Source of the DNA: Deltaproteobacteria bacterium
GTDB taxonomy: Bacteria > JAGRBM01 > JAHCIT01
Assembly (NCBI GenBank): GCA_026129095.1
Contig: JAHCIT010000003.1
Span: 248,001-312,000 of the forward strand
Direction: 5' to 3'
Length of the DNA stretch: 64,000 nucleotides
Within the stretch, counting starts at the first letter, position 1; each line of letters begins with the position of its first letter. This document shows positions 1 to 64,000 of the stretch, piece by piece. Under the pieces are notes generated by a model. It saw only the letters and a program-made list of their open reading frames with translations. It had not been told where the DNA came from and made no database searches. Made by a program: the position numbers and the translations under genes.

Positions 1-1498
1 CCTTCGCCGAGCGGGATATCTGGTCCACAGCATTGGCCACCTCATCGGAAACACTGCTCTGTTGCCGTGCGGCATCTGCCATGGCGTTAATCATTTCTGA
101 CACGTTCGTATTGGCACCGATGATTTCATGGAGCACCGCTTCCGTGCGCCCGGCCATCTCGGTTCCCTTGGTGACTTCCTTGGTAGCTTCCTGCATCACT
201 GTCACGGCCCGGTCCGTATCCCGAAGTATCTCCTCGATGATGGCAGTAATCTGTGCCGTCGAATCGGTGGATTTTTCCGCAAGTTTTCGTACTTCGCTGG
301 CGACCACTTCGAAGCCGCGCCCATGCTCGCCGGCGCGGGCGGCTTCGATGGCGGCATTCAGGGCCAGAAGGTTGGTCTGCGAGGATATTTCCTTGATGAC
401 ATCGATGATCTGACCGATCTGCTGCGACCGCTCGCCCAGCGCACGGATGCTTTCGGCCGAACTGGTAACAATCTGTTCGACACGGGTGATGCCCTGGCGT
501 GTTTCCTGAACCGCCTGGCCTCCACGGGAAGCGGAGCTGGAAGCCTTGGCACTGACTTCCTGCGAGCGGCTGGCATTCTCCGAGACAAGCTGGACCGAGG
601 AGGCCATTTCCTCGATGGCGACGGCCATCTCCTTGGTCTTGAGGAACTGGTTCTCCGATGCCTGGGCCACGGCCCGCATGCCGACCAGGAACTGGTTCGC
701 GGCCTGCGCCAGTTCATCGGTCTTGCGGTTCAGCCCGGAAAACACGTTCTTCAGGTTGACCGACATCTTGTCGAATGAATCGGTCAGTTCCCGGAGTTCC
801 TGTATTTCCAGTGCCGAATTGTACTGGACTTTCTGGCGCAGATCACCATTCGATATGTTGTTGGCAGCCTGGGAAAGCTCCCGGATCGGCTGGGCAATCA
901 GGGCCTGAAGCCCCATGATTACCAGAACAACCAGAACGACTCCTGCGAATGCCATGCCCAGAAACACCTTGTTCATGGCACCGGATACCTGCTCTTCGAC
1001 GATCTCCGCCGGCATGCCAAGCATCACAACACCGGTCGCGCTCTGGAGCACCTGGTCCATGATTGGCGCGGTCACGACGTTGAATACGCCCTGCCCCTGC
1101 ACCGGAATGGTGAACTTCTCCGGTTTTTCGATCCGTTCACCAAGTCTTGCGGTCTGTGCGAAATCATCTGCATGCGTGACAAGCTCGCCACCGCGGTAAA
1201 GCACCTTTCCCTGTATGTCGGCGACCAGCCAGATCTTGACCTCGCTGTGCTCTGCCACGATAGGCGGCAGTATCTGGTCGATCTGCTGGAGATCACCCAG
1301 CGTCAGGAGCCCCAGTTTCAGCAAACCTTCGACATTCAGCTTGGCATTGGTCACGAGAACCTGAATCTTCTCGAAATAACGGTCTTCAAGCGTTTGAGTC
1401 ACCGAATTGCGGACAACGAGAAAGCCCACCAGCGACATGAACATGATGACGATGGGCGGTCCGATCAGTACATATCCGATTCGAAAAGAGCGTTTCAC
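1..1498 (-). CDS. mcp: Methyl-accepting chemotaxis protein (TM-sensor-TM-HAMP-signalling domain), 3' end truncated by the window edge
   Basis: Absent from the ORF track because it has no stop in the window. Manual translation from GTG at 1498 gives TM1 ([23 protein letters not shown]), TM2 ([20 protein letters not shown]), a HAMP segment ([18 protein letters not shown]) and the MCP hairpin [37 protein letters not shown], all in one frame. Confidence 0.95.
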
Positions 1499-1502
1499 GT
1501 CT

Positions 1503-2288
1503 TCACACCACCCGTTTGAACGATTTCACAAGTTTGCCCTCATCAAGCACCCTGACTTCCCGGTCGGCAAGTTCGAGTTGCAGTTCCCTGCCGGCATAGG
1601 TCTTGCCAACGAAAAAGGAACGATCCTCGGCCGTAATCCTGCCGTTGTCCGTTACCGTGGCTTTCAGGTTCCGGGCCGGACCTGCCGGACGCGGCGCCGG
1701 CGTCCTGGGTGCAACAGCCGGCTTTGCAGGCGAAGTGGCAACTGCAGATGCCCCCGACGGAGATGCAGATGGAGCAGCCTTTGCTGGCACCTCGGCGCTC
1801 GATTCACTCAGAACATCTTTCTCTTGCGGCGAGAATATCCGGTCCAGGTTCAGGATTGTGATCAGGCGACTGGCGATCTCGCAGACGCCTTCAAGAAAAT
1901 CGGCCTCCAGCCCCGCGACAAGCGCCGGAGGCGGCTCAATATGGTCTGCATTGATCTTGATAACCTCGAACACCATATCGACTTCGATGCCAACGAAGAA
2001 ATCATCCATTTCGAGAACGATCAGCCGGGTGTCGTCGGTCCGGCCCTGGACCGGCAGATCGAACCGCTTGCGGAGATCGACAACCGGAATGATATCGCCT
2101 CGAAGACTGATAATGCCCTCGACAAATTGCGGCGTCTTGGGCAGCGGTGCCACTTCGTACTTGGCTATGATTTCCTTCACCCGGAGCACCGGGACGGCGA
2201 ATTTTTCCTTGCCGAGGGCGAACGTCACGAACTTGACGATATTTTCGACCGCCTTCTCGCTCTCCCGTTCCTGCCTGATAAAACCCAT
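1503..2288 (-). CDS. cheW: Chemotaxis coupling protein CheW with a Pro/Ala linker and an extra C-terminal domain
   Basis: [21 protein letters not shown]...[28 protein letters not shown] is a typical CheW signature; the gene lies between cheA and mcp. Confidence 0.95.
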
Positions 2289-2299
2289 ATCCCTGACGG

Positions 2300-4072
2300 C
2301 TACCTCGCCCCTGCACCCTGTTCTTCGGCTGCGTGTCCCCCGACATCACTGGACCGGACCAGCAGCGGGACATCGATAATCAGTACCACTTCACCGGTCC
2401 CCAGAATGCTCGCGCCCGCGATACCGGCGGCGGGCTGCTCCAGGCTTCCGATGTATGGTCCGAGGGGCTTGAGCACAGTCTCTTCCTTGCCAAGAAGCTC
2501 CGAGACAATGACACCAACCCGCCGGTTGTAAACCCGGAGGATAATGACGTTCAGGATATCGGGCAATTCGGCCAGTGCCTTTTGGCCGAACAGTTCCCCC
2601 AGGGTCGTGATGGATACGGCGTGATGGCGCAGCATCATCACCTGCTGGCCCTTGACCCGTTCCAGTTCCGACTTCCGGACCCGGACCGTCTCGTCCACGT
2701 AGTTGAGGGGTATCCCAAATGTCTGTTTCCCGTATTTCACCAGGAATATCTGCAGGATAGCCAGGGTAAGCGGAAGCTTCAGCCGGAATAACGTACCCTC
2801 GCCGGGCGTCGACAGCACCTCCACGTTTCCGCCAAGATGCTCGACTTTTGATTTCACCACATCCAGGCCCACACCGCGGCCCTGAAGATCGTCTACCTTT
2901 CCTGCTGTCGAAAAGCCGGGCAGGAAGATCAGTTCGGCCAGTTCTGCCGGCTCCATTCCCCGAAGCTCATCCCGGCTCATCAGTCCGCGCTCCACCGCTT
3001 TTTCGGAGATGCGGGAGTAGTTGAGCCCTACGCCATCATCGATTACCTCGACAAAAACACTATTCTGGGCGTGATACGCCTTGAGCAGAACAGTCGCCCG
3101 GGGCTTTTTCCCGGCCTGAACGCGGTTCTCCGGAAATTCGATCCCGTGCCCGATGGCGTTACGGACCAGATGCAGCAGGGGATCGTGGATCTCCTCGACT
3201 ATTGTCTTGTCGAGTTCCGTGTCCTCGCCCTCCATGGCCAGTTGCACATCCTTGCCGATCTGCCGGGCAGTATCCCGGACAGGCCGGTAGAACCGGTTGA
3301 ACAGCTGGCTGATCGGCACCATCCGGATCGACAGGACCGCACTCTGCAGTTCGGTGGCGATGCTGGAAATGAATGACGAGACTTCCTCGAAACTCTTGAG
3401 CGGGATTTCCCGCCGGAGCTGAAGGAGACGGGACCGACCGGCAACCAGCTCCCCCACCAGATTGACCAGTTGATCAAGCCGGTCGGCGCTCACCCGCATG
3501 AAATGGCGGCTGGCATCCGCTTCATCGGCTGCGGCAGGTGCGGTGGCCTTCCCGCCGGAAAGAGCCTCCAGCCTTGGGGCTGGGGCATCCGCCGGTTTTT
3601 CGCTTTCCTCATGATGATCGAGGATATCAGGATTCCACGACTCATCAGCTTCTTTCAGGCCGGTAGCCAGGACCGGTTCGTGTTTTTCGATCCGGTGGAG
3701 ACGGTCGATAATGTCGCTCACGTCAACCGATGCCAGGTTGTCGGCAAGAAACTCCTTCAGGACGCCACGAGCCGCATCGACGCCTTCTAGAAGCGCGTCG
3801 TTGATATCGGGCGAAAACACCATCTTCTCGTCACGGAGTTGGCCGAGTATCGACTCCATCGCATGGGAAAGCTCTCCCAGCGGTACCAATCCGATAAACC
3901 CCGCATTACCCTTGATGGTATGTGCAACCCGGAAAATCTTCTTGATCAGGTCATGATTGCCGGGTTCGTTCTCCAGGCGGACCAGATGCTGCTGGAAACT
4001 GTCGAGAAGGTCTCTCGTTTCATCGAGAAACTCCCCGTACAGTTCCTGCAAGTTCTCATCACGGTCGCTCAT
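2300..4072 (-). CDS. cheA: Chemotaxis histidine kinase CheA (Hpt, dimerisation, HATPase and CheW domains; no evident P2 or REC domain)
   Basis: IFRVAHTIKG (Hpt His), LDQLVNLVGELV, HLVRNAIGHGIE, DDGVG, GFST, GRGVGLDVV, LPLTLAI. Confidence 0.97.
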   Translation of the reverse strand: MSDRDENLQELYGEFLDETRDLLDSFQQHLVRLENEPGNHDLIKKIFRVAHTIKGNAGFIGLVPLGELSHAMESILGQLRDEKMVFSPDINDALLEGVDAARGVLKEFLADNLASVDVSDIIDRLHRIEKHEPVLATGLKEADESWNPDILDHHEESEKPADAPAPRLEALSGGKATAPAAADEADASRHFMRVSADRLDQLVNLVGELVAGRSRLLQLRREIPLKSFEEVSSFISSIATELQSAVLSIRMVPISQLFNRFYRPVRDTARQIGKDVQLAMEGEDTELDKTIVEEIHDPLLHLVRNAIGHGIEFPENRVQAGKKPRATVLLKAYHAQNSVFVEVIDDGVGLNYSRISEKAVERGLMSRDELRGMEPAELAELIFLPGFSTAGKVDDLQGRGVGLDVVKSKVEHLGGNVEVLSTPGEGTLFRLKLPLTLAILQIFLVKYGKQTFGIPLNYVDETVRVRKSELERVKGQQVMMLRHHAVSITTLGELFGQKALAELPDILNVIILRVYNRRVGVIVSELLGKEETVLKPLGPYIGSLEQPAAGIAGASILGTGEVVLIIDVPLLVRSSDVGGHAAEEQGAGAR

Positions 4073-4119
4073 CAGAAATCAGTTCCGGCCTTTCCGGGCC
4101 ACTTGCCAGCAGGTGAACA

Positions 4120-4488
4120 TCACGCTTTCCCGGCCAGTTTCTCCACCACTTCCAGAAGCTGCTCAGGCTTGAACGGCTTGGCCACGAAGCTGTCGGCGCC
4201 CAGTTCGAGACCCCGTTTCTGGTCGTCCGGCCGGGTTTCGCTGGTCAGCAGGATTATCGGCGTTTTCCTGTCGGGATACTGTGACCGTATCTCGGCCAGC
4301 ACGTCCAGTCCATTCATGCGTGGCATCATAATATCCAGAACCACGCCGTCGTAGGTTTCGGATGCATAACGTGTCAGTGCATCCAGTCCATCGGCGCAGG
4401 TGTCCACCTCGTACCCCCGCGATCGCAGCGTATATGCGATAAACTTCTGCGTCGCACCCGAATCCTCGGCAACCAGTATTCGTTTCAC
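4120..4488 (-). CDS. cheY: Single-domain response regulator, CheY-like
   Basis: ILVAEDS, VVLDIMMPRMNG, LLTS, FVAKPF; 122 aa; inside the che operon. Confidence 0.88.
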   Translation of the reverse strand: MKRILVAEDSGATQKFIAYTLRSRGYEVDTCADGLDALTRYASETYDGVVLDIMMPRMNGLDVLAEIRSQYPDRKTPIILLTSETRPDDQKRGLELGADSFVAKPFKPEQLLEVVEKLAGKA

Positions 4489-4559
4489 TCTTCAGCCACC
4501 CCGCAAGGAAATGGCATACGGAATCCCGCCCCCGGACCATCCGGGAGCCCCTGAACCTG

Positions 4560-5408
4560 TCAGGCTCCGGCCGGCTTCCAGTATACCATTCCTCCTTCCA
4601 TGAATTTCATCCGAAATGGGACCTGAACCACATCTATCGTTTCCGCATTACCGAGCAGCAGGTAGCCGCCCGGCTTCAGCTTCGCATACAGCAATCTGGC
4701 CACCTGGATCTTCGCCTTGGGCGAAAAATAGATGAACACGTTGCGGCACAGGATAATGTCCATCTGGGGGAGCCCCAGCGTTTGCCGGTCATCCACCAGA
4801 TTGATCCGCCGGAACCGGACGAGGTTCCGGATATCGTCCTTCACGATCCACTGGTCGCCGGACTGGTCGAAGAACCTGACGCGTGCTGCGGCAGACATTT
4901 CCCTCAGCTTGTTCTCCGCATAGCTAGCCTTGGCAGCCAGTTCGAGGGCACGGGTCGATATGTCCGTGGCGTAAATGTCTACACGGCGATTCCCGACCAG
5001 ATGACTCGCTTCCCGGGAGATCATTCCCAGCGTATAGGGCTCTTCCCCGGTGGCGCAGGCAGCACTCCAGAGCGACAGCGACTGGTCAGCTTCCTGTTTC
5101 TTTCGTTCCAGGACCTCCGGAAGCAGGTTGTTTTTCAGCGTCTCCAGTTGCCGGGGATTCCGGTAAAAGTAGGTTTCCTGGACCGTAATGGCGTTGACCA
5201 GTGCCTGGAATTCGGGGTCATCATGCGGGCCGTACTTGAGCCGGTAGTAATAGTCCCGCACGGTTCCCGCATTCACCGACCTGACCCGCTCCAGAACCCG
5301 GAATTCGAGATAGTCGATCCGGGTTTCGCGGATCGAGATTCCCGTCCGCTCCAGGATGAGGTCGCGGAAATCGGCGAAATCCGATTCGGTAAATAGCCTT
5401 TCGGACAC
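4560..5408 (-). CDS. cheR: Chemotaxis protein-glutamate methyltransferase CheR
   Basis: ITVQETYFYR, WSAACATGEEPYT, ATDIS, DIILCRNVFIYF, LKPGGYLLLG. The GTG start overlaps the TAG of the upstream gene. Confidence 0.96.
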   Translation of the reverse strand: MSERLFTESDFADFRDLILERTGISIRETRIDYLEFRVLERVRSVNAGTVRDYYYRLKYGPHDDPEFQALVNAITVQETYFYRNPRQLETLKNNLLPEVLERKKQEADQSLSLWSAACATGEEPYTLGMISREASHLVGNRRVDIYATDISTRALELAAKASYAENKLREMSAAARVRFFDQSGDQWIVKDDIRNLVRFRRINLVDDRQTLGLPQMDIILCRNVFIYFSPKAKIQVARLLYAKLKPGGYLLLGNAETIDVVQVPFRMKFMEGGMVYWKPAGA

Positions 5409-7441
5409 TACTGGCCCTCGATCGAACGGAAAAAGTCGGCTGCCGCATTCCGGACCCGGTCGTTTGGATCGGAAAGCAGCGGGCGAAGGTGCGGCAGCAT
5501 CCGGGCCGGTGACTCTGACGATCTCCGGGCGAGCGACCGGAAAGCGGCCACCCTGACCCGCCAGTCCTCATCCTTCAGCGCAACAATGATCAGCGCTTCG
5601 GCGCCCGGAACAACCGCCCGCGGTCCGAGAGATTCGATGAGCGCGAGCCGGACTTCCGGATCGCGGTCCTCAAGAACTTTTTCCAGTTCATGGATCCGGT
5701 CTTCAAGCGCGAGCCGTACCACCGCTTTCAGTGCGGCAATGCGGACCTGTGGCGCATCGTCGTACGTCCGTTCGCACAAGGGGGCCACTGCCCGCTGGTC
5801 ACCGATTTCGCCAAGTGCCTGGGCCGCTTCGTAACGAACCCACGGATCGGCGTCTTCGGTGAGCAGGTACTGGAGCGGTTCAACGGCCCGCTTGTCCCGA
5901 AGCCGTCCAAGAACCTGCGCGGATGCGCTCCGGACGGCCGGGTCCTGGTTGCCCAGCAGCAGCAGAGGCAGGGAGCCCACGTGCTGTTCGTTGATCTGGG
6001 CCAGGGCGAATACGGCGGCACGCTTCACCTCGTTTGCAGGGTCCACCAGCAGCTTCTTGAGCGGTTCGATGGCAACCGGATCCTTGAGCGCGCCCAGTGC
6101 CGCCGCCGCCTGCGTACGGACTTCCGCGGCCGGACTGGAAACCATTGCCAGCAGCCGTTCGAGCACCCGGTTTCCGAACCGGGCAAGGGCTGACTGCGCC
6201 GCCCCGCGGATACCCGCATCAGAATGCCCGAACAGGTTGAACAGTATGTCGATCGAGTCCGGGTCGGCGATCCGTCCAAGGGCATCGGTGGCTGCACGGG
6301 CGATCTCCGGATCGTCGGACTCCACAAGCGGCTCCAGCGCCCGTGCGGCATCCGGGGATCGGATTTGCGCCAGCGCATCAATGACGAGCATTCGTGAGGC
6401 CGTATCCACTTCATAAAGCAGTTCGACGAGCCCCCCGATGGCGGGGGCGCCAATTGCGGCCAGTGCGCTGGCCGCCTCGCGCTGCTCGTCGTCGTCGCAA
6501 CCGAGCGCCTCGCCCGCCTCACCCCGCCGGAGCACATCACAGAGGGGGCCGGTAAACTCGGGCGCCCGGAAATGGCCCACCAGAAAGACTGCGGCACGAC
6601 GGATATCCGGATCGGTCGCCTTGAGGGCAAGAGCCGACACCTTGAGCAGGTTCGAGCGTTCCTTCTCGCTGAAGGTATGCGTACCGGTCCGGCCGATGAT
6701 GCGGGCGACGGCCTTCAGAGCGATCTGGGCCAGTTCCTGATCTGAAACGATGAACTCGTAAAGCTGCGGCAAGACTTTCTCGGTGCCAATCTGGGAGAGT
6801 GCATCCAGCACCGCCGGCAACGCCCATATTTCGCCCTTCAGGAGCGAGACCACTTCTGCCTCGGCCTCATGCCCCCCGATCATCGCCAGTGCCTCAAGCG
6901 CGGCAGTCTGGACCCAGAGCGACCGGGACAGGAGCGGCTTGATCTTCGCCACCGTGCGCGTGTCTCTCAGTTTTCCGATCGCCAACAACACCTGGTAAAC
7001 GGTGTTTTCATCCGGGTGGTTGAGTCCCTCTTCCAGGGCCGGGATCGCCTCCGGAGAGCCGATATCGCCCAGCATTTCGGCTGCATAGCGAACCACCTGT
7101 GGAGCAGGATCTTTCAGCAGGGCCACCAGCGGCCTGATCGACGGGGTTCCAATCCCGCGGATGGCTTCCACTGCAGCCGCCCGGATACGGGCGTCGGAGT
7201 TGCGGAGCTTTTCCAGCAGGCCGGTCACGGCCTCCGCCGAGGGCATGGACAGAAGTGCCTGGACAGCCGCCTGCCGCACGAGCCACCCGGACGCATCAAA
7301 GGCGGCCAGCAGGTCTGGTGTCGCCTCCACGGCGCCCATCTCACCCAGCCCGATCGCCGCTTCCCGGCGATGCTCGATGTCGCCAGTCTTCAGCCGCTCA
7401 ATAAGGGCCCTGATCCGGACGGTTTTGCCGTCATCCGGCAT
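5408..7441 (-). CDS. HEAT/PBS-lyase repeat protein, first gene of the che operon
   Basis: Many ~31-aa repeats of the type L..LL.D.D..VR..AA.ALG.IG across 677 aa. Confidence 0.9.
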   Translation of the reverse strand: MPDDGKTVRIRALIERLKTGDIEHRREAAIGLGEMGAVEATPDLLAAFDASGWLVRQAAVQALLSMPSAEAVTGLLEKLRNSDARIRAAAVEAIRGIGTPSIRPLVALLKDPAPQVVRYAAEMLGDIGSPEAIPALEEGLNHPDENTVYQVLLAIGKLRDTRTVAKIKPLLSRSLWVQTAALEALAMIGGHEAEAEVVSLLKGEIWALPAVLDALSQIGTEKVLPQLYEFIVSDQELAQIALKAVARIIGRTGTHTFSEKERSNLLKVSALALKATDPDIRRAAVFLVGHFRAPEFTGPLCDVLRRGEAGEALGCDDDEQREAASALAAIGAPAIGGLVELLYEVDTASRMLVIDALAQIRSPDAARALEPLVESDDPEIARAATDALGRIADPDSIDILFNLFGHSDAGIRGAAQSALARFGNRVLERLLAMVSSPAAEVRTQAAAALGALKDPVAIEPLKKLLVDPANEVKRAAVFALAQINEQHVGSLPLLLLGNQDPAVRSASAQVLGRLRDKRAVEPLQYLLTEDADPWVRYEAAQALGEIGDQRAVAPLCERTYDDAPQVRIAALKAVVRLALEDRIHELEKVLEDRDPEVRLALIESLGPRAVVPGAEALIIVALKDEDWRVRVAAFRSLARRSSESPARMLPHLRPLLSDPNDRVRNAAADFFRSIEGQ

Positions 7442-7567
7442 GTTTTTCTCCTGAGAAAATAGGCAGATCGGGACAACGGGTTTTTACCACTGGTCCCGGC
7501 TCGCTTGCAACGCAGGCCGTGAGGTTGTACGCGTTGCGGGCCCGAAACGGCAGCCTAAAACCCTGAC

Positions 7568-8197
7568 GTGGAAAACTTCACATCAACACTGCTCTACCCG
7601 AAACTCCAGCCCCAGGAGTATCAGGCCCTTGCGGGCGGGCTGCTCGACGGCCGGACGATCATTTACCCGACCGAGACGGGCTATGCGATCGGCTGTGACG
7701 CCCTGAATGCCGAGGCGGTGGAGCGCCTCTTCCGGGTCAAGCAGCGCGGCCGGCAGAAGACCATGCTCATACTGGTCCAGGACCGCAGCCTTCTTGACGA
7801 TCTGGTCTCCGGCATTTCCGACATTCACCGCCGGGCCATGAACCGTTACTGGCCCGGACCACTGACCATCGTGTTCGATGCCCGGCCCGGCATTTTCCCG
7901 GAAAGCCTCGTTTCCGGGAAACCGTCCAGCGTGGCAATACGCATCTCCAGCCACCCCTTTACCGTACGCCTGCTGGACCAGTTCCGCCGCCCCATCGTCT
8001 GCACATCCGCCAACCTGTCCGGGGAGTCCAACCCGTCCAGTCTCGCCGATATTCCGGAGCCAATCCTGAAGGGCGCCGACTACGTGATAGATGCCGGCGA
8101 ACTGCCCCCGTCCCTTGGGGCCACCATTGTCCGGGTCGAAACCGGCCGCCTGCGTACCGTGCGGCAAGGCGACCTGTCCCTCGATATGGACTCCTGA
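7568..8197 (+). CDS. tsaC: Threonylcarbamoyl-AMP synthase (TsaC/YrdC/Sua5 family)
   Basis: IIYPTETGYAIGCDA, VKQRG..K, YWPGPLTIV, VAIRI, CTSANLSG. Confidence 0.93.
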   Translation: MENFTSTLLYPKLQPQEYQALAGGLLDGRTIIYPTETGYAIGCDALNAEAVERLFRVKQRGRQKTMLILVQDRSLLDDLVSGISDIHRRAMNRYWPGPLTIVFDARPGIFPESLVSGKPSSVAIRISSHPFTVRLLDQFRRPIVCTSANLSGESNPSSLADIPEPILKGADYVIDAGELPPSLGATIVRVETGRLRTVRQGDLSLDMDS

Positions 8198-8203
8198 AAC
8201 ACT

Positions 8204-9508
<1,305 letters not shown>

Positions 9509-9607
9509 CGCCGCCTTTCAGGGAGTTGCCTGGGCCCCCAATAGGCGCTATGTGGCTCCCGCGCTTTCTGGAACTCTGGCGGTTCCCGGCGCCGGATTTC
9601 TCCGTCC

Positions 9608-9684
9608 GACCCCATCGTCTAGCCAGGTCAGGACGCCAGGTTTTCATCCTGGTAACGCGGGTTCGAATCCCGCTGGGGTCGCCA
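9608..9684 (+). tRNA. tRNA-Glu(TTC)
   Basis: Acceptor stem GACCCCA/TGGGGTC, anticodon arm CCAGG-TTTTCAT-CCTGG, T arm GCGG-GTTCGAATC-CCGC, encoded 3' CCA. Confidence 0.97.
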
Positions 9685-9867
9685 AACTTTCAACGCATCC
9701 TTACTGTTTCTTGTCTCGCCCTTGTACGGCGACATGCAGGTCGGGCCGCCGCTACTTCACTGCCCCTTGCAACTATAATCAGAACTGATTTCTGTTTCTA
9801 ATAACCCTTTTCCGGCATTCCCAGAGGCCAGGTCCGTCCTGTGGCCACGCCTCACCTCAATCGAGGC

Positions 9868-9893
9868 GTGGTGAGCCGTGGTGAGCCGTGGTG
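9868..9893 (+). repeat. Three GTGGTG boxes with 4-nt spacers (10-bp period); a degenerate second array lies at 9970-9995
   Basis: GTGGTG-agcc-GTGGTG-agcc-GTGGTG read directly; second array GTGGCG-aagc-GTGGTG-cgcc-GTGGCG. Confidence 0.85.
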
Positions 9894-10245
9894 ATTATAA
9901 ATAGCTGTTTTAACTTGCTATTTTTGTGTGATCTCCATCACGTTCTACCGGCCTGACCCGTGTTGAGGTGTGGCGAAGCGTGGTGCGCCGTGGCGGCGGC
10001 CCGGTTCACCCGCCGGGTGCAACCCAAGGCAGCTGCCAGTTCTCTGGGACGCCAGTTTCCTGAAATAGAAGCAATTTGCTTAATGACCAAGACCCTTACG
10101 GCCGGGCAGGCCGCTCATTTGATGGAGCGCGATGCCCCCTGTCCGCCGCCCATTATACCATGTCACCCTGAACCGGCCGGGTGGCTCGCCAGTACGGCCG
10201 GGGCCATGTAGAGTCATGCCTCCATACACGACGGAGGACCCCAGA

Positions 10246-10734
10246 ATGACTTTCCATGACTTCAGCCTTCACATGCTGACGGGCAAGCCCCTCAGCCTTT
10301 CGCTCTACAGCGGCCATCCGGTTCTGGCAGTGAATGTGGCCAGCAAGTGCGGCCTGACTCCCCAGTACGCCCAGCTCCAGGCGATGCACGAGACGCTGGG
10401 GCCCAAGGGGCTCAGGATCGTCGGGTTCCCCTGCAATGATTTCGGCAAGCAGGAACCGGGAACGCCCGAGGAGATCGGACAGTTCTGCACGAAAAACTAC
10501 GGCGTCGAATTCGATATCACCGAAAAGATCCATGTCAATGGCCCGGAAACCCATCCGCTCTACAAGGACTTCCTGAAATCAAAGGAACACAACCGGTTCA
10601 ATCCGGGAGATGTGCAGTGGAACTTCCAGAAATATCTCATCTCGAAAGACGGGAAGGTCATCGGCGGCTGGAACCCGCAGGTGAAACCCAACGCGCCGGA
10701 AATCGTCGAGGCGATTGAGGCTGCGCTGAAGTAG
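10246..10734 (+). CDS. gpx: Glutathione peroxidase family protein (Cys type)
   Basis: VNVASKCGLTPQY, GFPCNDFGKQEPG, WNFQKYLI. ATG at 10246 follows GGAGG; the ORF-track start at 10132 is probably too long. Confidence 0.93.
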   Translation: MTFHDFSLHMLTGKPLSLSLYSGHPVLAVNVASKCGLTPQYAQLQAMHETLGPKGLRIVGFPCNDFGKQEPGTPEEIGQFCTKNYGVEFDITEKIHVNGPETHPLYKDFLKSKEHNRFNPGDVQWNFQKYLISKDGKVIGGWNPQVKPNAPEIVEAIEAALK

Positions 10735-10736
10735 CC

Positions 10737-11618
10737 ATGCCCGGCCTGACCTGGCCCGAAGCGGCATTTGTCGCCTGGATGCGCGCATCCAGCTATTGGG
10801 CACTCGGCCAGGCCGTCATCCATGACCTCCAGAACCCGGACCTCCGGCGGATCCGGGCCGATATCGGACTGCCGTTCGGACCGGGCAGCGCCCACCGGGC
10901 TGACGTTTTTTATCCGCCAGCGGAAGCCCTTGGTGCCGTCCTGTTCGTTCATGGAGGCGGATGGGCTGGCGGCACCCGGCGCTTTGGCGAGCCGCTCGGC
11001 CGGGAACTGGCGAGCCGTGGCTTCCTGACGATCATGCCCGGTTACCGCCTGTTGCCGCAGGCCAATGTCGAGGAGGCCACCTCGGATGTCCGGCGCGCCT
11101 GGGAATGGGCGCTCGGCTTTGCGGACCGGGAAGGGTTTTCACCCGCCCGGGTCGCCCTTGGAGGAGAATCGGCCGGCTCGCACCTGACGACACGCGCCCT
11201 CTTGCGGCATTTTGCTCCTGAGGGAATTGCGCCACCTGCCCACATCGCGGTCTTCGGTCCCCATGACATGGAAAACTTTCTCGCCCGCGCCCAGCCCATT
11301 ACCCGTGCCGCCATGCGCCTGCTGCGTCACCCGTACGGTTCGCTCCGGGAAGCCGCGCCGCTGCTTTCAAACGTCACCGTTCCCTGGCCGCGCCATGTCC
11401 GGCTGCTGACCATTCATGGCGACCGGGACCCGCTGGTTCCGTACCGGATGAGCGTCCGGCTGCATGAGCACGCACAGAAATCCGGCGCCAGTGCCGAGCA
11501 TGTCCGGATTCATGGCGCGCCTCATGGTTTCATCAACACCCCGCGCACCCGTCACGGAAAACCCGCAGTCGAGGCCATGGACCGGTGGCTAAGGGGTATC
11601 TGGCAGGATCAGGGCTGA
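10737..11618 (+). CDS. Alpha/beta hydrolase (HSL-like esterase)
   Basis: HGGGW oxyanion motif, GESAG nucleophile elbow, HGDRDPLV (Asp) and HGF (His). Confidence 0.88.
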   Translation: MPGLTWPEAAFVAWMRASSYWALGQAVIHDLQNPDLRRIRADIGLPFGPGSAHRADVFYPPAEALGAVLFVHGGGWAGGTRRFGEPLGRELASRGFLTIMPGYRLLPQANVEEATSDVRRAWEWALGFADREGFSPARVALGGESAGSHLTTRALLRHFAPEGIAPPAHIAVFGPHDMENFLARAQPITRAAMRLLRHPYGSLREAAPLLSNVTVPWPRHVRLLTIHGDRDPLVPYRMSVRLHEHAQKSGASAEHVRIHGAPHGFINTPRTRHGKPAVEAMDRWLRGIWQDQG

Positions 11619-12481
11619 CGGGCTGCCGCCACCCCGGCGGCCCGGCCGGGCGACTTTCGTATCCATTCCGGATCAAACAGGAAGCCAAGCGAGACGAGTG
11701 CGCCCATTGTCAGCATCGTGATGTTGATGTTCAGCAGGACAATCAGATGCAGCCCCACCGTCAGCCACCAGACGATCATACGGGCGCGGGGATGGAAGAT
11801 GGCCGGAAGGAACAGTATCTCAACCCATACCGCGGCCCACGTCAGCACTTGGGAGACAAACATCGGCAGTTCGCGAAACCAAGAATGAATCCCCCAGCTC
11901 CTGTGCAGCGGAACGTCCAGAAATTCACGGAATGCGGCCCCGCTTCGCCAGTATGGCTGGAAGATCTTGTCTACCCCGCTGACGGTGTATGCGACTCCGA
12001 ACACAATCCAGCCGCCCATAATCAATTGCGGCGAAACCGACCACCCCTCGACCGGTTCGCGCGAACGGTTGTGCATGCTCCACGGTTCGCCCGCCGGCAC
12101 CAGAAGCGTCGCCAGCACCACCCAGCTCACAAAACCTATCGCGGGATTATCCACGACGGCATTTCGCTGAATGATGCAGGCATAGCCATACCAGACAAGC
12201 CCCGCCATCGCGTGGCGGTACAGTCCGGCGGCCAGCATCAGCGACGCCATGCCGACCAGCGTGAGAAAAAGGGGCGCTGCCGCGGGCAGCGGTATAAGAG
12301 CAAGTATGTTGGGGAACCAGCCAAGCCGGATCACATTCGAAGAAGGAACCGGAACCATTCCCTCCGGCCCGAACAGTTCTTCGGCCCAGGGGACCAGATG
12401 GAAGAAATACAGTGCCAGATAGGTACCCAGCAGCATCCGGTAAATCGCGAAGTGCCGGCCGGTCATCTTCATTGGCGGCAT
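11609..12481 (-). CDS. HTTM-domain membrane protein (SdpB / vitamin K-dependent carboxylase-like)
   Basis: Multi-TM protein with FAIYRMLLG, IIQRN, YTVSGVDKI...W.SG.A, LTWAAVWVE and GLHL, the pattern typical of HTTM proteins. Confidence 0.75.
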   Translation of the reverse strand: MPPMKMTGRHFAIYRMLLGTYLALYFFHLVPWAEELFGPEGMVPVPSSNVIRLGWFPNILALIPLPAAAPLFLTLVGMASLMLAAGLYRHAMAGLVWYGYACIIQRNAVVDNPAIGFVSWVVLATLLVPAGEPWSMHNRSREPVEGWSVSPQLIMGGWIVFGVAYTVSGVDKIFQPYWRSGAAFREFLDVPLHRSWGIHSWFRELPMFVSQVLTWAAVWVEILFLPAIFHPRARMIVWWLTVGLHLIVLLNINITMLTMGALVSLGFLFDPEWIRKSPGRAAGVAAARQP

Positions 12482-12999
12482 CTCACGGTCATGACCTGCG
12501 CACGGGTTCCTTCAGGTGTTTCCTCTACCGGAATTGTCAGTTGAACTTCCCTGACGCGTGACTGCACCTGCAGAAGTTCTGCGATCGGCCCGTTGCAGAA
12601 TCCGTGCTGCAACATGCCATAAAGTGCCTGAATGGGGCGATGCGGAGCCGCTGTCAATGAGGCGGCATATCCTGCCTTGAACTGATACGGTCCGGGCAAC
12701 TGCCGGAGAATGCCCAAAGTGGTTTCTTTATGGATGACCGTTCCGTCGGTGAGCCTGAAATCGGCATGGAACCACGGACTGTATTGCGGCATCCCTTCTC
12801 CCCTGTTGGAAAACACCACTGCATAGGGAGCGACCATCAGGGCCTTGGCCCACGTGATCAGCGGCGGATAGGTATAATAGGCAACACTCGCCGATGCCCC
12901 GGCCACGGTCAGCGCCCGGATCGCCCATATCCGCCAGCCCCTGCGAACCCGATTCTGTAGCTCCTTGAAGTCCAACGCTGCCATGATATCACGATGCAT
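12469..12999 (-). CDS. Hypothetical protein with an N-terminal membrane anchor; partner of the HTTM gene
   Basis: Hydrophobic stretch AIRALTVAGASASVAYY; overlaps the HTTM start. Start codon uncertain. Confidence 0.65.
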   Translation of the reverse strand: MHRDIMAALDFKELQNRVRRGWRIWAIRALTVAGASASVAYYTYPPLITWAKALMVAPYAVVFSNRGEGMPQYSPWFHADFRLTDGTVIHKETTLGILRQLPGPYQFKAGYAASLTAAPHRPIQALYGMLQHGFCNGPIAELLQVQSRVREVQLTIPVEETPEGTRAQVMTVRCRQ

Positions 13000-13047
13000 T
13001 TTCAGGCGCTACGTTGCCGCAACCATCGTGGATAGCCGGTGTTGCCG

Positions 13048-14040
13048 TTATGGCACGGCCATATCGATGGCGGCGATCATGCTCGCGGGGTTGGCCCTGC
13101 CCTGCCAGGCTATGCCGAACGCCGTGCCATGATCCGGAGAGGTCCGTATGAACGGAAGGCCGATGGTTGAGTTGACCCCTTCGTCAAACCCCAGAACCTT
13201 GACTGGTATCAGCCCCTGGTCGTGATAAAGCGCGACCACGGCATCGAACTCTCCGGTCACCGCCCGGTGAAAAACGGTATCCGGAGAGAGCGGCCCTTCG
13301 ACCGGGAGCCCTTCTGCGGCAAGCCGTGATACAAGTGGCCCGATCCATTCGACTTCCTCACTTCCCAGCATCCCGTCTTCTCCGGCATGGGGATTGAGGC
13401 CAGCCACCGCGAGCTTCAACCGGCGTTCCGTCCTTATCCATCGCGGCAGTTCCCGGCAACCCAGCCGGATGACCCGTTCCAGCTCGGCTGGCGTCAGGGC
13501 CGAAAACAGTTTCCGCAACGGCAGATGGATTGTCGCCAGAATGACTCTCAGCTTCGAGCAGGAAAGCATCATGGCAAAGTCGGATGTCTTCGCACGTTCG
13601 GCCAGCAGCTCCGTATGGCCGGGGAATGCGATTCCAGCCGCCTTGAATGCGGTCTTGGCTATCGGTGCCGTCACTACGGCCTGGGCTTCCTTCGCAAGTG
13701 CAAGATCGGCAGCCTTCACAATCCACCCGTGAATTTCCCGGCCGAACCGCCTGCCCGCGTATGCCGGGTCAACATCGCCAAAGGGGATATCGACGGCTCC
13801 GGGGACTTCCGGCGCAAGGACATGAAGAATACCTGCTTCGGTAGCCTCGGCGGCCGAACCAATCCGCCGGATCACCAGCCCCGGAGCAAACCGCCGGGCG
13901 GCTTCTTCCATTACCGACGCCGCGCCGGTAACCAGATACCGTGAGTGCGGACGGGCCAGAACGGCCCGGACTGTCACTTCCGGTCCGATGCCATGCGGGT
14001 CGCCCGGAGAAATCGCAAGCAGCGGTGTTTCCGGTGGCAT
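13048..14040 (-). CDS. pdxA: 4-hydroxythreonine-4-phosphate dehydrogenase
   Basis: GDPHGIGPEV, VTAPI.K, FPGHTE, GLNPHAGE, YHDQGLIP.K, IRTSPDHGTAF. Confidence 0.96.
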   Translation of the reverse strand: MPPETPLLAISPGDPHGIGPEVTVRAVLARPHSRYLVTGAASVMEEAARRFAPGLVIRRIGSAAEATEAGILHVLAPEVPGAVDIPFGDVDPAYAGRRFGREIHGWIVKAADLALAKEAQAVVTAPIAKTAFKAAGIAFPGHTELLAERAKTSDFAMMLSCSKLRVILATIHLPLRKLFSALTPAELERVIRLGCRELPRWIRTERRLKLAVAGLNPHAGEDGMLGSEEVEWIGPLVSRLAAEGLPVEGPLSPDTVFHRAVTGEFDAVVALYHDQGLIPVKVLGFDEGVNSTIGLPFIRTSPDHGTAFGIAWQGRANPASMIAAIDMAVP

Positions 14041-14057
14041 GATGAGATATTCTGGCC

Positions 14058-15056
14058 CTACAGCCCCGGAAGTTCGTGGCGTTCGATACGGGCGCCGGCA
14101 ACCAGATCCTCAATATAGTGCTCGAACGCCTCGTCGGTCTTCTGGTTCTCAAGAGCACCCTTGATCTGGGAGAATACCGCGTCGAGCGGCTGGCTTTCGC
14201 TCCCGGACCGGTCGAGAACCTTGAGCAGGTAGACGCCCCGCTCGTCCGTCACCGGATCTGAGATCTGCCCCTTGGGGGTGGAGAAAATGGCCGCCTCCAG
14301 AAACGGCAGGATCGATCCCCGCCGCACGACACCAATATCGCCACCTCGTGAGGCATTCGGTCCGCTGGAGTGCTGGCGGACAATCGCCGCGAAATCTCCA
14401 GTCTTCTCGGCCTCGCCCTTGAGCGACACGGCACGTTCCATCGTCCGGACCCGGCCCTTGGCATCGGCAGGATCCGCAAAAGGCAGGAACAGCATCTGGA
14501 CGCGGGCTTCCTCGGCAGACTTCCTGTAGCTGGCGTCGTAGTAGGCTTTTATCTCCGCTTCCGAAACCGATACCCTGGGGCGGAGCAAGGACATTTTCAG
14601 CCGGTCAAACAGGATCGCATACCGGACTTCCCGCCGGTAACGATCCCAGGTAAGTCCCTGTGCCTTGGCCTCTGCCTGCAACTGCTCGCGGGTCAGTCCC
14701 CTGCCCGACTGCAGCCGCTCGATCGCCTCATCCACCTCGAAGTCGGTTACTGCCATTCCGTACCGCCGGGCATCCTGGTCCACCAGCACCAGCCTGATGA
14801 GCTCATCGGCAGCCCGGCTCATGCCGTCACCCAGCGCACGCCTGAGTTCCGCCTCCGGTACGCCGGGGTTCAGCATCCGGAACTTGGTCAGTTCCTGTTC
14901 CCTGGTCTCACGAATGTCACTGAGCAGGATCGGCTCGTCGTTCACCACGATTGCCACGGCATCAAGAACCCCAGGCTGTGCCGCACCTGCCGGCAGCGGC
15001 ATGAGCAGCGGCAGAATGCCGATAACAACGAAAAGAAACCGGAACGTGTTGTCCAT
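14058..15056 (-). CDS. surA: SurA-like periplasmic chaperone / parvulin PPIase
   Basis: Signal peptide, LDAVAIVVNDEPILLSD (SurA N-domain) and parvulin GGDIG; surA-pdxA gene order. Confidence 0.8.
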   Translation of the reverse strand: MDNTFRFLFVVIGILPLLMPLPAGAAQPGVLDAVAIVVNDEPILLSDIRETREQELTKFRMLNPGVPEAELRRALGDGMSRAADELIRLVLVDQDARRYGMAVTDFEVDEAIERLQSGRGLTREQLQAEAKAQGLTWDRYRREVRYAILFDRLKMSLLRPRVSVSEAEIKAYYDASYRKSAEEARVQMLFLPFADPADAKGRVRTMERAVSLKGEAEKTGDFAAIVRQHSSGPNASRGGDIGVVRRGSILPFLEAAIFSTPKGQISDPVTDERGVYLLKVLDRSGSESQPLDAVFSQIKGALENQKTDEAFEHYIEDLVAGARIERHELPGL

Positions 15057-15059
15057 GCA

Positions 15060-16073
15060 CTACCTTGCAGCGGTGATATTCTTGAGCAGGTCGTCGGTCA
15101 CTTCAATCCTGGCCGCCTTGCGCTGCTTTTCCAGCCATGATGCAACCGCCCGCATCCGCCGTTCAGACCTCATCTGGCCGGCCAGCTCGTCCCGCACATC
15201 TTCAAAAGCTCTCCGGCCGGGCGGGTTCACCGAGTTCAGCCGGAACACATGATACCCGTACGAGGTCCGTACCACACCCGATATTTCTCCGACGGACAGA
15301 TGGCGGACCGGCGTTTCCAGCTCGGGGGGAAGCTCTCCGGCAGCAAACTCCCCGACAAATCCGTCACGGGCCGCTTCCGGGGCCACCGACCGCTCGCGGG
15401 CAAGTTTTTCAAACGGGACATTCCGCTTCCGGATGAGATTGATGATTTCCAGCGCCTCGGTCTCCGACCGCAACAGTATCTGTGACACGGAGAAACGCTC
15501 GGGATAACCGAAACGATCTGGCATTTCGTCATACTGCTGGCGGAGTTCCGCATCGTCCGGATCGGGAGCACTGGCGGCGATTGTGTCCGATACCCGCTCT
15601 AGAAGGAGGCGGCGGGCGACCATTTCGCGCCACTGGTCAAGGGTAAAATAGCGGCGCGACAGTTCCCGCTCCAGTTCCTGTTCCTCGTAGTGGCTGAGCA
15701 GACGTGTGACCTCGCCGTCGATCTCCCCCGGCTCAAGCGTGATTCCACGGCGGCGGGCCTCGGCAAGCAGAAGCTGTTCGTCGATCTGCTCACGAATCAG
15801 CTGCCGTATCTCCATCTCGTATCCGGATGAACCAGCTGGCGGGTTTCCCTGTGCAGCGAGGCGGGGAAGCAGCATCCGGTCAAATTCGCGCCGGGTCACG
15901 GTGCGGTCGTCCACGCGAATCACGATTGGCTCGGTCCGCGCTGTTTCCTGGCATCCGGCGGATACGGCCAGCAGGATCAGGGTGCAGGATATCACCGCAC
16001 TTCCCCGCCAGACGCACGAGGGGCGGCCCCTGCACCCGTCCGTGCGGACCGCCCCCCGGTTCATCACAATCAA
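15060..16073 (-). CDS. PpiC/parvulin-type peptidylprolyl isomerase, probable lipoprotein
   Basis: VSAGC lipobox-like motif, VSQILL..E.EA, FEKLARERS, SGVVRTSYGYHVF. Start uncertain. Confidence 0.85.
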   Translation of the reverse strand: MIVMNRGAVRTDGCRGRPSCVWRGSAVISCTLILLAVSAGCQETARTEPIVIRVDDRTVTRREFDRMLLPRLAAQGNPPAGSSGYEMEIRQLIREQIDEQLLLAEARRRGITLEPGEIDGEVTRLLSHYEEQELERELSRRYFTLDQWREMVARRLLLERVSDTIAASAPDPDDAELRQQYDEMPDRFGYPERFSVSQILLRSETEALEIINLIRKRNVPFEKLARERSVAPEAARDGFVGEFAAGELPPELETPVRHLSVGEISGVVRTSYGYHVFRLNSVNPPGRRAFEDVRDELAGQMRSERRMRAVASWLEKQRKAARIEVTDDLLKNITAAR

Positions 16074-16084
16074 ACGGGCGCCGG

Positions 16085-17092
16085 TTATTCGCCCGGCGCG
16101 GGTGCCGTCTCTGTCGCCGGCGCTCCCGATGCACCACCAGCACCCGGCCGGTTGGCCAGATTTGCGGGCAGCGCGAAATCCACGCGGGACAACGCGGCGT
16201 CATCAATCTTCACGTCTGACTTGGTCATGAGCTGCTGCTTGAAGTCATCGAACTTCTTGACGCGCAGCTTGTTCATGATCTGGCGCCGGACCTGCGGGTT
16301 GTCGAAAGCCCGTGCCGTGACGGTCTTCGGGCCGGTCACGCGGACGATTTCCCACCCTTCCGGCGACTCAAAAGGCTCGGAGTAGTCGTTCACCTTGAGA
16401 TTGGCGATGGCACGTCCCACCGGAGTCTGGGCGTTGGCCGGCACCGGGCCGCGATCGCCAGCCTGGTCCTTGACCGGCTGCGGATCATCGCTGAACTCCT
16501 TGACGGCGGCATCCCATGCACGGCCGCGCTTCAGGGCGGCATGAGCCTTCTTGATCTCGCGCTCGGCTTCGGCGCGCTTGGCGACCGTGTCAGGCATGCC
16601 CGGCGGCGGAGCCCGCTTGAGGATGCGGGCGATGTTCACCGTTTCTTCCTTGAAGTCATCCTGGTGCGCGTCGTAAAAGGCTTTCAGTTCCTCATCCGAC
16701 GGGCTTTCATTCATCAGCTTGCGGCGGAGCATGTTGGAAGCAATCTGCTTGGTGTAGTTTTCCACCTTGGCCTTCACTTCAGGGTCTTCGGTAATCCCGC
16801 GCTTCCTGGCCTCGATGTAGACAGCCTCTTCCGAGAGGAACGTGCTGACGTATTCCTTCAGCTTCGCCTTGTCCTGCGACATCTGGACGCGCTGCTGGAA
16901 CGGTACACGGCGAAGGGATTCTTCCAGAGCCGCGAGACGGACCGGCTCGCCGTTCACATGGGCGACGACTGGCGAATCATCGGCCTTGCCCTTGGCGCCG
17001 TCGGTGCCCTTCTTGCCCTTGTTGCAGGCGCCTGCTGACGCCAGTGCTGCTGCCATGAGGGCGGTTGCTATGATCCTGCGTGTGAAAAACAT
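16085..17092 (-). CDS. PpiC/parvulin-type peptidylprolyl isomerase, lipoprotein
   Basis: LASAGAC lipobox, VVAHVNGEPV, FSDD....AGDRG, YSEPFESPEGWEIV. Confidence 0.85.
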   Translation of the reverse strand: MFFTRRIIATALMAAALASAGACNKGKKGTDGAKGKADDSPVVAHVNGEPVRLAALEESLRRVPFQQRVQMSQDKAKLKEYVSTFLSEEAVYIEARKRGITEDPEVKAKVENYTKQIASNMLRRKLMNESPSDEELKAFYDAHQDDFKEETVNIARILKRAPPPGMPDTVAKRAEAEREIKKAHAALKRGRAWDAAVKEFSDDPQPVKDQAGDRGPVPANAQTPVGRAIANLKVNDYSEPFESPEGWEIVRVTGPKTVTARAFDNPQVRRQIMNKLRVKKFDDFKQQLMTKSDVKIDDAALSRVDFALPANLANRPGAGGASGAPATETAPAPGE

Positions 17093-17107
17093 CTGACTGG
17101 TATCTCC

Positions 17108-20100
17108 TTACCTGTTCGGTTTTTTCTTTACCCCAGCGGTTTCCCCATCCGCGTGTTCTATCAACTCCAGAACCGAGTGTGCTGCATGGAAAACCTCCGT
17201 CGGGCGGATGTCGTCAAAACGCACTATAAACCGGTTCTCTGGTGTAACTCGATATCTTACCGGATCGGTCCGAATCAAGTTAACGAGACGGTCCGGGTCG
17301 GGAACTTTTAAGGAACCATCTGCGCCTGCTGCAAACCTGAGTGCCACATCACGTGAACCGATTTTCATCTCCATGACTCCAAGCCGCCGGAGCCGTATCT
17401 TGATGGCCATCAGGGAGATCAGGTTCTGGGCTTCGTCAGGAAGCGGCCCGTAGCAGTCAATCAGTTCATCCCGCCCCTGCTCCAGGGCCTCTTTGGTCCG
17501 TGCGGCTGACAATTTCTTGTAGTAGATGAGCTTTTCCGTGAGGTCGGGCACATATGAGACAGGCAGAAGGGTCGCTACCGGGAGACTGACCTCCGGCTCG
17601 ATCTCCTCCTGGTAGGCTTCGCCTTTCAGTTCATGAACCGCACGGTCCAATAACTCGATATATAAGTCGAACCCGACCGCCGCGATGTGCCCCGACTGTG
17701 CATCTCCCAGAACATTCCCGCCGCCACGCAGTTCCAGGTCGTGACTGGCAATCTTGAACCCGGAACCGAGGTCACTGTGTTCCTGCAGAATCCTGAGCCG
17801 TTTCTCTGCCTCGGGGTTCAGTTTTTCTCCTGGAGGCAGCAAAAGATAGCAGTAGCCACGGCGGTTCGACCGCCCCACCCGGCCCCTGAGCTGGTACAAC
17901 TGCGCAAGCCCGAACCGGTCAGCCCTTTCCACGATCATCGTGTTTGCATTGGGAATGTCGAGTCCGCTTTCGACGATCGTCGTGGAAAGAAGCACCTGAA
18001 ACTCGTTGTGCAGGAAGCCGAGCATGATTTTTTCCAGCCGGGCCGGCTCCATCTGTCCATGTCCGATCTCGATACGGACACCGGGCAGCAGTTCCCGCAG
18101 CGTGCGGGCCCGTTCCTCAATGCCCTGCACACGGTTGAACAGGTAAAAGACCTGTCCGCCACGGTTCACCTCGGCCATTACAGCGTCCTTGATCGTGCGT
18201 TCCGAATACCGGCTGACGACGGTCCGGATCGAAAGCCGGTCCTGCGGCGGCGTCGCAATAAGGGAAAACTCCCTTAGCCCGGTCAGGGACATCTGAAGCG
18301 TACGGGGGATTGGCGTCGCCGACAGGGACAGGCAGTGCGCGACCACACGGAGTTTCTTGAGGCGTTCCTTGTGCCGGACGCCGAAACGGTGCTCCTCGTC
18401 AATGATGACCAGTCCCAGCTCACGGAAACCCACATCATTCTGAAGCAGGCGGTGCGTGCCGATCACGATATCCACCTGCCCGGCTGCCAGGCGCTTCAAT
18501 ATGTCCCGCTGCTCGGCCGGCGTCCGGAACCGGCTCAACGCCTCAACCCGGACTCCATGATGGGCGAGCCGGCCCGTGAAGGTTTCCTGATGCTGCTGTG
18601 CCAGTACTGTCGTCGGAACGAGCAGCGCCACCTGCTTGCCATCCAGGACGGCCTTGTAAGCAGCCCGGAGCGCCACTTCGGTCTTGCCGTACCCCACATC
18701 GCCGCAAACGAGACGATCCATGGGTTTCCCGCTCATCAGGTCATGAACGACCTCTCCGATGGCGCGTTCCTGGTCTTCTGTCTCCTCGTACGGGAACTCG
18801 GCCTCGAACTTCCGGTAATCGTCCTGGAGCGGCCGGGCAGGATAAGCCGGATGCACCTGCCTCTGCGCATAAAGATCAAGCAGTTCGGCGGCCAGCTTGT
18901 AGACGGCGTCGCACACCTTCTTGCGGGTCGTCTGCCATTGATTTCCACCGAGCCGGTCCAGCACCGGCACATGGCCTTCCGCGGACGAATAGCGGGCCAC
19001 CATGTGGAGCCGGTCCACCGGCACAAGCAGCTTGTCGCTGTTCGCGTATTCAAGCTCCATCACCTCGACGGGAATCTGGTCCACCATGACGGTCTTGAGC
19101 CCCAGATACCGTCCCACGCCATAATCGTTATGGACCACGTAATCGCCGGGCTTCAGATCCTCCAGCGACTGAAGGAACGACTCCAGGTTCCGCCGTGCAG
19201 TGCGAACGGGTTTCTGCTGTCCTGTACGGAAGAAATCACCCTCGGTGATAACCGCGAGCCGTTCGTCAGGCAGCACGAACCCGCCGGACATGGCTCCGAT
19301 AACCACTCGTGGCGGCTCGGCCACGGGCCGCTGCAGGTCGCGGTCAGTCAGCGGGCGGGTGAAATCGGGAATGATGACGGGATCAACGGGAACCGGTGCC
19401 AGCCCGTGGGGGTCCAGCAGGGTCCGGACCCGTTCCAGCGCGGACCGGTTCTGGAGACTGAACAGCACCCGGTACCCGGCGGCCTTCCACTCCTCCAGGC
19501 GCCGGACCGCCGGCTCCAGTGGCGATTCCTCACCCTCCCCAGCCTGAGGCGGATGCAACTCCTTCTCCGGCGTGCCGACGCGAATGTTCAGGTGCTCACG
19601 GTCATCGAGTTTTTCGTATATCTCGAGGCCGGAAATTTCGAGACGCTTCTGGCGGTCGATCAGTTTGCGGATCTCATCCGCGCCCGCGAACCGCTCGCTG
19701 TAGCGGGCCAGCGCGAGCCCTTCCTCGCGGCGGCGCCGGTAGGACTCCTCCAGCCGGGCCGCGGAATCCTCCAGCACCCGGTCGCAGGCGATCGGCTCAC
19801 AGATGACGATGGGGCCGGTCACGTAGTCCGCTATCGACGGCAGCTGGCCGTAAAGTGCCGGCGTCAGGTACTCGGCACCCGTGACATGTATTCCGCTGGC
19901 AAGATCGTCCCTGACCCGCGTCACCAGTTCATAGTCCACCTCCTCACGGTCGCGCTCCGTGTTGAGGTATTCCACGGCCCGCTCCCGGTATGGAGATTTC
20001 AGTAACAGTTCGCTTGCAGGCAGCAGAACAAAATCAGGCAGGCTCGCTACCCCGCCCGGCAACGGAAGGGTCCTCTGGGTGGATGGATCGAATGGGCGAA

Positions 20101-20737
20101 TGGTGGCCAGCCGGTCCAGCTCGAAATCGAGCCGGAGCGGCCAGTCATAACCGGTGGCGAAAATATCGATGATCGAGCCTTTCACGGCAAAATCACCGCG
20201 ATCTTCCACCCGTGCCGACCGCCGGTAGCCAAGATCGGCAAACCGGCTGACGGACGTTTCGAAATCGGTCTCTTCGTCCGCAGCCAGCAGATCGTATTCG
20301 GTCCGCAGCGTGGCGGGCGGGAATGGCCGGGGGAGAAGCGCCTCGGCTGGAGCAATAACCACTGCTTCGCCCTGCCTCGCAAAAAGCTGGTACAACGCCG
20401 TCACCCGGCCGCTCGCCACATCCACGGGCGGCGAACGGTCATCCTCGGGACGGGCTTCCCATGCGTGCAGTATCTGGAATTTCCGGGCCGTCAGGGCATG
20501 CGGATGATCGTCGGCGGGATCGATGCCCAGAAACCGCAGCCAGTCGGACCGGAGCTGTTCGGCCGCCAGTATGTCGGGAACCACGACCAGTTGCGGGCGG
20601 AATCCCTCCCGGTAGAGACACGCCAGATGCCAGGCTGCGGCCGCACCCGCCGGTCCGCCAAGGACAAAAGAGCCCCGCTGCCGAAGCCGTTCGGCCAGTA
20701 TCCTGAAATCAGTAGTGGTCGGTTCAGTGGTGTCCAC
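17108..20737 (-). CDS. mfd: Transcription-repair coupling factor Mfd
   Basis: UvrB-like N-terminus, RID ([17 protein letters not shown]), [36 protein letters not shown] and TRG motif (DLELRGGGN). Confidence 0.98.
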
Positions 20738-20826
20738 GTTCCGGCCGGGCGGCGACGCTACGCGAAGCGCAGCGGGGCTTCAATCCTTGACAAACATTCA
20801 ATCATGGACAGTTTTGTCGTTACCGG

Positions 20827-20855
20827 TTGACCAGCCGGGTATCCTTGGTGAAACT
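20827..20855 (+). promoter_or_regulatory. Putative sigma70-type promoter of trxA
   Basis: TTGACC-N17-GAAACT upstream of GGGAGG and the ATG at 20901. Confidence 0.4.
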
Positions 20856-20900
20856 GAGGACAGATTTTCTCTCTACGGCCCGGGAGGTCCGTTCCCCATC

Positions 20901-21224
20901 ATGGCAAAGCCTATCGACGTAACCGACGCAACGTTTGAATCTGAAGTGCTCAAGTCACCGGTTCCTGTTCTCCTGGACTTCTGGGCCCCCTGGTGCGGTC
21001 CCTGCCGTGCCATCGCCCCGGCGCTCGAAGAGCTCACCGGCCAGTATGAAGGCAAGGCCAAGATTGCCAAGATCAACATTGACGAGAACATGAATACGCC
21101 CAGCCAGTTCGGTGTCCGGGCCATCCCGACGCTCATCGTCTTCAAGGGCGGTAAGGCAGTGGACCAGATCATGGGCGCACAGCCCAAGGCATCCATTGCG
21201 ACGGTTCTGAACAAGCATATCTGA
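20901..21224 (+). CDS. trxA: Thioredoxin
   Basis: [18 protein letters not shown]; 107 aa from ATG 20901. Confidence 0.97.
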
Positions 21225-21338
21225 ATAACCGGCGATTCAGAACGAACCGCACCCTTGCTCCGGTCACAAACGGCTTTGGTACTGATTTTGGCCGGGTCGC
21301 ATACCCGTCTGCCTTCTGAAAGAGTATAGTCGCCCGTC

Positions 21339-21740
21339 GTGAGCTACATTGTCTGGCGGCCTGACTTCGATCTGGGAATCCCCGTCCTGGACCAGCACCA
21401 CCACAATCTGGTGGCACTGATCAATGATTTTCATCTATCGGTAAACCGGGGGCTGGACAGCGAACTGTGCAGCACCATCTTCAGCCGTCTGCGTGAATAC
21501 GCCGACTACCACTTCAAGGTGGAAGAAGCCCTGATGGCTCACCACGGCTACCCGGAATCCCCCGACCACATCGCCGAACACCGGCTTTTCGTCAACAACG
21601 TTGGCCGGCTGGAAAAAACATTTGCGCAGGATCCCCTGCTGACGCAGCAGGTGCTCCAGTATCTGAAACAGTGGCTGGAGCAGCATATCCTGGTCATCGA
21701 CAGGCAACTGGCGGAGCATATCAAAGCTGGGCAGCACTGA
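21339..21740 (+). CDS. Bacteriohemerythrin (single domain)
   Basis: Di-iron ligand pattern DQHH, HFKVEE, HIAEH, WLEQHILVID. Confidence 0.92.
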   Translation: MSYIVWRPDFDLGIPVLDQHHHNLVALINDFHLSVNRGLDSELCSTIFSRLREYADYHFKVEEALMAHHGYPESPDHIAEHRLFVNNVGRLEKTFAQDPLLTQQVLQYLKQWLEQHILVIDRQLAEHIKAGQH

Positions 21741-21819
21741 GCCCCGCCTGTCGCCTTTCCCTGCGTGGCAGCGTAAACTTGCCGCTGATTACCCGATCCG
21801 GAACGAACGAGGGAACGCC

Positions 21820-22965
21820 ATGGCTCCAGAGGAAAACATCGTCAACCGGAACGTGCTGCTGGTCGACGATGTCGATCTCTTTCTGGAGATCGAAAAGAAG
21901 TTCCTTGAGGGCAAGGGGCTTCTGGTGCACACGGCCCATGACGGTATCGAAGCCATCGAAGCCGCCCGGAAAATACGCCCGGCCCTCATCATCATGGATA
22001 ACTTCATGCCCCGGATGAATGGCGACGCTGCCTGCCGGCAGCTCAAATCCGATGTGGTGACTCGCGAAATCCCGATCCTGATGGTGACCGCCAACAGTTC
22101 GAGCGAGGCGGTCGAGGAATGCTTCAGGGCCGGTGCCGACATGGTGATTACCAAGCCGCTCCGCCGCGACGAGCTGCTGGCATCCATAGACAAGCTGACC
22201 GACCTCAAGCTCAGCCCCGTTTCCATGCTGCCCAAGGACAGGCCAACGGTGCTCGTGATCGAGGACTCGGCCTTCTTTGTGACCCTGCTCAAGGACACCC
22301 TCTCGGCACGCGGCTACGACGTCATGACGGCTTCCAGCAGCAGCGAGGCCGAGGAGCGCCTGGGTGCCTATGGCCGGTTCGTGCATCTTGTCCTGCTCGA
22401 CCTCATCATGCCGAGCCAGAGCGGTCCGGACATCCTCCGGCGAATCCGGGCCGTCCCGGATGCCGAAAAAATCCCGGTGGTGGCACTCACATCGGTCAGT
22501 CCGCTGGATCCGCTGGCCGCCGAAGCCCGCAGCCTGGGCGTGACCGAATTCATCAACAAGGCCATCCCGCCGACTGACCTGCTGTACCGCATAGACGAAC
22601 TGATGTTCGCCGAAAGCTCGGATACCCGGCGGGATCCCCGCTACAGCCTTCACGTTCCGGTCCAGTTCAAGACCGACCGTCACTGGATCATGGGCGAGAC
22701 GGTAAACATCTCGAAAAACGGCCTGTGCATCCGGTCACTCGAACTGCCGGAACCCAACGCGGAAATCGTCCTCAAGTTCAGTCTCCCGGACGTACAGAAC
22801 CCCTGCGAGGAACAGGCCAGCGTGGTCTGGGTGTCCATCCCCGACCCGCAGAAGTCCCAGAAGCTGCTGGTGCTCGACTCCGGTTTTGGCGTCGTGCTGG
22901 AGTTCCGCTCCGAAGAGTTCAAGGAAGGCTTCGAGGCGATCGAGGCCCGCTACCGGCTTGGCTGA
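21820..22965 (+). CDS. REC-REC-PilZ signalling protein
   Basis: Two receiver domains (VDD..MDNFMP..TA..KP; IED..LDLIMP..TS..KA) followed by PilZ motifs RRDPR and NISKNG. Confidence 0.88.
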   Translation: MAPEENIVNRNVLLVDDVDLFLEIEKKFLEGKGLLVHTAHDGIEAIEAARKIRPALIIMDNFMPRMNGDAACRQLKSDVVTREIPILMVTANSSSEAVEECFRAGADMVITKPLRRDELLASIDKLTDLKLSPVSMLPKDRPTVLVIEDSAFFVTLLKDTLSARGYDVMTASSSSEAEERLGAYGRFVHLVLLDLIMPSQSGPDILRRIRAVPDAEKIPVVALTSVSPLDPLAAEARSLGVTEFINKAIPPTDLLYRIDELMFAESSDTRRDPRYSLHVPVQFKTDRHWIMGETVNISKNGLCIRSLELPEPNAEIVLKFSLPDVQNPCEEQASVVWVSIPDPQKSQKLLVLDSGFGVVLEFRSEEFKEGFEAIEARYRLG

Positions 22966-24076
22966 AAAACTCTCCCCATCCCTTCGGGAGGCGCTCGTCC
23001 GCCTGCTCGAATGCCCCACCACCACCACGTTCGAGCGGTATTCCCACGCGGCCGCGCTTTCACTTCTCAAGTCCCGCCGGATTCCCTGCAAGCTGGACCG
23101 TTACGGGAATATCCACGCGGGTGATCTCAAGTCAAAATCACCGCTGATCTTTGTCGCGCACCTGGACCACCCAGGGTTTTCACTTGCCCCGGCACTGGGC
23201 GGTCCGGTGGAAACCCTCACCTGGTGGGGGCGTGTTGACCCGAAGCTGTTCAGCAGGGCCCGCGTCCGGCTCTACCCCTATGACTGCACAAACCCGGCCG
23301 ATGCCAGCAAGCAGGCCATCGAAGGCACCATCCGGTCTATGGTGATGAACCCGCAGGCGATGAAGCCGAAAACCGTAAAGGTCCGGCTGGACGAACCGGC
23401 CGAACGCGGCCGCACCTATGTCGGAAACTGGGCGCTGGCCGAATGCCGTATCGCGGGCAAATGGATCGAAAGCATCCGGATTGATGACCTGGTGGGTTCG
23501 GCCTGCATCATCGAGCTGCTGACCCGCCTGAAAGGCACGGCGCACATCAGGGCCTTTCTCACCCGCGGCGAGGAGAACGGATTTTATGGGGCACTTGCCG
23601 GCGCGAAACTGGTACCAGAACGGTCGCTGCTCGTATCGGTCGAAACGAGTTCGGAACGGCCCGGTGCGGTTCCCGGCGGCGGGCCGATCGTGAGACTTGG
23701 CGACGCCACCTGCGTCTTCGACCCGATGGCCACGCGGCTGCTTACCGAAACCGCCCTCGCCCTCCAGAAGGAAAATCCCCGGTTCCGGTTCCAGAAGCGC
23801 GTCATGGATGGCGGCACCTGCGAAGCGACGGCCTTCCTTGCCTTGGGCCTCCGCGCCACGGGTCTCGCCGTCTCGCTGGTGAACTACCACAACCAGGGCA
23901 AGGGAAAACTGGAATCTGAACGTGTCACAGCCAGCGACACCGAGGGACTCCTCCGTCTCATGGAATCCTTTGCCCGGCGCTACCGGCCCGGCCGCATCGA
24001 AAACGACCTGTCGCGGCGGCTCCAGAAGCGCGTCACGGAAGTGGCCAGAATCCTCGAAGCCAGGCCTTTGGCCTGA
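22958..24076 (+). CDS. M42/M20-type metallopeptidase or hydrolase
   Basis: AHLDH, DDLVG, GEENG, GGTCEA, NYHN metal-ligand motifs. Likely TTG start at 22958 overlapping the upstream stop. Confidence 0.8.
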   Translation: MAEKLSPSLREALVRLLECPTTTTFERYSHAAALSLLKSRRIPCKLDRYGNIHAGDLKSKSPLIFVAHLDHPGFSLAPALGGPVETLTWWGRVDPKLFSRARVRLYPYDCTNPADASKQAIEGTIRSMVMNPQAMKPKTVKVRLDEPAERGRTYVGNWALAECRIAGKWIESIRIDDLVGSACIIELLTRLKGTAHIRAFLTRGEENGFYGALAGAKLVPERSLLVSVETSSERPGAVPGGGPIVRLGDATCVFDPMATRLLTETALALQKENPRFRFQKRVMDGGTCEATAFLALGLRATGLAVSLVNYHNQGKGKLESERVTASDTEGLLRLMESFARRYRPGRIENDLSRRLQKRVTEVARILEARPLA

Positions 24077-24080
24077 CGGA

Positions 24081-25352
24081 TCATTCGCCCACGCTCCGCC
24101 AGTAAAGCTCCACTGGATGCGCGGTCCCCACGGCGGCCGGTGCGATCTGGACACGGCATCCGGCGCAGGCAGTGGCAGCGAGCGATACGCCTGATTTCTG
24201 GATCTCCGTCACCACCTGTGCCGCCGACTTCTGGGCGTGCTCGAAATTCTCCACGGCGGCGCCCCATCCTCCGCCCAAACCGCAACAGCCAGCATCAATT
24301 CGCCTGATATCCAGCCCCGGAATGGTTTTCAGCAGGTTGTAACCGGATTCGCCGGTTCCGAGCGCACGGGCCGTGCAGGCTGAATGCCAGGCGACCGTCT
24401 CGTGGACCTCGTTCCTGGGCGGAGGCAACAGCCCGCGGCGCTGGCAATCCCACATAAATGCAGTGAGCTCCCGGACCCGCGCCGCTATCGGCAGGAGTTC
24501 GCTGTCGGCGCCGGAATCAAGCAGCTTGCCGGAGCTGCTCTGGAAAAAGTGCACCAGTTCCGTGTTCGACGCCACCGGCTCAAAACCGCCATCCAGCAAA
24601 ACCTGTACCTGCCGGAGCGCACGCCTGATATTCCGTACGGCTTCATCCTTCAGGCCAGAGGCAAAGGCTCTCTCGCCCACGTCATCCAGAACGACCACTT
24701 TCACTTCGAAGCCGGACTTTTCCAGCAGTTCCACCGCTGCCTGCCCTTCTGCCGGGTAGTGGCCGTTCACCGTCTCGCTGACGATGAGCAGTACCTTCCC
24801 GCGAGACAATTCCCCGGTTGCGGCCTTCAGTCGTTTCCTGAACCAGCCGGAAAATGTCTGTGTGCTGAACGGTGCAATCCGCTGCCGCCGGTCGATGCCG
24901 GTCAGCTTCTCCATGAGCCACCGGAACAGCCGGCTTCCAAGGAGCCAGTTCGCAACTGGCGCAAGGATGCTGCCAAGTTTCCGCCATGCGGATGCTCCGG
25001 CAAGTGTCCGCAGGCCACCCGCCTTCCGGCCGCCATGAGCCGCTTCCATTCGATGCTGGAATGCGATGGCAGGAAAGTCGAAACCGATCGGGCAGTTCCT
25101 GACGCAAAGACCGCACTGGAAGCACTTGTCCAGCAGCACTTCGCGCCGGTTTCCGATCAAACCGGCGTCGCCAAGCGTGTCGCGGCCTTCGATCAGGCCG
25201 AACAGGTCCACGAACATCGGACACGCGTCACGGCAAATGGCGCACCCAGTGCAGGTTTCAAACATTTCGACCGCATCACCTGGCCGCTTGCCGAAATCCG
25301 GATCATCGGCGAACGCCGGACTGCTGCCAGTGGGGTCTGCTGCTGCCGTCAT
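24081..25352 (-). CDS. GlpC/HdrD-like Fe-S oxidoreductase (2x[4Fe-4S] plus CCG domains)
   Basis: CTGCAICRDAC, CFQCGLCVRNC; C-terminal HSAC...GCCG...TACAGC. Confidence 0.85.
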   Translation of the reverse strand: MTAAADPTGSSPAFADDPDFGKRPGDAVEMFETCTGCAICRDACPMFVDLFGLIEGRDTLGDAGLIGNRREVLLDKCFQCGLCVRNCPIGFDFPAIAFQHRMEAAHGGRKAGGLRTLAGASAWRKLGSILAPVANWLLGSRLFRWLMEKLTGIDRRQRIAPFSTQTFSGWFRKRLKAATGELSRGKVLLIVSETVNGHYPAEGQAAVELLEKSGFEVKVVVLDDVGERAFASGLKDEAVRNIRRALRQVQVLLDGGFEPVASNTELVHFFQSSSGKLLDSGADSELLPIAARVRELTAFMWDCQRRGLLPPPRNEVHETVAWHSACTARALGTGESGYNLLKTIPGLDIRRIDAGCCGLGGGWGAAVENFEHAQKSAAQVVTEIQKSGVSLAATACAGCRVQIAPAAVGTAHPVELYWRSVGE

Positions 25353-25413
25353 CTGAAAGGAAATCCTACTCCATCAGGAGCCGGGCGGCACGGGATCAGC
25401 TACATATCCCGGC

Positions 25414-26856
25414 ATGCCCCTGGGTTCCGCCGATTTCGCCATTGTGGCCGTGTACCTGGCAGCCATGATCGCCGCCGGGTGGTATTTTTCGGGCCGCACG
25501 CGGCATTTCAAGGACTATTTCCTTGCCGGCGGGGCACTGACGACACCGCTGCTCGTCTGCACACTGGTCAGTACCTACTACGAACTGGACGTTACCTTCG
25601 CAACCAGCGAGCGCGCCTACTACAACGGAATGGCCGCCTGGTTCTGGCTCTCCCGGCCGTACTACGTGGCGATCCTGCTGGCAGCCGTGCTGGTGGCCAA
25701 GCGGCTCCGGGGGCACGGTTACTACACCCTCCCCGATGTTGTCGGCGCCCGCTACGGTGACGGAGCGCGGGTCACCGTCGCTACCGCCTGCTTCGTATAC
25801 TCGCTCCCTATCACCGCACTGGCTGGCATGGGCGCACTGTTTGAGACACTGGGCTTGCCACGCGATATCGGGCTTTTCCTCGGCGCCTCGGTCTGTGCCG
25901 TTTACACCCTCATGGGCGGCCTGTGGGCGGACGTCATTACCGACACTGTCCAGTTCGTCCTCATGTGCCTGGCGGTCGCCATCCTGATTCCCTATGCCCT
26001 TGAGTGGAGCGGGGGTTTCGGCTTCACGGATCATCTGCCCGGAGCGCATCTCACCGCTTCCGGCGGATTGAGTCCCTGGCTCATTGCGGCCTGGTCGGCC
26101 GGCGCGCTCACGGTATTTGTTGAGCCCGCCTTCTACCAGCGCATCTTCGCAGCGCGGTCGGAGAAGGATGTCACCCGGGCGCTCATCATCGGCATCTTTC
26201 TCTGGGCCGCGTATGACTGGGGCGTGACCCTCGTGGGGATGATCGCCCGCTCGGCGGTCGAGCAGGGGATGCTGGCCGAGGGGCTCCCCGGCCGCACCGC
26301 GCTGCTCACCCTTGCCATGACGCTGCTGCCGGTCGGTCTCAAGGGACTATTTATCGGTGGCGTGCTGGCGGCCGCCATGTCGAGCGTCGATTCCTATTCG
26401 CTTCTGGCGAGCGGGAACCTCGTTTATGACATCTGGCGGCCGCTTGTCCGGCCGCAAATGACAGACCAGCAACTCGTCCGGGCGACGCGAATCGGCGTCT
26501 TTGCGGTCACTCTGGGGGGCCTGGCCCTCTCGTTCGCTTTCGACCGGATATCAGATGCCTGGATATTCATGTCCAGTGTGCTGGCCTCGGTGGCCTTTGT
26601 CCCGGTGCTGGGGGCTGTTTTCCTGAAACCGGCCAGGCAGGCAGGACTCGCCTCATCACTGGCAGGCCTTCTGTCTCTGGCGGGCTTTTACATCTGCATA
26701 TACGGATTCGGAACCTACAATGCCGATGAAGAGTCCTGGGCATGGCAGGTAGGCGGCGCCGAAATCTGGCGTGAATACGGGGTGTTGGTGGCCCTGCCCA
26801 TCTCGGCCGCGGCCTTCGCCGTGGCTAACATGCTGTCGCGGGAGCCCCGGTCATGA
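25414..26856 (+). CDS. Sodium:solute symporter (SSS family)
   Basis: DYFLAG, YTLPD.VGARYG, YTLMGGLWADVITDTVQF, YQRIFAA, LAAAMSSVDS; many hydrophobic TM segments. Confidence 0.92.
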   Translation: MPLGSADFAIVAVYLAAMIAAGWYFSGRTRHFKDYFLAGGALTTPLLVCTLVSTYYELDVTFATSERAYYNGMAAWFWLSRPYYVAILLAAVLVAKRLRGHGYYTLPDVVGARYGDGARVTVATACFVYSLPITALAGMGALFETLGLPRDIGLFLGASVCAVYTLMGGLWADVITDTVQFVLMCLAVAILIPYALEWSGGFGFTDHLPGAHLTASGGLSPWLIAAWSAGALTVFVEPAFYQRIFAARSEKDVTRALIIGIFLWAAYDWGVTLVGMIARSAVEQGMLAEGLPGRTALLTLAMTLLPVGLKGLFIGGVLAAAMSSVDSYSLLASGNLVYDIWRPLVRPQMTDQQLVRATRIGVFAVTLGGLALSFAFDRISDAWIFMSSVLASVAFVPVLGAVFLKPARQAGLASSLAGLLSLAGFYICIYGFGTYNADEESWAWQVGGAEIWREYGVLVALPISAAAFAVANMLSREPRS

Positions 26857-27087
26857 TGGAGTTCGGCACCTGGCTGTCCGTACTGATCCTCGGCCCCGGC
26901 GCCGCCGGGATTTTCATCTGGTTTCTGGCCGATTTGCGGAAAATCCAGAGGGGTTCCGGCGAGGATTAACCAGCCAGATTTCCCGGCTGATTTCAAAACC
27001 TTGGCTAGCTTGTTGGCAGCCGCCAATTCATCGGCTAAAGACCGGCCGCCGGGGCTCTTTCCGGGGAGGAACCGTCTCACCGTGGAC

Positions 27088-27501
27088 ATGTACTACCAGT
27101 TTGGCCACGTACTGGTTTTTATCGCGCTGGGAGCGGGTTTCATCGCTATCGCGCTCACCGCGAGCCACCTGGTCGCCCCATCGAAACAGTCGGTCATCAA
27201 GCAAACTTCTTATGAATGCGGCGAACTTCCCATCGGGAACTCCTGGGCCCAGTTCAACGTCCGCTTCTATACTATCGCCATCGACTTCCTGATTTTCGAC
27301 GTGGAAGTAACCCTGCTCTATCCCACCGCCGCCGTATTCCGGAGCTGGGTCGAAAAGGGCTACGGACCGGCCCTTTTTGTATGGGTCGGAACATTCGTGG
27401 TCATTCTGGCCATCGGCCTCTTTTACGTGTGGGGCAAGGGCGACCTGAAGTGGGTGAAAGAGCTGGGCAGCACGGTGCCAAAACCGGGAACAAACCCTTA
27501 G
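27088..27501 (+). CDS. nuoA: Complex I subunit A (operon 1)
   Basis: YECGE, FYTIAIDFLIFDVE, WGKGDLKW. Alternative GTG start at 27082. Confidence 0.93.
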   Translation: MYYQFGHVLVFIALGAGFIAIALTASHLVAPSKQSVIKQTSYECGELPIGNSWAQFNVRFYTIAIDFLIFDVEVTLLYPTAAVFRSWVEKGYGPALFVWVGTFVVILAIGLFYVWGKGDLKWVKELGSTVPKPGTNP

Positions 27502-27576
27502 AATTACTGTAATTTCCGCCTTCCGGCGGTTCCGGACAAGGGTTTCAGGCAGGATTTCAGGAGCAACCAGAGCGCC

Positions 27577-28107
27577 ATGACTGACACGAAAACCACAGTC
27601 GCCGTCCCCCAGACAATCGATACCAGCTACTACAGCCCCAAGGACGGCGGCATCATCACCGCCAATACCGACGACTTTCTCAACTGGGTCCGTGCGAACA
27701 GCATGTGGTACATGCTGTTCGGACTTGCCTGCTGCGCCATCGAACTGATGCAGACGGGCGGACCCCGCGCCGATCTCGACCGCTTCGGTGCCGTCTTCCG
27801 CGCCTCGCCGCGCCAGTCGGATCTCATCATCGTGGCCGGGACACTGACCTACAAGATGGCCAGCCGCGTGAAGATTCTCTACGACCAGATGCCCGAGCCG
27901 AAATACGTCATCTCGATGGGTTCCTGCTCCAACTGCGGTGGCCTGTTCGAACAGGGCTATTCGGTATGCAAGGGCGTGGACAAGATCATCCCGGTGGATG
28001 TCTACGTGCCCGGCTGCCCGCCGCGGCCCGAGGCACTCACCGAAGGAGTCATGAAGCTGCAGGAGATCGTCAAGCGTGAACGGTTCCTGCGCCGCAAGAC
28101 CGCCTGA
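27577..28107 (+). CDS. nuoB: Complex I subunit B (operon 1)
   Basis: [42 protein letters not shown]. Confidence 0.96.
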
Positions 28108-28152
28108 TCTTTAGCATTAGCGAGCCCAACGAAAGGCCGGACAACCCCGCTC

Positions 28153-28773
28153 ATGGACAAGAAGTCGCTGCTCGAAATGGTGTCAGCAAGGTTTGGCGAC
28201 CGCATCGAGTGCGGTCCCGAAGCCAACCCGACGCCTTTCATTATCGTCAGGAACCCGCAGAAGGACCTGCTGGATATCGTCAAGACGCTGCGGGACGATT
28301 CCGGGTTCAGCTTCAAGTATCTGGCGACCGTCGCCGCCACCGATCACCCGCCCGTATCCGAGAAAAAGGGCGAACCGCCGCCCCCCGGTCCCGGACACCA
28401 GTTCTCGACGGCCGTGCTGAAGAGCTACGAACACGGCACGACGCTGATGGTGAAGGCAAAGCTCGATCGCAACAACCCGCATGTGCCATCGCTGGCGGGC
28501 CTCTACGGCGCCGCCATCTGGCATGAACGCGAGCAGTACGATCTTCTCGGCGTGATCTACGACGGGCACCCGGACCTGCGCCGGATCATGCTCCCGGACG
28601 ACTGGACCGGACACCCGCTCCGCAAGGACTGGACCGAGCAGGACAACTACCGCGGCATCCAGACGACCCGCGAATCGATGCACGACATCTTTGCCCGCCG
28701 CGTAAAGGAGACCGAGGGTTACGACTTCCGCCGTGGCGGCAGCGCCGCCGGCGAGGAGACAGCCGAATCATGA
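28153..28773 (+). CDS. nuoC: Complex I subunit C (operon 1)
   Basis: AIWHEREQYDLLG..YDGHPDLRRI.LPDDWTGHPLRKD. Confidence 0.95.
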   Translation: MDKKSLLEMVSARFGDRIECGPEANPTPFIIVRNPQKDLLDIVKTLRDDSGFSFKYLATVAATDHPPVSEKKGEPPPPGPGHQFSTAVLKSYEHGTTLMVKAKLDRNNPHVPSLAGLYGAAIWHEREQYDLLGVIYDGHPDLRRIMLPDDWTGHPLRKDWTEQDNYRGIQTTRESMHDIFARRVKETEGYDFRRGGSAAGEETAES

Positions 28774-29906
28774 GCAGCCTCGTTACCCAGCTCAAATCCG
28801 ACGAAATGCTCCTCAACATGGGGCCCCAGCACCCGTCTACCCACGGCGTGCTGCGCTTCATTCTCAAGACCGACGGCGAGATCGTGACGGCCTGCGAACC
28901 CGACGTGGGATTTCTGCACCGCTCGATCGAGAAGATCTGCGAAAAGTGCGACTACCCCGGTTTCATGCCGTATACCGACCGGGTGGACTACCTGGCCGCA
29001 ATGAACGCCAACCACGCCTATGCCCTGGCGGTCGAACGGCTTGCGGGGATCGAGGTGCCGCGCCGGGCACAGGTCATCCGCGTCATCACCGACGAACTGA
29101 ACCGCATCATCTGCCACGGCGCCATCGGCGTCGGCGCCCTTGGCATGGACCTCGGCGCCGCGACGCCGTTCCTCCACGCCATGCGCGAGCGGGAGACGGT
29201 GAACGACATCATCGAGGAACTGTGCGGCGCCCGGCTAACCTACAATTACGTCCGCATCGGCGGCGTCTGGTTCGATCTGCCCGACGGCTTTGTCGAAAAG
29301 GTCACGGCCTTCCTCAACCACTTCGAACTGGCATGGGAAGAGATCAACCGACTGCTTACCGATTCGGTAATCTTCCGCACCCGCCTGATGAACGTCGGCA
29401 CGATCACCGCCGGGGATGCCGTGAGCTATGGCCTCGTGGGACCGGTCCTGCGGGCGACCGGTATCAAGCGCGACGTCCGCCGGGACCAGCCCTACGCGAT
29501 CTACCCGGAACTGGAGTTCGACATTCCGGTGGGAACCGGCACGTTCGGAACGCTCGGCGACTGCTTTGACCGCCATCTGGTCCGCGTCGAGGAAGTGCGC
29601 CAGTCGGTCAAGATCGTCCGGCAGTGCCTGAAACTGCTGGAACCGGGACCGGTGATCGCCAAGGTGCCCAAAAACATCAAGCCGCCGGCCTGGGCCGATG
29701 TCTATTCGGCCGTCGAGGCGCCTCGCGGCGAGATGGGCTTCTATCTCATGTCCAACGGCACGGGAAAAGCCCACCGGTGCAAGATCCGCACGGGATCATT
29801 CGCGGCCATGAGCATCATCAGCAGGATGGCGCCGGGCATGATGATCGCAGACCTTGTGGCATTCATCGCGTCGCTGGACGTGGTGGCGCCCGAGATCGAC
29901 CGGTAA
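28770..29906 (+). CDS. nuoD: Complex I subunit D (operon 1; short 378-aa form)
   Basis: LNMGPQHPSTHGVLR, GFLHRSIEK, YTDRVDY, EAPRGE, EIDR; no Ni-binding CxxC motifs. Confidence 0.95.
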   Translation: MSSLVTQLKSDEMLLNMGPQHPSTHGVLRFILKTDGEIVTACEPDVGFLHRSIEKICEKCDYPGFMPYTDRVDYLAAMNANHAYALAVERLAGIEVPRRAQVIRVITDELNRIICHGAIGVGALGMDLGAATPFLHAMRERETVNDIIEELCGARLTYNYVRIGGVWFDLPDGFVEKVTAFLNHFELAWEEINRLLTDSVIFRTRLMNVGTITAGDAVSYGLVGPVLRATGIKRDVRRDQPYAIYPELEFDIPVGTGTFGTLGDCFDRHLVRVEEVRQSVKIVRQCLKLLEPGPVIAKVPKNIKPPAWADVYSAVEAPRGEMGFYLMSNGTGKAHRCKIRTGSFAAMSIISRMAPGMMIADLVAFIASLDVVAPEIDR

Positions 29907-29936
29907 GCAGATTCAGAGGGAACGCAGGGACAAGAC

Positions 29937-31403
29937 ATGTTGCAGCAGATCGCAGACAAGTGGATAGCCGGGGAAGGACTTCTCGGCGGCGTATTCCAGG
30001 GAGCGAGCCCCTACCTCGTCTATTCCGTCACGATGCTGATTGGCGCCATCCTGGCGCTCGTTATCGCGGCACATCTGGCAGGCATCTATTCGTGGGCCGA
30101 GCGGCGCATCGCCGGGCGCATCCAGTCCCGCATCGGCCCCAACCGGGTCGGACCGCAGGGATTTCTCCAGTGGGCCGTGGACGGGCTCAAGACCTTCCAG
30201 AAGGAAGACCTGATTCCGCAGGACGCCGACTCCGTGATTTTCCGGATCGCGCCCTACCTATCGTTCTGCGGCATGTTCCTCGTATTCGTCGTACTCCCCT
30301 TCTCCAACACGCTGGTCGTGGCGGACCTCAATATCGGAATCGTCTACATCCTCGCCGTCAGTTCCATCGAAGTGCTGGGCGTGATGCTCGCCGGCTACGG
30401 ATCGAACTCCAAGTGGGCGTTTTATGGTGGCATGCGCTCGGCCGCCCAGCTCGTTTCCTACGAGATCCCGGTGGGGCTCGCCCTTCTGTCCATGGTTCTC
30501 CTGTCCGGATCGCTCAACCTGAACCAGATCGTGCTCTCACAGTCGCACGAGGGGTTCTTCCGGTCGATACTCGCGTGGAACTTCTTCGCGACGCCATTCG
30601 CGTTCATCGCCTTCTTCGCCTATTTCACGGCGGCCATTGCGGAGATCAACCGCGCTCCGTTCGACCTGCCCGAGGCCGAGAGCGAACTCGTCGCCGGTTT
30701 CTGCACCGAGTATTCCGGCATGCGGTTCCTGTTCTTCTTCTTTGCCGAGTGGGCCAACATCTTCGTGATCAGCATGATCGCCGTCGTCGTGTTCTTCGGC
30801 GGCTGGACGGTGCCCGGCGTGCATACCGCCGCCCAGTGGGAAGCGATCACGCCCTACATCATTTACGGGGCCCTCATCCTGACCGTGATAGGGGCCACCT
30901 GGGTCGGCTACCGGATGGGTGTCCGTGCCGACGAGCCCACACGGCTTACCAAGCCCACCGGCGATCTCGGGACGACGATCCTGGCCGTTGTGCTGGGCTG
31001 GGGGCCGGCCTTCACCGCCCTGGCCGTCCTGTCGCTGTTCATCGCCTTCGGGCTGCCGTCGGCCGCACCTGCGGTCATCAAGAACGCCGCCCAGTTCGGC
31101 GTCATCTTCATCAAGGCGCACATTCTCGTATTTCTGGTGATCCAGCTCCGCTGGACCGTGCCGCGCCTGCGTGTGGACCAGCTCATGATGCTCTGCTGGA
31201 AATACCTCATGCCCGTCACTTTCGTCTGTATCCTGGGCAACATGGCCTGGATTGCCTTTATCGACATGAATGGGACGGCCGCGAACCTGACACGCGTGGT
31301 ACTGTTCGCACTGACGAACCTGCTCATCCTGAAATACATCCTGATGGTGGTGCAGAACCTGCGTCACGCGAAAGCCAATTTCGACTTCAAGCTGGCCGTC
31401 TGA
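29937..31403 (+). CDS. nuoH: Complex I subunit H (operon 1; extended, 488 aa)
   Basis: ERRIAGRIQSRIGPNRVGP, MRSAAQLVSYE, NRAPFDLPEAESEL, RWTVPRLRVDQLM. Confidence 0.95.
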   Translation: MLQQIADKWIAGEGLLGGVFQGASPYLVYSVTMLIGAILALVIAAHLAGIYSWAERRIAGRIQSRIGPNRVGPQGFLQWAVDGLKTFQKEDLIPQDADSVIFRIAPYLSFCGMFLVFVVLPFSNTLVVADLNIGIVYILAVSSIEVLGVMLAGYGSNSKWAFYGGMRSAAQLVSYEIPVGLALLSMVLLSGSLNLNQIVLSQSHEGFFRSILAWNFFATPFAFIAFFAYFTAAIAEINRAPFDLPEAESELVAGFCTEYSGMRFLFFFFAEWANIFVISMIAVVVFFGGWTVPGVHTAAQWEAITPYIIYGALILTVIGATWVGYRMGVRADEPTRLTKPTGDLGTTILAVVLGWGPAFTALAVLSLFIAFGLPSAAPAVIKNAAQFGVIFIKAHILVFLVIQLRWTVPRLRVDQLMMLCWKYLMPVTFVCILGNMAWIAFIDMNGTAANLTRVVLFALTNLLILKYILMVVQNLRHAKANFDFKLAV

Positions 31404-31427
31404 CGGCACGTTTAAGGAACGCACACG

Positions 31428-32069
31428 ATGGAAGCACAGAAGCAGGAATACCACCCCGAACCGTTCTCAACGGGCTATTTTGCCGACATCTGGAACACCG
31501 CAAAGTCGCTGTTCTACGGCATGTCGAACACGATGAGCCACCTGTTCCGGGCTCCCAGCACCGTCCAGTACCCGGAAGTGGACGTGAAGGCGACGCTTCC
31601 CGACCGCTACCGCGGCTTCCTGACCGTGGACATGGACGTCTGCATCTCCTGCCGTAACTGCGAAAAGGCGTGCCCGATCGACTGCATCTGGATCGAGGAC
31701 GTCAAGCTCGACCGGGTTGATATCATTGGCAACAACGGCAAGCCGAGCAAGAAGATGCTCTACCCGGTCGTCTTCAATATCGACCTTGGCAAGTGCATGT
31801 ATTGCGGTCTTTGCACCGAACCCTGCCCCACTGACGCGATCCACTTCACCAAGGAGTTCGAGCGCGCCACGACGGATTTCCATAACCTGTATTTCGAATT
31901 CGTCTCGCCCGAAGAGCGCAAGGAAGTTCTCGCCAAGCGGGAAAAGTTCGAGGCCAAAGAGGCTGAAGCCAAGGCCAAAAAAGCGGCTGCGGCAGCCGCC
32001 GCTGCTGCTGCCAAGCCGGCTGAAACGGCGACTCCCGCCACCCCCCCGACAGAGCCCCCGAAGAGCTGA
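31428..32069 (+). CDS. nuoI: Complex I subunit I (2x[4Fe-4S]); the only nuoI in the window
   Basis: TVQYPE, RYRG, CISCRNCEKACP, CMYCGLCTEPCP; Lys/Ala/Pro-rich tail. Confidence 0.93.
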   Translation: MEAQKQEYHPEPFSTGYFADIWNTAKSLFYGMSNTMSHLFRAPSTVQYPEVDVKATLPDRYRGFLTVDMDVCISCRNCEKACPIDCIWIEDVKLDRVDIIGNNGKPSKKMLYPVVFNIDLGKCMYCGLCTEPCPTDAIHFTKEFERATTDFHNLYFEFVSPEERKEVLAKREKFEAKEAEAKAKKAAAAAAAAAAKPAETATPATPPTEPPKS

Positions 32070-32073
32070 AACC

Positions 32074-32097
32074 GGCACCCGTTTTGGGGGCCTTTTT
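32074..32097 (+). terminator. Possible weak intrinsic terminator after nuoI
   Basis: GGCACCC-gtttt-GGGGGCC (one mismatch) followed by TTTTT. Confidence 0.4.
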
Positions 32098-32177
32098 CAG
32101 TGCCCCGATTGGACCGATTTCCCTGTGAAACCGGGGGCTTTCGCCACATGGCACCAGAGCGGCGTAAGGCCCTGAAA

Positions 32178-32234
32178 TTGTATACAAAAAACATCCCGAT
32201 GCCCCTTGACCCGGACACCCCGCACGGGCAATAG
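32178..32234 (+). promoter_or_regulatory. Palindrome TTGTATACAA plus a putative internal promoter upstream of nuoJ
   Basis: Perfect 10-bp palindrome at 32178-32187; TTGACC at 32206 followed after 17 nt by CAATAG. Confidence 0.45.
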
Positions 32235-32366
32235 AGGGAGGCCTCTAAGTGCTCGTTGCGTGGGCTGCATCGCGCCTTAGCTGCCGATTTCAATTGAGCT
32301 TTCCGGCAAATGGCCTTTTTAGGTGAGGCCCTCCGCCGGGGAAGGAATCGGGGAACTCAGGGGAAG

Positions 32367-32957
32367 ATGAAGAACAAGCTCATCGCGGGCCTCTCCGTCC
32401 TCGCTGCAATCGTCGCATCCAGCTTGCTGACCACCGGCGAGCACCCCTTTTTCCGGGCAGCGGCCGTGGCAACCGTGACCGGAGCCTTCGGCGTCATCCT
32501 TCTGCCGAATATCGTCCGGGCGGCACTGTGCCTGATGCTCACGTTTTTCGGCGTCGCCATCTTCTACGTCATGCTGGGGGCCGACCTGCTGGCGGCATTC
32601 CAGGTACTGGTCTATATCGGCGGCATCCTGGTGATGATCCTCTTCGCCGTCATGTTCACCCAGCGTCGCGGCGAGCAGAGCTACCTGAACCCATCCAAGG
32701 GGCCGCTCACCCTGATCGGATCGGCTGCGCTTTGCGGCGGCCTGTATTTCATCCTGCGCAGGATTATCGCCACCACCAGCTTCCCGGTGCGTCCCGAACG
32801 GCCGATCGGCTCGACGGTCCAGGCGATCGGCGACCACATCGTGACCAGTCACGTCATCCCCTTCGAGGTGATCGCCGTGCTGCTGCTCATGACCCTTGTG
32901 GGCACCGTCGTCCTGATCAAGAAAGAGATCAACGCCGAGGAGGACGCGCTCTCTTGA
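32367..32957 (+). CDS. nuoJ: Complex I subunit J (operon 1)
   Basis: AALCLMLTFFGVA..Y.MLGAD.LAAFQVLVYIGGI, IPFEVIAVLLL. ATG at 32367. Confidence 0.93.
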   Translation: MKNKLIAGLSVLAAIVASSLLTTGEHPFFRAAAVATVTGAFGVILLPNIVRAALCLMLTFFGVAIFYVMLGADLLAAFQVLVYIGGILVMILFAVMFTQRRGEQSYLNPSKGPLTLIGSAALCGGLYFILRRIIATTSFPVRPERPIGSTVQAIGDHIVTSHVIPFEVIAVLLLMTLVGTVVLIKKEINAEEDALS

Positions 32958-33265
32958 ACGAGGCGTTGCTCACCGACTACCTGAACCTCGCCGCCCTGCT
33001 GTTCTGCATGGGACTGTTCGCCATCATCTCCCGGCGGAACACCGTCGCCGTCCTGATGGGCGTGGAACTGATCCTGAACGCCGCGAACATCAACTTCATC
33101 GCATTCAGCCACTATGTCACCGGCCATGTGGATGGCCACATCTTTGCCGCATTTGTCATCATGCTGGCCGCGGCAGAAGCCGCCGTGGGCCTGGCAATCG
33201 TGCTGGTCGTTTACCGCAACTTCCGCAACATCAACATCGACTCGGTCAGCACGCTGCGCAACTAG
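32954..33265 (+). CDS. nuoK: Complex I subunit K (operon 1)
   Basis: RRN..AVLMGVELILNAANINF, LAAAEAAVGLAI. TTG start overlaps the nuoJ TGA; this is the C-terminal part of track ORF 32528..33265. Confidence 0.93.
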   Translation: MNEALLTDYLNLAALLFCMGLFAIISRRNTVAVLMGVELILNAANINFIAFSHYVTGHVDGHIFAAFVIMLAAAEAAVGLAIVLVVYRNFRNINIDSVSTLRN

Positions 33266-33289
33266 TGAAACGGAGACCGCCCCGAACCC

Positions 33290-35620
33290 ATGAGTGATGC
33301 CGTCCACGCCGTAAAGCTCGCCGAAGCCGGCTACCTCTGGCTGGTGCCCGCCATTCCTGCGCTGGGTGCGGCAGTGCTCGCCCTGTTCGGACGGCGGCTG
33401 GAATACCCCGGCAAGGATGCGCCGCCCTGGGGCAACGACCCGGCCAGGTGGGACTGGCACGCCCATGACCATCACGGTCACGATTCCCCCGCCGGTCATG
33501 GGCATGATTCACATGGCAGCCATGGTCACGGCGATCATGGACATGGTGACCACGGGCACGATGACCACGATCACGGACACCACGGGCTCGCCCCCGGCCA
33601 GAGCCAGGGCGGGATGAACGTCGTCAATGCGATTGCCAACGCGGCGATCTGGATCCCGTTCCTGATCACCTGCTACGCGGCATTCCAGATTGCCACCCTG
33701 CCCGAAGGCGTCGTCGGCCTCCACAACCATCTCTACCAGTGGCTCTTCATCGGCAAGTTCTCGGCCGACATGGCTTTTGTCGCCGACCGCCTCTCGATTC
33801 TCCCCATGTTCCTCGTGACCGGCGTTGGCGGGCTCATCCACATCTATTCGATGGGATACATGGCCCACGACGAGAACCACTGGCGGTTCATGGCCTACCT
33901 GAACATGTTCTGCTGCGCGATGCTGCTGCTCGTGATGGGCGACAACCTGTTCATCATGTTCATCGGCTGGGAAGGCGTCGGACTGGCGAGCTACTGCCTC
34001 ATCGGCTTCTGGCACAAGGAGATGGCCAACGCGACCGCCGCCATCAAGGCGTTCGTCGTCAACCGCGTCGGCGACTTCTTCTTCGTGATTGGCGTCGCGC
34101 TCATCTGGTGGAACACCGGAACGCTCAACTTCTTCGAGATCAACGCCCAGGCGGGGAACCTCGCCCAGACTGCCGTCGGCGTCGGGGCCATGTCGGTGGC
34201 GACGCTTGCCACGCTCTGCCTGTTCGGCGCCGCGACCGGCAAATCGGCCCAGATTCCCCTCTACGTCTGGCTCCCCGACGCGATGGCCGGCCCGACTCCC
34301 GTCTCTGCGCTCATCCATGCCGCCACGATGGTGACCGCAGGCGTGTTCATGATCGGACGGCTCAACATGCTGTTTGCCGTATCGCCGGCGACGCTGACGG
34401 TGATCGCCATCGTTGCCACGGCGACGGCCTTCTTCAGTGCCACAATCGGCATCACGCAGTACGACATCAAGAAGGTGCTGGCCTACTCGACGGTCTCCCA
34501 GCTCGGCTTCATGTTCATGGGCATGGCGACCGGCGCCTTCTGGGCCGGCATCTTCCACCTGATGACCCACGCCTTCTTCAAGGCCTGCCTCTTCCTCGGC
34601 TCCGGTTCGGTCATCATGGGCAACCACCACGAACAGGACATGCGCAAATACGGCGGCCTGAAGCGTCTGATGCCCGTCACCTATGCGACCTTCGGCCTGG
34701 CGACGCTCGCCATCGCCGGTATCCCGCCCTTCGCCGGGTTCTTCTCCAAGGACGAAATCCTCCACAAGATGTGGGGCTCGCACCATTTCGGCTTCGGCCC
34801 TGAAATGCCGCTCCCGCATCTGGGCAAGATACTGTTCTTCGTGGGCCTTGCCGCCGCCGCCATGACCGCCTTCTACATGACGCGGCAGGTGTGCATGACC
34901 TTCTTCGGCGAGAACCGCGCCGATCCGAAGGTCCGCGACCACATCCACGAATCGCCGCGCAGCGTGACCATCCCACTGGTCGTGCTCGCATTCCTCTCCG
35001 TGTTTGGCGGTTTCCTTGGCTTCTTCTTCGTGCCGGGCTGGAACGTGCTGGAGCACTTCCTGGAGCCGGTCATGCCGGGCATGCACCACATCTGGGGCGA
35101 TTACCACGCCCATGCCGGCGAAGCGGTCCTGTTCGCCGTCATATCGGTGGCGGTAGCCGGAAGCTCGATTCTCGCCGCCCGGGCCATTTACACGAAGAAG
35201 CCCGAAACGGCCGACAATTTCGTCAGGAAGTTCCCCAACCTCCACAGCGTGGTTTACCGGAAATACCTCGTGGACGAGGGGTACGACGCCACGTTCGTTT
35301 CGGGAACGATGGGGCTTTCACGCCTGTCGGCATGGTTCGACAGCACGATCGTTGACGGACTGGTGAACCTTGCCGGCCGGCTGGTGCGGGGACTCCGCCA
35401 GGTCGCCGGATGGTTCGACCGGGTGGTTGTTGACAAGATTGGGGTTGAGGGGACCGCCTGGGTTAGCCAGACGTTTGGTTCCCTCTTCCGCCAGTTCCAG
35501 ACCGGACGCATCCAGACGTACATCGTCTTTGTGATGGCGTGCCTCATACTGGCACTGGCATTTCTGATCGCTGATTTCGGGCGCCTGATGACCACTGCGG
35601 TCTCGGGACCTGTGAACTGA
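33290..35620 (+). CDS. nuoL: Complex I subunit L (operon 1) with a His-rich insertion and a lengthened amphipathic helix
   Basis: GWEGVG, NRVGD, GKSAQIPL.VWLPDAMAGPTPVSALIHAATMV, HAFFKA, FFSKDEI. Confidence 0.96.
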   Translation: MSDAVHAVKLAEAGYLWLVPAIPALGAAVLALFGRRLEYPGKDAPPWGNDPARWDWHAHDHHGHDSPAGHGHDSHGSHGHGDHGHGDHGHDDHDHGHHGLAPGQSQGGMNVVNAIANAAIWIPFLITCYAAFQIATLPEGVVGLHNHLYQWLFIGKFSADMAFVADRLSILPMFLVTGVGGLIHIYSMGYMAHDENHWRFMAYLNMFCCAMLLLVMGDNLFIMFIGWEGVGLASYCLIGFWHKEMANATAAIKAFVVNRVGDFFFVIGVALIWWNTGTLNFFEINAQAGNLAQTAVGVGAMSVATLATLCLFGAATGKSAQIPLYVWLPDAMAGPTPVSALIHAATMVTAGVFMIGRLNMLFAVSPATLTVIAIVATATAFFSATIGITQYDIKKVLAYSTVSQLGFMFMGMATGAFWAGIFHLMTHAFFKACLFLGSGSVIMGNHHEQDMRKYGGLKRLMPVTYATFGLATLAIAGIPPFAGFFSKDEILHKMWGSHHFGFGPEMPLPHLGKILFFVGLAAAAMTAFYMTRQVCMTFFGENRADPKVRDHIHESPRSVTIPLVVLAFLSVFGGFLGFFFVPGWNVLEHFLEPVMPGMHHIWGDYHAHAGEAVLFAVISVAVAGSSILAARAIYTKKPETADNFVRKFPNLHSVVYRKYLVDEGYDATFVSGTMGLSRLSAWFDSTIVDGLVNLAGRLVRGLRQVAGWFDRVVVDKIGVEGTAWVSQTFGSLFRQFQTGRIQTYIVFVMACLILALAFLIADFGRLMTTAVSGPVN

Positions 35621-35646
35621 TTCTGGCTGCGGGAGACAGCGGGCAC

Positions 35647-37161
35647 ATGGTACCAGCAAACGTCCTATCCATCATCACGTTCTTGCCGCTCGTGGGAGCG
35701 CTTGTCGTGCTCTGCATCCCATCCTCACAGCGTGACGCGATCCGCTATACGGCAGTCCTCGCGACCGCCGTGCCGTTCCTGCTCACGCTGATGATGCTGC
35801 CGTCGTTCAATCCTGGCGCCGGCACCAATGTGCGCGAAGGGCTCCAGTTCATCGAGAACTACGCATGGATCACCACCTACGGCATCCGCTACCACGTTGG
35901 CGTGGACGGGCTTTCCATGCCGCTCGTGGTCCTGACCGGACTTGTCGCCCTGTTCTCGGTCATCGCCTCATGGGGTATCACCAAGGCGATCAAGGCCTAC
36001 TTTGCACTCCTGCTGTTCCTCACGACCGGAATGTATGGCGTTTTCGTCGCCCTCGACTTCTTCCTGTTCTACGTGTTCTGGGAAGTGATGCTGCTGCCGA
36101 TGTATTTCCTCATCGGCATCTGGGGCGGTCCACGCAAGGAATACGCCGCCATCAAGTTCTTCCTGTATACGCTGGCCGGCTCGGTACTGATGCTGCTGGC
36201 GCTCATCGCCCTGTATCTCCAGAGTTCCCCCAACACCTTCGACCTCCTGGAACTGATGGCCCAGCACAAGTCGTTCACCCGGAACTTCAGCGCCTTCGGC
36301 TACATCGTTCCGCTGAGCAAGGTGCTGTTCGTCGGGCTTTTCATCGGATTTGCCATCAAGGTTCCCTGCTTCCCGTTCCATACATGGCTTCCCGACGCCC
36401 ACGTCGAGGCGCCAACCCCGGTATCGGTCATCCTGGCCGCCGTGCTGCTGAAGATGGGCACCTACGGCATCATGCGCATCTGCCTGCCGCTCCTTCCGGA
36501 TGCCGCCCTGTGGTTTGCTCCCACGCTGGCCCTGCTGGGCGTCATCAACATCGTCTACGGCGCCCTGTGCGCCATGGCACAGACGGACATGAAGAAACTC
36601 GTGGCGTATTCGTCGGTCTCCCACATGGGTTACTGCCTCCTCGCCATTGCCGCCTCCAACGAGATGGGACTCACGGCCGCGTCGTTCCAGATGTTCTCCC
36701 ACGGAATCGTCAGCGCCCAGCTCTTCCTCCTCGTCGGCGTCATCTATGACCGAGCCCACCACCGTCAGATTGACGGTTTCGGCGGCATCGCCCAGCAGAT
36801 GCCGGTCTACACGGCGTTCGCCGGACTGGCGTTCTTTGCCAACCTCGGACTTCCCGGCCTGATCGGCTTCCCCGGCGAGGCGCTCACTTTCCTGAGCGCG
36901 TTCAAGCCCTTCATGGGATACACCGTGATCGCCATTACCGGTGTCATCCTGACGGCTGCGTTCTGCCTCTGGATGCTCCAGCGGGTATTCCTGGGCCCGA
37001 AGAACCCCAAATACGATACCCTTCCGGAGATCACCCTCCGGGAGAAGCTCACGCTGGTACCGTTTGCGGTGCTGACCATCCTGTTTGGTTTCTATCCGGC
37101 GCCGCTCTTCAAGCTGATGAACCCGGCCATGGTGAACCTGGCCTCCTGGCTCCGCCCCTAA
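35647..37161 (+). CDS. nuoM: Complex I subunit M (operon 1)
   Basis: GVDGLS, FWEVML, IKVP.FPFHTWLPDAHVEAP, LLKMG, FPGE. Confidence 0.96.
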   Translation: MVPANVLSIITFLPLVGALVVLCIPSSQRDAIRYTAVLATAVPFLLTLMMLPSFNPGAGTNVREGLQFIENYAWITTYGIRYHVGVDGLSMPLVVLTGLVALFSVIASWGITKAIKAYFALLLFLTTGMYGVFVALDFFLFYVFWEVMLLPMYFLIGIWGGPRKEYAAIKFFLYTLAGSVLMLLALIALYLQSSPNTFDLLELMAQHKSFTRNFSAFGYIVPLSKVLFVGLFIGFAIKVPCFPFHTWLPDAHVEAPTPVSVILAAVLLKMGTYGIMRICLPLLPDAALWFAPTLALLGVINIVYGALCAMAQTDMKKLVAYSSVSHMGYCLLAIAASNEMGLTAASFQMFSHGIVSAQLFLLVGVIYDRAHHRQIDGFGGIAQQMPVYTAFAGLAFFANLGLPGLIGFPGEALTFLSAFKPFMGYTVIAITGVILTAAFCLWMLQRVFLGPKNPKYDTLPEITLREKLTLVPFAVLTILFGFYPAPLFKLMNPAMVNLASWLRP

Positions 37162-37214
37162 TACTTGAGAGGATACCGGCAAACCCCTAACGCCCCAGGA
37201 ACCACCGACCGAAC

Positions 37215-38864
37215 ATGGAACTGATACCAGTAACTGAAATCCTGAGCGGGACGCTCTTCATCCGGACCGAGATCTGGCTGACGGCGGGCATCCTCGTGCT
37301 GCTGCTCCTCAGCATGTCGCCGAAGCTGACCGCGCAGCGCGACCTGATGGGATATACCGCCCTCTTTTTCCTCGTGAGCGGGTGCTTTGTCCTCTACTAC
37401 ACGAACGTCCGCCAGCTTCCGCTTTACTATCCGCAGCAGTCCGCGGGCCCCCTGGACATGGGCAACGACAACCGGATGCTGTTCGTTGACCGGCTGGGCA
37501 ACTTCTTCAAGTTCGTGCTGCTGCTGTCGGGAGCCGGGGCCGTGCTCGTATCCATGCGCTCGAAGCAGCTCCTGAAGCATTTCCACGCCGAGATTCACGC
37601 CCTCATACTCACGCTCGTCATCGGCGGCATGCTTATGGTCTCCTCGATGGACCTGCTGATGATCTATCTCGCCATCGAGTTCGTCTCGATCATCTCGTAC
37701 CTGATGCCGGGCATGCAGAAGGCCAGTCCCCATGCGGCCGAAGCGAACGCCAAATACATGCTCTACGGCGGCGTGACTTCCGGCTTCATGATCTTCGGCA
37801 TGAGCTACCTGTACGGGATCACCGGCTCCACCAGCATCTTCGAGATCCGTGACGCAATTCTGGTCAGCCCGAACAAGACCTCGGCGCTGCTCGGCGTGAT
37901 CCTGTTCATGTCCGGTCTAGGGTACAAGATATCAATTGTCCCCTTCCACTTCTGGGCGCCGGACGTTTACCAGGGCGCTCCAACTCCCGTGACGGCCTTC
38001 TTCAGTGTCGCCCCCAAGGCCGCCGGTTTCGGCCTCCTGATCCGGGTGGTCGACTCCATGCTGACCACGCAGAACCCGATGACAAGCCTCCCTATCCCGG
38101 CCATGGCACGGGCGGAAAATCCCGTGCCGCTCGCCATTCCGCTCCCTGGTGTCGACTGGATGCCGCTTCTGTTCTGGAGCGCGATTTTCACCATGATCAT
38201 CGGCAATCTGGCCGCCATGGGACAGAAATCCGCAAAGCGGATGCTTGCCTACTCCTCGATCGCACATGCGGGCTACATGCTGATGGGCATTGTGGTCCTG
38301 ACACCGCGCGGCTATGCGTCAGTGACGCTGTACCTCGCCATCTACGCCATCATGAACCTCGGTGCCTTCTTCGTCGTGCAAATGGTCGAGGAAGCCCGCC
38401 GGTCAGACGATATCAGCGCCTTCAAGGGCCTCCTGCGGTCTTCCCCCTGGCTGGCCGTCGCGATGTGCATATTCCTCTTCTCGCTGACCGGCCTGCCGCC
38501 CTTCTCGGGCTTTGTGGGCAAGTTTTTCGTGTTCGCGGCCGTGGTTAACGAATACGTCCGGCTGAAGGATCCGAAGTTCCTGTATCTTGCGCTGGTGGGC
38601 GTGCTGACCTCTGTCGTCTCGCTCTTTTACTACGCCCGGATCGTGATCTCGATGATGGAAGGGGCGGCCCAGGATGAGGAAGCCCACGAGGGGCACGGAC
38701 ATGTGCGTGCGGAAAAGGCGGCGGAGCTGCCACCCGTCAAGCCGGGGCTCTTTGAATATGGAGTCCTTTACGGCCTGTTTGTACTGCCCACGGTTTTCAT
38801 TATTGTGAAGTTTGACATGCTCAAGCGGCTGACCGATTCAGCCATTTACCTGTTTGGCAATTAG
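37215..38864 (+). CDS. nuoN: Complex I subunit N (operon 1)
   Basis: IYLAIEFVS, EANAKY, YKISIVPFHFWAPDVYQGAP, KRMLAYSSIAH, GFVGKF. Confidence 0.95.
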   Translation: MELIPVTEILSGTLFIRTEIWLTAGILVLLLLSMSPKLTAQRDLMGYTALFFLVSGCFVLYYTNVRQLPLYYPQQSAGPLDMGNDNRMLFVDRLGNFFKFVLLLSGAGAVLVSMRSKQLLKHFHAEIHALILTLVIGGMLMVSSMDLLMIYLAIEFVSIISYLMPGMQKASPHAAEANAKYMLYGGVTSGFMIFGMSYLYGITGSTSIFEIRDAILVSPNKTSALLGVILFMSGLGYKISIVPFHFWAPDVYQGAPTPVTAFFSVAPKAAGFGLLIRVVDSMLTTQNPMTSLPIPAMARAENPVPLAIPLPGVDWMPLLFWSAIFTMIIGNLAAMGQKSAKRMLAYSSIAHAGYMLMGIVVLTPRGYASVTLYLAIYAIMNLGAFFVVQMVEEARRSDDISAFKGLLRSSPWLAVAMCIFLFSLTGLPPFSGFVGKFFVFAAVVNEYVRLKDPKFLYLALVGVLTSVVSLFYYARIVISMMEGAAQDEEAHEGHGHVRAEKAAELPPVKPGLFEYGVLYGLFVLPTVFIIVKFDMLKRLTDSAIYLFGN

Positions 38865-38886
38865 TGGCGGCCGCATGGCAGACGGG

Positions 38887-38916
38887 TTGACCCAGCCGGG
38901 CGGGGTTGCGTAAGGA
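38887..38916 (+). promoter_or_regulatory. Putative promoter of the second nuo operon
   Basis: TTGACC-N18-TAAGGA in the ~80-bp gap between nuoN1 and nuoA2. Confidence 0.35.
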
Positions 38917-38943
38917 TAAGACGGGGCCGGGAGTCGGGAGTTA

Positions 38944-39450
38944 GTGCGGATGGATTTACGGGTAGACTACATCCCGGTCCTCATTCTCCTCGGTATCTCC
39001 ACCGTTTTCGTGACCGTCTTTGTCGCCGTGCTCCCCTGGCTTGCCCGCAAGAGCGGCGTCCGGGTCCATGCCCCGAACCTCGAAAAGACATCCACCTACG
39101 AATGCGGTGTCAACCCGACAAGCCCCGCCCGCAGCCGCTATTCGGTCCACTTCTACATGGTGGCCATTGTGTTCATCCTGTTCGATCTGGAAGCGATCTT
39201 CCTGTATCCGTGGGCAGCCCAGTACCGGGCGCTCGTCAGGGAGTTCGGCGGAATTGTGTTTCTGGAAGCAGCCCTGTTCGTGGGGATACTGTTCGTCGGC
39301 TTCTTCTATGTCCTGAGCAAGGGCGTCCTCGAATGGTCCGACCGGGCCACATCCGAGGAAGCTCGCCGGGAACTGCTCGCCAGGGATCCGCGCATCGTTC
39401 CGCTTGATCCGCCGGGCCGGCCCGCTGCCGCGAAGCAGGAGGCCGCCTGA
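38944..39450 (+). CDS. nuoA: Complex I subunit A (operon 2)
   Basis: TYECGV, FYMVAIVFILFDLE, KGVLEW plus a C-terminal extension. Alternative ATG at 38950. Confidence 0.93.
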   Translation: MRMDLRVDYIPVLILLGISTVFVTVFVAVLPWLARKSGVRVHAPNLEKTSTYECGVNPTSPARSRYSVHFYMVAIVFILFDLEAIFLYPWAAQYRALVREFGGIVFLEAALFVGILFVGFFYVLSKGVLEWSDRATSEEARRELLARDPRIVPLDPPGRPAAAKQEAA

Positions 39451-39454
39451 GGTC

Positions 39455-40042
39455 ATGGGATCACTGCTCAATCCCGGGCACAAGCCGCTTCCCGCTGGTG
39501 TCACGCCGGCCCAGGAAGGCGATGAAAGCTACATGCTCTCCCGGCTTGCGGATGTCGTGAACTGGGGCCGCAAATATTCCCTGTGGCCCTACCCGTTCGG
39601 GACAGCCTGTTGCGGTATCGAGATGATGGCTGTCCTTGGCGGCCGGTTCGACCTCTCCCGCTATGGCGCCGAACTGGTCCGGTTTTCGCCCCGGCAGGCG
39701 GACATGATGATCGTGGCCGGGACCATCAGCATCAAGATGGCCCCAATCATCAAGAAAATATACGACCAGATGGCCGAGCCCAGATGGGTGGTATCGATGG
39801 GAGCATGCGCCTCTTCCGGCGGCTTCTACAACAACTACTGCACCCTTCAGGGGGTGGACGAAGTGATCCCCGTGGATGTCTACGTGCCCGGCTGCCCGCC
39901 GCATCCCCAGGCATTGCTGCACAGCGTGATGGCCCTGCAGGACAAGATCGCCTCCGGCAATACATTCGAGCGGGGACGCAAGCAGATTCTCATTGAAGGC
40001 CTGGCCGATGTCCCCGCACGGCCCCCGATGGTCATGCGGTGA
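39455..40042 (+). CDS. nuoB: Complex I subunit B (operon 2)
   Basis: [32 protein letters not shown]. Confidence 0.95.
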   Translation: MGSLLNPGHKPLPAGVTPAQEGDESYMLSRLADVVNWGRKYSLWPYPFGTACCGIEMMAVLGGRFDLSRYGAELVRFSPRQADMMIVAGTISIKMAPIIKKIYDQMAEPRWVVSMGACASSGGFYNNYCTLQGVDEVIPVDVYVPGCPPHPQALLHSVMALQDKIASGNTFERGRKQILIEGLADVPARPPMVMR

Positions 40043-40073
40043 GAGAGATACCTGAAAGGAAGAACCGGCAGCC

Positions 40074-40577
40074 TTGAGCACAGTCGAGCGCATCCGCAGC
40101 CTGCTTCAGGGCCGCATCACCGGCGAAAGCACTGCCGCTGACGGCCTGGTCGTGCCGGTTCTCGATCCGGCGGCCATTGTGGACGCGGCCCGTTCCCTGC
40201 GCGACGATCTGGGCTTTTCGGTGCTGCTCGATATCGTCGGCATTGATTTCAGCGGCTACGATCCCAAGAGCCCCCGGTTTGGCGCAGACTACCTGTTCCT
40301 GAATCCGGAAAAGATCGAGCGCGTGCGGCTTCAGGTCCGGGTACCGGAGTCGAGTCCGGTCATCCCTTCGCTGGTCCGCCTGTACCGCTCGGCCAACTGG
40401 CTGGAACGCGAAGCCTTCGACCAGTTCGGCATCCGGTTCGACGGTCATCCGGATCTCCGCCGCATTCTCAATCATGTGGAGTTCACCGGGCACCCGCTCC
40501 GCAAGGACTACCCGGTGGACGGCCGCCAGCCCCTCAGCCGCGCCGACTCCCTCGAACTCGACAAGGGGGGGTTCTAG
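40074..40577 (+). CDS. nuoC: Complex I subunit C (operon 2)
   Basis: ANWLEREAFDQFGIRFDGHPDLRRIL....GHPLRKDYP. Confidence 0.93.
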   Translation: MSTVERIRSLLQGRITGESTAADGLVVPVLDPAAIVDAARSLRDDLGFSVLLDIVGIDFSGYDPKSPRFGADYLFLNPEKIERVRLQVRVPESSPVIPSLVRLYRSANWLEREAFDQFGIRFDGHPDLRRILNHVEFTGHPLRKDYPVDGRQPLSRADSLELDKGGF

Positions 40578-40581
40578 CGCC

Positions 40582-41802
40582 GTGCCGACGCCCATCTCCG
40601 ATACCGCCAGGAACACCGGCTACCAGCTCGACCCGATCGATAATCTGGTCGAAGTGAACATCGGTCCAGCCCATCCGGCCACCCACGGCACCCTTCGTGC
40701 CAAGTGCCTGCTGGATGGCGAGGTCATCGTCCGGGCCATTCCCGAAATCGGCTACCTGCACCGGGGCTTCGAGAAGATGTCGGAGAACGTCACCTACAAC
40801 CAGGTGGTGCCCTATACCGACCGGCTGAACTACCTGTCGGCTCCGATGAACAACACGGGTTACGCCAAGGCCGTGGAAGCCCTGTTTGGCATCCAGATCC
40901 CGGACCGCGCCGTCTATATCCGTGTGATCGTCGATGAGCTGTCGCGGATCATGGATCACCTCGTCTGCAACTCTGTGGCGGCGATGGACCTGGGCGGACT
41001 TACCAACTTCTGGTACGGTGTCTATCCGCGCGAACGGATTTACGACATCCTCGTCAAGCTCACCGGGGCGCGGCTCACCAACAGCTATACCCGCGTGGGC
41101 GGTGTCATCCACGATATTTACGACGGATTTGAGGCCGACCTTGAGAATGCGCTCAGGGAAGTGGACCGTTCCCTTGTCGTGATGATGAAGCTCCTCAAGC
41201 GGAACCGAATCTTCAACGACCGTATCCGGGACGTGGGCGTCATCCCCAGGGAGATGGCCCTCTCTTATGGTTTTACCGGCCCGCTGCTGCGTGCGAGCGG
41301 CGTCCCCTACGATGTCCGCAAGGATTTTCCCTACTACCACTACGACGAATTCGATTTCGACGTGCCAATCGGCGAAAAGGGCGACTGCTGGGACCGCTTC
41401 TTCGTCCGCATGGAGGAGATCCACCAGTCGGTCCGCATACTCCGGCAGGCGGTCGCCCGCATACCGGACGGCCCCATCCGCATCCAGGATCCCCGCATCA
41501 CCCCGCCCCCCAAGAACGAGGTTTACAACAACATCGAGGCGCTGATTAACCACTTCAAGCTGGTGTTCGAGGGGATCAGGCCGCCCAGGGGCCACGTCTA
41601 TTCATCCACCGAGTGCGCCAACGGCGAGGTCGGTTACACGATCTATTCCGACGGCACCAAGAACGCCTACCGCGTCAAGGTACGTTCGCCCTCGTTTGCC
41701 GCCTTCAGTGCATTTGCGGAAATCGTCACCGGGCACTACATCGCCGATGCGATTGCGGTCCTCGGATCGCTCAACATCATCGCCGGGGAGCTGGATCGCT
41801 GA
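40582..41802 (+). CDS. nuoD: Complex I subunit D (operon 2)
   Basis: NIGPAHPATHGTLR, GYLHRGFEK, YTDRLNY, IEALINHFK, GELDR. GTG start at 40582. Confidence 0.94.
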   Translation: MPTPISDTARNTGYQLDPIDNLVEVNIGPAHPATHGTLRAKCLLDGEVIVRAIPEIGYLHRGFEKMSENVTYNQVVPYTDRLNYLSAPMNNTGYAKAVEALFGIQIPDRAVYIRVIVDELSRIMDHLVCNSVAAMDLGGLTNFWYGVYPRERIYDILVKLTGARLTNSYTRVGGVIHDIYDGFEADLENALREVDRSLVVMMKLLKRNRIFNDRIRDVGVIPREMALSYGFTGPLLRASGVPYDVRKDFPYYHYDEFDFDVPIGEKGDCWDRFFVRMEEIHQSVRILRQAVARIPDGPIRIQDPRITPPPKNEVYNNIEALINHFKLVFEGIRPPRGHVYSSTECANGEVGYTIYSDGTKNAYRVKVRSPSFAAFSAFAEIVTGHYIADAIAVLGSLNIIAGELDR

Positions 41803-41803
41803 G

Positions 41804-42289
41804 ATGTCTGACGCCCTGTTTTCAGATGAAACCCTGCGGCAGATGAAGTCCGCCATCGAGGAATACCCGAGCAGGGCATCCGCCATCCTGCCGGTGCTCC
41901 AGCTCGCCCAGAAGGAAAAAGGCTGGATCAGCCCCGAGACGATCCGCTTCGCCTCTGAACTGGTCGGGGTTCCTGAATCCCGGGTCGTCGAATGCGTCAC
42001 CTTCTACACGATGTTCAACCAGCAGCCGGTCGGGAAATACGAGATCAACGTCTGCACGAACATCAGTTGTGCCCTCGTTGGCGGCGAGGAAATCTACGGC
42101 CACTTCTGCAAGAAGCTCGGCCTGAAGAACAACGAGACGACGAAAGACGGCCTGTTCACCGTCCGGCACGTCGAATGTCTTGCCTCCTGCGGATCGGGAC
42201 CGATGGCGCTTGTGAACGACGAATACATTGAGCACCTCACCACCGAGAAAGTGGACCAGCTCATCGAGGAGTGGCGCCGCAAGGGCTGA
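41804..42289 (+). CDS. nuoE: Complex I subunit E ([2Fe-2S])
   Basis: TFYTMF, CTNISC...CLASC. Confidence 0.95.
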   Translation: MSDALFSDETLRQMKSAIEEYPSRASAILPVLQLAQKEKGWISPETIRFASELVGVPESRVVECVTFYTMFNQQPVGKYEINVCTNISCALVGGEEIYGHFCKKLGLKNNETTKDGLFTVRHVECLASCGSGPMALVNDEYIEHLTTEKVDQLIEEWRRKG

Positions 42290-42292
42290 GCG

Positions 42293-43555
42293 ATGGAAAA
42301 GGTCATCACCAGGAACTGGGGCAAGCCCGGATCGGCAACGATCGATGGCGCCATCGCCAACGGCGGCTACAAGGCGGCCGAAAAGGCGGTGAAGGAGCTC
42401 GATTCAAAGACCATCATCGAGACCGTGAAGGCATCGGGGCTCCGCGGCCGCGGCGGCGCAGGCTTCCCCACCGGCCTCAAGTGGAGTTTCGTCCCCCAGG
42501 ATACGGGCAAGCCCATCTACCTCTGCGTCAATGCCGACGAATCCGAACCGGGCACGTTCAAGGACCGGTTCATCATGGAAAACGACCCTCACATGCTGGT
42601 TGAGGGCGTCATCATCGCCTCCAAGGCGCTGAACTGCCATCACGCGTTCATCTATATCCGGGGCGAGTTCTTCCAGCAGACAAAAATCGTCAAGCAGGCA
42701 GTGAAAGAAGCCTATGCCAAGGGGTTCCTCGGCAAAGGCATCTTCGGCAGCGACTATGAACTCAAGGTCACGGTTCACAACGGTTTCGGGGCCTATATCT
42801 GCGGCGAGGAGACCGGCCTTATCAACTCGCTGGAAGGGAAAAAGGGTCAGCCCCGGATCAAGCCCCCCTTCCCGGCCGTGTCTGGCCTCTATAACTGCCC
42901 GACCGTCGTCAACAACGTGGAATCCCTCTGCGCCGTGCCGTGGATCATCAATAACGGTGCCGATGCCTACAAGAAAACCGGCACGGAAAAGAGCCCCGGC
43001 ACCAAGCTTTTTTCCGTTTCCGGCCATGTGAACCGGCCCGGCGTTTATGAGATTCCCCTCGGGCTTCCGCTGACCACGTTTATCAACGATCCCGCCTGGG
43101 CAGGTGGCATCTGGAAGGGCCGCAAGCTGAAGGCCTGCATTCCCGGCGGGTCGAGCGTCCCGGTGCTGACGGCTCCCCAGTGCGAGGGCGTCAATCTCGA
43201 TTACGAGTCGCTGGCCGCCGCCGGCACCATGCTGGGCTCCGGCGGCATGATCGTCATGGACGAGACGACCGACATGGTCCACATGCTGAAGATCCTCGCC
43301 CACTTTTACGCCCATGAATCCTGCGGCCAGTGCACGCCCTGCCGCACCGGCACCCACTGGGCCTATGAAGTGATGAGCCGGATCGATGCGGGCGAGGGCC
43401 GGATGGAAGACCTCGACCTGCTGATCCGGATCGCCGACGGCATGGCCGGACAGACGATCTGCGTGCTGGCGGATGCCCTCGCCATGCCGATCAAGAGCTT
43501 TGTTCCCAAGTTCCGCGCCGAGTTCGAAGCCAAGATCAAACGGAAGGCCGCCTGA
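42293..43555 (+). CDS. nuoF: Complex I subunit F (FMN/NADH binding)
   Basis: GLRGRGGAGFPTG, NADESEPG, GAYICGEET, HESCGQCTPCR. Confidence 0.97.
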   Translation: MEKVITRNWGKPGSATIDGAIANGGYKAAEKAVKELDSKTIIETVKASGLRGRGGAGFPTGLKWSFVPQDTGKPIYLCVNADESEPGTFKDRFIMENDPHMLVEGVIIASKALNCHHAFIYIRGEFFQQTKIVKQAVKEAYAKGFLGKGIFGSDYELKVTVHNGFGAYICGEETGLINSLEGKKGQPRIKPPFPAVSGLYNCPTVVNNVESLCAVPWIINNGADAYKKTGTEKSPGTKLFSVSGHVNRPGVYEIPLGLPLTTFINDPAWAGGIWKGRKLKACIPGGSSVPVLTAPQCEGVNLDYESLAAAGTMLGSGGMIVMDETTDMVHMLKILAHFYAHESCGQCTPCRTGTHWAYEVMSRIDAGEGRMEDLDLLIRIADGMAGQTICVLADALAMPIKSFVPKFRAEFEAKIKRKAA

Positions 43556-43556
43556 G

Positions 43557-45146
43557 ATGCCCAAACTGACCATCGACGGCAAGGAATACGAGGTGCCCGC
43601 AGGCACGTCCGTCATCAAGGCGTGCCACGAAAACGGCATCGACATCCCGCACTACTGCTACCACCCCGGCCTGTCGCCGGAGGGCAACTGCCGGCTGTGT
43701 CTCGTCGAAATCGAAAAGATGCCCAAGCTCGCTCCAAGCTGCACGACCGTTGCGGGCGAAGGGATGATCGTCCGGACCAATACCGACAAGGTGAAGAAGG
43801 CCCGGGCCGACGTGATGGAGTTCCTCCTCGTCGATCATCCGATCGACTGCCCCATCTGCGACCAGGTGGGCGAGTGCAAGCTCCAGGATTACTACATGGA
43901 GCACGACCGGCGGCCGTCGCATGTGCCGCTGGAGCAGAAGATCCTCAAGCCCAAGCGCGTCCAGTTCTCCGACAAGGTGATCTATGACGCCGAGCGGTGC
44001 ATCCTCTGCACCCGCTGCGTGAGGTTCTGCCGGGAAGTGCCAGGCACGAACGAACTCGGCATGTTCAACCGTGGCGCCGTGAGCCTCATTGGCCTGAACG
44101 AAGGCCGGCAACTGGCCAACGACTACTCCATGAACGTCGTGGACGTGTGCCCCGTCGGCGCCCTGACGTCGGCGAGCTTCCGGTTCCAGAAACGGGTGTA
44201 TTTCCTGAAGACCACCCCTTCGGTCTGCAACGGATGCTCGCGGGGCTGCAACATCAACCTGGACTGGGACAACGAAAAGCTGTTCCGTTACCGCCCCCGG
44301 CCCAATCTGGAAGTGAACGACTACTGGATGTGCGATGCCGGCCGGCTTTCCTGTGCGAGCCAGCAGGCCGAAGGGCGTCTGCTCCGGCCCAAGGCCCGGA
44401 TGGCTGGAGAGCTGAAGCAGCAACCCTGGGGCCGCATTCTTGACCGTGTGGCCGAGGCCCTCCGGTCGGCCGGGGACGGCAAGCTCGCGGTCCTCCTGTC
44501 GGCCCGCGCCACGACCGAAGAGAACTACGCCTGGCGGAGTCTTATCCAGTCCAGGTTCCCGAAAGCCTTCGTTGCATTCACACCGGCGGATTTCTACGCG
44601 GAGGGGAAAGGCGACGACATCCTGATCACGGCCGACAAGAGTCCGAACCAGGCTGCCGGTGATGCACTCGGACTGCGGTCAGGGTCATCCCTCGAACAGA
44701 TCGTTCAGGCGATGGAATCAGGCCAGATCGCCACGCTCGTTGTTCTCGACGACGACTATGCTTCCTCGCGGAACCCGAACAACCGGCTTGCCGACCGGTT
44801 CCGGGCCGCACTCGCCAAAGTGGCCGAAGTCGTCGCCGTCACGCCGCATGAGAGCGAAACCACGCGGCTTGCCTCGGTCATCGTGCCGAAGGCCGCCTTT
44901 ACCGAAACGACCGGCACGTTCATCAACGTGGACCGCCGGGTGCAGCGTATCGCCCGCAGCGTTCCGCCTCCCGGCGAGGCGCTGGAAGGGCTCGATATCG
45001 TCTCCCGGCTGGCGCACCTGCTCGGAACCGAAACTGCTTCCGGAAATGCTGCCGCCACCTTTGCCCGCATGACTGCGAGCGATGCCGCATTCCGCGGACT
45101 TACCTGGGAAGGACTTGGGGAACAGGGCGCCTTGCTGGCGTCCTGA
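43557..45146 (+). CDS. nuoG: Complex I subunit G (short, about 529 aa)
   Basis: CYHPGL...NCRLC, HPIDCPICDQ.GEC, CILCTRC, CPVGAL and an N7-type CNGCSRGC...C motif. Confidence 0.93.
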   Translation: MPKLTIDGKEYEVPAGTSVIKACHENGIDIPHYCYHPGLSPEGNCRLCLVEIEKMPKLAPSCTTVAGEGMIVRTNTDKVKKARADVMEFLLVDHPIDCPICDQVGECKLQDYYMEHDRRPSHVPLEQKILKPKRVQFSDKVIYDAERCILCTRCVRFCREVPGTNELGMFNRGAVSLIGLNEGRQLANDYSMNVVDVCPVGALTSASFRFQKRVYFLKTTPSVCNGCSRGCNINLDWDNEKLFRYRPRPNLEVNDYWMCDAGRLSCASQQAEGRLLRPKARMAGELKQQPWGRILDRVAEALRSAGDGKLAVLLSARATTEENYAWRSLIQSRFPKAFVAFTPADFYAEGKGDDILITADKSPNQAAGDALGLRSGSSLEQIVQAMESGQIATLVVLDDDYASSRNPNNRLADRFRAALAKVAEVVAVTPHESETTRLASVIVPKAAFTETTGTFINVDRRVQRIARSVPPPGEALEGLDIVSRLAHLLGTETASGNAAATFARMTASDAAFRGLTWEGLGEQGALLAS

Positions 45147-45164
45147 GCCCGGACTGGGAACCGA

Positions 45165-46463
45165 ATGGATCTGACCGCAAGCATCGTCATGGCCGTCGAG
45201 ATCGTGATCTCGCTTGTGGTCGTGCTCCAGACGCTGCCGCTGCTCATCTGGATGGAGCGAAAGGCCTCCAGCTATATCCAGAACCGCCGGGGCCCGGCCT
45301 ACGCCCATATCGGTCCCGTGCGGGCCTTCGGAATGGTCCACACCCTGACCGATGTCCTGAAGCTCTGGGGGAAGGAAGACGTCGTCCCCCGTGCAGCCAA
45401 CCGGTTTTTCCATGCTCTTGCGCCGTGCGTAAGCATGTTTCTCGCCCTGCTCACCTTCGCCGTGATCCCGTTTGCCGACTACATCGAGATCGGCGGAACC
45501 CGCTACAACCTGCAGGTGGCCGAACTGAATGTCGGCATACTCTACCTTCTCGCCGTCAGCTCGCTCGGCGTATACGGGATCATTCTCGCGGCGTGGTCCT
45601 CGAACAACAAGTATTCGATGCTGGGCGGGCTCCGTTCCTCGGCCCAGATGATCTCTTACGAACTGGCACTCGGCTTCGCACTGATCTCCGTCCTGCTCTG
45701 GTACGGATCGGTCCGGCTTGGCGATATCGTGCACGGCCAGGGGATCCTGCTGTTCGGCGCCATCCCCCACTGGGGCGTCATCGTTCAGCCCGTCGCCTTC
45801 ATCATCTTCATCACATCGGCGTTCGCCGAAACCAACCGCAACCCGTTTGATCTCCCCGAAGGCGAATCCGAAATCGTCGCCGGGTTCCACACCGAGTATT
45901 CGTCGTTCAAGTTCGCCATGTTCTTCATGGCCGAATATGCCCACATTTTCGTCGCTTCCGCGCTGACGGCGACGCTGTTCTTTGGAGGCTACCAGATACC
46001 CTACGTTTCGACCGGGATGCTGGTTTCCCATGCGTCCGGCATCCTGACGGCTATCCTCAAGCTCACGGCCGTGGGTGCGACCGGCTTCGGCCTGTTCCTT
46101 GCCTACATGGCGGCCCGCCACCGGGACCGCGAGGACCGCGTCAACCGGGAAACCCTCTTTTATGCCACGGTTGCGGGACTTGCGCCGGGGCTCACCGCCG
46201 GAGCCGTGCTGGCTCTCACCGGCGGCGACATCCAGCTCGGACACTCGGCATCGACCATTGTCGCCGCCGCGCTCCAGTTCGGCTGCTTCATGGCGAAGAC
46301 CCTCGTTTTCTGCTTCCTCTTCATCTGGGTGCGCTGGACACTCCCGCGCTTCCGCTACGACCAGCTCATGAAACTCGGCTGGAAATACATGATCGAAATC
46401 GCAATTGTCTGGATCCTGATTACCGCGGCTGCCGCCTGGTATCTGGACCGGCCCGGAATGTGA
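45165..46463 (+). CDS. nuoH: Complex I subunit H (operon 2; 432 aa)
   Basis: ERK...IQNRRGP, LRSSAQMISYE, NRNPFDLPEGESE, RWTLPRFRYDQLM. Confidence 0.95.
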   Translation: MDLTASIVMAVEIVISLVVVLQTLPLLIWMERKASSYIQNRRGPAYAHIGPVRAFGMVHTLTDVLKLWGKEDVVPRAANRFFHALAPCVSMFLALLTFAVIPFADYIEIGGTRYNLQVAELNVGILYLLAVSSLGVYGIILAAWSSNNKYSMLGGLRSSAQMISYELALGFALISVLLWYGSVRLGDIVHGQGILLFGAIPHWGVIVQPVAFIIFITSAFAETNRNPFDLPEGESEIVAGFHTEYSSFKFAMFFMAEYAHIFVASALTATLFFGGYQIPYVSTGMLVSHASGILTAILKLTAVGATGFGLFLAYMAARHRDREDRVNRETLFYATVAGLAPGLTAGAVLALTGGDIQLGHSASTIVAAALQFGCFMAKTLVFCFLFIWVRWTLPRFRYDQLMKLGWKYMIEIAIVWILITAAAAWYLDRPGM

Positions 46464-46475
46464 GGAGTCTCCAGC

Positions 46476-46976
46476 ATGATTGACCTCCTCTTCTGGATAT
46501 TCAGCGGCGCAGCCATCGGCTCGGCCGTGCTCGTTGTGACACTCAAGGACCCCGTCCAGTCGGTCATGTCGCTTGTCATCACCTTCTTTTCGCTCGCGGC
46601 CATTTTCGTCCTGCTGGACGCCCACTTCCTCGCAGCCGCCCAGATCATCGTCTACGCGGGCGCGATTCTGGTGCTGGTCACGTTCGTCATCATGCTTCTG
46701 GACCTGCGGGCCGGAGACATCACAGGACCCACCCGGATGGTTGCGGGCCGGTTCCTGGGCGTCGGAGCCGCTGCCGCCCTGTTCATGGCCCTCTGGTCCC
46801 GCGTGGTCCAGGCGAATCTGGACCGGTTCCCGGAGCTCACCGAGGGACACGGCACGGTCGAGCGCATCGCACGGGTGATTCTCATCGACAACATACTGCC
46901 CTTCGAGACAGTCTCCGTTCTTCTCCTCGTGGCGACCGTCGGCGCCGTCTGGATCGCACGCCGGGAGGACACCTGA
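46476..46976 (+). CDS. nuoJ: Complex I subunit J (operon 2)
   Basis: LDAHFLAAAQIIVYAGAI..L..FVIMLL, LPFETVSVLLL. Confidence 0.94.
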   Translation: MIDLLFWIFSGAAIGSAVLVVTLKDPVQSVMSLVITFFSLAAIFVLLDAHFLAAAQIIVYAGAILVLVTFVIMLLDLRAGDITGPTRMVAGRFLGVGAAAALFMALWSRVVQANLDRFPELTEGHGTVERIARVILIDNILPFETVSVLLLVATVGAVWIARREDT

Positions 46977-47290
46977 TGCCACCGATGACTCCCCAGTCGG
47001 TCCTGCTCGTTTCGATGGCGCTCTTTTTCATCGGCGCATACGGCGTCGTGACGCGCCGGAACGCCATTCTCATGCTCGTCTCGGTCGAGCTGATGCTGAA
47101 CGCCGTGAACCTGGCGCTCGTCGGCTTCAGCCGGTTCCATAACAACATGACCGGTCAGGGCCTGGTCGTGATCGTCATGGCGGTAGCTGCCGCCGAAGCG
47201 GCGCTTGGCCTCGCCATCCTGATCGCCTGGTACCGGATGAAGCAGACCGTGGATATCGAAGCCATCAGCGGCCTCAAGGAGCCAGCCTGA
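46976..47290 (+). CDS. nuoK: Complex I subunit K (operon 2)
   Basis: RRNAILMLVSVELMLNAVNL, AAAEAALGLAI. Confidence 0.95.
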   Translation: MPPMTPQSVLLVSMALFFIGAYGVVTRRNAILMLVSVELMLNAVNLALVGFSRFHNNMTGQGLVVIVMAVAAAEAALGLAILIAWYRMKQTVDIEAISGLKEPA

Positions 47291-47294
47291 ACCC

Positions 47295-49382
47295 ATGCAA
47301 GCTGCCGCCCAGATAGCTGCCATACCGGTCCGGGAAGTCTCCTGGCTTCTGCTTGTTCCGCTGCTCCCGCTGGCAGGAGCCGCCTGGAATGGCCTTTCGA
47401 TCCTGTTCAAGGCCGACATTTCCGACGAAAGCGCCTCCCGGATCGCCTGTGGGGCCGTGGGACTCGCTTTCGCGCTGTCGCTGGCGGCCTGGCTGCAGAT
47501 CCTGCTCGCCCCCGGACCCGTCGCGCTTTCCCAGCAGGTTTTCACCTGGATGGAGCTTGGCGGACTCAAGATCGACTTCTCGCTCGTCGCCGACCGGATG
47601 AGCGTGCTGATGCTGCTCATTATCACCGGCGTCGGTTCCCTCATTCACGTCTATTCGACCGGCTACATGCATGGCGACCCCGGTTACCGGCGGTTTTTCA
47701 CCTACCTCAATCTCTTCGTGTTCTTCATGCTGGTTCTCGTGCTGGGGAGCTCGCTACCGGTGCTGTTCGTCGGCTGGGAAGGCGTCGGCCTCTGCTCCTA
47801 CCTCCTGATCGGGTTCTGGTACGAACACATGCCGAACTCGGATGCCGGGAAAAAGGCCTTTATCGTCAACCGGGTGGGCGACCTTGGGTTTCTCCTCGGC
47901 ATGTTCACGCTCGTTTATGCCGTCTCGCAGGCTGGCGTTCCCACACTGGAGATCGCCGCCCTGAAGGAACGGCTGCCGGAAATCCTGAAGGTCAGCATCC
48001 ACCTGTTCGGCATCGAGTTCCGCGCCGTGACGCTGGCCTGCCTGCTTCTTTTTATCGGCGCCACCGGAAAGTCCGCCCAGATCCCCCTCTATGTCTGGCT
48101 TCCGGATGCCATGGCCGGCCCGACGCCGGTCTCCGCCCTGATCCATGCGGCAACGATGGTGACGGCCGGTGTGTACATGGTTGCCCGGCTTTCGCCGCTG
48201 TTCCAGGCAAGTCCGGTCACCATGACCGTGATCGCCGTCGTCGGGGGGCTCACCGCCTTCTTCGCCGCGACGATCGCACTGGTCCAGAACGACATCAAGA
48301 AGGTTCTGGCCTATTCCACGGTTTCCCAGCTCGGCTACATGTTTTTGGGCCTCGGGTCCGGCGTCATGTGGGCTTCCATGTTCCACCTGATGACCCATGC
48401 GTTTTTCAAGGCCTGCCTGTTCCTCGGCGCTGGCTCGGTGATTCTCGGCATGCACCACGAGCAGGACATGCGGAAAATGGGCGGGCTCAAGAAATACATG
48501 CCCGTCACGCGCTGGACCTTCCTGCTGGCGACGCTGGCTATCGCCGGATTTCCGCTGACCTCCGGTTTCTTCTCGAAGGACGCCATCCTCTACGGTGCGT
48601 TCAATGCCCACTTCTACCTGCCCGGCCAGACGCTCGGGGCCGTGGCCCATGCCCTCCCCTGGTTCCTGTCAGGCCTGGGCCTCCTGACCGCCCTGCTGAC
48701 GGCGTTCTACATGGGCCGCTGCTATTTCCTCACCTTCGAGGGCGAATGCCGGGCCGATCACCACACGCAGGAACATATCCACGAGTCCCCCGCCTCCATG
48801 ACGAGCGCACTGGGAATACTTGCGTTCCTGTCAATCACGGCCGGGTTCCTGGGTATCCCCCACCTCTGGCACTGGGCGCCGAACGCGATGGAAGGCTGGC
48901 TCGCCCCCCTGCTGGCCGCCGATCCGCGGGTGCCGGGGATCGAGGAAAGCCTCGGACACTTCTTCCCCGTCTGGGAACACATTGAGCACACGCTGTCAGG
49001 CGAACTGGCCTTTACGGCACTGGCCGCCGGTCTGGGCCTTCTGGGCCTTTTCGCCGCCCGCGATCTCTACCTGCCCAAAGCCGACATACCGGCGCAGGCG
49101 GAAGCTGCGCTGCCGCGGGTTCACCGCTGGCTCTCGGACAAGTATTACGTGGATGAACTGTACGACCGGATGATCGTGACGCCGGTCAAGCAGGTATCGG
49201 AGTTCTTCCTGTGGAAGTTTATCGACGTCCGGCTGATCGATGGCCTCGTTAACCTTTTGGCTGACCTGTCCCGCTGGACAGGCCGGCAGATCGGCCGGCT
49301 CCAGAACGGCATTGCCGCACAGTATACCGCCATCATGCTGGCCGGGGCGTTTGCGCTCATTCTGTACCTGTCGGGGAGATGA
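47295..49382 (+). CDS. nuoL: Complex I subunit L (operon 2; canonical helix length)
   Basis: GWEGVG, GKSAQ, HAFFKA, FFSKD. Confidence 0.96.
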   Translation: MQAAAQIAAIPVREVSWLLLVPLLPLAGAAWNGLSILFKADISDESASRIACGAVGLAFALSLAAWLQILLAPGPVALSQQVFTWMELGGLKIDFSLVADRMSVLMLLIITGVGSLIHVYSTGYMHGDPGYRRFFTYLNLFVFFMLVLVLGSSLPVLFVGWEGVGLCSYLLIGFWYEHMPNSDAGKKAFIVNRVGDLGFLLGMFTLVYAVSQAGVPTLEIAALKERLPEILKVSIHLFGIEFRAVTLACLLLFIGATGKSAQIPLYVWLPDAMAGPTPVSALIHAATMVTAGVYMVARLSPLFQASPVTMTVIAVVGGLTAFFAATIALVQNDIKKVLAYSTVSQLGYMFLGLGSGVMWASMFHLMTHAFFKACLFLGAGSVILGMHHEQDMRKMGGLKKYMPVTRWTFLLATLAIAGFPLTSGFFSKDAILYGAFNAHFYLPGQTLGAVAHALPWFLSGLGLLTALLTAFYMGRCYFLTFEGECRADHHTQEHIHESPASMTSALGILAFLSITAGFLGIPHLWHWAPNAMEGWLAPLLAADPRVPGIEESLGHFFPVWEHIEHTLSGELAFTALAAGLGLLGLFAARDLYLPKADIPAQAEAALPRVHRWLSDKYYVDELYDRMIVTPVKQVSEFFLWKFIDVRLIDGLVNLLADLSRWTGRQIGRLQNGIAAQYTAIMLAGAFALILYLSGR

Positions 49383-49388
49383 TTGACG

Positions 49389-51014
49389 ATGGGTATACTC
49401 ACCACGCTGCTTGTTGTGCCGGTCATCGGGGCCATTACGGTCGCGGTGCTCGGCAAGCTGTTCGACGACCAGACCCCTGCCCGGCTCGCCGGACTGTGGT
49501 TTGCCGCGGCGGAGTTCGTGCTCTCCCTTTACCTCTGGTGGGCCTTCAGCCCGGCCGCGGCCGGAATGCAGTTCGTTGAAAGCTACCACTGGATCGAACC
49601 CTACGGGATCAAATACCTGGTCGGCATTGACGGGCTCTCGCTCCTGCTCGTCATTCTCACGACATTCCTTGTCCCGCTGATCCTGCTCTCGGCATGGAGC
49701 GCCGTGGATCGCCGACCGGCCGGGTATTTCGCCTCGATGCTGCTCCTGGAGGCGGGAATGCTCGGCGCGTTCTTCGCCCAGGATATCTTCCTTTTCTACG
49801 TCTTCTGGGAAGTGATGCTGGTCCCTATGTACCTGCTCATCGGGATCTGGGGAGGCGAACGCCGCCTGTACGCGGCCGTGAAGTTTTTCCTTTACACGAT
49901 GGCCGGTTCGGTCCTCATGCTGCTCGCCATCCTTGCCACTGTCTATCTCTACTACCAGTCAGCCGGGAAAGTGACCTTCGAACTGGCTGCCCTCGCCGGC
50001 CAGCAGCTCCCCCTTTCAACCCAGCGCTGGCTGTTTGCCGCCTATGCCCTGGCGTTTGCCATCAAGGTGCCGATCTTTCCGCTCCACACCTGGCTCCCCG
50101 ACGCGCACGTCGAGGCCCCCACGGGCGGTTCGGTCATTCTGGCCGGAATACTGCTGAAACTCGGCACTTACGGCTTCCTCCGCTACGCCATGCCGCTCTA
50201 CCCCGCCGCCGCGCTGGAAGCTGCCCCCTATTTCATGGCGCTTGCCGTGGCAGGCATCATCTACGGCGCCCTCGTTGCGCTGGTTCAGCCGGATATCAAG
50301 AAGCTCGTCGCCTATTCGTCCGTATCGCACCTTGGTTTCGTCGTACTGGGCATTTTTGCCTTCACCGAAGCCGCTACCTCCGGTGCCATCTACCAGATGC
50401 TGAACCACGGCATTTCGACCGGAATGCTCTTTTTCCTTGTGGGCGTGGTCTACGAGCGCCGCCATACCCGGCTGATCCGCGACTATGGGGGCCTCGCGAA
50501 GGTGATACCGGTCTATTCATTCCTCCTGATCGTGGCGACGATGGCATCGGTCGGACTGCCCGGAACAAACGGTTTCGTGGGCGAATTCTCCATCCTGTAC
50601 GGCACATTCATCTCCCGGATGGCGGGAGCCAAGGCCGCCACCGCCCTTGCCGCCACGGGCGTGATCCTCGGCGCCGTTTACATGCTGTGGATGGTCCAGC
50701 GGGTTCTCTACGGCCCTGTAACCAGCGTGGAAAACCAGAAACTCAAGGACGTAAACGGCCGCGAACTGGCTTATCTCGTTCCGCTGGCCATTCTCATCGT
50801 CCTCATGGGGGTATATCCCAAACCCTTCATGAATACGTTCAAAAACGCATCCAGGGAACACCTCGCCCGGTTTTCAAAGGTGAGCGTGCTGGCAACACTG
50901 CCCGCCAGCGATCTGGACGGCCGGGAAATCATCACCGCCAGGTTCGCCGCTGACGACGATGCGGCAGGCCGCACACAGGTTGCCCTGCAACAGGAAACCG
51001 GAGGCCGCCCATGA
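49389..51014 (+). CDS. nuoM: Complex I subunit M (operon 2)
   Basis: GIDGLS, FWEVML, IKVPIFPLHTWLPDAH, LLKLG, FVGEF. ATG at 49389 (TTG at 49383 is an alternative). Confidence 0.96.
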   Translation: MGILTTLLVVPVIGAITVAVLGKLFDDQTPARLAGLWFAAAEFVLSLYLWWAFSPAAAGMQFVESYHWIEPYGIKYLVGIDGLSLLLVILTTFLVPLILLSAWSAVDRRPAGYFASMLLLEAGMLGAFFAQDIFLFYVFWEVMLVPMYLLIGIWGGERRLYAAVKFFLYTMAGSVLMLLAILATVYLYYQSAGKVTFELAALAGQQLPLSTQRWLFAAYALAFAIKVPIFPLHTWLPDAHVEAPTGGSVILAGILLKLGTYGFLRYAMPLYPAAALEAAPYFMALAVAGIIYGALVALVQPDIKKLVAYSSVSHLGFVVLGIFAFTEAATSGAIYQMLNHGISTGMLFFLVGVVYERRHTRLIRDYGGLAKVIPVYSFLLIVATMASVGLPGTNGFVGEFSILYGTFISRMAGAKAATALAATGVILGAVYMLWMVQRVLYGPVTSVENQKLKDVNGRELAYLVPLAILIVLMGVYPKPFMNTFKNASREHLARFSKVSVLATLPASDLDGREIITARFAADDDAAGRTQVALQQETGGRP

Positions 51015-52504
51015 ACGACCTCTACTACTGGACCATTGCCCCCCAGCTTGTCGTGCTGGGAACCGCCATTCTGGTTCTCTGCCTGTCCATGCTGGTAAAG
51101 GACCGTCACGCCGGGATTCATACCCTGCTGGGTTTTACCGGACTTGCGGTTGCCGGAGGATGGCTCACCCGCCTGCTCGGCTACCACACGACCTCGTTCG
51201 GCAACATGGTCGTCGTGGACGGATTTTCCACGATTTTGCAGGCTGCAATCATCGCCGGAGCCGCGCTGTCGCTGCTCATTGCCAGCGATCACCTCTCCCG
51301 GAACCGGAACGAACACGCAGGGGAATATGTCTCGCTGCTCCTCTTTGCCACATGGGGCATGATGCTGCTGGCCACTGCCGCTGACCTCATCATGGTGTTT
51401 CTGGCCATCGAGGTGATGTCGATTTCGGTCTACGTGCTGACAGGTTTTGCCCGGCGGCGAGATACCTCGATCGAAGCAGCACTTAAATATCTGGTTATAG
51501 GAGGGTTCGCGTCCGCCTTCCTCCTGTACGGCATTGCACTGATCTATGGCGCCACCGGGACCACCAACCTCGTCGCCGTCCGGACATCACTGGCGAGCGG
51601 CACCTTTGGTGGCGAATCCATGCTCGCCCTTCTCGGAACCGGCTTCCTGCTGACCGGCCTTGGTTTCAAGATCGGTGCGGTCCCGTTCCATATGTGGGCC
51701 CCTGACGTCTACCAGGGCGCGCCGACACCCGTCACGGCATTCATGAGCGTCGGCGTCAAGGCGGCCGCCACCGGCGCATTGGCCCGCATCGCACTGGAGG
51801 CACTCGCCCCCCTCTCCGACCGCTGGTATCCGGCCCTGCTGGCCCTTGCCATCCTGACCATGGTGGCCGGAAACCTGCTGGCCCTCCGCCAGACCGATCT
51901 CAAGCGGCTTCTGGCCTATTCGTCCATCGCCCACGCCGGGTACCTGCTCGTGGGCCTTGCGGCCGCCATCCAGCCGGGAGCCGGGAACCAGGCCACAGCC
52001 GGTATTCTTTTTTATCTTTTGACCTACGCCGTAACCAATACCGGCGCTTTTGCCGTCATCATCGCCGTCCAGCCGGATACCGGGGAACGGACCTCGCTCA
52101 GCGATTTCCGGGGCCTCAGCCAGAAGCGGCCCCTGATGGCCCTTCTGCTCACCCTGTTCCTGCTGTCGCTGGCCGGGATCCCCCCGCTCGCCGGTTTTGC
52201 CGGCAAGTTCTACCTGTTCTCCGCAGCCATCCAGTCGAAGCTCTACCTGCTGGCCATCGCCGGCGTCCTTTCAGCCGTCGTGGGGGTTTACTACTACCTG
52301 CGCGTTATCGCCGTGATGTACATGGAAGAACCCGAGGCGAGCCCCTTCGGCACAAGCCGGTCCCTCCGGCCGGCGCTGGTCGCCGGACTGGCGGCCGCAG
52401 CGATCCTCGTCATGGAACTCGGCATTTCAGCCATTCCGGCAACCGGTGCCTTCAAGGCCAGCTACTTCGAGGCCATCCGGTCGCACCTTCAGGTGCTTTT
52501 CTAG
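51011..52504 (+). CDS. nuoN: Complex I subunit N (operon 2)
   Basis: LAIEVMS, EAALKY, FKIGAVPFHMWAPDVYQGAP, KRLLAYSSIAH, GFAGKF. Confidence 0.96.
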   Translation: MNDLYYWTIAPQLVVLGTAILVLCLSMLVKDRHAGIHTLLGFTGLAVAGGWLTRLLGYHTTSFGNMVVVDGFSTILQAAIIAGAALSLLIASDHLSRNRNEHAGEYVSLLLFATWGMMLLATAADLIMVFLAIEVMSISVYVLTGFARRRDTSIEAALKYLVIGGFASAFLLYGIALIYGATGTTNLVAVRTSLASGTFGGESMLALLGTGFLLTGLGFKIGAVPFHMWAPDVYQGAPTPVTAFMSVGVKAAATGALARIALEALAPLSDRWYPALLALAILTMVAGNLLALRQTDLKRLLAYSSIAHAGYLLVGLAAAIQPGAGNQATAGILFYLLTYAVTNTGAFAVIIAVQPDTGERTSLSDFRGLSQKRPLMALLLTLFLLSLAGIPPLAGFAGKFYLFSAAIQSKLYLLAIAGVLSAVVGVYYYLRVIAVMYMEEPEASPFGTSRSLRPALVAGLAAAAILVMELGISAIPATGAFKASYFEAIRSHLQVLF

Positions 52505-52546
52505 CAGGTAATTTTCCAGACAGGCCGTTCGCTGGGGACGGCCCCG

Positions 52547-52584
52547 CAAAAGGAAAGGGCCGGACAGTAACGTCCGGCCCTTTC
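52547..52584 (-). terminator. Intrinsic terminator between the convergent nuoN2 and pilY1 genes (possibly bidirectional)
   Basis: Perfect 13-bp stem GAAAGGGCCGGAC/GTCCGGCCCTTTC (52553-52584) with a 6-nt loop; followed by CTTTTG on the minus strand. Confidence 0.8.
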
Positions 52585-52606
52585 GGCGTTCAGCCCCGCT
52601 CGCTGC

Positions 52607-55600
52607 TTACGGGATGAACTCCTGCCCGATCACATTGAACCAGCGGGCCGGCACCTGCTTGTGGAACTCTTCCAGCGGTGGCGGCAGTTCGTTGCCCTGG
52701 AGAACCTGGATGGCTGATGGTGAGGCGACCGTGCCCTGCGGCGTGCGGACGGGCGGCGGGAGCAGCGCGCCCGGCTCCTCGTACTGCAGCAGGTCATCCT
52801 GCCCGGTCAGGATTTTCGGGTGGCAGCACACGGCCGGGGCCTTGATGACCGATGACTTGCCCGAGGAGCATCCGTCCACTGACTGGAGGTCTGACGGGAG
52901 CGCCAGTTCAGGAATAAAGGTCGTGATGAACATGTCACCATTGAAGATTACCGGCGATGAAAGGATCTTTTCGCCCTTGTAGCGCAGCCGGAGCGGGAAC
53001 ATCTGCGCGACCTTTGCCTCGGTCTCGTCCGAGACGCCGAAGTAGCCCGAATCCGCCGGACATTCGAAGTCGACCAGGGCCGCATCCCCGCCATCCAGGG
53101 TTCCGCATCCTTTGCGATTCCGGTCCTTCAAGGCATAGAGGTAGTCCCAGTTCGTGATGTCATTTGGCTGCGCCAGGTCGCCGGTTCCGAAGAACAGGTT
53201 GATGTCACCGTTGCAGTCCTCGGTTGCCGCCGGGGCGTAGAAGATCGGCCGGCGCTTGAGCTCAGCCATCCATCCTGGTGCCGGGTTGAAAATATTGGGC
53301 ATCAGCGGATCAAACATCAGGCACGGGGAATCATCGCCGTCCAGGCCGCCGTTGTTGTTGAGATCCTTTCTCCACTTGACGGGGTCCGGGTCAGAAACGA
53401 CGATTTTCCAGAGCCTGCCCTCGATATCGCCCAACAGGATGTTGTCCACGAAACCGTTGTCGGTCCGGTCCAGCAGCAGCATCTCGCCGGGAACCGAATT
53501 GAACCGCGGATCCTGCGCCGCCGGCAGATCGGGTACCCGGATATTCTGGTACAGGATGCCGCGCTCGATATCGAATATGAAAACCCAGTTGCCGACATCC
53601 TGCTGGCCGAGGTCGGGCAACCCCGGCGCGGGAGGCTGCGGACTGACTATGATCGTATTGTCCACGCCATTCACACACAGCCCTTCTGGAGTAGCCCCGC
53701 CCGGGCACTGGGCAGGATAGGCCGGGTTGATCGGATCGGTCGTCGTCGGGGCGGGATTGACGATCGTCTTGCCCGCGTTGGCCCAGCAAGTCGTATCGGT
53801 AGACGTATAATAACCGCAATCGCCCGGATTGACGAGAAAAGCGTCATTGTCGTCGGTTCGCGCCGCATTGAAGCCTCCGCCCACCGCGAACAGCCAGCGG
53901 CTGACCACAACGGACGCGTCATCCACCGGGTTATTCACCACACGGAACCGGCTGATGTTCGGCCGGCTGAACGTACGGGCCATATTCGGATGGCTTACTT
54001 CCCAGAGGAAACTCGGAGAGGTCGGGTCCGTCACATCCAGGGCATAGTAAGAAAACCCGCCGCCGCGAAGTCCGCCGATCAGGACGGTGTGGAAGGTATC
54101 GTCGTCCTCGGACGTAACGTCATTGCCGAGGAACTGCACGTTGCTGACAGTTACCTGGCCGTCAACCGAGAATACGACGCCCCGCATGGATTCTTTCATT
54201 CGCCGGGCGGCTTCACGCGGCATGAAACCGAACATCTCGTGCCCCGGCTTGAGCGTATTGCTCTTGATACCGGCGAGCGGATCTTCCAGCACGAAACCGT
54301 GCAGGAAGCCATCGTTTGCTCCCACATAAACGATCGTGGGGCGGATCTCGTTGTTATTGATGAAATCAACATATTTTGCGTTATTGCCGCCAATGAAGGG
54401 GTCGAAGAACGGTGCCTCCACGATGACCGGCGTGCTGTTGACGATGGGGCCCAGCGCCCAGGTCTTGACCGATCCGTCCTCGAACTTGATGTCCGTTCCG
54501 CCGGGGCCATCCTCGTCACGCAGGAACTCGATGACCGTTTCCGTTTCCGCCACGGTGGCGCCGCCCAATAGCGGCTGGATCTGGGTCTTGTTGTCCACCG
54601 TGAACGGGATGAACTTGGACGGGTCAATGGCCGGATTCACGGGCTCGCCGATCTGCGACCCCAGGGCCTTGTTGGCCGGATTGACCGCTGTCGGGATGTG
54701 GATCGGATTGAGCGAGATGTAGAGATCCCGCGGATCGGAAGTCGCCCGGTTCGTCAGGACCTGCCCTGCATCGAAATCGGGGATCGGGGCGGTATTCGTC
54801 TGGGATGCCCGGGCCAGTTCGCTGAACTTGTAGGTAACCAGATGGCCCATCCACCAGACGCTGTCAGCGGTGATCTCGAAATAGGCGTTCACTTCCTGTG
54901 AACTGCTGAACCCCGCGCCGGAGACGACGAACGCCGGCGCCGCGCGCGTATAGCTTCCCTTGATGATGCACTGGATCGCTTTCGTCAGCGCATCGGTCAG
55001 TTCCTGGGCGGAATAGGCCGTGTAGGCCTCCCCACCGTCATCATTCATCTGCAGGCATTTTTCCGGATCGGTCGGCGTCGCATCCGTTCCGCCGAAACGG
55101 GCTGCCACGTCGTTGGCGATCTTGAGCGGTGCATTGGTCGGCGCCACCAGACCGACCACATAGGTCATGATGCCGGGACCGGGATTCGGGTCCAGATTGT
55201 GGGTTGCCTGCCGGAGTTTTCCCGCCGGGAGGTAGGTTGACTGCCTCAGTGCCGACAGAACGGTCCGGACACCCGGACCCCAGTTTTCCACAAATGTGCT
55301 GGTATTCGCATTACAGGTCGTCGCAGCGCCCACCCATCCGGATCGGCCCGGTACATCAACAAGACCGTCCAGCGTATAGACCAGTCTCCGGTCCTGCCCG
55401 ACGCGGTTTTGCAGCCATCCGCGCCGCTTCACCTGAACCGGCGAATTGAACCACTGGTTGGTCGTGCAGCTCGCAATCCGGCAATCCAGGCTATACGAAT
55501 AGATGCACGGCAGCAGAAGCCGTCCCGCCTCGGAGTTTTGCGTCACAATGACGAATGGGTCGTTTGGCTGCGGCAATGCCGGCCAGGGAGAGGCAAATGT

Positions 55601-56890
55601 CATCTCCTTCGTTCCCGTGTTGTAACCTGTGATCTGCCTTGCAATCCACCGGTTAGGAGCCGACGAAGCATTCCCTCCCGTAAACACGACCCAGCGACCC
55701 TGATAGTTTGTGCCGCTCGTCGTCGTTGCCCGGAAAATCGCTGTCGTGGGTATCGTCGCCCCGGACACTGCCGTCGTCAGATCAGCCGGGGTATTGCAGC
55801 TAGTCACATAGTCCATGTTGAAGATGCGGTCTCCCCGGTTAGCAGCACACCGGCCAATGTAGTCAACATCCCATTGGGGCAGCTCCTGCCGTGCTGGCTG
55901 GGCTGTTTGCCCATAACCAACCGACTGTTCGCCGTCAGTCAGATAGACGATGAATGTCTGGCGGCACCGGAATGCCGGATCGGCCGGTATGGTCGCCTTG
56001 TTGGCACCGACCCCTTTTTCGAGCTGTGTCGCCCGGACGTGAGCGTCCTTGTAATCATCCCGGCAGATATAGGAGTTGTTGGGAGCGCCCATCGGAGCTT
56101 CCACATCGGCCCAGTTGATCGTCGGTCCCGCGTGGTTGAACCCTGTCGTCCAGTCGAATCTGCCCAGCTCCATTTCCTCGTACGTAAACTCCGGGTACGT
56201 GAACGTCCCCCAGATGAGTGGCGGCTTCAGCTTCATCACCGGGTGCTTGATCGGCGGCGAAGCAAGCTCATTGGTCGCAAGCCGCTTGAACCCGTCGTTC
56301 ATCCCCTCCTCGCCGATGATCCAGCAGCCTACATCCAGTAAATGTGAAGAGGTCGGTGTCCAGTCATTGGTCGGCGTATTGCGGATGAGCTGTTTCATCT
56401 GGCCCAGGTTGTCGTTCCGGAACTGGACGCTGTGGATGGAACCGGCCTGCGGGGAGAAGCTGAGGCCATCCACACTCCCAGTCCCGCCACCCGAAAACCG
56501 GCCAATCGCAAAGCGGACCTGGGCACCGAAAATGTCGATGATGCTGGTGCCGCTGTCGGAGTTGTCGCTGGCACCCTCGAAACCGGAGAGCACTTCGCGC
56601 ATGACGTCGGCGCGGCAGCGGCAAGGCGGCGGATTGCCGCCCGAAGGACCGCCACAGCCGTTACCGACGGTACAAGCCTGGCCCGGAGCATGCGGAATAT
56701 CCCGCGTGGTCATGGAGCCGGAGGTGTCCAGAGCAAGGAACACGTTGGGCTCCACGTTGGAGTCAGCGAAATACGGCACGTCGGCCACGGCTCCCGCCGG
56801 GAGCGGTCCTCCCAGAATGGCCGCCGCCGCGAAAAATGCCGCGCATGGCACCATCAGCCGTTTCAGTGAGATTTTTTCCTGCATAAACAT
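52607..56890 (-). CDS. pilY1: PilY1/PilC-family type IV pilus tip adhesin (vWA-like N-terminus, beta-propeller C-terminus)
   Basis: Signal peptide, LDTSGSM MIDAS, LTDG, IVNSTP, VYVGANDGFLHGF, YYALDVTDP, DRTDNGFVD Ca-loop, GDIEGRLWK, LFFGTG. Confidence 0.9.
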   Translation of the reverse strand: MFMQEKISLKRLMVPCAAFFAAAAILGGPLPAGAVADVPYFADSNVEPNVFLALDTSGSMTTRDIPHAPGQACTVGNGCGGPSGGNPPPCRCRADVMREVLSGFEGASDNSDSGTSIIDIFGAQVRFAIGRFSGGGTGSVDGLSFSPQAGSIHSVQFRNDNLGQMKQLIRNTPTNDWTPTSSHLLDVGCWIIGEEGMNDGFKRLATNELASPPIKHPVMKLKPPLIWGTFTYPEFTYEEMELGRFDWTTGFNHAGPTINWADVEAPMGAPNNSYICRDDYKDAHVRATQLEKGVGANKATIPADPAFRCRQTFIVYLTDGEQSVGYGQTAQPARQELPQWDVDYIGRCAANRGDRIFNMDYVTSCNTPADLTTAVSGATIPTTAIFRATTTSGTNYQGRWVVFTGGNASSAPNRWIARQITGYNTGTKEMTFASPWPALPQPNDPFVIVTQNSEAGRLLLPCIYSYSLDCRIASCTTNQWFNSPVQVKRRGWLQNRVGQDRRLVYTLDGLVDVPGRSGWVGAATTCNANTSTFVENWGPGVRTVLSALRQSTYLPAGKLRQATHNLDPNPGPGIMTYVVGLVAPTNAPLKIANDVAARFGGTDATPTDPEKCLQMNDDGGEAYTAYSAQELTDALTKAIQCIIKGSYTRAAPAFVVSGAGFSSSQEVNAYFEITADSVWWMGHLVTYKFSELARASQTNTAPIPDFDAGQVLTNRATSDPRDLYISLNPIHIPTAVNPANKALGSQIGEPVNPAIDPSKFIPFTVDNKTQIQPLLGGATVAETETVIEFLRDEDGPGGTDIKFEDGSVKTWALGPIVNSTPVIVEAPFFDPFIGGNNAKYVDFINNNEIRPTIVYVGANDGFLHGFVLEDPLAGIKSNTLKPGHEMFGFMPREAARRMKESMRGVVFSVDGQVTVSNVQFLGNDVTSEDDDTFHTVLIGGLRGGGFSYYALDVTDPTSPSFLWEVSHPNMARTFSRPNISRFRVVNNPVDDASVVVSRWLFAVGGGFNAARTDDNDAFLVNPGDCGYYTSTDTTCWANAGKTIVNPAPTTTDPINPAYPAQCPGGATPEGLCVNGVDNTIIVSPQPPAPGLPDLGQQDVGNWVFIFDIERGILYQNIRVPDLPAAQDPRFNSVPGEMLLLDRTDNGFVDNILLGDIEGRLWKIVVSDPDPVKWRKDLNNNGGLDGDDSPCLMFDPLMPNIFNPAPGWMAELKRRPIFYAPAATEDCNGDINLFFGTGDLAQPNDITNWDYLYALKDRNRKGCGTLDGGDAALVDFECPADSGYFGVSDETEAKVAQMFPLRLRYKGEKILSSPVIFNGDMFITTFIPELALPSDLQSVDGCSSGKSSVIKAPAVCCHPKILTGQDDLLQYEEPGALLPPPVRTPQGTVASPSAIQVLQGNELPPPLEEFHKQVPARWFNVIGQEFIP

Positions 56891-56941
56891 CGCTACTCTC
56901 CTGCTCTCGTCAAAAGGCGCCCGCGCCCCTGTGTCATCAGA

Positions 56942-57661
56942 TCAGTAAATGCACCCGGTGCTGGAATAAATGGTCCGGATGTATTCGATATCCAGATAGT
57001 TGGAATAGTACCGCTGGTCGTTCTGCGGCAGGTTCATCACAAACAGCCGGATGCCATACGTGCATTCGTCGCCCTGCCGGCCCTGCTGCTTGCCGACCTT
57101 GCTCGTCTTGATCGGAAGGACCGGATCGTAAAGCGCCATGACCGCACGCGTCTGGCCGCACGGCTTGAGCGGATCGCCGTCGTCGAACGTCATGGTGGGC
57201 TCGCCCTGGAAACGGGCAAGTGCCTGCGCTTCACGCTGGCGAAAGGCCTGCCAGTCCGGATCCTGTCCGCAAGCCGAAGATGGCGGGCACATGTCCGCCC
57301 CTTCCTCGTAACAGGTGGCCGGATCTTCCGGCCCGCTGGGAGCCACAACGTCACCGGCCGGCAGATAACTGGACATGTTGACCGTGTACATCGTCCGGCA
57401 TTTGTAGGCTCCGCCCTTGCGGGCCAGCACAATCTTCCAGTCGCCCAGGTTGTCAATCAGGTACTGCGATACCCGGTCACGGCAGTCCGCACGGGCAATG
57501 AACTTGCGCTCCGCCGATGCGCCCGCAAGGCCGACACCGGTGATGCTGAGGGTTCCGGCGGCCATGCCGGTCAGCATGAGCAGCATGCCCATCACGATAA
57601 CCATGGCGACGCCGCGGGAGGATCCGCGCCGCCTGAATTTGCCTGTAATGAACCGTTTCAT
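56942..57661 (-). CDS. pilX: PilX-like minor pilin
   Basis: RG|VAMVIVMGMLLMLT prepilin-like N-terminus lacking Glu5, directly before pilY1. ATG 57661 has a GGAG RBS; 57703 is an alternative start. Confidence 0.7.
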   Translation of the reverse strand: MKRFITGKFRRRGSSRGVAMVIVMGMLLMLTGMAAGTLSITGVGLAGASAERKFIARADCRDRVSQYLIDNLGDWKIVLARKGGAYKCRTMYTVNMSSYLPAGDVVAPSGPEDPATCYEEGADMCPPSSACGQDPDWQAFRQREAQALARFQGEPTMTFDDGDPLKPCGQTRAVMALYDPVLPIKTSKVGKQQGRQGDECTYGIRLFVMNLPQNDQRYYSNYLDIEYIRTIYSSTGCIY

Positions 57662-57702
57662 GTTCGGTACTCCGGATTTCATGCCGTCGCCAGACACCGG
57701 CA

Positions 57703-59118
57703 TCAGATACCCGTCCCTCCAAGGTCGTTGAAGCGGAAACTCTTCAATGGCGCGGTCAGTGTGTAGGAGATGCGGGCCATGTTGTTGATGCCGTTGTATT
57801 CCGGGATTTTCTGTGTGCGGTTCGACAGAACCGGGAACGTCGTGGTATCCGACGTCGCACCGCTCATGCGGGCCGTCGCGAACAGGAATGAGAACCGCAT
57901 CGTGGTGATGTCCGCCGTGATCGGCTCGGCACCCAGGATCACCGGAACCGGATACTCGATCTCCGATATACCCAGTGCACCCGGACGGGGGATCGGCATG
58001 GACGGATCGGACCCGAAGAAATACTCGATCTGCATGTCCTCGATGTTGTCGGCCACGATGGTCACGGCTTCCTTGTCCGGAAACTCCGGCCCCGTATAGT
58101 CATAGCGGGCGAGCATCGGGAACCCGCCGCCAGACGGGCGCATGATGTAATAGGTGTGCATGAATACCATCGAGGCGATGGTGCATTTGGTCCGTGCAGT
58201 TCCAGAGAGCCCAAGAAGTGCGTCCCGTTCGCTCAAGGCGCCGTCACAAGTGATCACTCCGCCGCCGGTATACTGGTTAAACAGCGGGTCTGATGAATCG
58301 TAATACGACGGGATAGACCCGCCCGTCAGGCCGCTGACGGTCGTGATCTCCTGCATCCACCGGTTAAAGGGCAATGCCTGTTCAACGGCATAGGAAACAT
58401 TATAGGAGTTGATTTCAGGCCCCGGTTCCACAGCGACGACGCGCACCATCCGGTAGCGGGACGTCTGGACCCGGCCCTCCCCCAGAGCCAGGGACCGGAC
58501 GACCATCAGTTGCCCTACATCCGTGGCCGAAATGCCCGGGTAGTAGTAGGACCGCTCGTCAGCCCGGAACAGCCGGTTGAAGAACTCAAACACGTTCGTC
58601 CGGTGCACGGAACCGCCGGCGTCGATGGTCCCGGCGCCAGTCACCGCCGACGCCCGGCCCATCGGGAAGTAGGTGAGTGTCAGCAAGCCAGCGCCATTGT
58701 CGGAAACCACGACCGCCGTGGGCGATGAAGCACCCACCAGCGTCACCTCATCGGAATCCGCCGCTCCACCGTCTCCCAGTGTCGAGGTTTCTGTCTCTTT
58801 TCCAAACTCATCGCCGGTTACCTTGCGCGGAATGACCGCCACGCCGAAGGTGGACTTGCCCCCTTCCCGGTTGAAGATGACGCCGGAGCCCGCATTGTGA
58901 ACGCTCTCGGTAACGAGTGAGGCCGCATCGCGGGCATTCTGGTAAAGCTGCGCGACCGATTGCCGCGGCATCCAGGCGCGGATGCCACCAACGAGTCCCT
59001 CGGCGGCACCTGCCACAATGATCGACAGCACACCCAGCGACACCATCAGTTCGATCAGCGAGAACCCGTGGTCTCGCCGGTTCTGAAACCGGTTTCTCAT
59101 GCGATTAACAATTTCCAT
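57703..59118 (-). CDS. pilW: PilW-like minor pilin (large, 471 aa)
   Basis: G|FSLIELMVSL N-methylation motif; VADNIEDMQIEY is typical of PilW. Confidence 0.8.
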   Translation of the reverse strand: MEIVNRMRNRFQNRRDHGFSLIELMVSLGVLSIIVAGAAEGLVGGIRAWMPRQSVAQLYQNARDAASLVTESVHNAGSGVIFNREGGKSTFGVAVIPRKVTGDEFGKETETSTLGDGGAADSDEVTLVGASSPTAVVVSDNGAGLLTLTYFPMGRASAVTGAGTIDAGGSVHRTNVFEFFNRLFRADERSYYYPGISATDVGQLMVVRSLALGEGRVQTSRYRMVRVVAVEPGPEINSYNVSYAVEQALPFNRWMQEITTVSGLTGGSIPSYYDSSDPLFNQYTGGGVITCDGALSERDALLGLSGTARTKCTIASMVFMHTYYIMRPSGGGFPMLARYDYTGPEFPDKEAVTIVADNIEDMQIEYFFGSDPSMPIPRPGALGISEIEYPVPVILGAEPITADITTMRFSFLFATARMSGATSDTTTFPVLSNRTQKIPEYNGINNMARISYTLTAPLKSFRFNDLGGTGI

Positions 59119-59136
59119 TGCGTTCAGTCCTCACAG

Positions 59137-59811
59137 TCATGGCCCCCCCGGACCGGCTATCCGGTTTACACTGTCCACGACCCAGAAAACTCCCTCGGTT
59201 TTCCAGCCGGAAGGATCACTCAGCGTGTAAGCGACCTCATAGGTATTGGGCATCAGCGGATTACGTGAAAGCCCGCCATTCAGCTTGTGTCCCGGCGGGC
59301 AGTCGGGATGGGTATCGCTGAATGGAGTGGGAACACAGTTGGGCAAACCCTGCTGGTCCTTGCGCTCCGGGCTGCACACCCCCCAGAACTGCATCTCCAG
59401 CGTGTAACCGTGAAGAACCGCTCCTTCCTCGATTCCGCCGGGAGGGTCCATCATGTTTTCCACGACCGTGCCGGCGTCCATCTTGTCATAGCTCGCAGGC
59501 TCCGCATCAGTCGTGCAGGTATACGCCGTATCGACACCGATGGAATCCAGATAGGCCCTGGGCACGTTCTGGAGCTGCCCGATCCGGTCCTGGAGCGCTG
59601 CTACAGCCGTTGTCAGGTAGTAGGTCTGCTGGTTCTGCTTGACGGCGAGGTCCGACATGCCAATCACACCGAGCACGCCGATAATGAAAATGGCCGATGC
59701 CGCCAGCAGTTCGATCAGTGAGAAACCACCGGAACGCTCACGCCGCCATCGTGCATTTTTCCGGTCCGGCTGAGTCTTCATCTTGGTCAACACTCCCTGC
59801 AGAAGGCGCAA
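59137..59811 (-). CDS. pilV: PilV-like minor pilin
   Basis: G|FSLIELLAASAIFIIGVLG; position in the cluster. Confidence 0.75.
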   Translation of the reverse strand: MRLLQGVLTKMKTQPDRKNARWRRERSGGFSLIELLAASAIFIIGVLGVIGMSDLAVKQNQQTYYLTTAVAALQDRIGQLQNVPRAYLDSIGVDTAYTCTTDAEPASYDKMDAGTVVENMMDPPGGIEEGAVLHGYTLEMQFWGVCSPERKDQQGLPNCVPTPFSDTHPDCPPGHKLNGGLSRNPLMPNTYEVAYTLSDPSGWKTEGVFWVVDSVNRIAGPGGP

Positions 59812-59820
59812 AAAATCGCG

Positions 59821-60519
59821 CTACTTCATGTAGATTTCCCACGTTCCGTTTTCGAAGCCGTAGACCACCGTCCGGCCGTTCTGGCGCATGACAATGGACC
59901 GGCCCATGTAATCCAGCGGAACTCCCTCATTCATGATCCGCAAGAACAGGGCGTCGGTCAGGGGCGTGACCTGGTTGACAAGGCCGCCTCCCCCAAATGC
60001 AACGGCGTTCGCGGGGTCCGGTGCACTGGGGATTTCGAAATTGACTCCATCGGCCTCGGGCACATGCGCCACCCCGTCATTGGGACCGGTTCCGTTGGGG
60101 CTTCCGAATTCGATCCAGCGTGAACTGTTGCAGCCCGCCGTATTGAGCGACGTGGTCGTGCATGCCTCATCCGCGTCGATCTGCAGGTTGCCGTTGCGGT
60201 CAACCACGCGCACATAGGCCCGGTTGTTCGGCTTGATACCGCCAGCGCCATCGCATTCGTACCCGAACCAGAACACCACGTTCCATGAATTCGCCCGCGC
60301 ACTGCTGCGGGCCGCCGACAGTTCGCCGGCAATCAGACGCGTGTATTCGCTCAGTGCAGCCGGACACCGGTTCGACGTATATGCCGTGCCGACGGCAGCC
60401 ATGATCGCGATAATGGCCACCACAACCATCAGCTCGATCAGCGTCATTCCGCTCTCGCTCCGGCGGCATGCCCCCCGGCGGCTGGGCTTCCTGGTAGAAC
60501 CTGAAAACTGCATCTCCAC
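59821..60519 (-). CDS. fimU: FimU/FimT-like minor pilin
   Basis: G|MTLIELMVVVAIIAIMAA, ELSAARSSA and a DRNGNLQIDADE loop typical of GspH/FimT domains. Confidence 0.8.
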   Translation of the reverse strand: MEMQFSGSTRKPSRRGACRRSESGMTLIELMVVVAIIAIMAAVGTAYTSNRCPAALSEYTRLIAGELSAARSSARANSWNVVFWFGYECDGAGGIKPNNRAYVRVVDRNGNLQIDADEACTTTSLNTAGCNSSRWIEFGSPNGTGPNDGVAHVPEADGVNFEIPSAPDPANAVAFGGGGLVNQVTPLTDALFLRIMNEGVPLDYMGRSIVMRQNGRTVVYGFENGTWEIYMK

Positions 60520-60585
60520 GCTACTCTTCCCTAGACCCGCCCGTCTTCCCGGGCATAAAGACCTGTGAACGGATGTTAATTGCCA

Positions 60586-60601
60586 AGCAATGACCGTTCC
60601 G
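60586..60601 (-). promoter_or_regulatory. Sigma54 (-24/-12) promoter of the minor pilin operon
   Basis: Minus strand reads CGGAACGGTCATTGCT against the consensus TGGCACGNNNNTTGCW, with correct GG-N10-GC spacing. Confidence 0.7.
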
Positions 60602-60616
60602 CCAGGTCGATGTTGC

Positions 60617-60629
60617 TAACTCATTGAAT
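60617..60629 (-). promoter_or_regulatory. Putative IHF site
   Basis: ATTCAATGAGTTA against WATCAANNNNTTR (1 mismatch), in AT-rich DNA just upstream of the sigma54 site. Confidence 0.5.
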
Positions 60630-60755
60630 TTAAAGGATAAATTATGTCGCGGAGCGTTATTTAATACCGAATTTCCAGGTATGTATGCAGCATCGTCCGA
60701 CTACAGTTGCGCCGCGGAGTGCAAAGATTGCGCGATTCAAGTGCGCGGCGCGTCA

Positions 60756-62198
60756 TCAGCCCTCTCCCCGCATGCGCTGGAGCTTATATAAAAGCGTCCG
60801 ATTGGCGATCCCCAGTATCTTCGCCGCCTGCGCGCGATTCCCTCGCGCCTTGTCGAGTGCTCGCCGGATGAACAGTTCCTCGATCGTTTCCACCGCCCTC
60901 GGTATCGAAAGGTCCGTACCGAAATTGATGACGATCGCACCCTCCTGGTCAGCCGGGCTTGCCCCACCCGGCAGCGCGGCCGGAACTTCCGCAGCCGGAG
61001 CAGCCACAGAACGCGCGAACGGGAGGTCGGACTCGGTGATCATGTCACCTTCACACAGCACGACAGCCCGTTCGATGGAGTTTTCGAGTTCGCGCACGTT
61101 GCCGGGCCAGCCGTAGCGCCGCAGGGCATCCTCCACCCCAGGGGCGAATCCGTTAATCAGCCGGCCGTGCCGTGTGCTGAATTTTTCAAGGAAGTGGGCC
61201 GCGAGCGGCATGATGTCGCCCCGCCGCTCCCGAAGCGGCGGAATCCGGATCGGGAACACATTGAGCCGGTAGTAGAGATCGTCCCGGAACCGGCCCGCCG
61301 CCACTTCGTCCTCCAGGTTTTTCAGCGTGGCGGCGATGATCCGGACATTGATCTTGCGCGGCTGGGTATCGCCAACCCTGCGTATCTCTTCCTCCTGGAG
61401 TACACGGAGCAGCTTGACCTGGAGCATCGGTGGCAGTTCGCCGATTTCGTCCATGAAAAGCGTGCCGTTGCTGGCTTCTTCGAAAAGTCCTGTCTTGTCA
61501 CGAACGGCATCGGTAAACGCACCCTTGACGTGTCCGAAGAACTCGCTCTCCAGCAGGTTCTCTGGAATCGCGCCGCAATTGACCGCCACGAACGGCCCGC
61601 TCCGCCTGTCCGACATCTCGTGAATGGCCCGGGCGATCATTTCCTTTCCGGTACCGGATTCACCCAGCAGAAGCGCCGTCGTCTTGTATTTTGCCACCCG
61701 TTCCACCGTCGCCATGACGGATTTCATTTCGGGGCTGATGACGATCATCGAACGGGTAAGGTCAGCCGGCTGCATGCCCGGACCGGCGGGCGGCACGGTA
61801 GAGACGTTTGCACGCTTCCGGGCCTCGGCCTTCTTGACCACCAGCAGGATTTCCTCGGCCCGGAACGGTTTTGAAATATAATCGTGTGCGCCGAGCCGCA
61901 TGGCCTCGTTCATCTGGTCGTTTCCGCCGTAGGCGGTGATCATGATAACGGTCGCGCGAATCCGCTCGTCCCGGATCCGGCGCAGCATCTCCAGCCCGTC
62001 CATCTGCGGCATCCGGAAATCGCTGATGATGAGATCATATGGCCGTTTCCGCAGCGCATCGAGAGCGTCGGCGCCGTTGGCGACCGCATCCACCTCGTAG
62101 CCCTGCTTCTTCAGCACGGCTCCCAGCATGATCCGGATATTCTCCTCGTCGTCCACGACGAGAATCCGTGTATGAGCCTGGCTGGCGGCGTTCGCCAT
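60756..62198 (-). CDS. Sigma54-dependent response regulator (REC-AAA+-Fis HTH), PilR2-like
   Basis: REC domain, GESGTGKE, ESEFFGHVKGAFTDA, MDEIGEL, RFRDDLYYRL, WPGNVRELEN and an HTH motif. Confidence 0.93.
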   Translation of the reverse strand: MANAASQAHTRILVVDDEENIRIMLGAVLKKQGYEVDAVANGADALDALRKRPYDLIISDFRMPQMDGLEMLRRIRDERIRATVIMITAYGGNDQMNEAMRLGAHDYISKPFRAEEILLVVKKAEARKRANVSTVPPAGPGMQPADLTRSMIVISPEMKSVMATVERVAKYKTTALLLGESGTGKEMIARAIHEMSDRRSGPFVAVNCGAIPENLLESEFFGHVKGAFTDAVRDKTGLFEEASNGTLFMDEIGELPPMLQVKLLRVLQEEEIRRVGDTQPRKINVRIIAATLKNLEDEVAAGRFRDDLYYRLNVFPIRIPPLRERRGDIMPLAAHFLEKFSTRHGRLINGFAPGVEDALRRYGWPGNVRELENSIERAVVLCEGDMITESDLPFARSVAAPAAEVPAALPGGASPADQEGAIVINFGTDLSIPRAVETIEELFIRRALDKARGNRAQAAKILGIANRTLLYKLQRMRGEG

Positions 62199-62203
62199 GG
62201 TGT

Positions 62204-63724
62204 CTACCGCTCCGCCACCGGCAGGCGCATCAGGAATACCGTGCCTTCGGGAGAACTGCGCTCGACCTGGAGACTGCCGCCGTGAGCCTCCACAAGCCGT
62301 GCCGATATGGCGAGGCCCAGCCCGGTCCCTTTGCCCGGCTCCTTGGTCGTGAAAAACGGATCAAAAATCTTCACCAGATCCTCCTGCCGGATTCCGCTCC
62401 CATGGTCTCTAACCCGTGCCTCGACCCAGCGGCCATCCTGTGAATCGGAAATCCGGATGTCGAGACGGCCGCCTGACCCCATTGCGTCGGCCGCATTCAG
62501 CATCAGGTTGATGAAAACCTGTTCGATCTGTCCGGGCTCACCGGCAACGCGGCTGCTGGAACTGCAGCTATAGTCCACCGTAATACCATCGAACAACCCG
62601 CGGCCCCGGCACAGTTCCACCGCCTGCGCGGCAACCTGACCCGGTTCGAACCGCAAATCCCCGCGGGAACCGGCCCGCGCATAGTCCAGCAGCCCCCGGA
62701 TGATCCGGTCGGTCCGTGCCAGTTCGTCCTGCATCCGCCTGACGATATCGGCACGGGCGGCCGGTTCCAGTGTCTCGTCATCCAGAAGTTCCGCAAAACC
62801 GGTCAGCGCGGCAAGCGGGTTTCCGACCTCATGGGCAATCCCCGCCGCCAGCCGCCCGATGCCGGCCAGCTTTTCGGCCTGAATTGTCTCGTCACGTGCC
62901 TGCCTTATGGCCTGGTTGGCCTGCTCCAGTTCCTGCATCCGCCGGCCCAGTTCGGCGCTCTTTGTTTCCAGGGCCGCCGTCATCACGTTGAACTGTGCCG
63001 ACAGCTCACCCAGTTCGCGGCAGGTCCGCTCATTCACCCGGACCCCGAAATCACCCGCCTCGACCCGCCGCATCGATCCGATCATGCGTGCAAGGGGGTT
63101 TTCCACGAGGGTGCGGAGCCGCCACCAGCCCAGCCCCGTCAGCAGCACCACCAGCGCAACGAGATAGGCAAGCAGCCAGGGGCTCCGCAGGTCACCGAAG
63201 AATGCGGGTTCCCTCGGGTGTCCCCACATTACGATCATACGCGCAGGGCGGCGGGCTTCGTCATGTCCGGCAAAGGCGACCGCATGAAACGGGATGGGCG
63301 ACCACCACGGGCCGATACGCAACGGTGGCGTGGGACAGTCGCCGGTGCGAAAGCAGATTTCGCCGTCGGCGGCGAAATCCTGGACTTCATCCCGCGGAGC
63401 ACCGCCGCCGGACAGATGGTTCCGTTCCCCCGCCCGGTACCATGCCCAGCCGCGAACCAGCCCTTCGTCCAGGGCCGGGCCCAGCAGGAGCTTGATCCGT
63501 TCACGGGGAGGCCGGCCAGCCAGTTCGTCCTCATGCACGGAGGCCGCCACCGTCGCCGCCAGCGTCGTGGCCTCGGCGTGATCGCGCCGTACATTCGAGC
63601 GGTAAAGGACTATTGTCAGCACCCCGACGACGAGAAACAGGATGAGCAGCAGCAGCCAGCCCAGTTCCAGAAGAACATGGTCGGCCAGCGGCCGGTTCCG
63701 GTCGCGCTCGCGTCCCCAGTTCAC
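62204..63724 (-). CDS. HAMP-domain sensor histidine kinase, PilS2-like
   Basis: Two TM segments, [48 protein letters not shown]. Confidence 0.93.
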
Positions 63725-64000
63725 AGCAACCTCTGCATCAGGTTGACCATCCCCAGCCGGAGCAGCAGTTCGATCTTCCCGCCGCCCAGAAACACCACAA
63801 AGGTTCCAGCGGCCAGGTACGGACCGAACGGTATCTCGGTAAACCGGCCAGCCCGGCCTGTGGCAATGAGCACCAGCGCCACGACGAAACCGGTCAGCGA
63901 CGCAGCCAGAATGGCCACGCAGACGCCGAGTGGCCCCAGCAGCGCGCCTGCCAGCGCCATCAGCTTGACGTCCCCCATGCCAAGCCCCTCACGGCCGGTC
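63721..64000 (-). CDS. pilD: Prepilin peptidase, C-terminal part (5' end lies outside the window)
   Basis: GLGMGDVKLMALAGALLG...EIPFGPYLAAG. Confidence 0.9.
   Translation of the reverse strand, partial: TGREGLGMGDVKLMALAGALLGPLGVCVAILAASLTGFVVALVLIATGRAGRFTEIPFGPYLAAGTFVVFLGGGKIELLLRLGMVNLMQRLL

Follow-up and report, generated by a model that had tools for sequence, protein, structure and literature searches.

The lateral helix (HL) of NuoL1, encoded in the window (the whole 64,000-nucleotide stretch of DNA that was analysed), carries two copies of the motif that aligns with the published NuoM contact of E. coli NuoL, and it does so in an operon with a single nuoM gene. The initial annotation had treated this as a peculiarity of the locus, a view that could not be kept, because one nuoM is also what 78 of the 81 complete long-HL operons have among the matches listed below. 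Long-HL NuoL beside one nuoM form a very widespread family, almost always in operons of the order nuoABCDHIJKLMN without nuoEFG, of which the window locus is an ordinary member. In the literature the HL insertion is read as marking a fourth proton pump (2M complex I), and in this role it enters energetics arguments for nitrite, manganese and ammonia oxidisers. Judging from the genes compared here, the insertion is not, as a rule, the marker of a fourth pump gene that it was presumed to be, and what lies beneath the second module is a real, family-wide puzzle. If most long-HL NuoL adjoin one nuoM, either the mark has been misread or a four-pump enzyme made from three pump genes is common and overlooked, and either outcome touches the genome-based inference of proton-to-electron stoichiometry.

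The + strand of the window carries two nuo operons in head-to-tail order (Table 1), an arrangement also found in three relatives of the same order (G001, G002 and G005). Operon 1 has the gene order nuoABCDHIJKLMN; nuoE, nuoF and nuoG were not found in it with Pfam, and its nuoA1 was recognised by BLASTP. In operon 2, which contains nuoEFG, nuoI was not found with Pfam. The products L1, M1 and N1 are NuoL, NuoM and NuoN by NCBIfam, each above cut-off, and NuoL1 exceeded the curated cut-offs of both NuoL models (NF005141, 653.8 bits against 556; TIGR01974, 647.6 bits against 407.5) and contains the Pfam domains Proton_antipo_N, _M and _C. The gaps between nuoL1 and nuoM1 (26 nt) and between nuoM1 and nuoN1 (53 nt) hold no second nuoM, as the initial annotation had stated. 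Genome-wide (23 contigs, 96.65% complete), the antiporter-like genes are the six nuoL/M/N of the window and one Mrp-like pair on contig C1, and no orphan nuoM was found in the 23 contigs. A loss of one nuoM had also been suggested; a recent loss is not supported by the distribution of the one-nuoM state, which is common to all four same-order relatives and to many unrelated families. The one-nuoM state of operon 1 is no local gene loss, and an ancient loss of a second nuoM is possible.

Table 1. Features of the two nuo operons and of the lateral helix of NuoL1 (positions in the window)
Feature	Position (nt)	Strand	Basis or remark
Upstream part of operon 1 (nuoA1-nuoK1)	27001-33265	+	
nuoA1	frame 27001-27501	+	true start probably later; BLASTP to NuoA2, 42% over 85 aa
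nuoB1	27577-28107	+	Pfam
nuoC1	28153-28773	+	Pfam
nuoD1	28770-29906	+	Pfam
nuoH1	29937-31403	+	Pfam
nuoI1	31428-32069	+	Pfam
nuoJ1	32310-32957	+	Pfam
nuoK1	about 32960-33265	+	Pfam
nuoL1, long-HL form, 776 aa	33290-35620	+	NCBIfam, AlphaFold2 model, structural alignment
HL stretch YLVDE to QTG, 81 aa, residues 659-739	35264-35506	+	
HL module copy 1, residues 682-707, WFDSTIVDGLVN...	35333-35410	+	canonical spacing from YLVDE
HL module copy 2, residues 708-733, WFDRVVVDKIGVEG...	35411-35488	+	partly degenerate in the window's order
TM16 anchor helix, residues 741-760	35510-35569	+	model helix; after the QTGxxxxY junction
nuoM1, 504 aa, only nuoM of operon 1	35647-37161	+	TIGR01972, 589.7 bits
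nuoN1, 549 aa	37215-38864	+	TIGR01770, 358.1 bits (cut-off 332.6)
Operon 2	38944-52504	+	A, B, C, D, E, F, G, H, J, K, L2, M2, N2 (Pfam)
nuoL2, canonical 56-aa span	47295-49382	+	in operon 2, nuoEFG-containing and adjacent to operon 1
nuoM2, 543 aa	49383-51014	+	47% identical to NuoM1; proposed trans partner

The HL of NuoL1 extends over 81 aa from Y659 to G739, whereas that of NuoL2 spans only 56 aa (YYVDE to QNG), and the additional residues come from the tandem repetition of a 26-residue unit headed by WFD, with WFDxxxVD encoded at 35333 and at 35411. The same nine bases, TGGTTCGAC, which encode W-F-D, are found at both positions, 78 nt apart, and head the two units WFDSTIVDGLVNLAGRLVRGLRQVAG and WFDRVVVDKIGVEGTAWVSQTFGSLF; every detail of the initial description of this repeat was confirmed. 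Because only 29 of 78 bases are identical between the two 78-nt units, the duplication of the module is ancient, and the shared 9-mer reflects conserved residues and not recent copying. Chance does not account for the repeat: the consensus FDxxV(I/V)DGxVN is preserved in either copy across 90 single-nuoM relatives; D684, D689, V692 and D710 are invariant among 118 aligned homologues, and the near-invariant residues of copy 2 in these 118 sequences are D710, D715, G716, V719 and N720. In NuoL1 itself copy 1 is intact, and copy 2 retains WFD and VD with DG.VN changed to DK.GV; in the window's order copy 1 and copy 2 share 4 of 12 core identities (score 15). With its span and its two modules NuoL1 falls within the long-HL family as delimited here (79–84 aa, two FDxxxxDGxVN modules 26 aa apart).

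To place the insertion, NuoL of E. coli K-12 (nuoL, annotated record) was aligned with NuoL1, NuoL2 and twelve relatives. E. coli D542 corresponds to D662 of YLVDE in this alignment, and P564-L565-N566 correspond to L-I-D of the duplicated motif FxDxxLIDGxVN. According to Belevich et al. (2011; PMC3274701), P564-L565-N566 lie in a helix kink and are the residues nearest to NuoM in 3RKO. Copy 1 is canonically spaced (22 residues from D662 to D684, compared with 21 from D542 to D563 in E. coli), and copy 2 begins 26 residues after copy 1. On the alignment the insert of NuoL1 therefore doubles the HL motif that matches the published E. coli NuoM contact, and the initial assignment of the insertion to HL, as one module of the 26-aa size known from 2M enzymes, is borne out by the comparison with E. 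coli NuoL and the relatives. Solved NuoL/NdhF chains have a single module, which aligns to either half of the NuoL1 repeat.

Pfam and an AlphaFold2 model built on 118 aligned sequences agree on the layout of NuoL1, in which the antiporter-like core is followed by TM15, the lateral helix and TM16. The model has helices at residues 609–636, 638–737, 658–706 and 714–737 before TM16 at 741–760, and its pLDDT is 84.4 overall and 58–75 over residues 701–740. As an observation of its own, the locus is a further long-HL member with a conserved His/Asp-rich loop. Superposed on mycobacterial NuoL (8e9g_L), the model gave a Z score of 50.9 and an rmsd of 3.2 over 593 residues. Structural alignment to solved NuoL/ND5/NdhF chains paired model residues 13 to 709–717 with E. 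coli residues 1 to 588–594 (model 710–715 facing E. coli 588–594), and none of the 50 listed structural-alignment rows reached the TM16 of the model (maximum model residue 717); therefore copy 2 of the model starts where TM16 starts in solved chains. This would make the extension straight, with a direction taken only from the alignment ranges, and a fold-back is possible.

The frequency of the long HL was studied with the C-terminal 137 aa of NuoL1 as query against 401 genomes from 275 family codes. Genomic context was taken for every listed match that covered both module copies (43 weak matches lay outside the list), loci were annotated with the Nuo proteins of the window as BLASTP references, and the HL span was counted on the alignment. 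Among the matches listed, at least 93 NuoL in 93 of the 401 diverse genomes have a long HL (79–84 aa), which measures 79–82 aa in 92 of these 93 and 84 aa in the remaining one. A complete L-M(n)-N order was present in 81 of the 93 listed, with one nuoM in 78 and two nuoM in three (G075, G383 and G237). The 93 exclude three partial NuoL located at contig ends (G213, L125, with both copies visible; G006, L143; G244, L091, with nothing annotated), together with L142 of G307, which is no NuoL, L145, which duplicates L042, the Mrp-like L146, and L141. Apparent fusion frames of 1188, 983 and 1318 aa proved to be artefacts of open-ended ORFs. Applying a motif rule to 136 stored homologues from a protein database gave 122 with spans of 79–85 aa, 14 that were unmeasurable and none at 54–56 aa; the names on these homologues include Candidatus Kryptonia, Binatia, Kapaibacterium, Deltaproteobacteria and Bdellovibrionota. 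In keeping with the initial annotation, the three two-nuoM operons also have a span of this size (80, 80 and 84 aa), and they are far outnumbered by the listed one-nuoM operons.

The long HL also goes together with a missing NADH module in raw counts. When at least six upstream genes were visible, 68 long-HL operons were without nuoEFG and one had it, and in 24 too little was visible. Over all operons classable for nuoEFG, the genes are missing from 68 of 72 with a long HL (four have them), operon 1 with its one nuoM being of the same type, and from one short-HL operon as compared with ten short-HL operons that have them. These ten belong to 16 short-HL operons (54–56 aa), collected incidentally, all with one nuoM. 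The association between HL and nuoEFG comprises only two independent contrasts on supported branches, with a median p of 0.5. In a FastTree phylogeny computed with the HL columns left out, the HL state changed at least eight times (12–15 times with shuffled labels) and the number of nuoM did not change with it, the count being a soft one. The junction QxGxxxxY before TM16 is similarly conserved in both forms, with Q, G and Y in 95%, 100% and 95% of long (n=93) and in 81%, 100% and 93% of short HL (n=16). No recurrent extra gene was found within 2.5 kb of the operons, where the largest non-nuo family occurred at 5 of 92 loci.

Relations among the subunits were taken from FastTree trees of NuoL and of NuoM, the latter rooted on NuoN; named Nitrospira sequences were not part of either. 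The three two-nuoM operons form a clade of their own in both trees, and L1 and M1 of the window lie elsewhere. NuoM1 clusters with its counterparts from other long-HL operons that have one nuoM, and NuoM2 with NuoM of short-HL 14-subunit operons; hence neither fell with the extra NuoM of the two-nuoM operons when they were placed by phylogeny as the initial annotation had proposed. In the three two-nuoM operons, the NuoM adjacent to NuoN ('Mb') branches as a separate clade basal to all other NuoM (support 1.0 for this clade and 0.854 for the others), and the NuoM adjacent to NuoL falls within the one-nuoM sequences (0.978 and 0.963). The HL span of these operons equals that of one-nuoM operons, and their copy 2 is degenerate, with 2, 3 and 3 of 12 core identities to copy 1 (scores 3, 9 and 4). 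In 90 one-nuoM NuoL the two copies are more alike, with means of 4.7 of 12 core identities and a BLOSUM score of 21.9, although 13 of the 90 are equally low (3 of 12 or fewer). Six genomes at least 93% complete (G038, G083, G108, G238, G246 and G377) combine a long-HL NuoL with a total of just three PF00361 genes, all first-look candidates being scored.

We rank first, with a probability of about 0.4, the reading that HL works as a ruler, with another protomer of the one NuoM docked on its extra module. Each FDxxV(I/V)DGxVN module would dock one NuoM-type protomer and TM16 would then anchor on NuoN as in the solved enzymes, so that two modules and one nuoM gene would give the arm L-M-M-N with the nuoM1 product in both M positions. 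Such an enzyme would have four antiporter-like modules, would probably move five and not four protons per two electrons and, without an NADH module, may take electrons from a donor of lower potential. Such an arm would call only for contacts known from canonical enzymes, namely of the module with M and of TM16 with N, and the position and identity of the insert are those of the E. coli NuoM-contact motif, with copy 1 in the canonical place and copy 2 where TM16 starts in E. coli. If an HL of 80 aa spans L-M-M-N in two-nuoM operons, room for one further M is left wherever an HL of this length occurs beside a single nuoM. Like copies in one-nuoM NuoL and a degenerate copy 2 in two-nuoM operons would fit two like and two unlike partners, respectively, and the equal conservation of QxGxxxxY in long and short forms fits an unchanged partner of TM16, although this junction may owe its conservation to something else. 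The raw association of the long HL with loss of the NADH module is also consistent with a second docked NuoM, as are the six genomes that have no paralogue on hand and the lack of a recurrent neighbour gene within 2.5 kb. The two copies of NuoM1 that the initial annotation listed as one option therefore stand first among the readings, and are unproven.

Several observations weigh against a second docked NuoM. The contrast in likeness between the module copies comes from three two-nuoM operons that cluster together in both trees, and so amounts to a single event; moreover, the 13 low one-nuoM NuoL overlap with it, and copy 2 is partly degenerate in the window's own order. The nuoEFG association shrinks to its two independent contrasts, and the low confidence of the model within the extension would allow this segment to fold back. 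A complex prediction with two NuoM1 chains (residues 1–498, 49-row alignment, without controls) had a score of 0.00 and a mark of 0.42 and speaks neither for a second docked NuoM nor against it. To our knowledge, one gene filling two unlike positions of complex I is without a known case. More tentatively still, the number of HL modules and not the number of nuoM genes may set the number of NuoM protomers, in which case roughly one bacterial genome in four would encode L-M-M-N from three pump genes, and the two-nuoM enzymes would have arisen later, when the identical positions were taken by diverged paralogues.

The main rival, which we consider doubtful, is a longer brace on an enzyme with three pumps. 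The arm would be L-M-N, copy 2 would rest on NuoN, at the counterpart of the NuoM contact, and TM16 would be shifted by one period (about 37 Å) to a place beside NuoK/J/A, giving added stability or coupling and no further pump. This is the plain reading of gene content, in the complete long-HL operons listed as well as in the six genomes with three PF00361 genes only, and NuoN, being homologous to NuoM, could present a like surface. The repeated changes of HL state without change in nuoM number (at least eight, a soft count from FastTree) are in line with it, and so is the tolerance of E. coli HL for insertions of 6–7 residues at several sites, as listed in Table 2 of Belevich et al. (2011; PMC3274701). 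Nevertheless, two new contact types would be needed at once, module on NuoN and TM16 on NuoK/J/A, even though the module consensus and the TM16 junction both remain canonical. Since HL is equally long in two-nuoM operons, TM16 would also have to dock differently in close relatives, and the link with nuoEFG loss would be explained only by shared descent.

It is improbable that the long helix is a vestige or neutral surplus, a partnerless overhang kept after an ancestor with two NuoM genes had lost 'Mb'. The basal clade formed by the second NuoM of two-nuoM operons makes an old paralogue that was later lost conceivable, but this basal position may reflect long-branch attraction (FastTree only), and neither the narrow length range of 79–82 aa in 92 of the 93 listed long-HL NuoL (84 aa in the other) nor the near-invariant residues of copy 2 are what a functionless overhang would show over such distances. 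Very improbable, too, is that the fourth place in complex 1 is filled in trans by NuoM2 or by the MrpD-like protein on contig C1. The tandem operons here and in three same-order genomes and the divergent copy 2 of this order are compatible with such a partner; however, NuoM2 groups with the NuoM of short-HL operons, the window's own genome has no orphan nuoM, and the same long HL exists in the six paralogue-free genomes, so that filling by NuoM2 or another paralogue in trans, as the initial annotation had offered, is excluded as a general explanation. An unrelated, unlinked membrane protein under the second module has nothing direct in its favour and is equally improbable, as no non-nuo gene recurs within 2.5 kb of the operons and the gap, one antiporter wide, corresponds to about 14 helices.

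Operon 1 may be compared with 2M complex I, an idea of Chadwick et al. (2018; ISME J 12:2668) that we take from the citing papers PMC9040806, PMC6606698, PMC7117926 and PMC7300363, and that is treated in a Chloroflexi paper of the Brazelton group and by Aylward and Santoro (2020). In 2M enzymes as described in these sources NuoL is lengthened by an HL insertion of about 26 aa, the size of one module (Yu et al. 2022, PMC9040806; Mundinger et al. 2019), which NuoL1 shares (81 versus 56 aa), and the Nitrospira-type cluster, in the same sources, has separate nuoC and nuoD and lacks the NADH module as operon 1 does. Operon 1 differs in that the defining second nuoM is missing from its L-M-N order, and in that NuoL1 and NuoM1 do not group with two-nuoM operons in the FastTree trees. 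A further comparison is with Complex_I_1 and Complex_I_2 of Candidatus Manganitrophaceae, for which Yu et al. (2022; mBio, PMC9040806) give a 26-aa insertion in the NuoL HL with clusters of canonical gene content and order; like NuoL1 they have the insertion without an extra pump gene, and the same paper calls the insertion curious and leaves the capacity for an extra subunit undecided. Within the literature searched, which covered few subscription journals, a long helix beside one nuoM was described only in that paper, and there for one family of another lineage, whereas at least 93 of 401 diverse genomes have it here.

Rhizobial Green complex I and Complex_I_3 of Manganitrophaceae have a number of antiporter-like subunits other than three, and PMC9040806 discusses the length of HL as corresponding to that number; according to the same paper extra MrpD-like or NuoM genes are present in these clusters, unlike in operon 1. 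The solved NuoL, Nqo12, ND5 and NdhF chains (3RKO, 4HE8, 8E9G and 6HUM) share with NuoL1 the fold over residues 13–715 (Z 46–51), the motif at the start of HL, the QxG junction and TM16, but they have one module where NuoL1 has two, and the TM16 of the model is not superposed on theirs.

Operon 1, the 11-gene operon lacking nuoEFG, is followed directly by the nuoEFG-containing operon 2, and this tandem is kept across the order to which the window belongs (loci L034, L035 and L037 of genomes G001, G002 and G005, respectively). Operon 1 has a nuoI of its own; nuoI is absent from operon 2, in which 12 nt separate the end of nuoH2 from nuoJ2. The sole further NuoI-like match in the genome scores 99 bits, which is below the cut-off, and sits within a 745-aa open frame, ∼15 kb from the Mrp-like genes described next. 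A MrpA-like/MrpD-like pair (locus L146) represents the sole antiporter-like genes of the genome beyond the window.

Coordinates of features in the window and elsewhere in the same genome (G000)
Feature	Location	Positions	Size
nuoH1	window	29937-31403	488 aa
His/Asp/Gly-rich loop of NuoL1 (residues about 41-104)	window	33410-33600	~64 aa
nuoN1	window	37215-38864	549 aa
nuoH2 end to nuoJ2	window	46463-46476	12 nt
NuoI-like match	G000:C1	395825-396097	
MrpA-like and MrpD-like pair	G000:C1	410937-414986	783 aa and 504 aa

Two of the NuoL proteins compared, those of loci L043 (genome G017) and L135 (G186), have a lateral helix (HL) span of 70–71 aa, which places them between the 55 and the 80 classes and in neither, and a single nuoM adjoins each. 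In the long-HL operon of genome G038 (L042/L145, contig G038:C8) nuoM is the last gene and the sole nuoN of this genome is isolated on a separate contig (L144, G038:C5), and no nuoN is seen directly behind nuoM in 8 further long-HL operons.

The His/Asp/Gly-rich loop of NuoL1 contains HGHD runs and lies between helices 1 and 2, and in the predicted model it is disordered, with pLDDT <50 at residues 49–53, 58–90 and 92–97. The same kind of His-rich NuoL loop is kept in all four same-order relatives, with 14–18 His per 40-aa window, and His-rich loops occur ahead of TM15, a helix flanking HL, in several other long-HL NuoL. In operon 1, NuoH1 exceeds the length of about 320–420 aa found in most relatives, and NuoN1 carries an insert that splits its Pfam match into two. 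Both traits, the long NuoH1 and the NuoN1 insert, are common to the same-family genomes G001 and G002.
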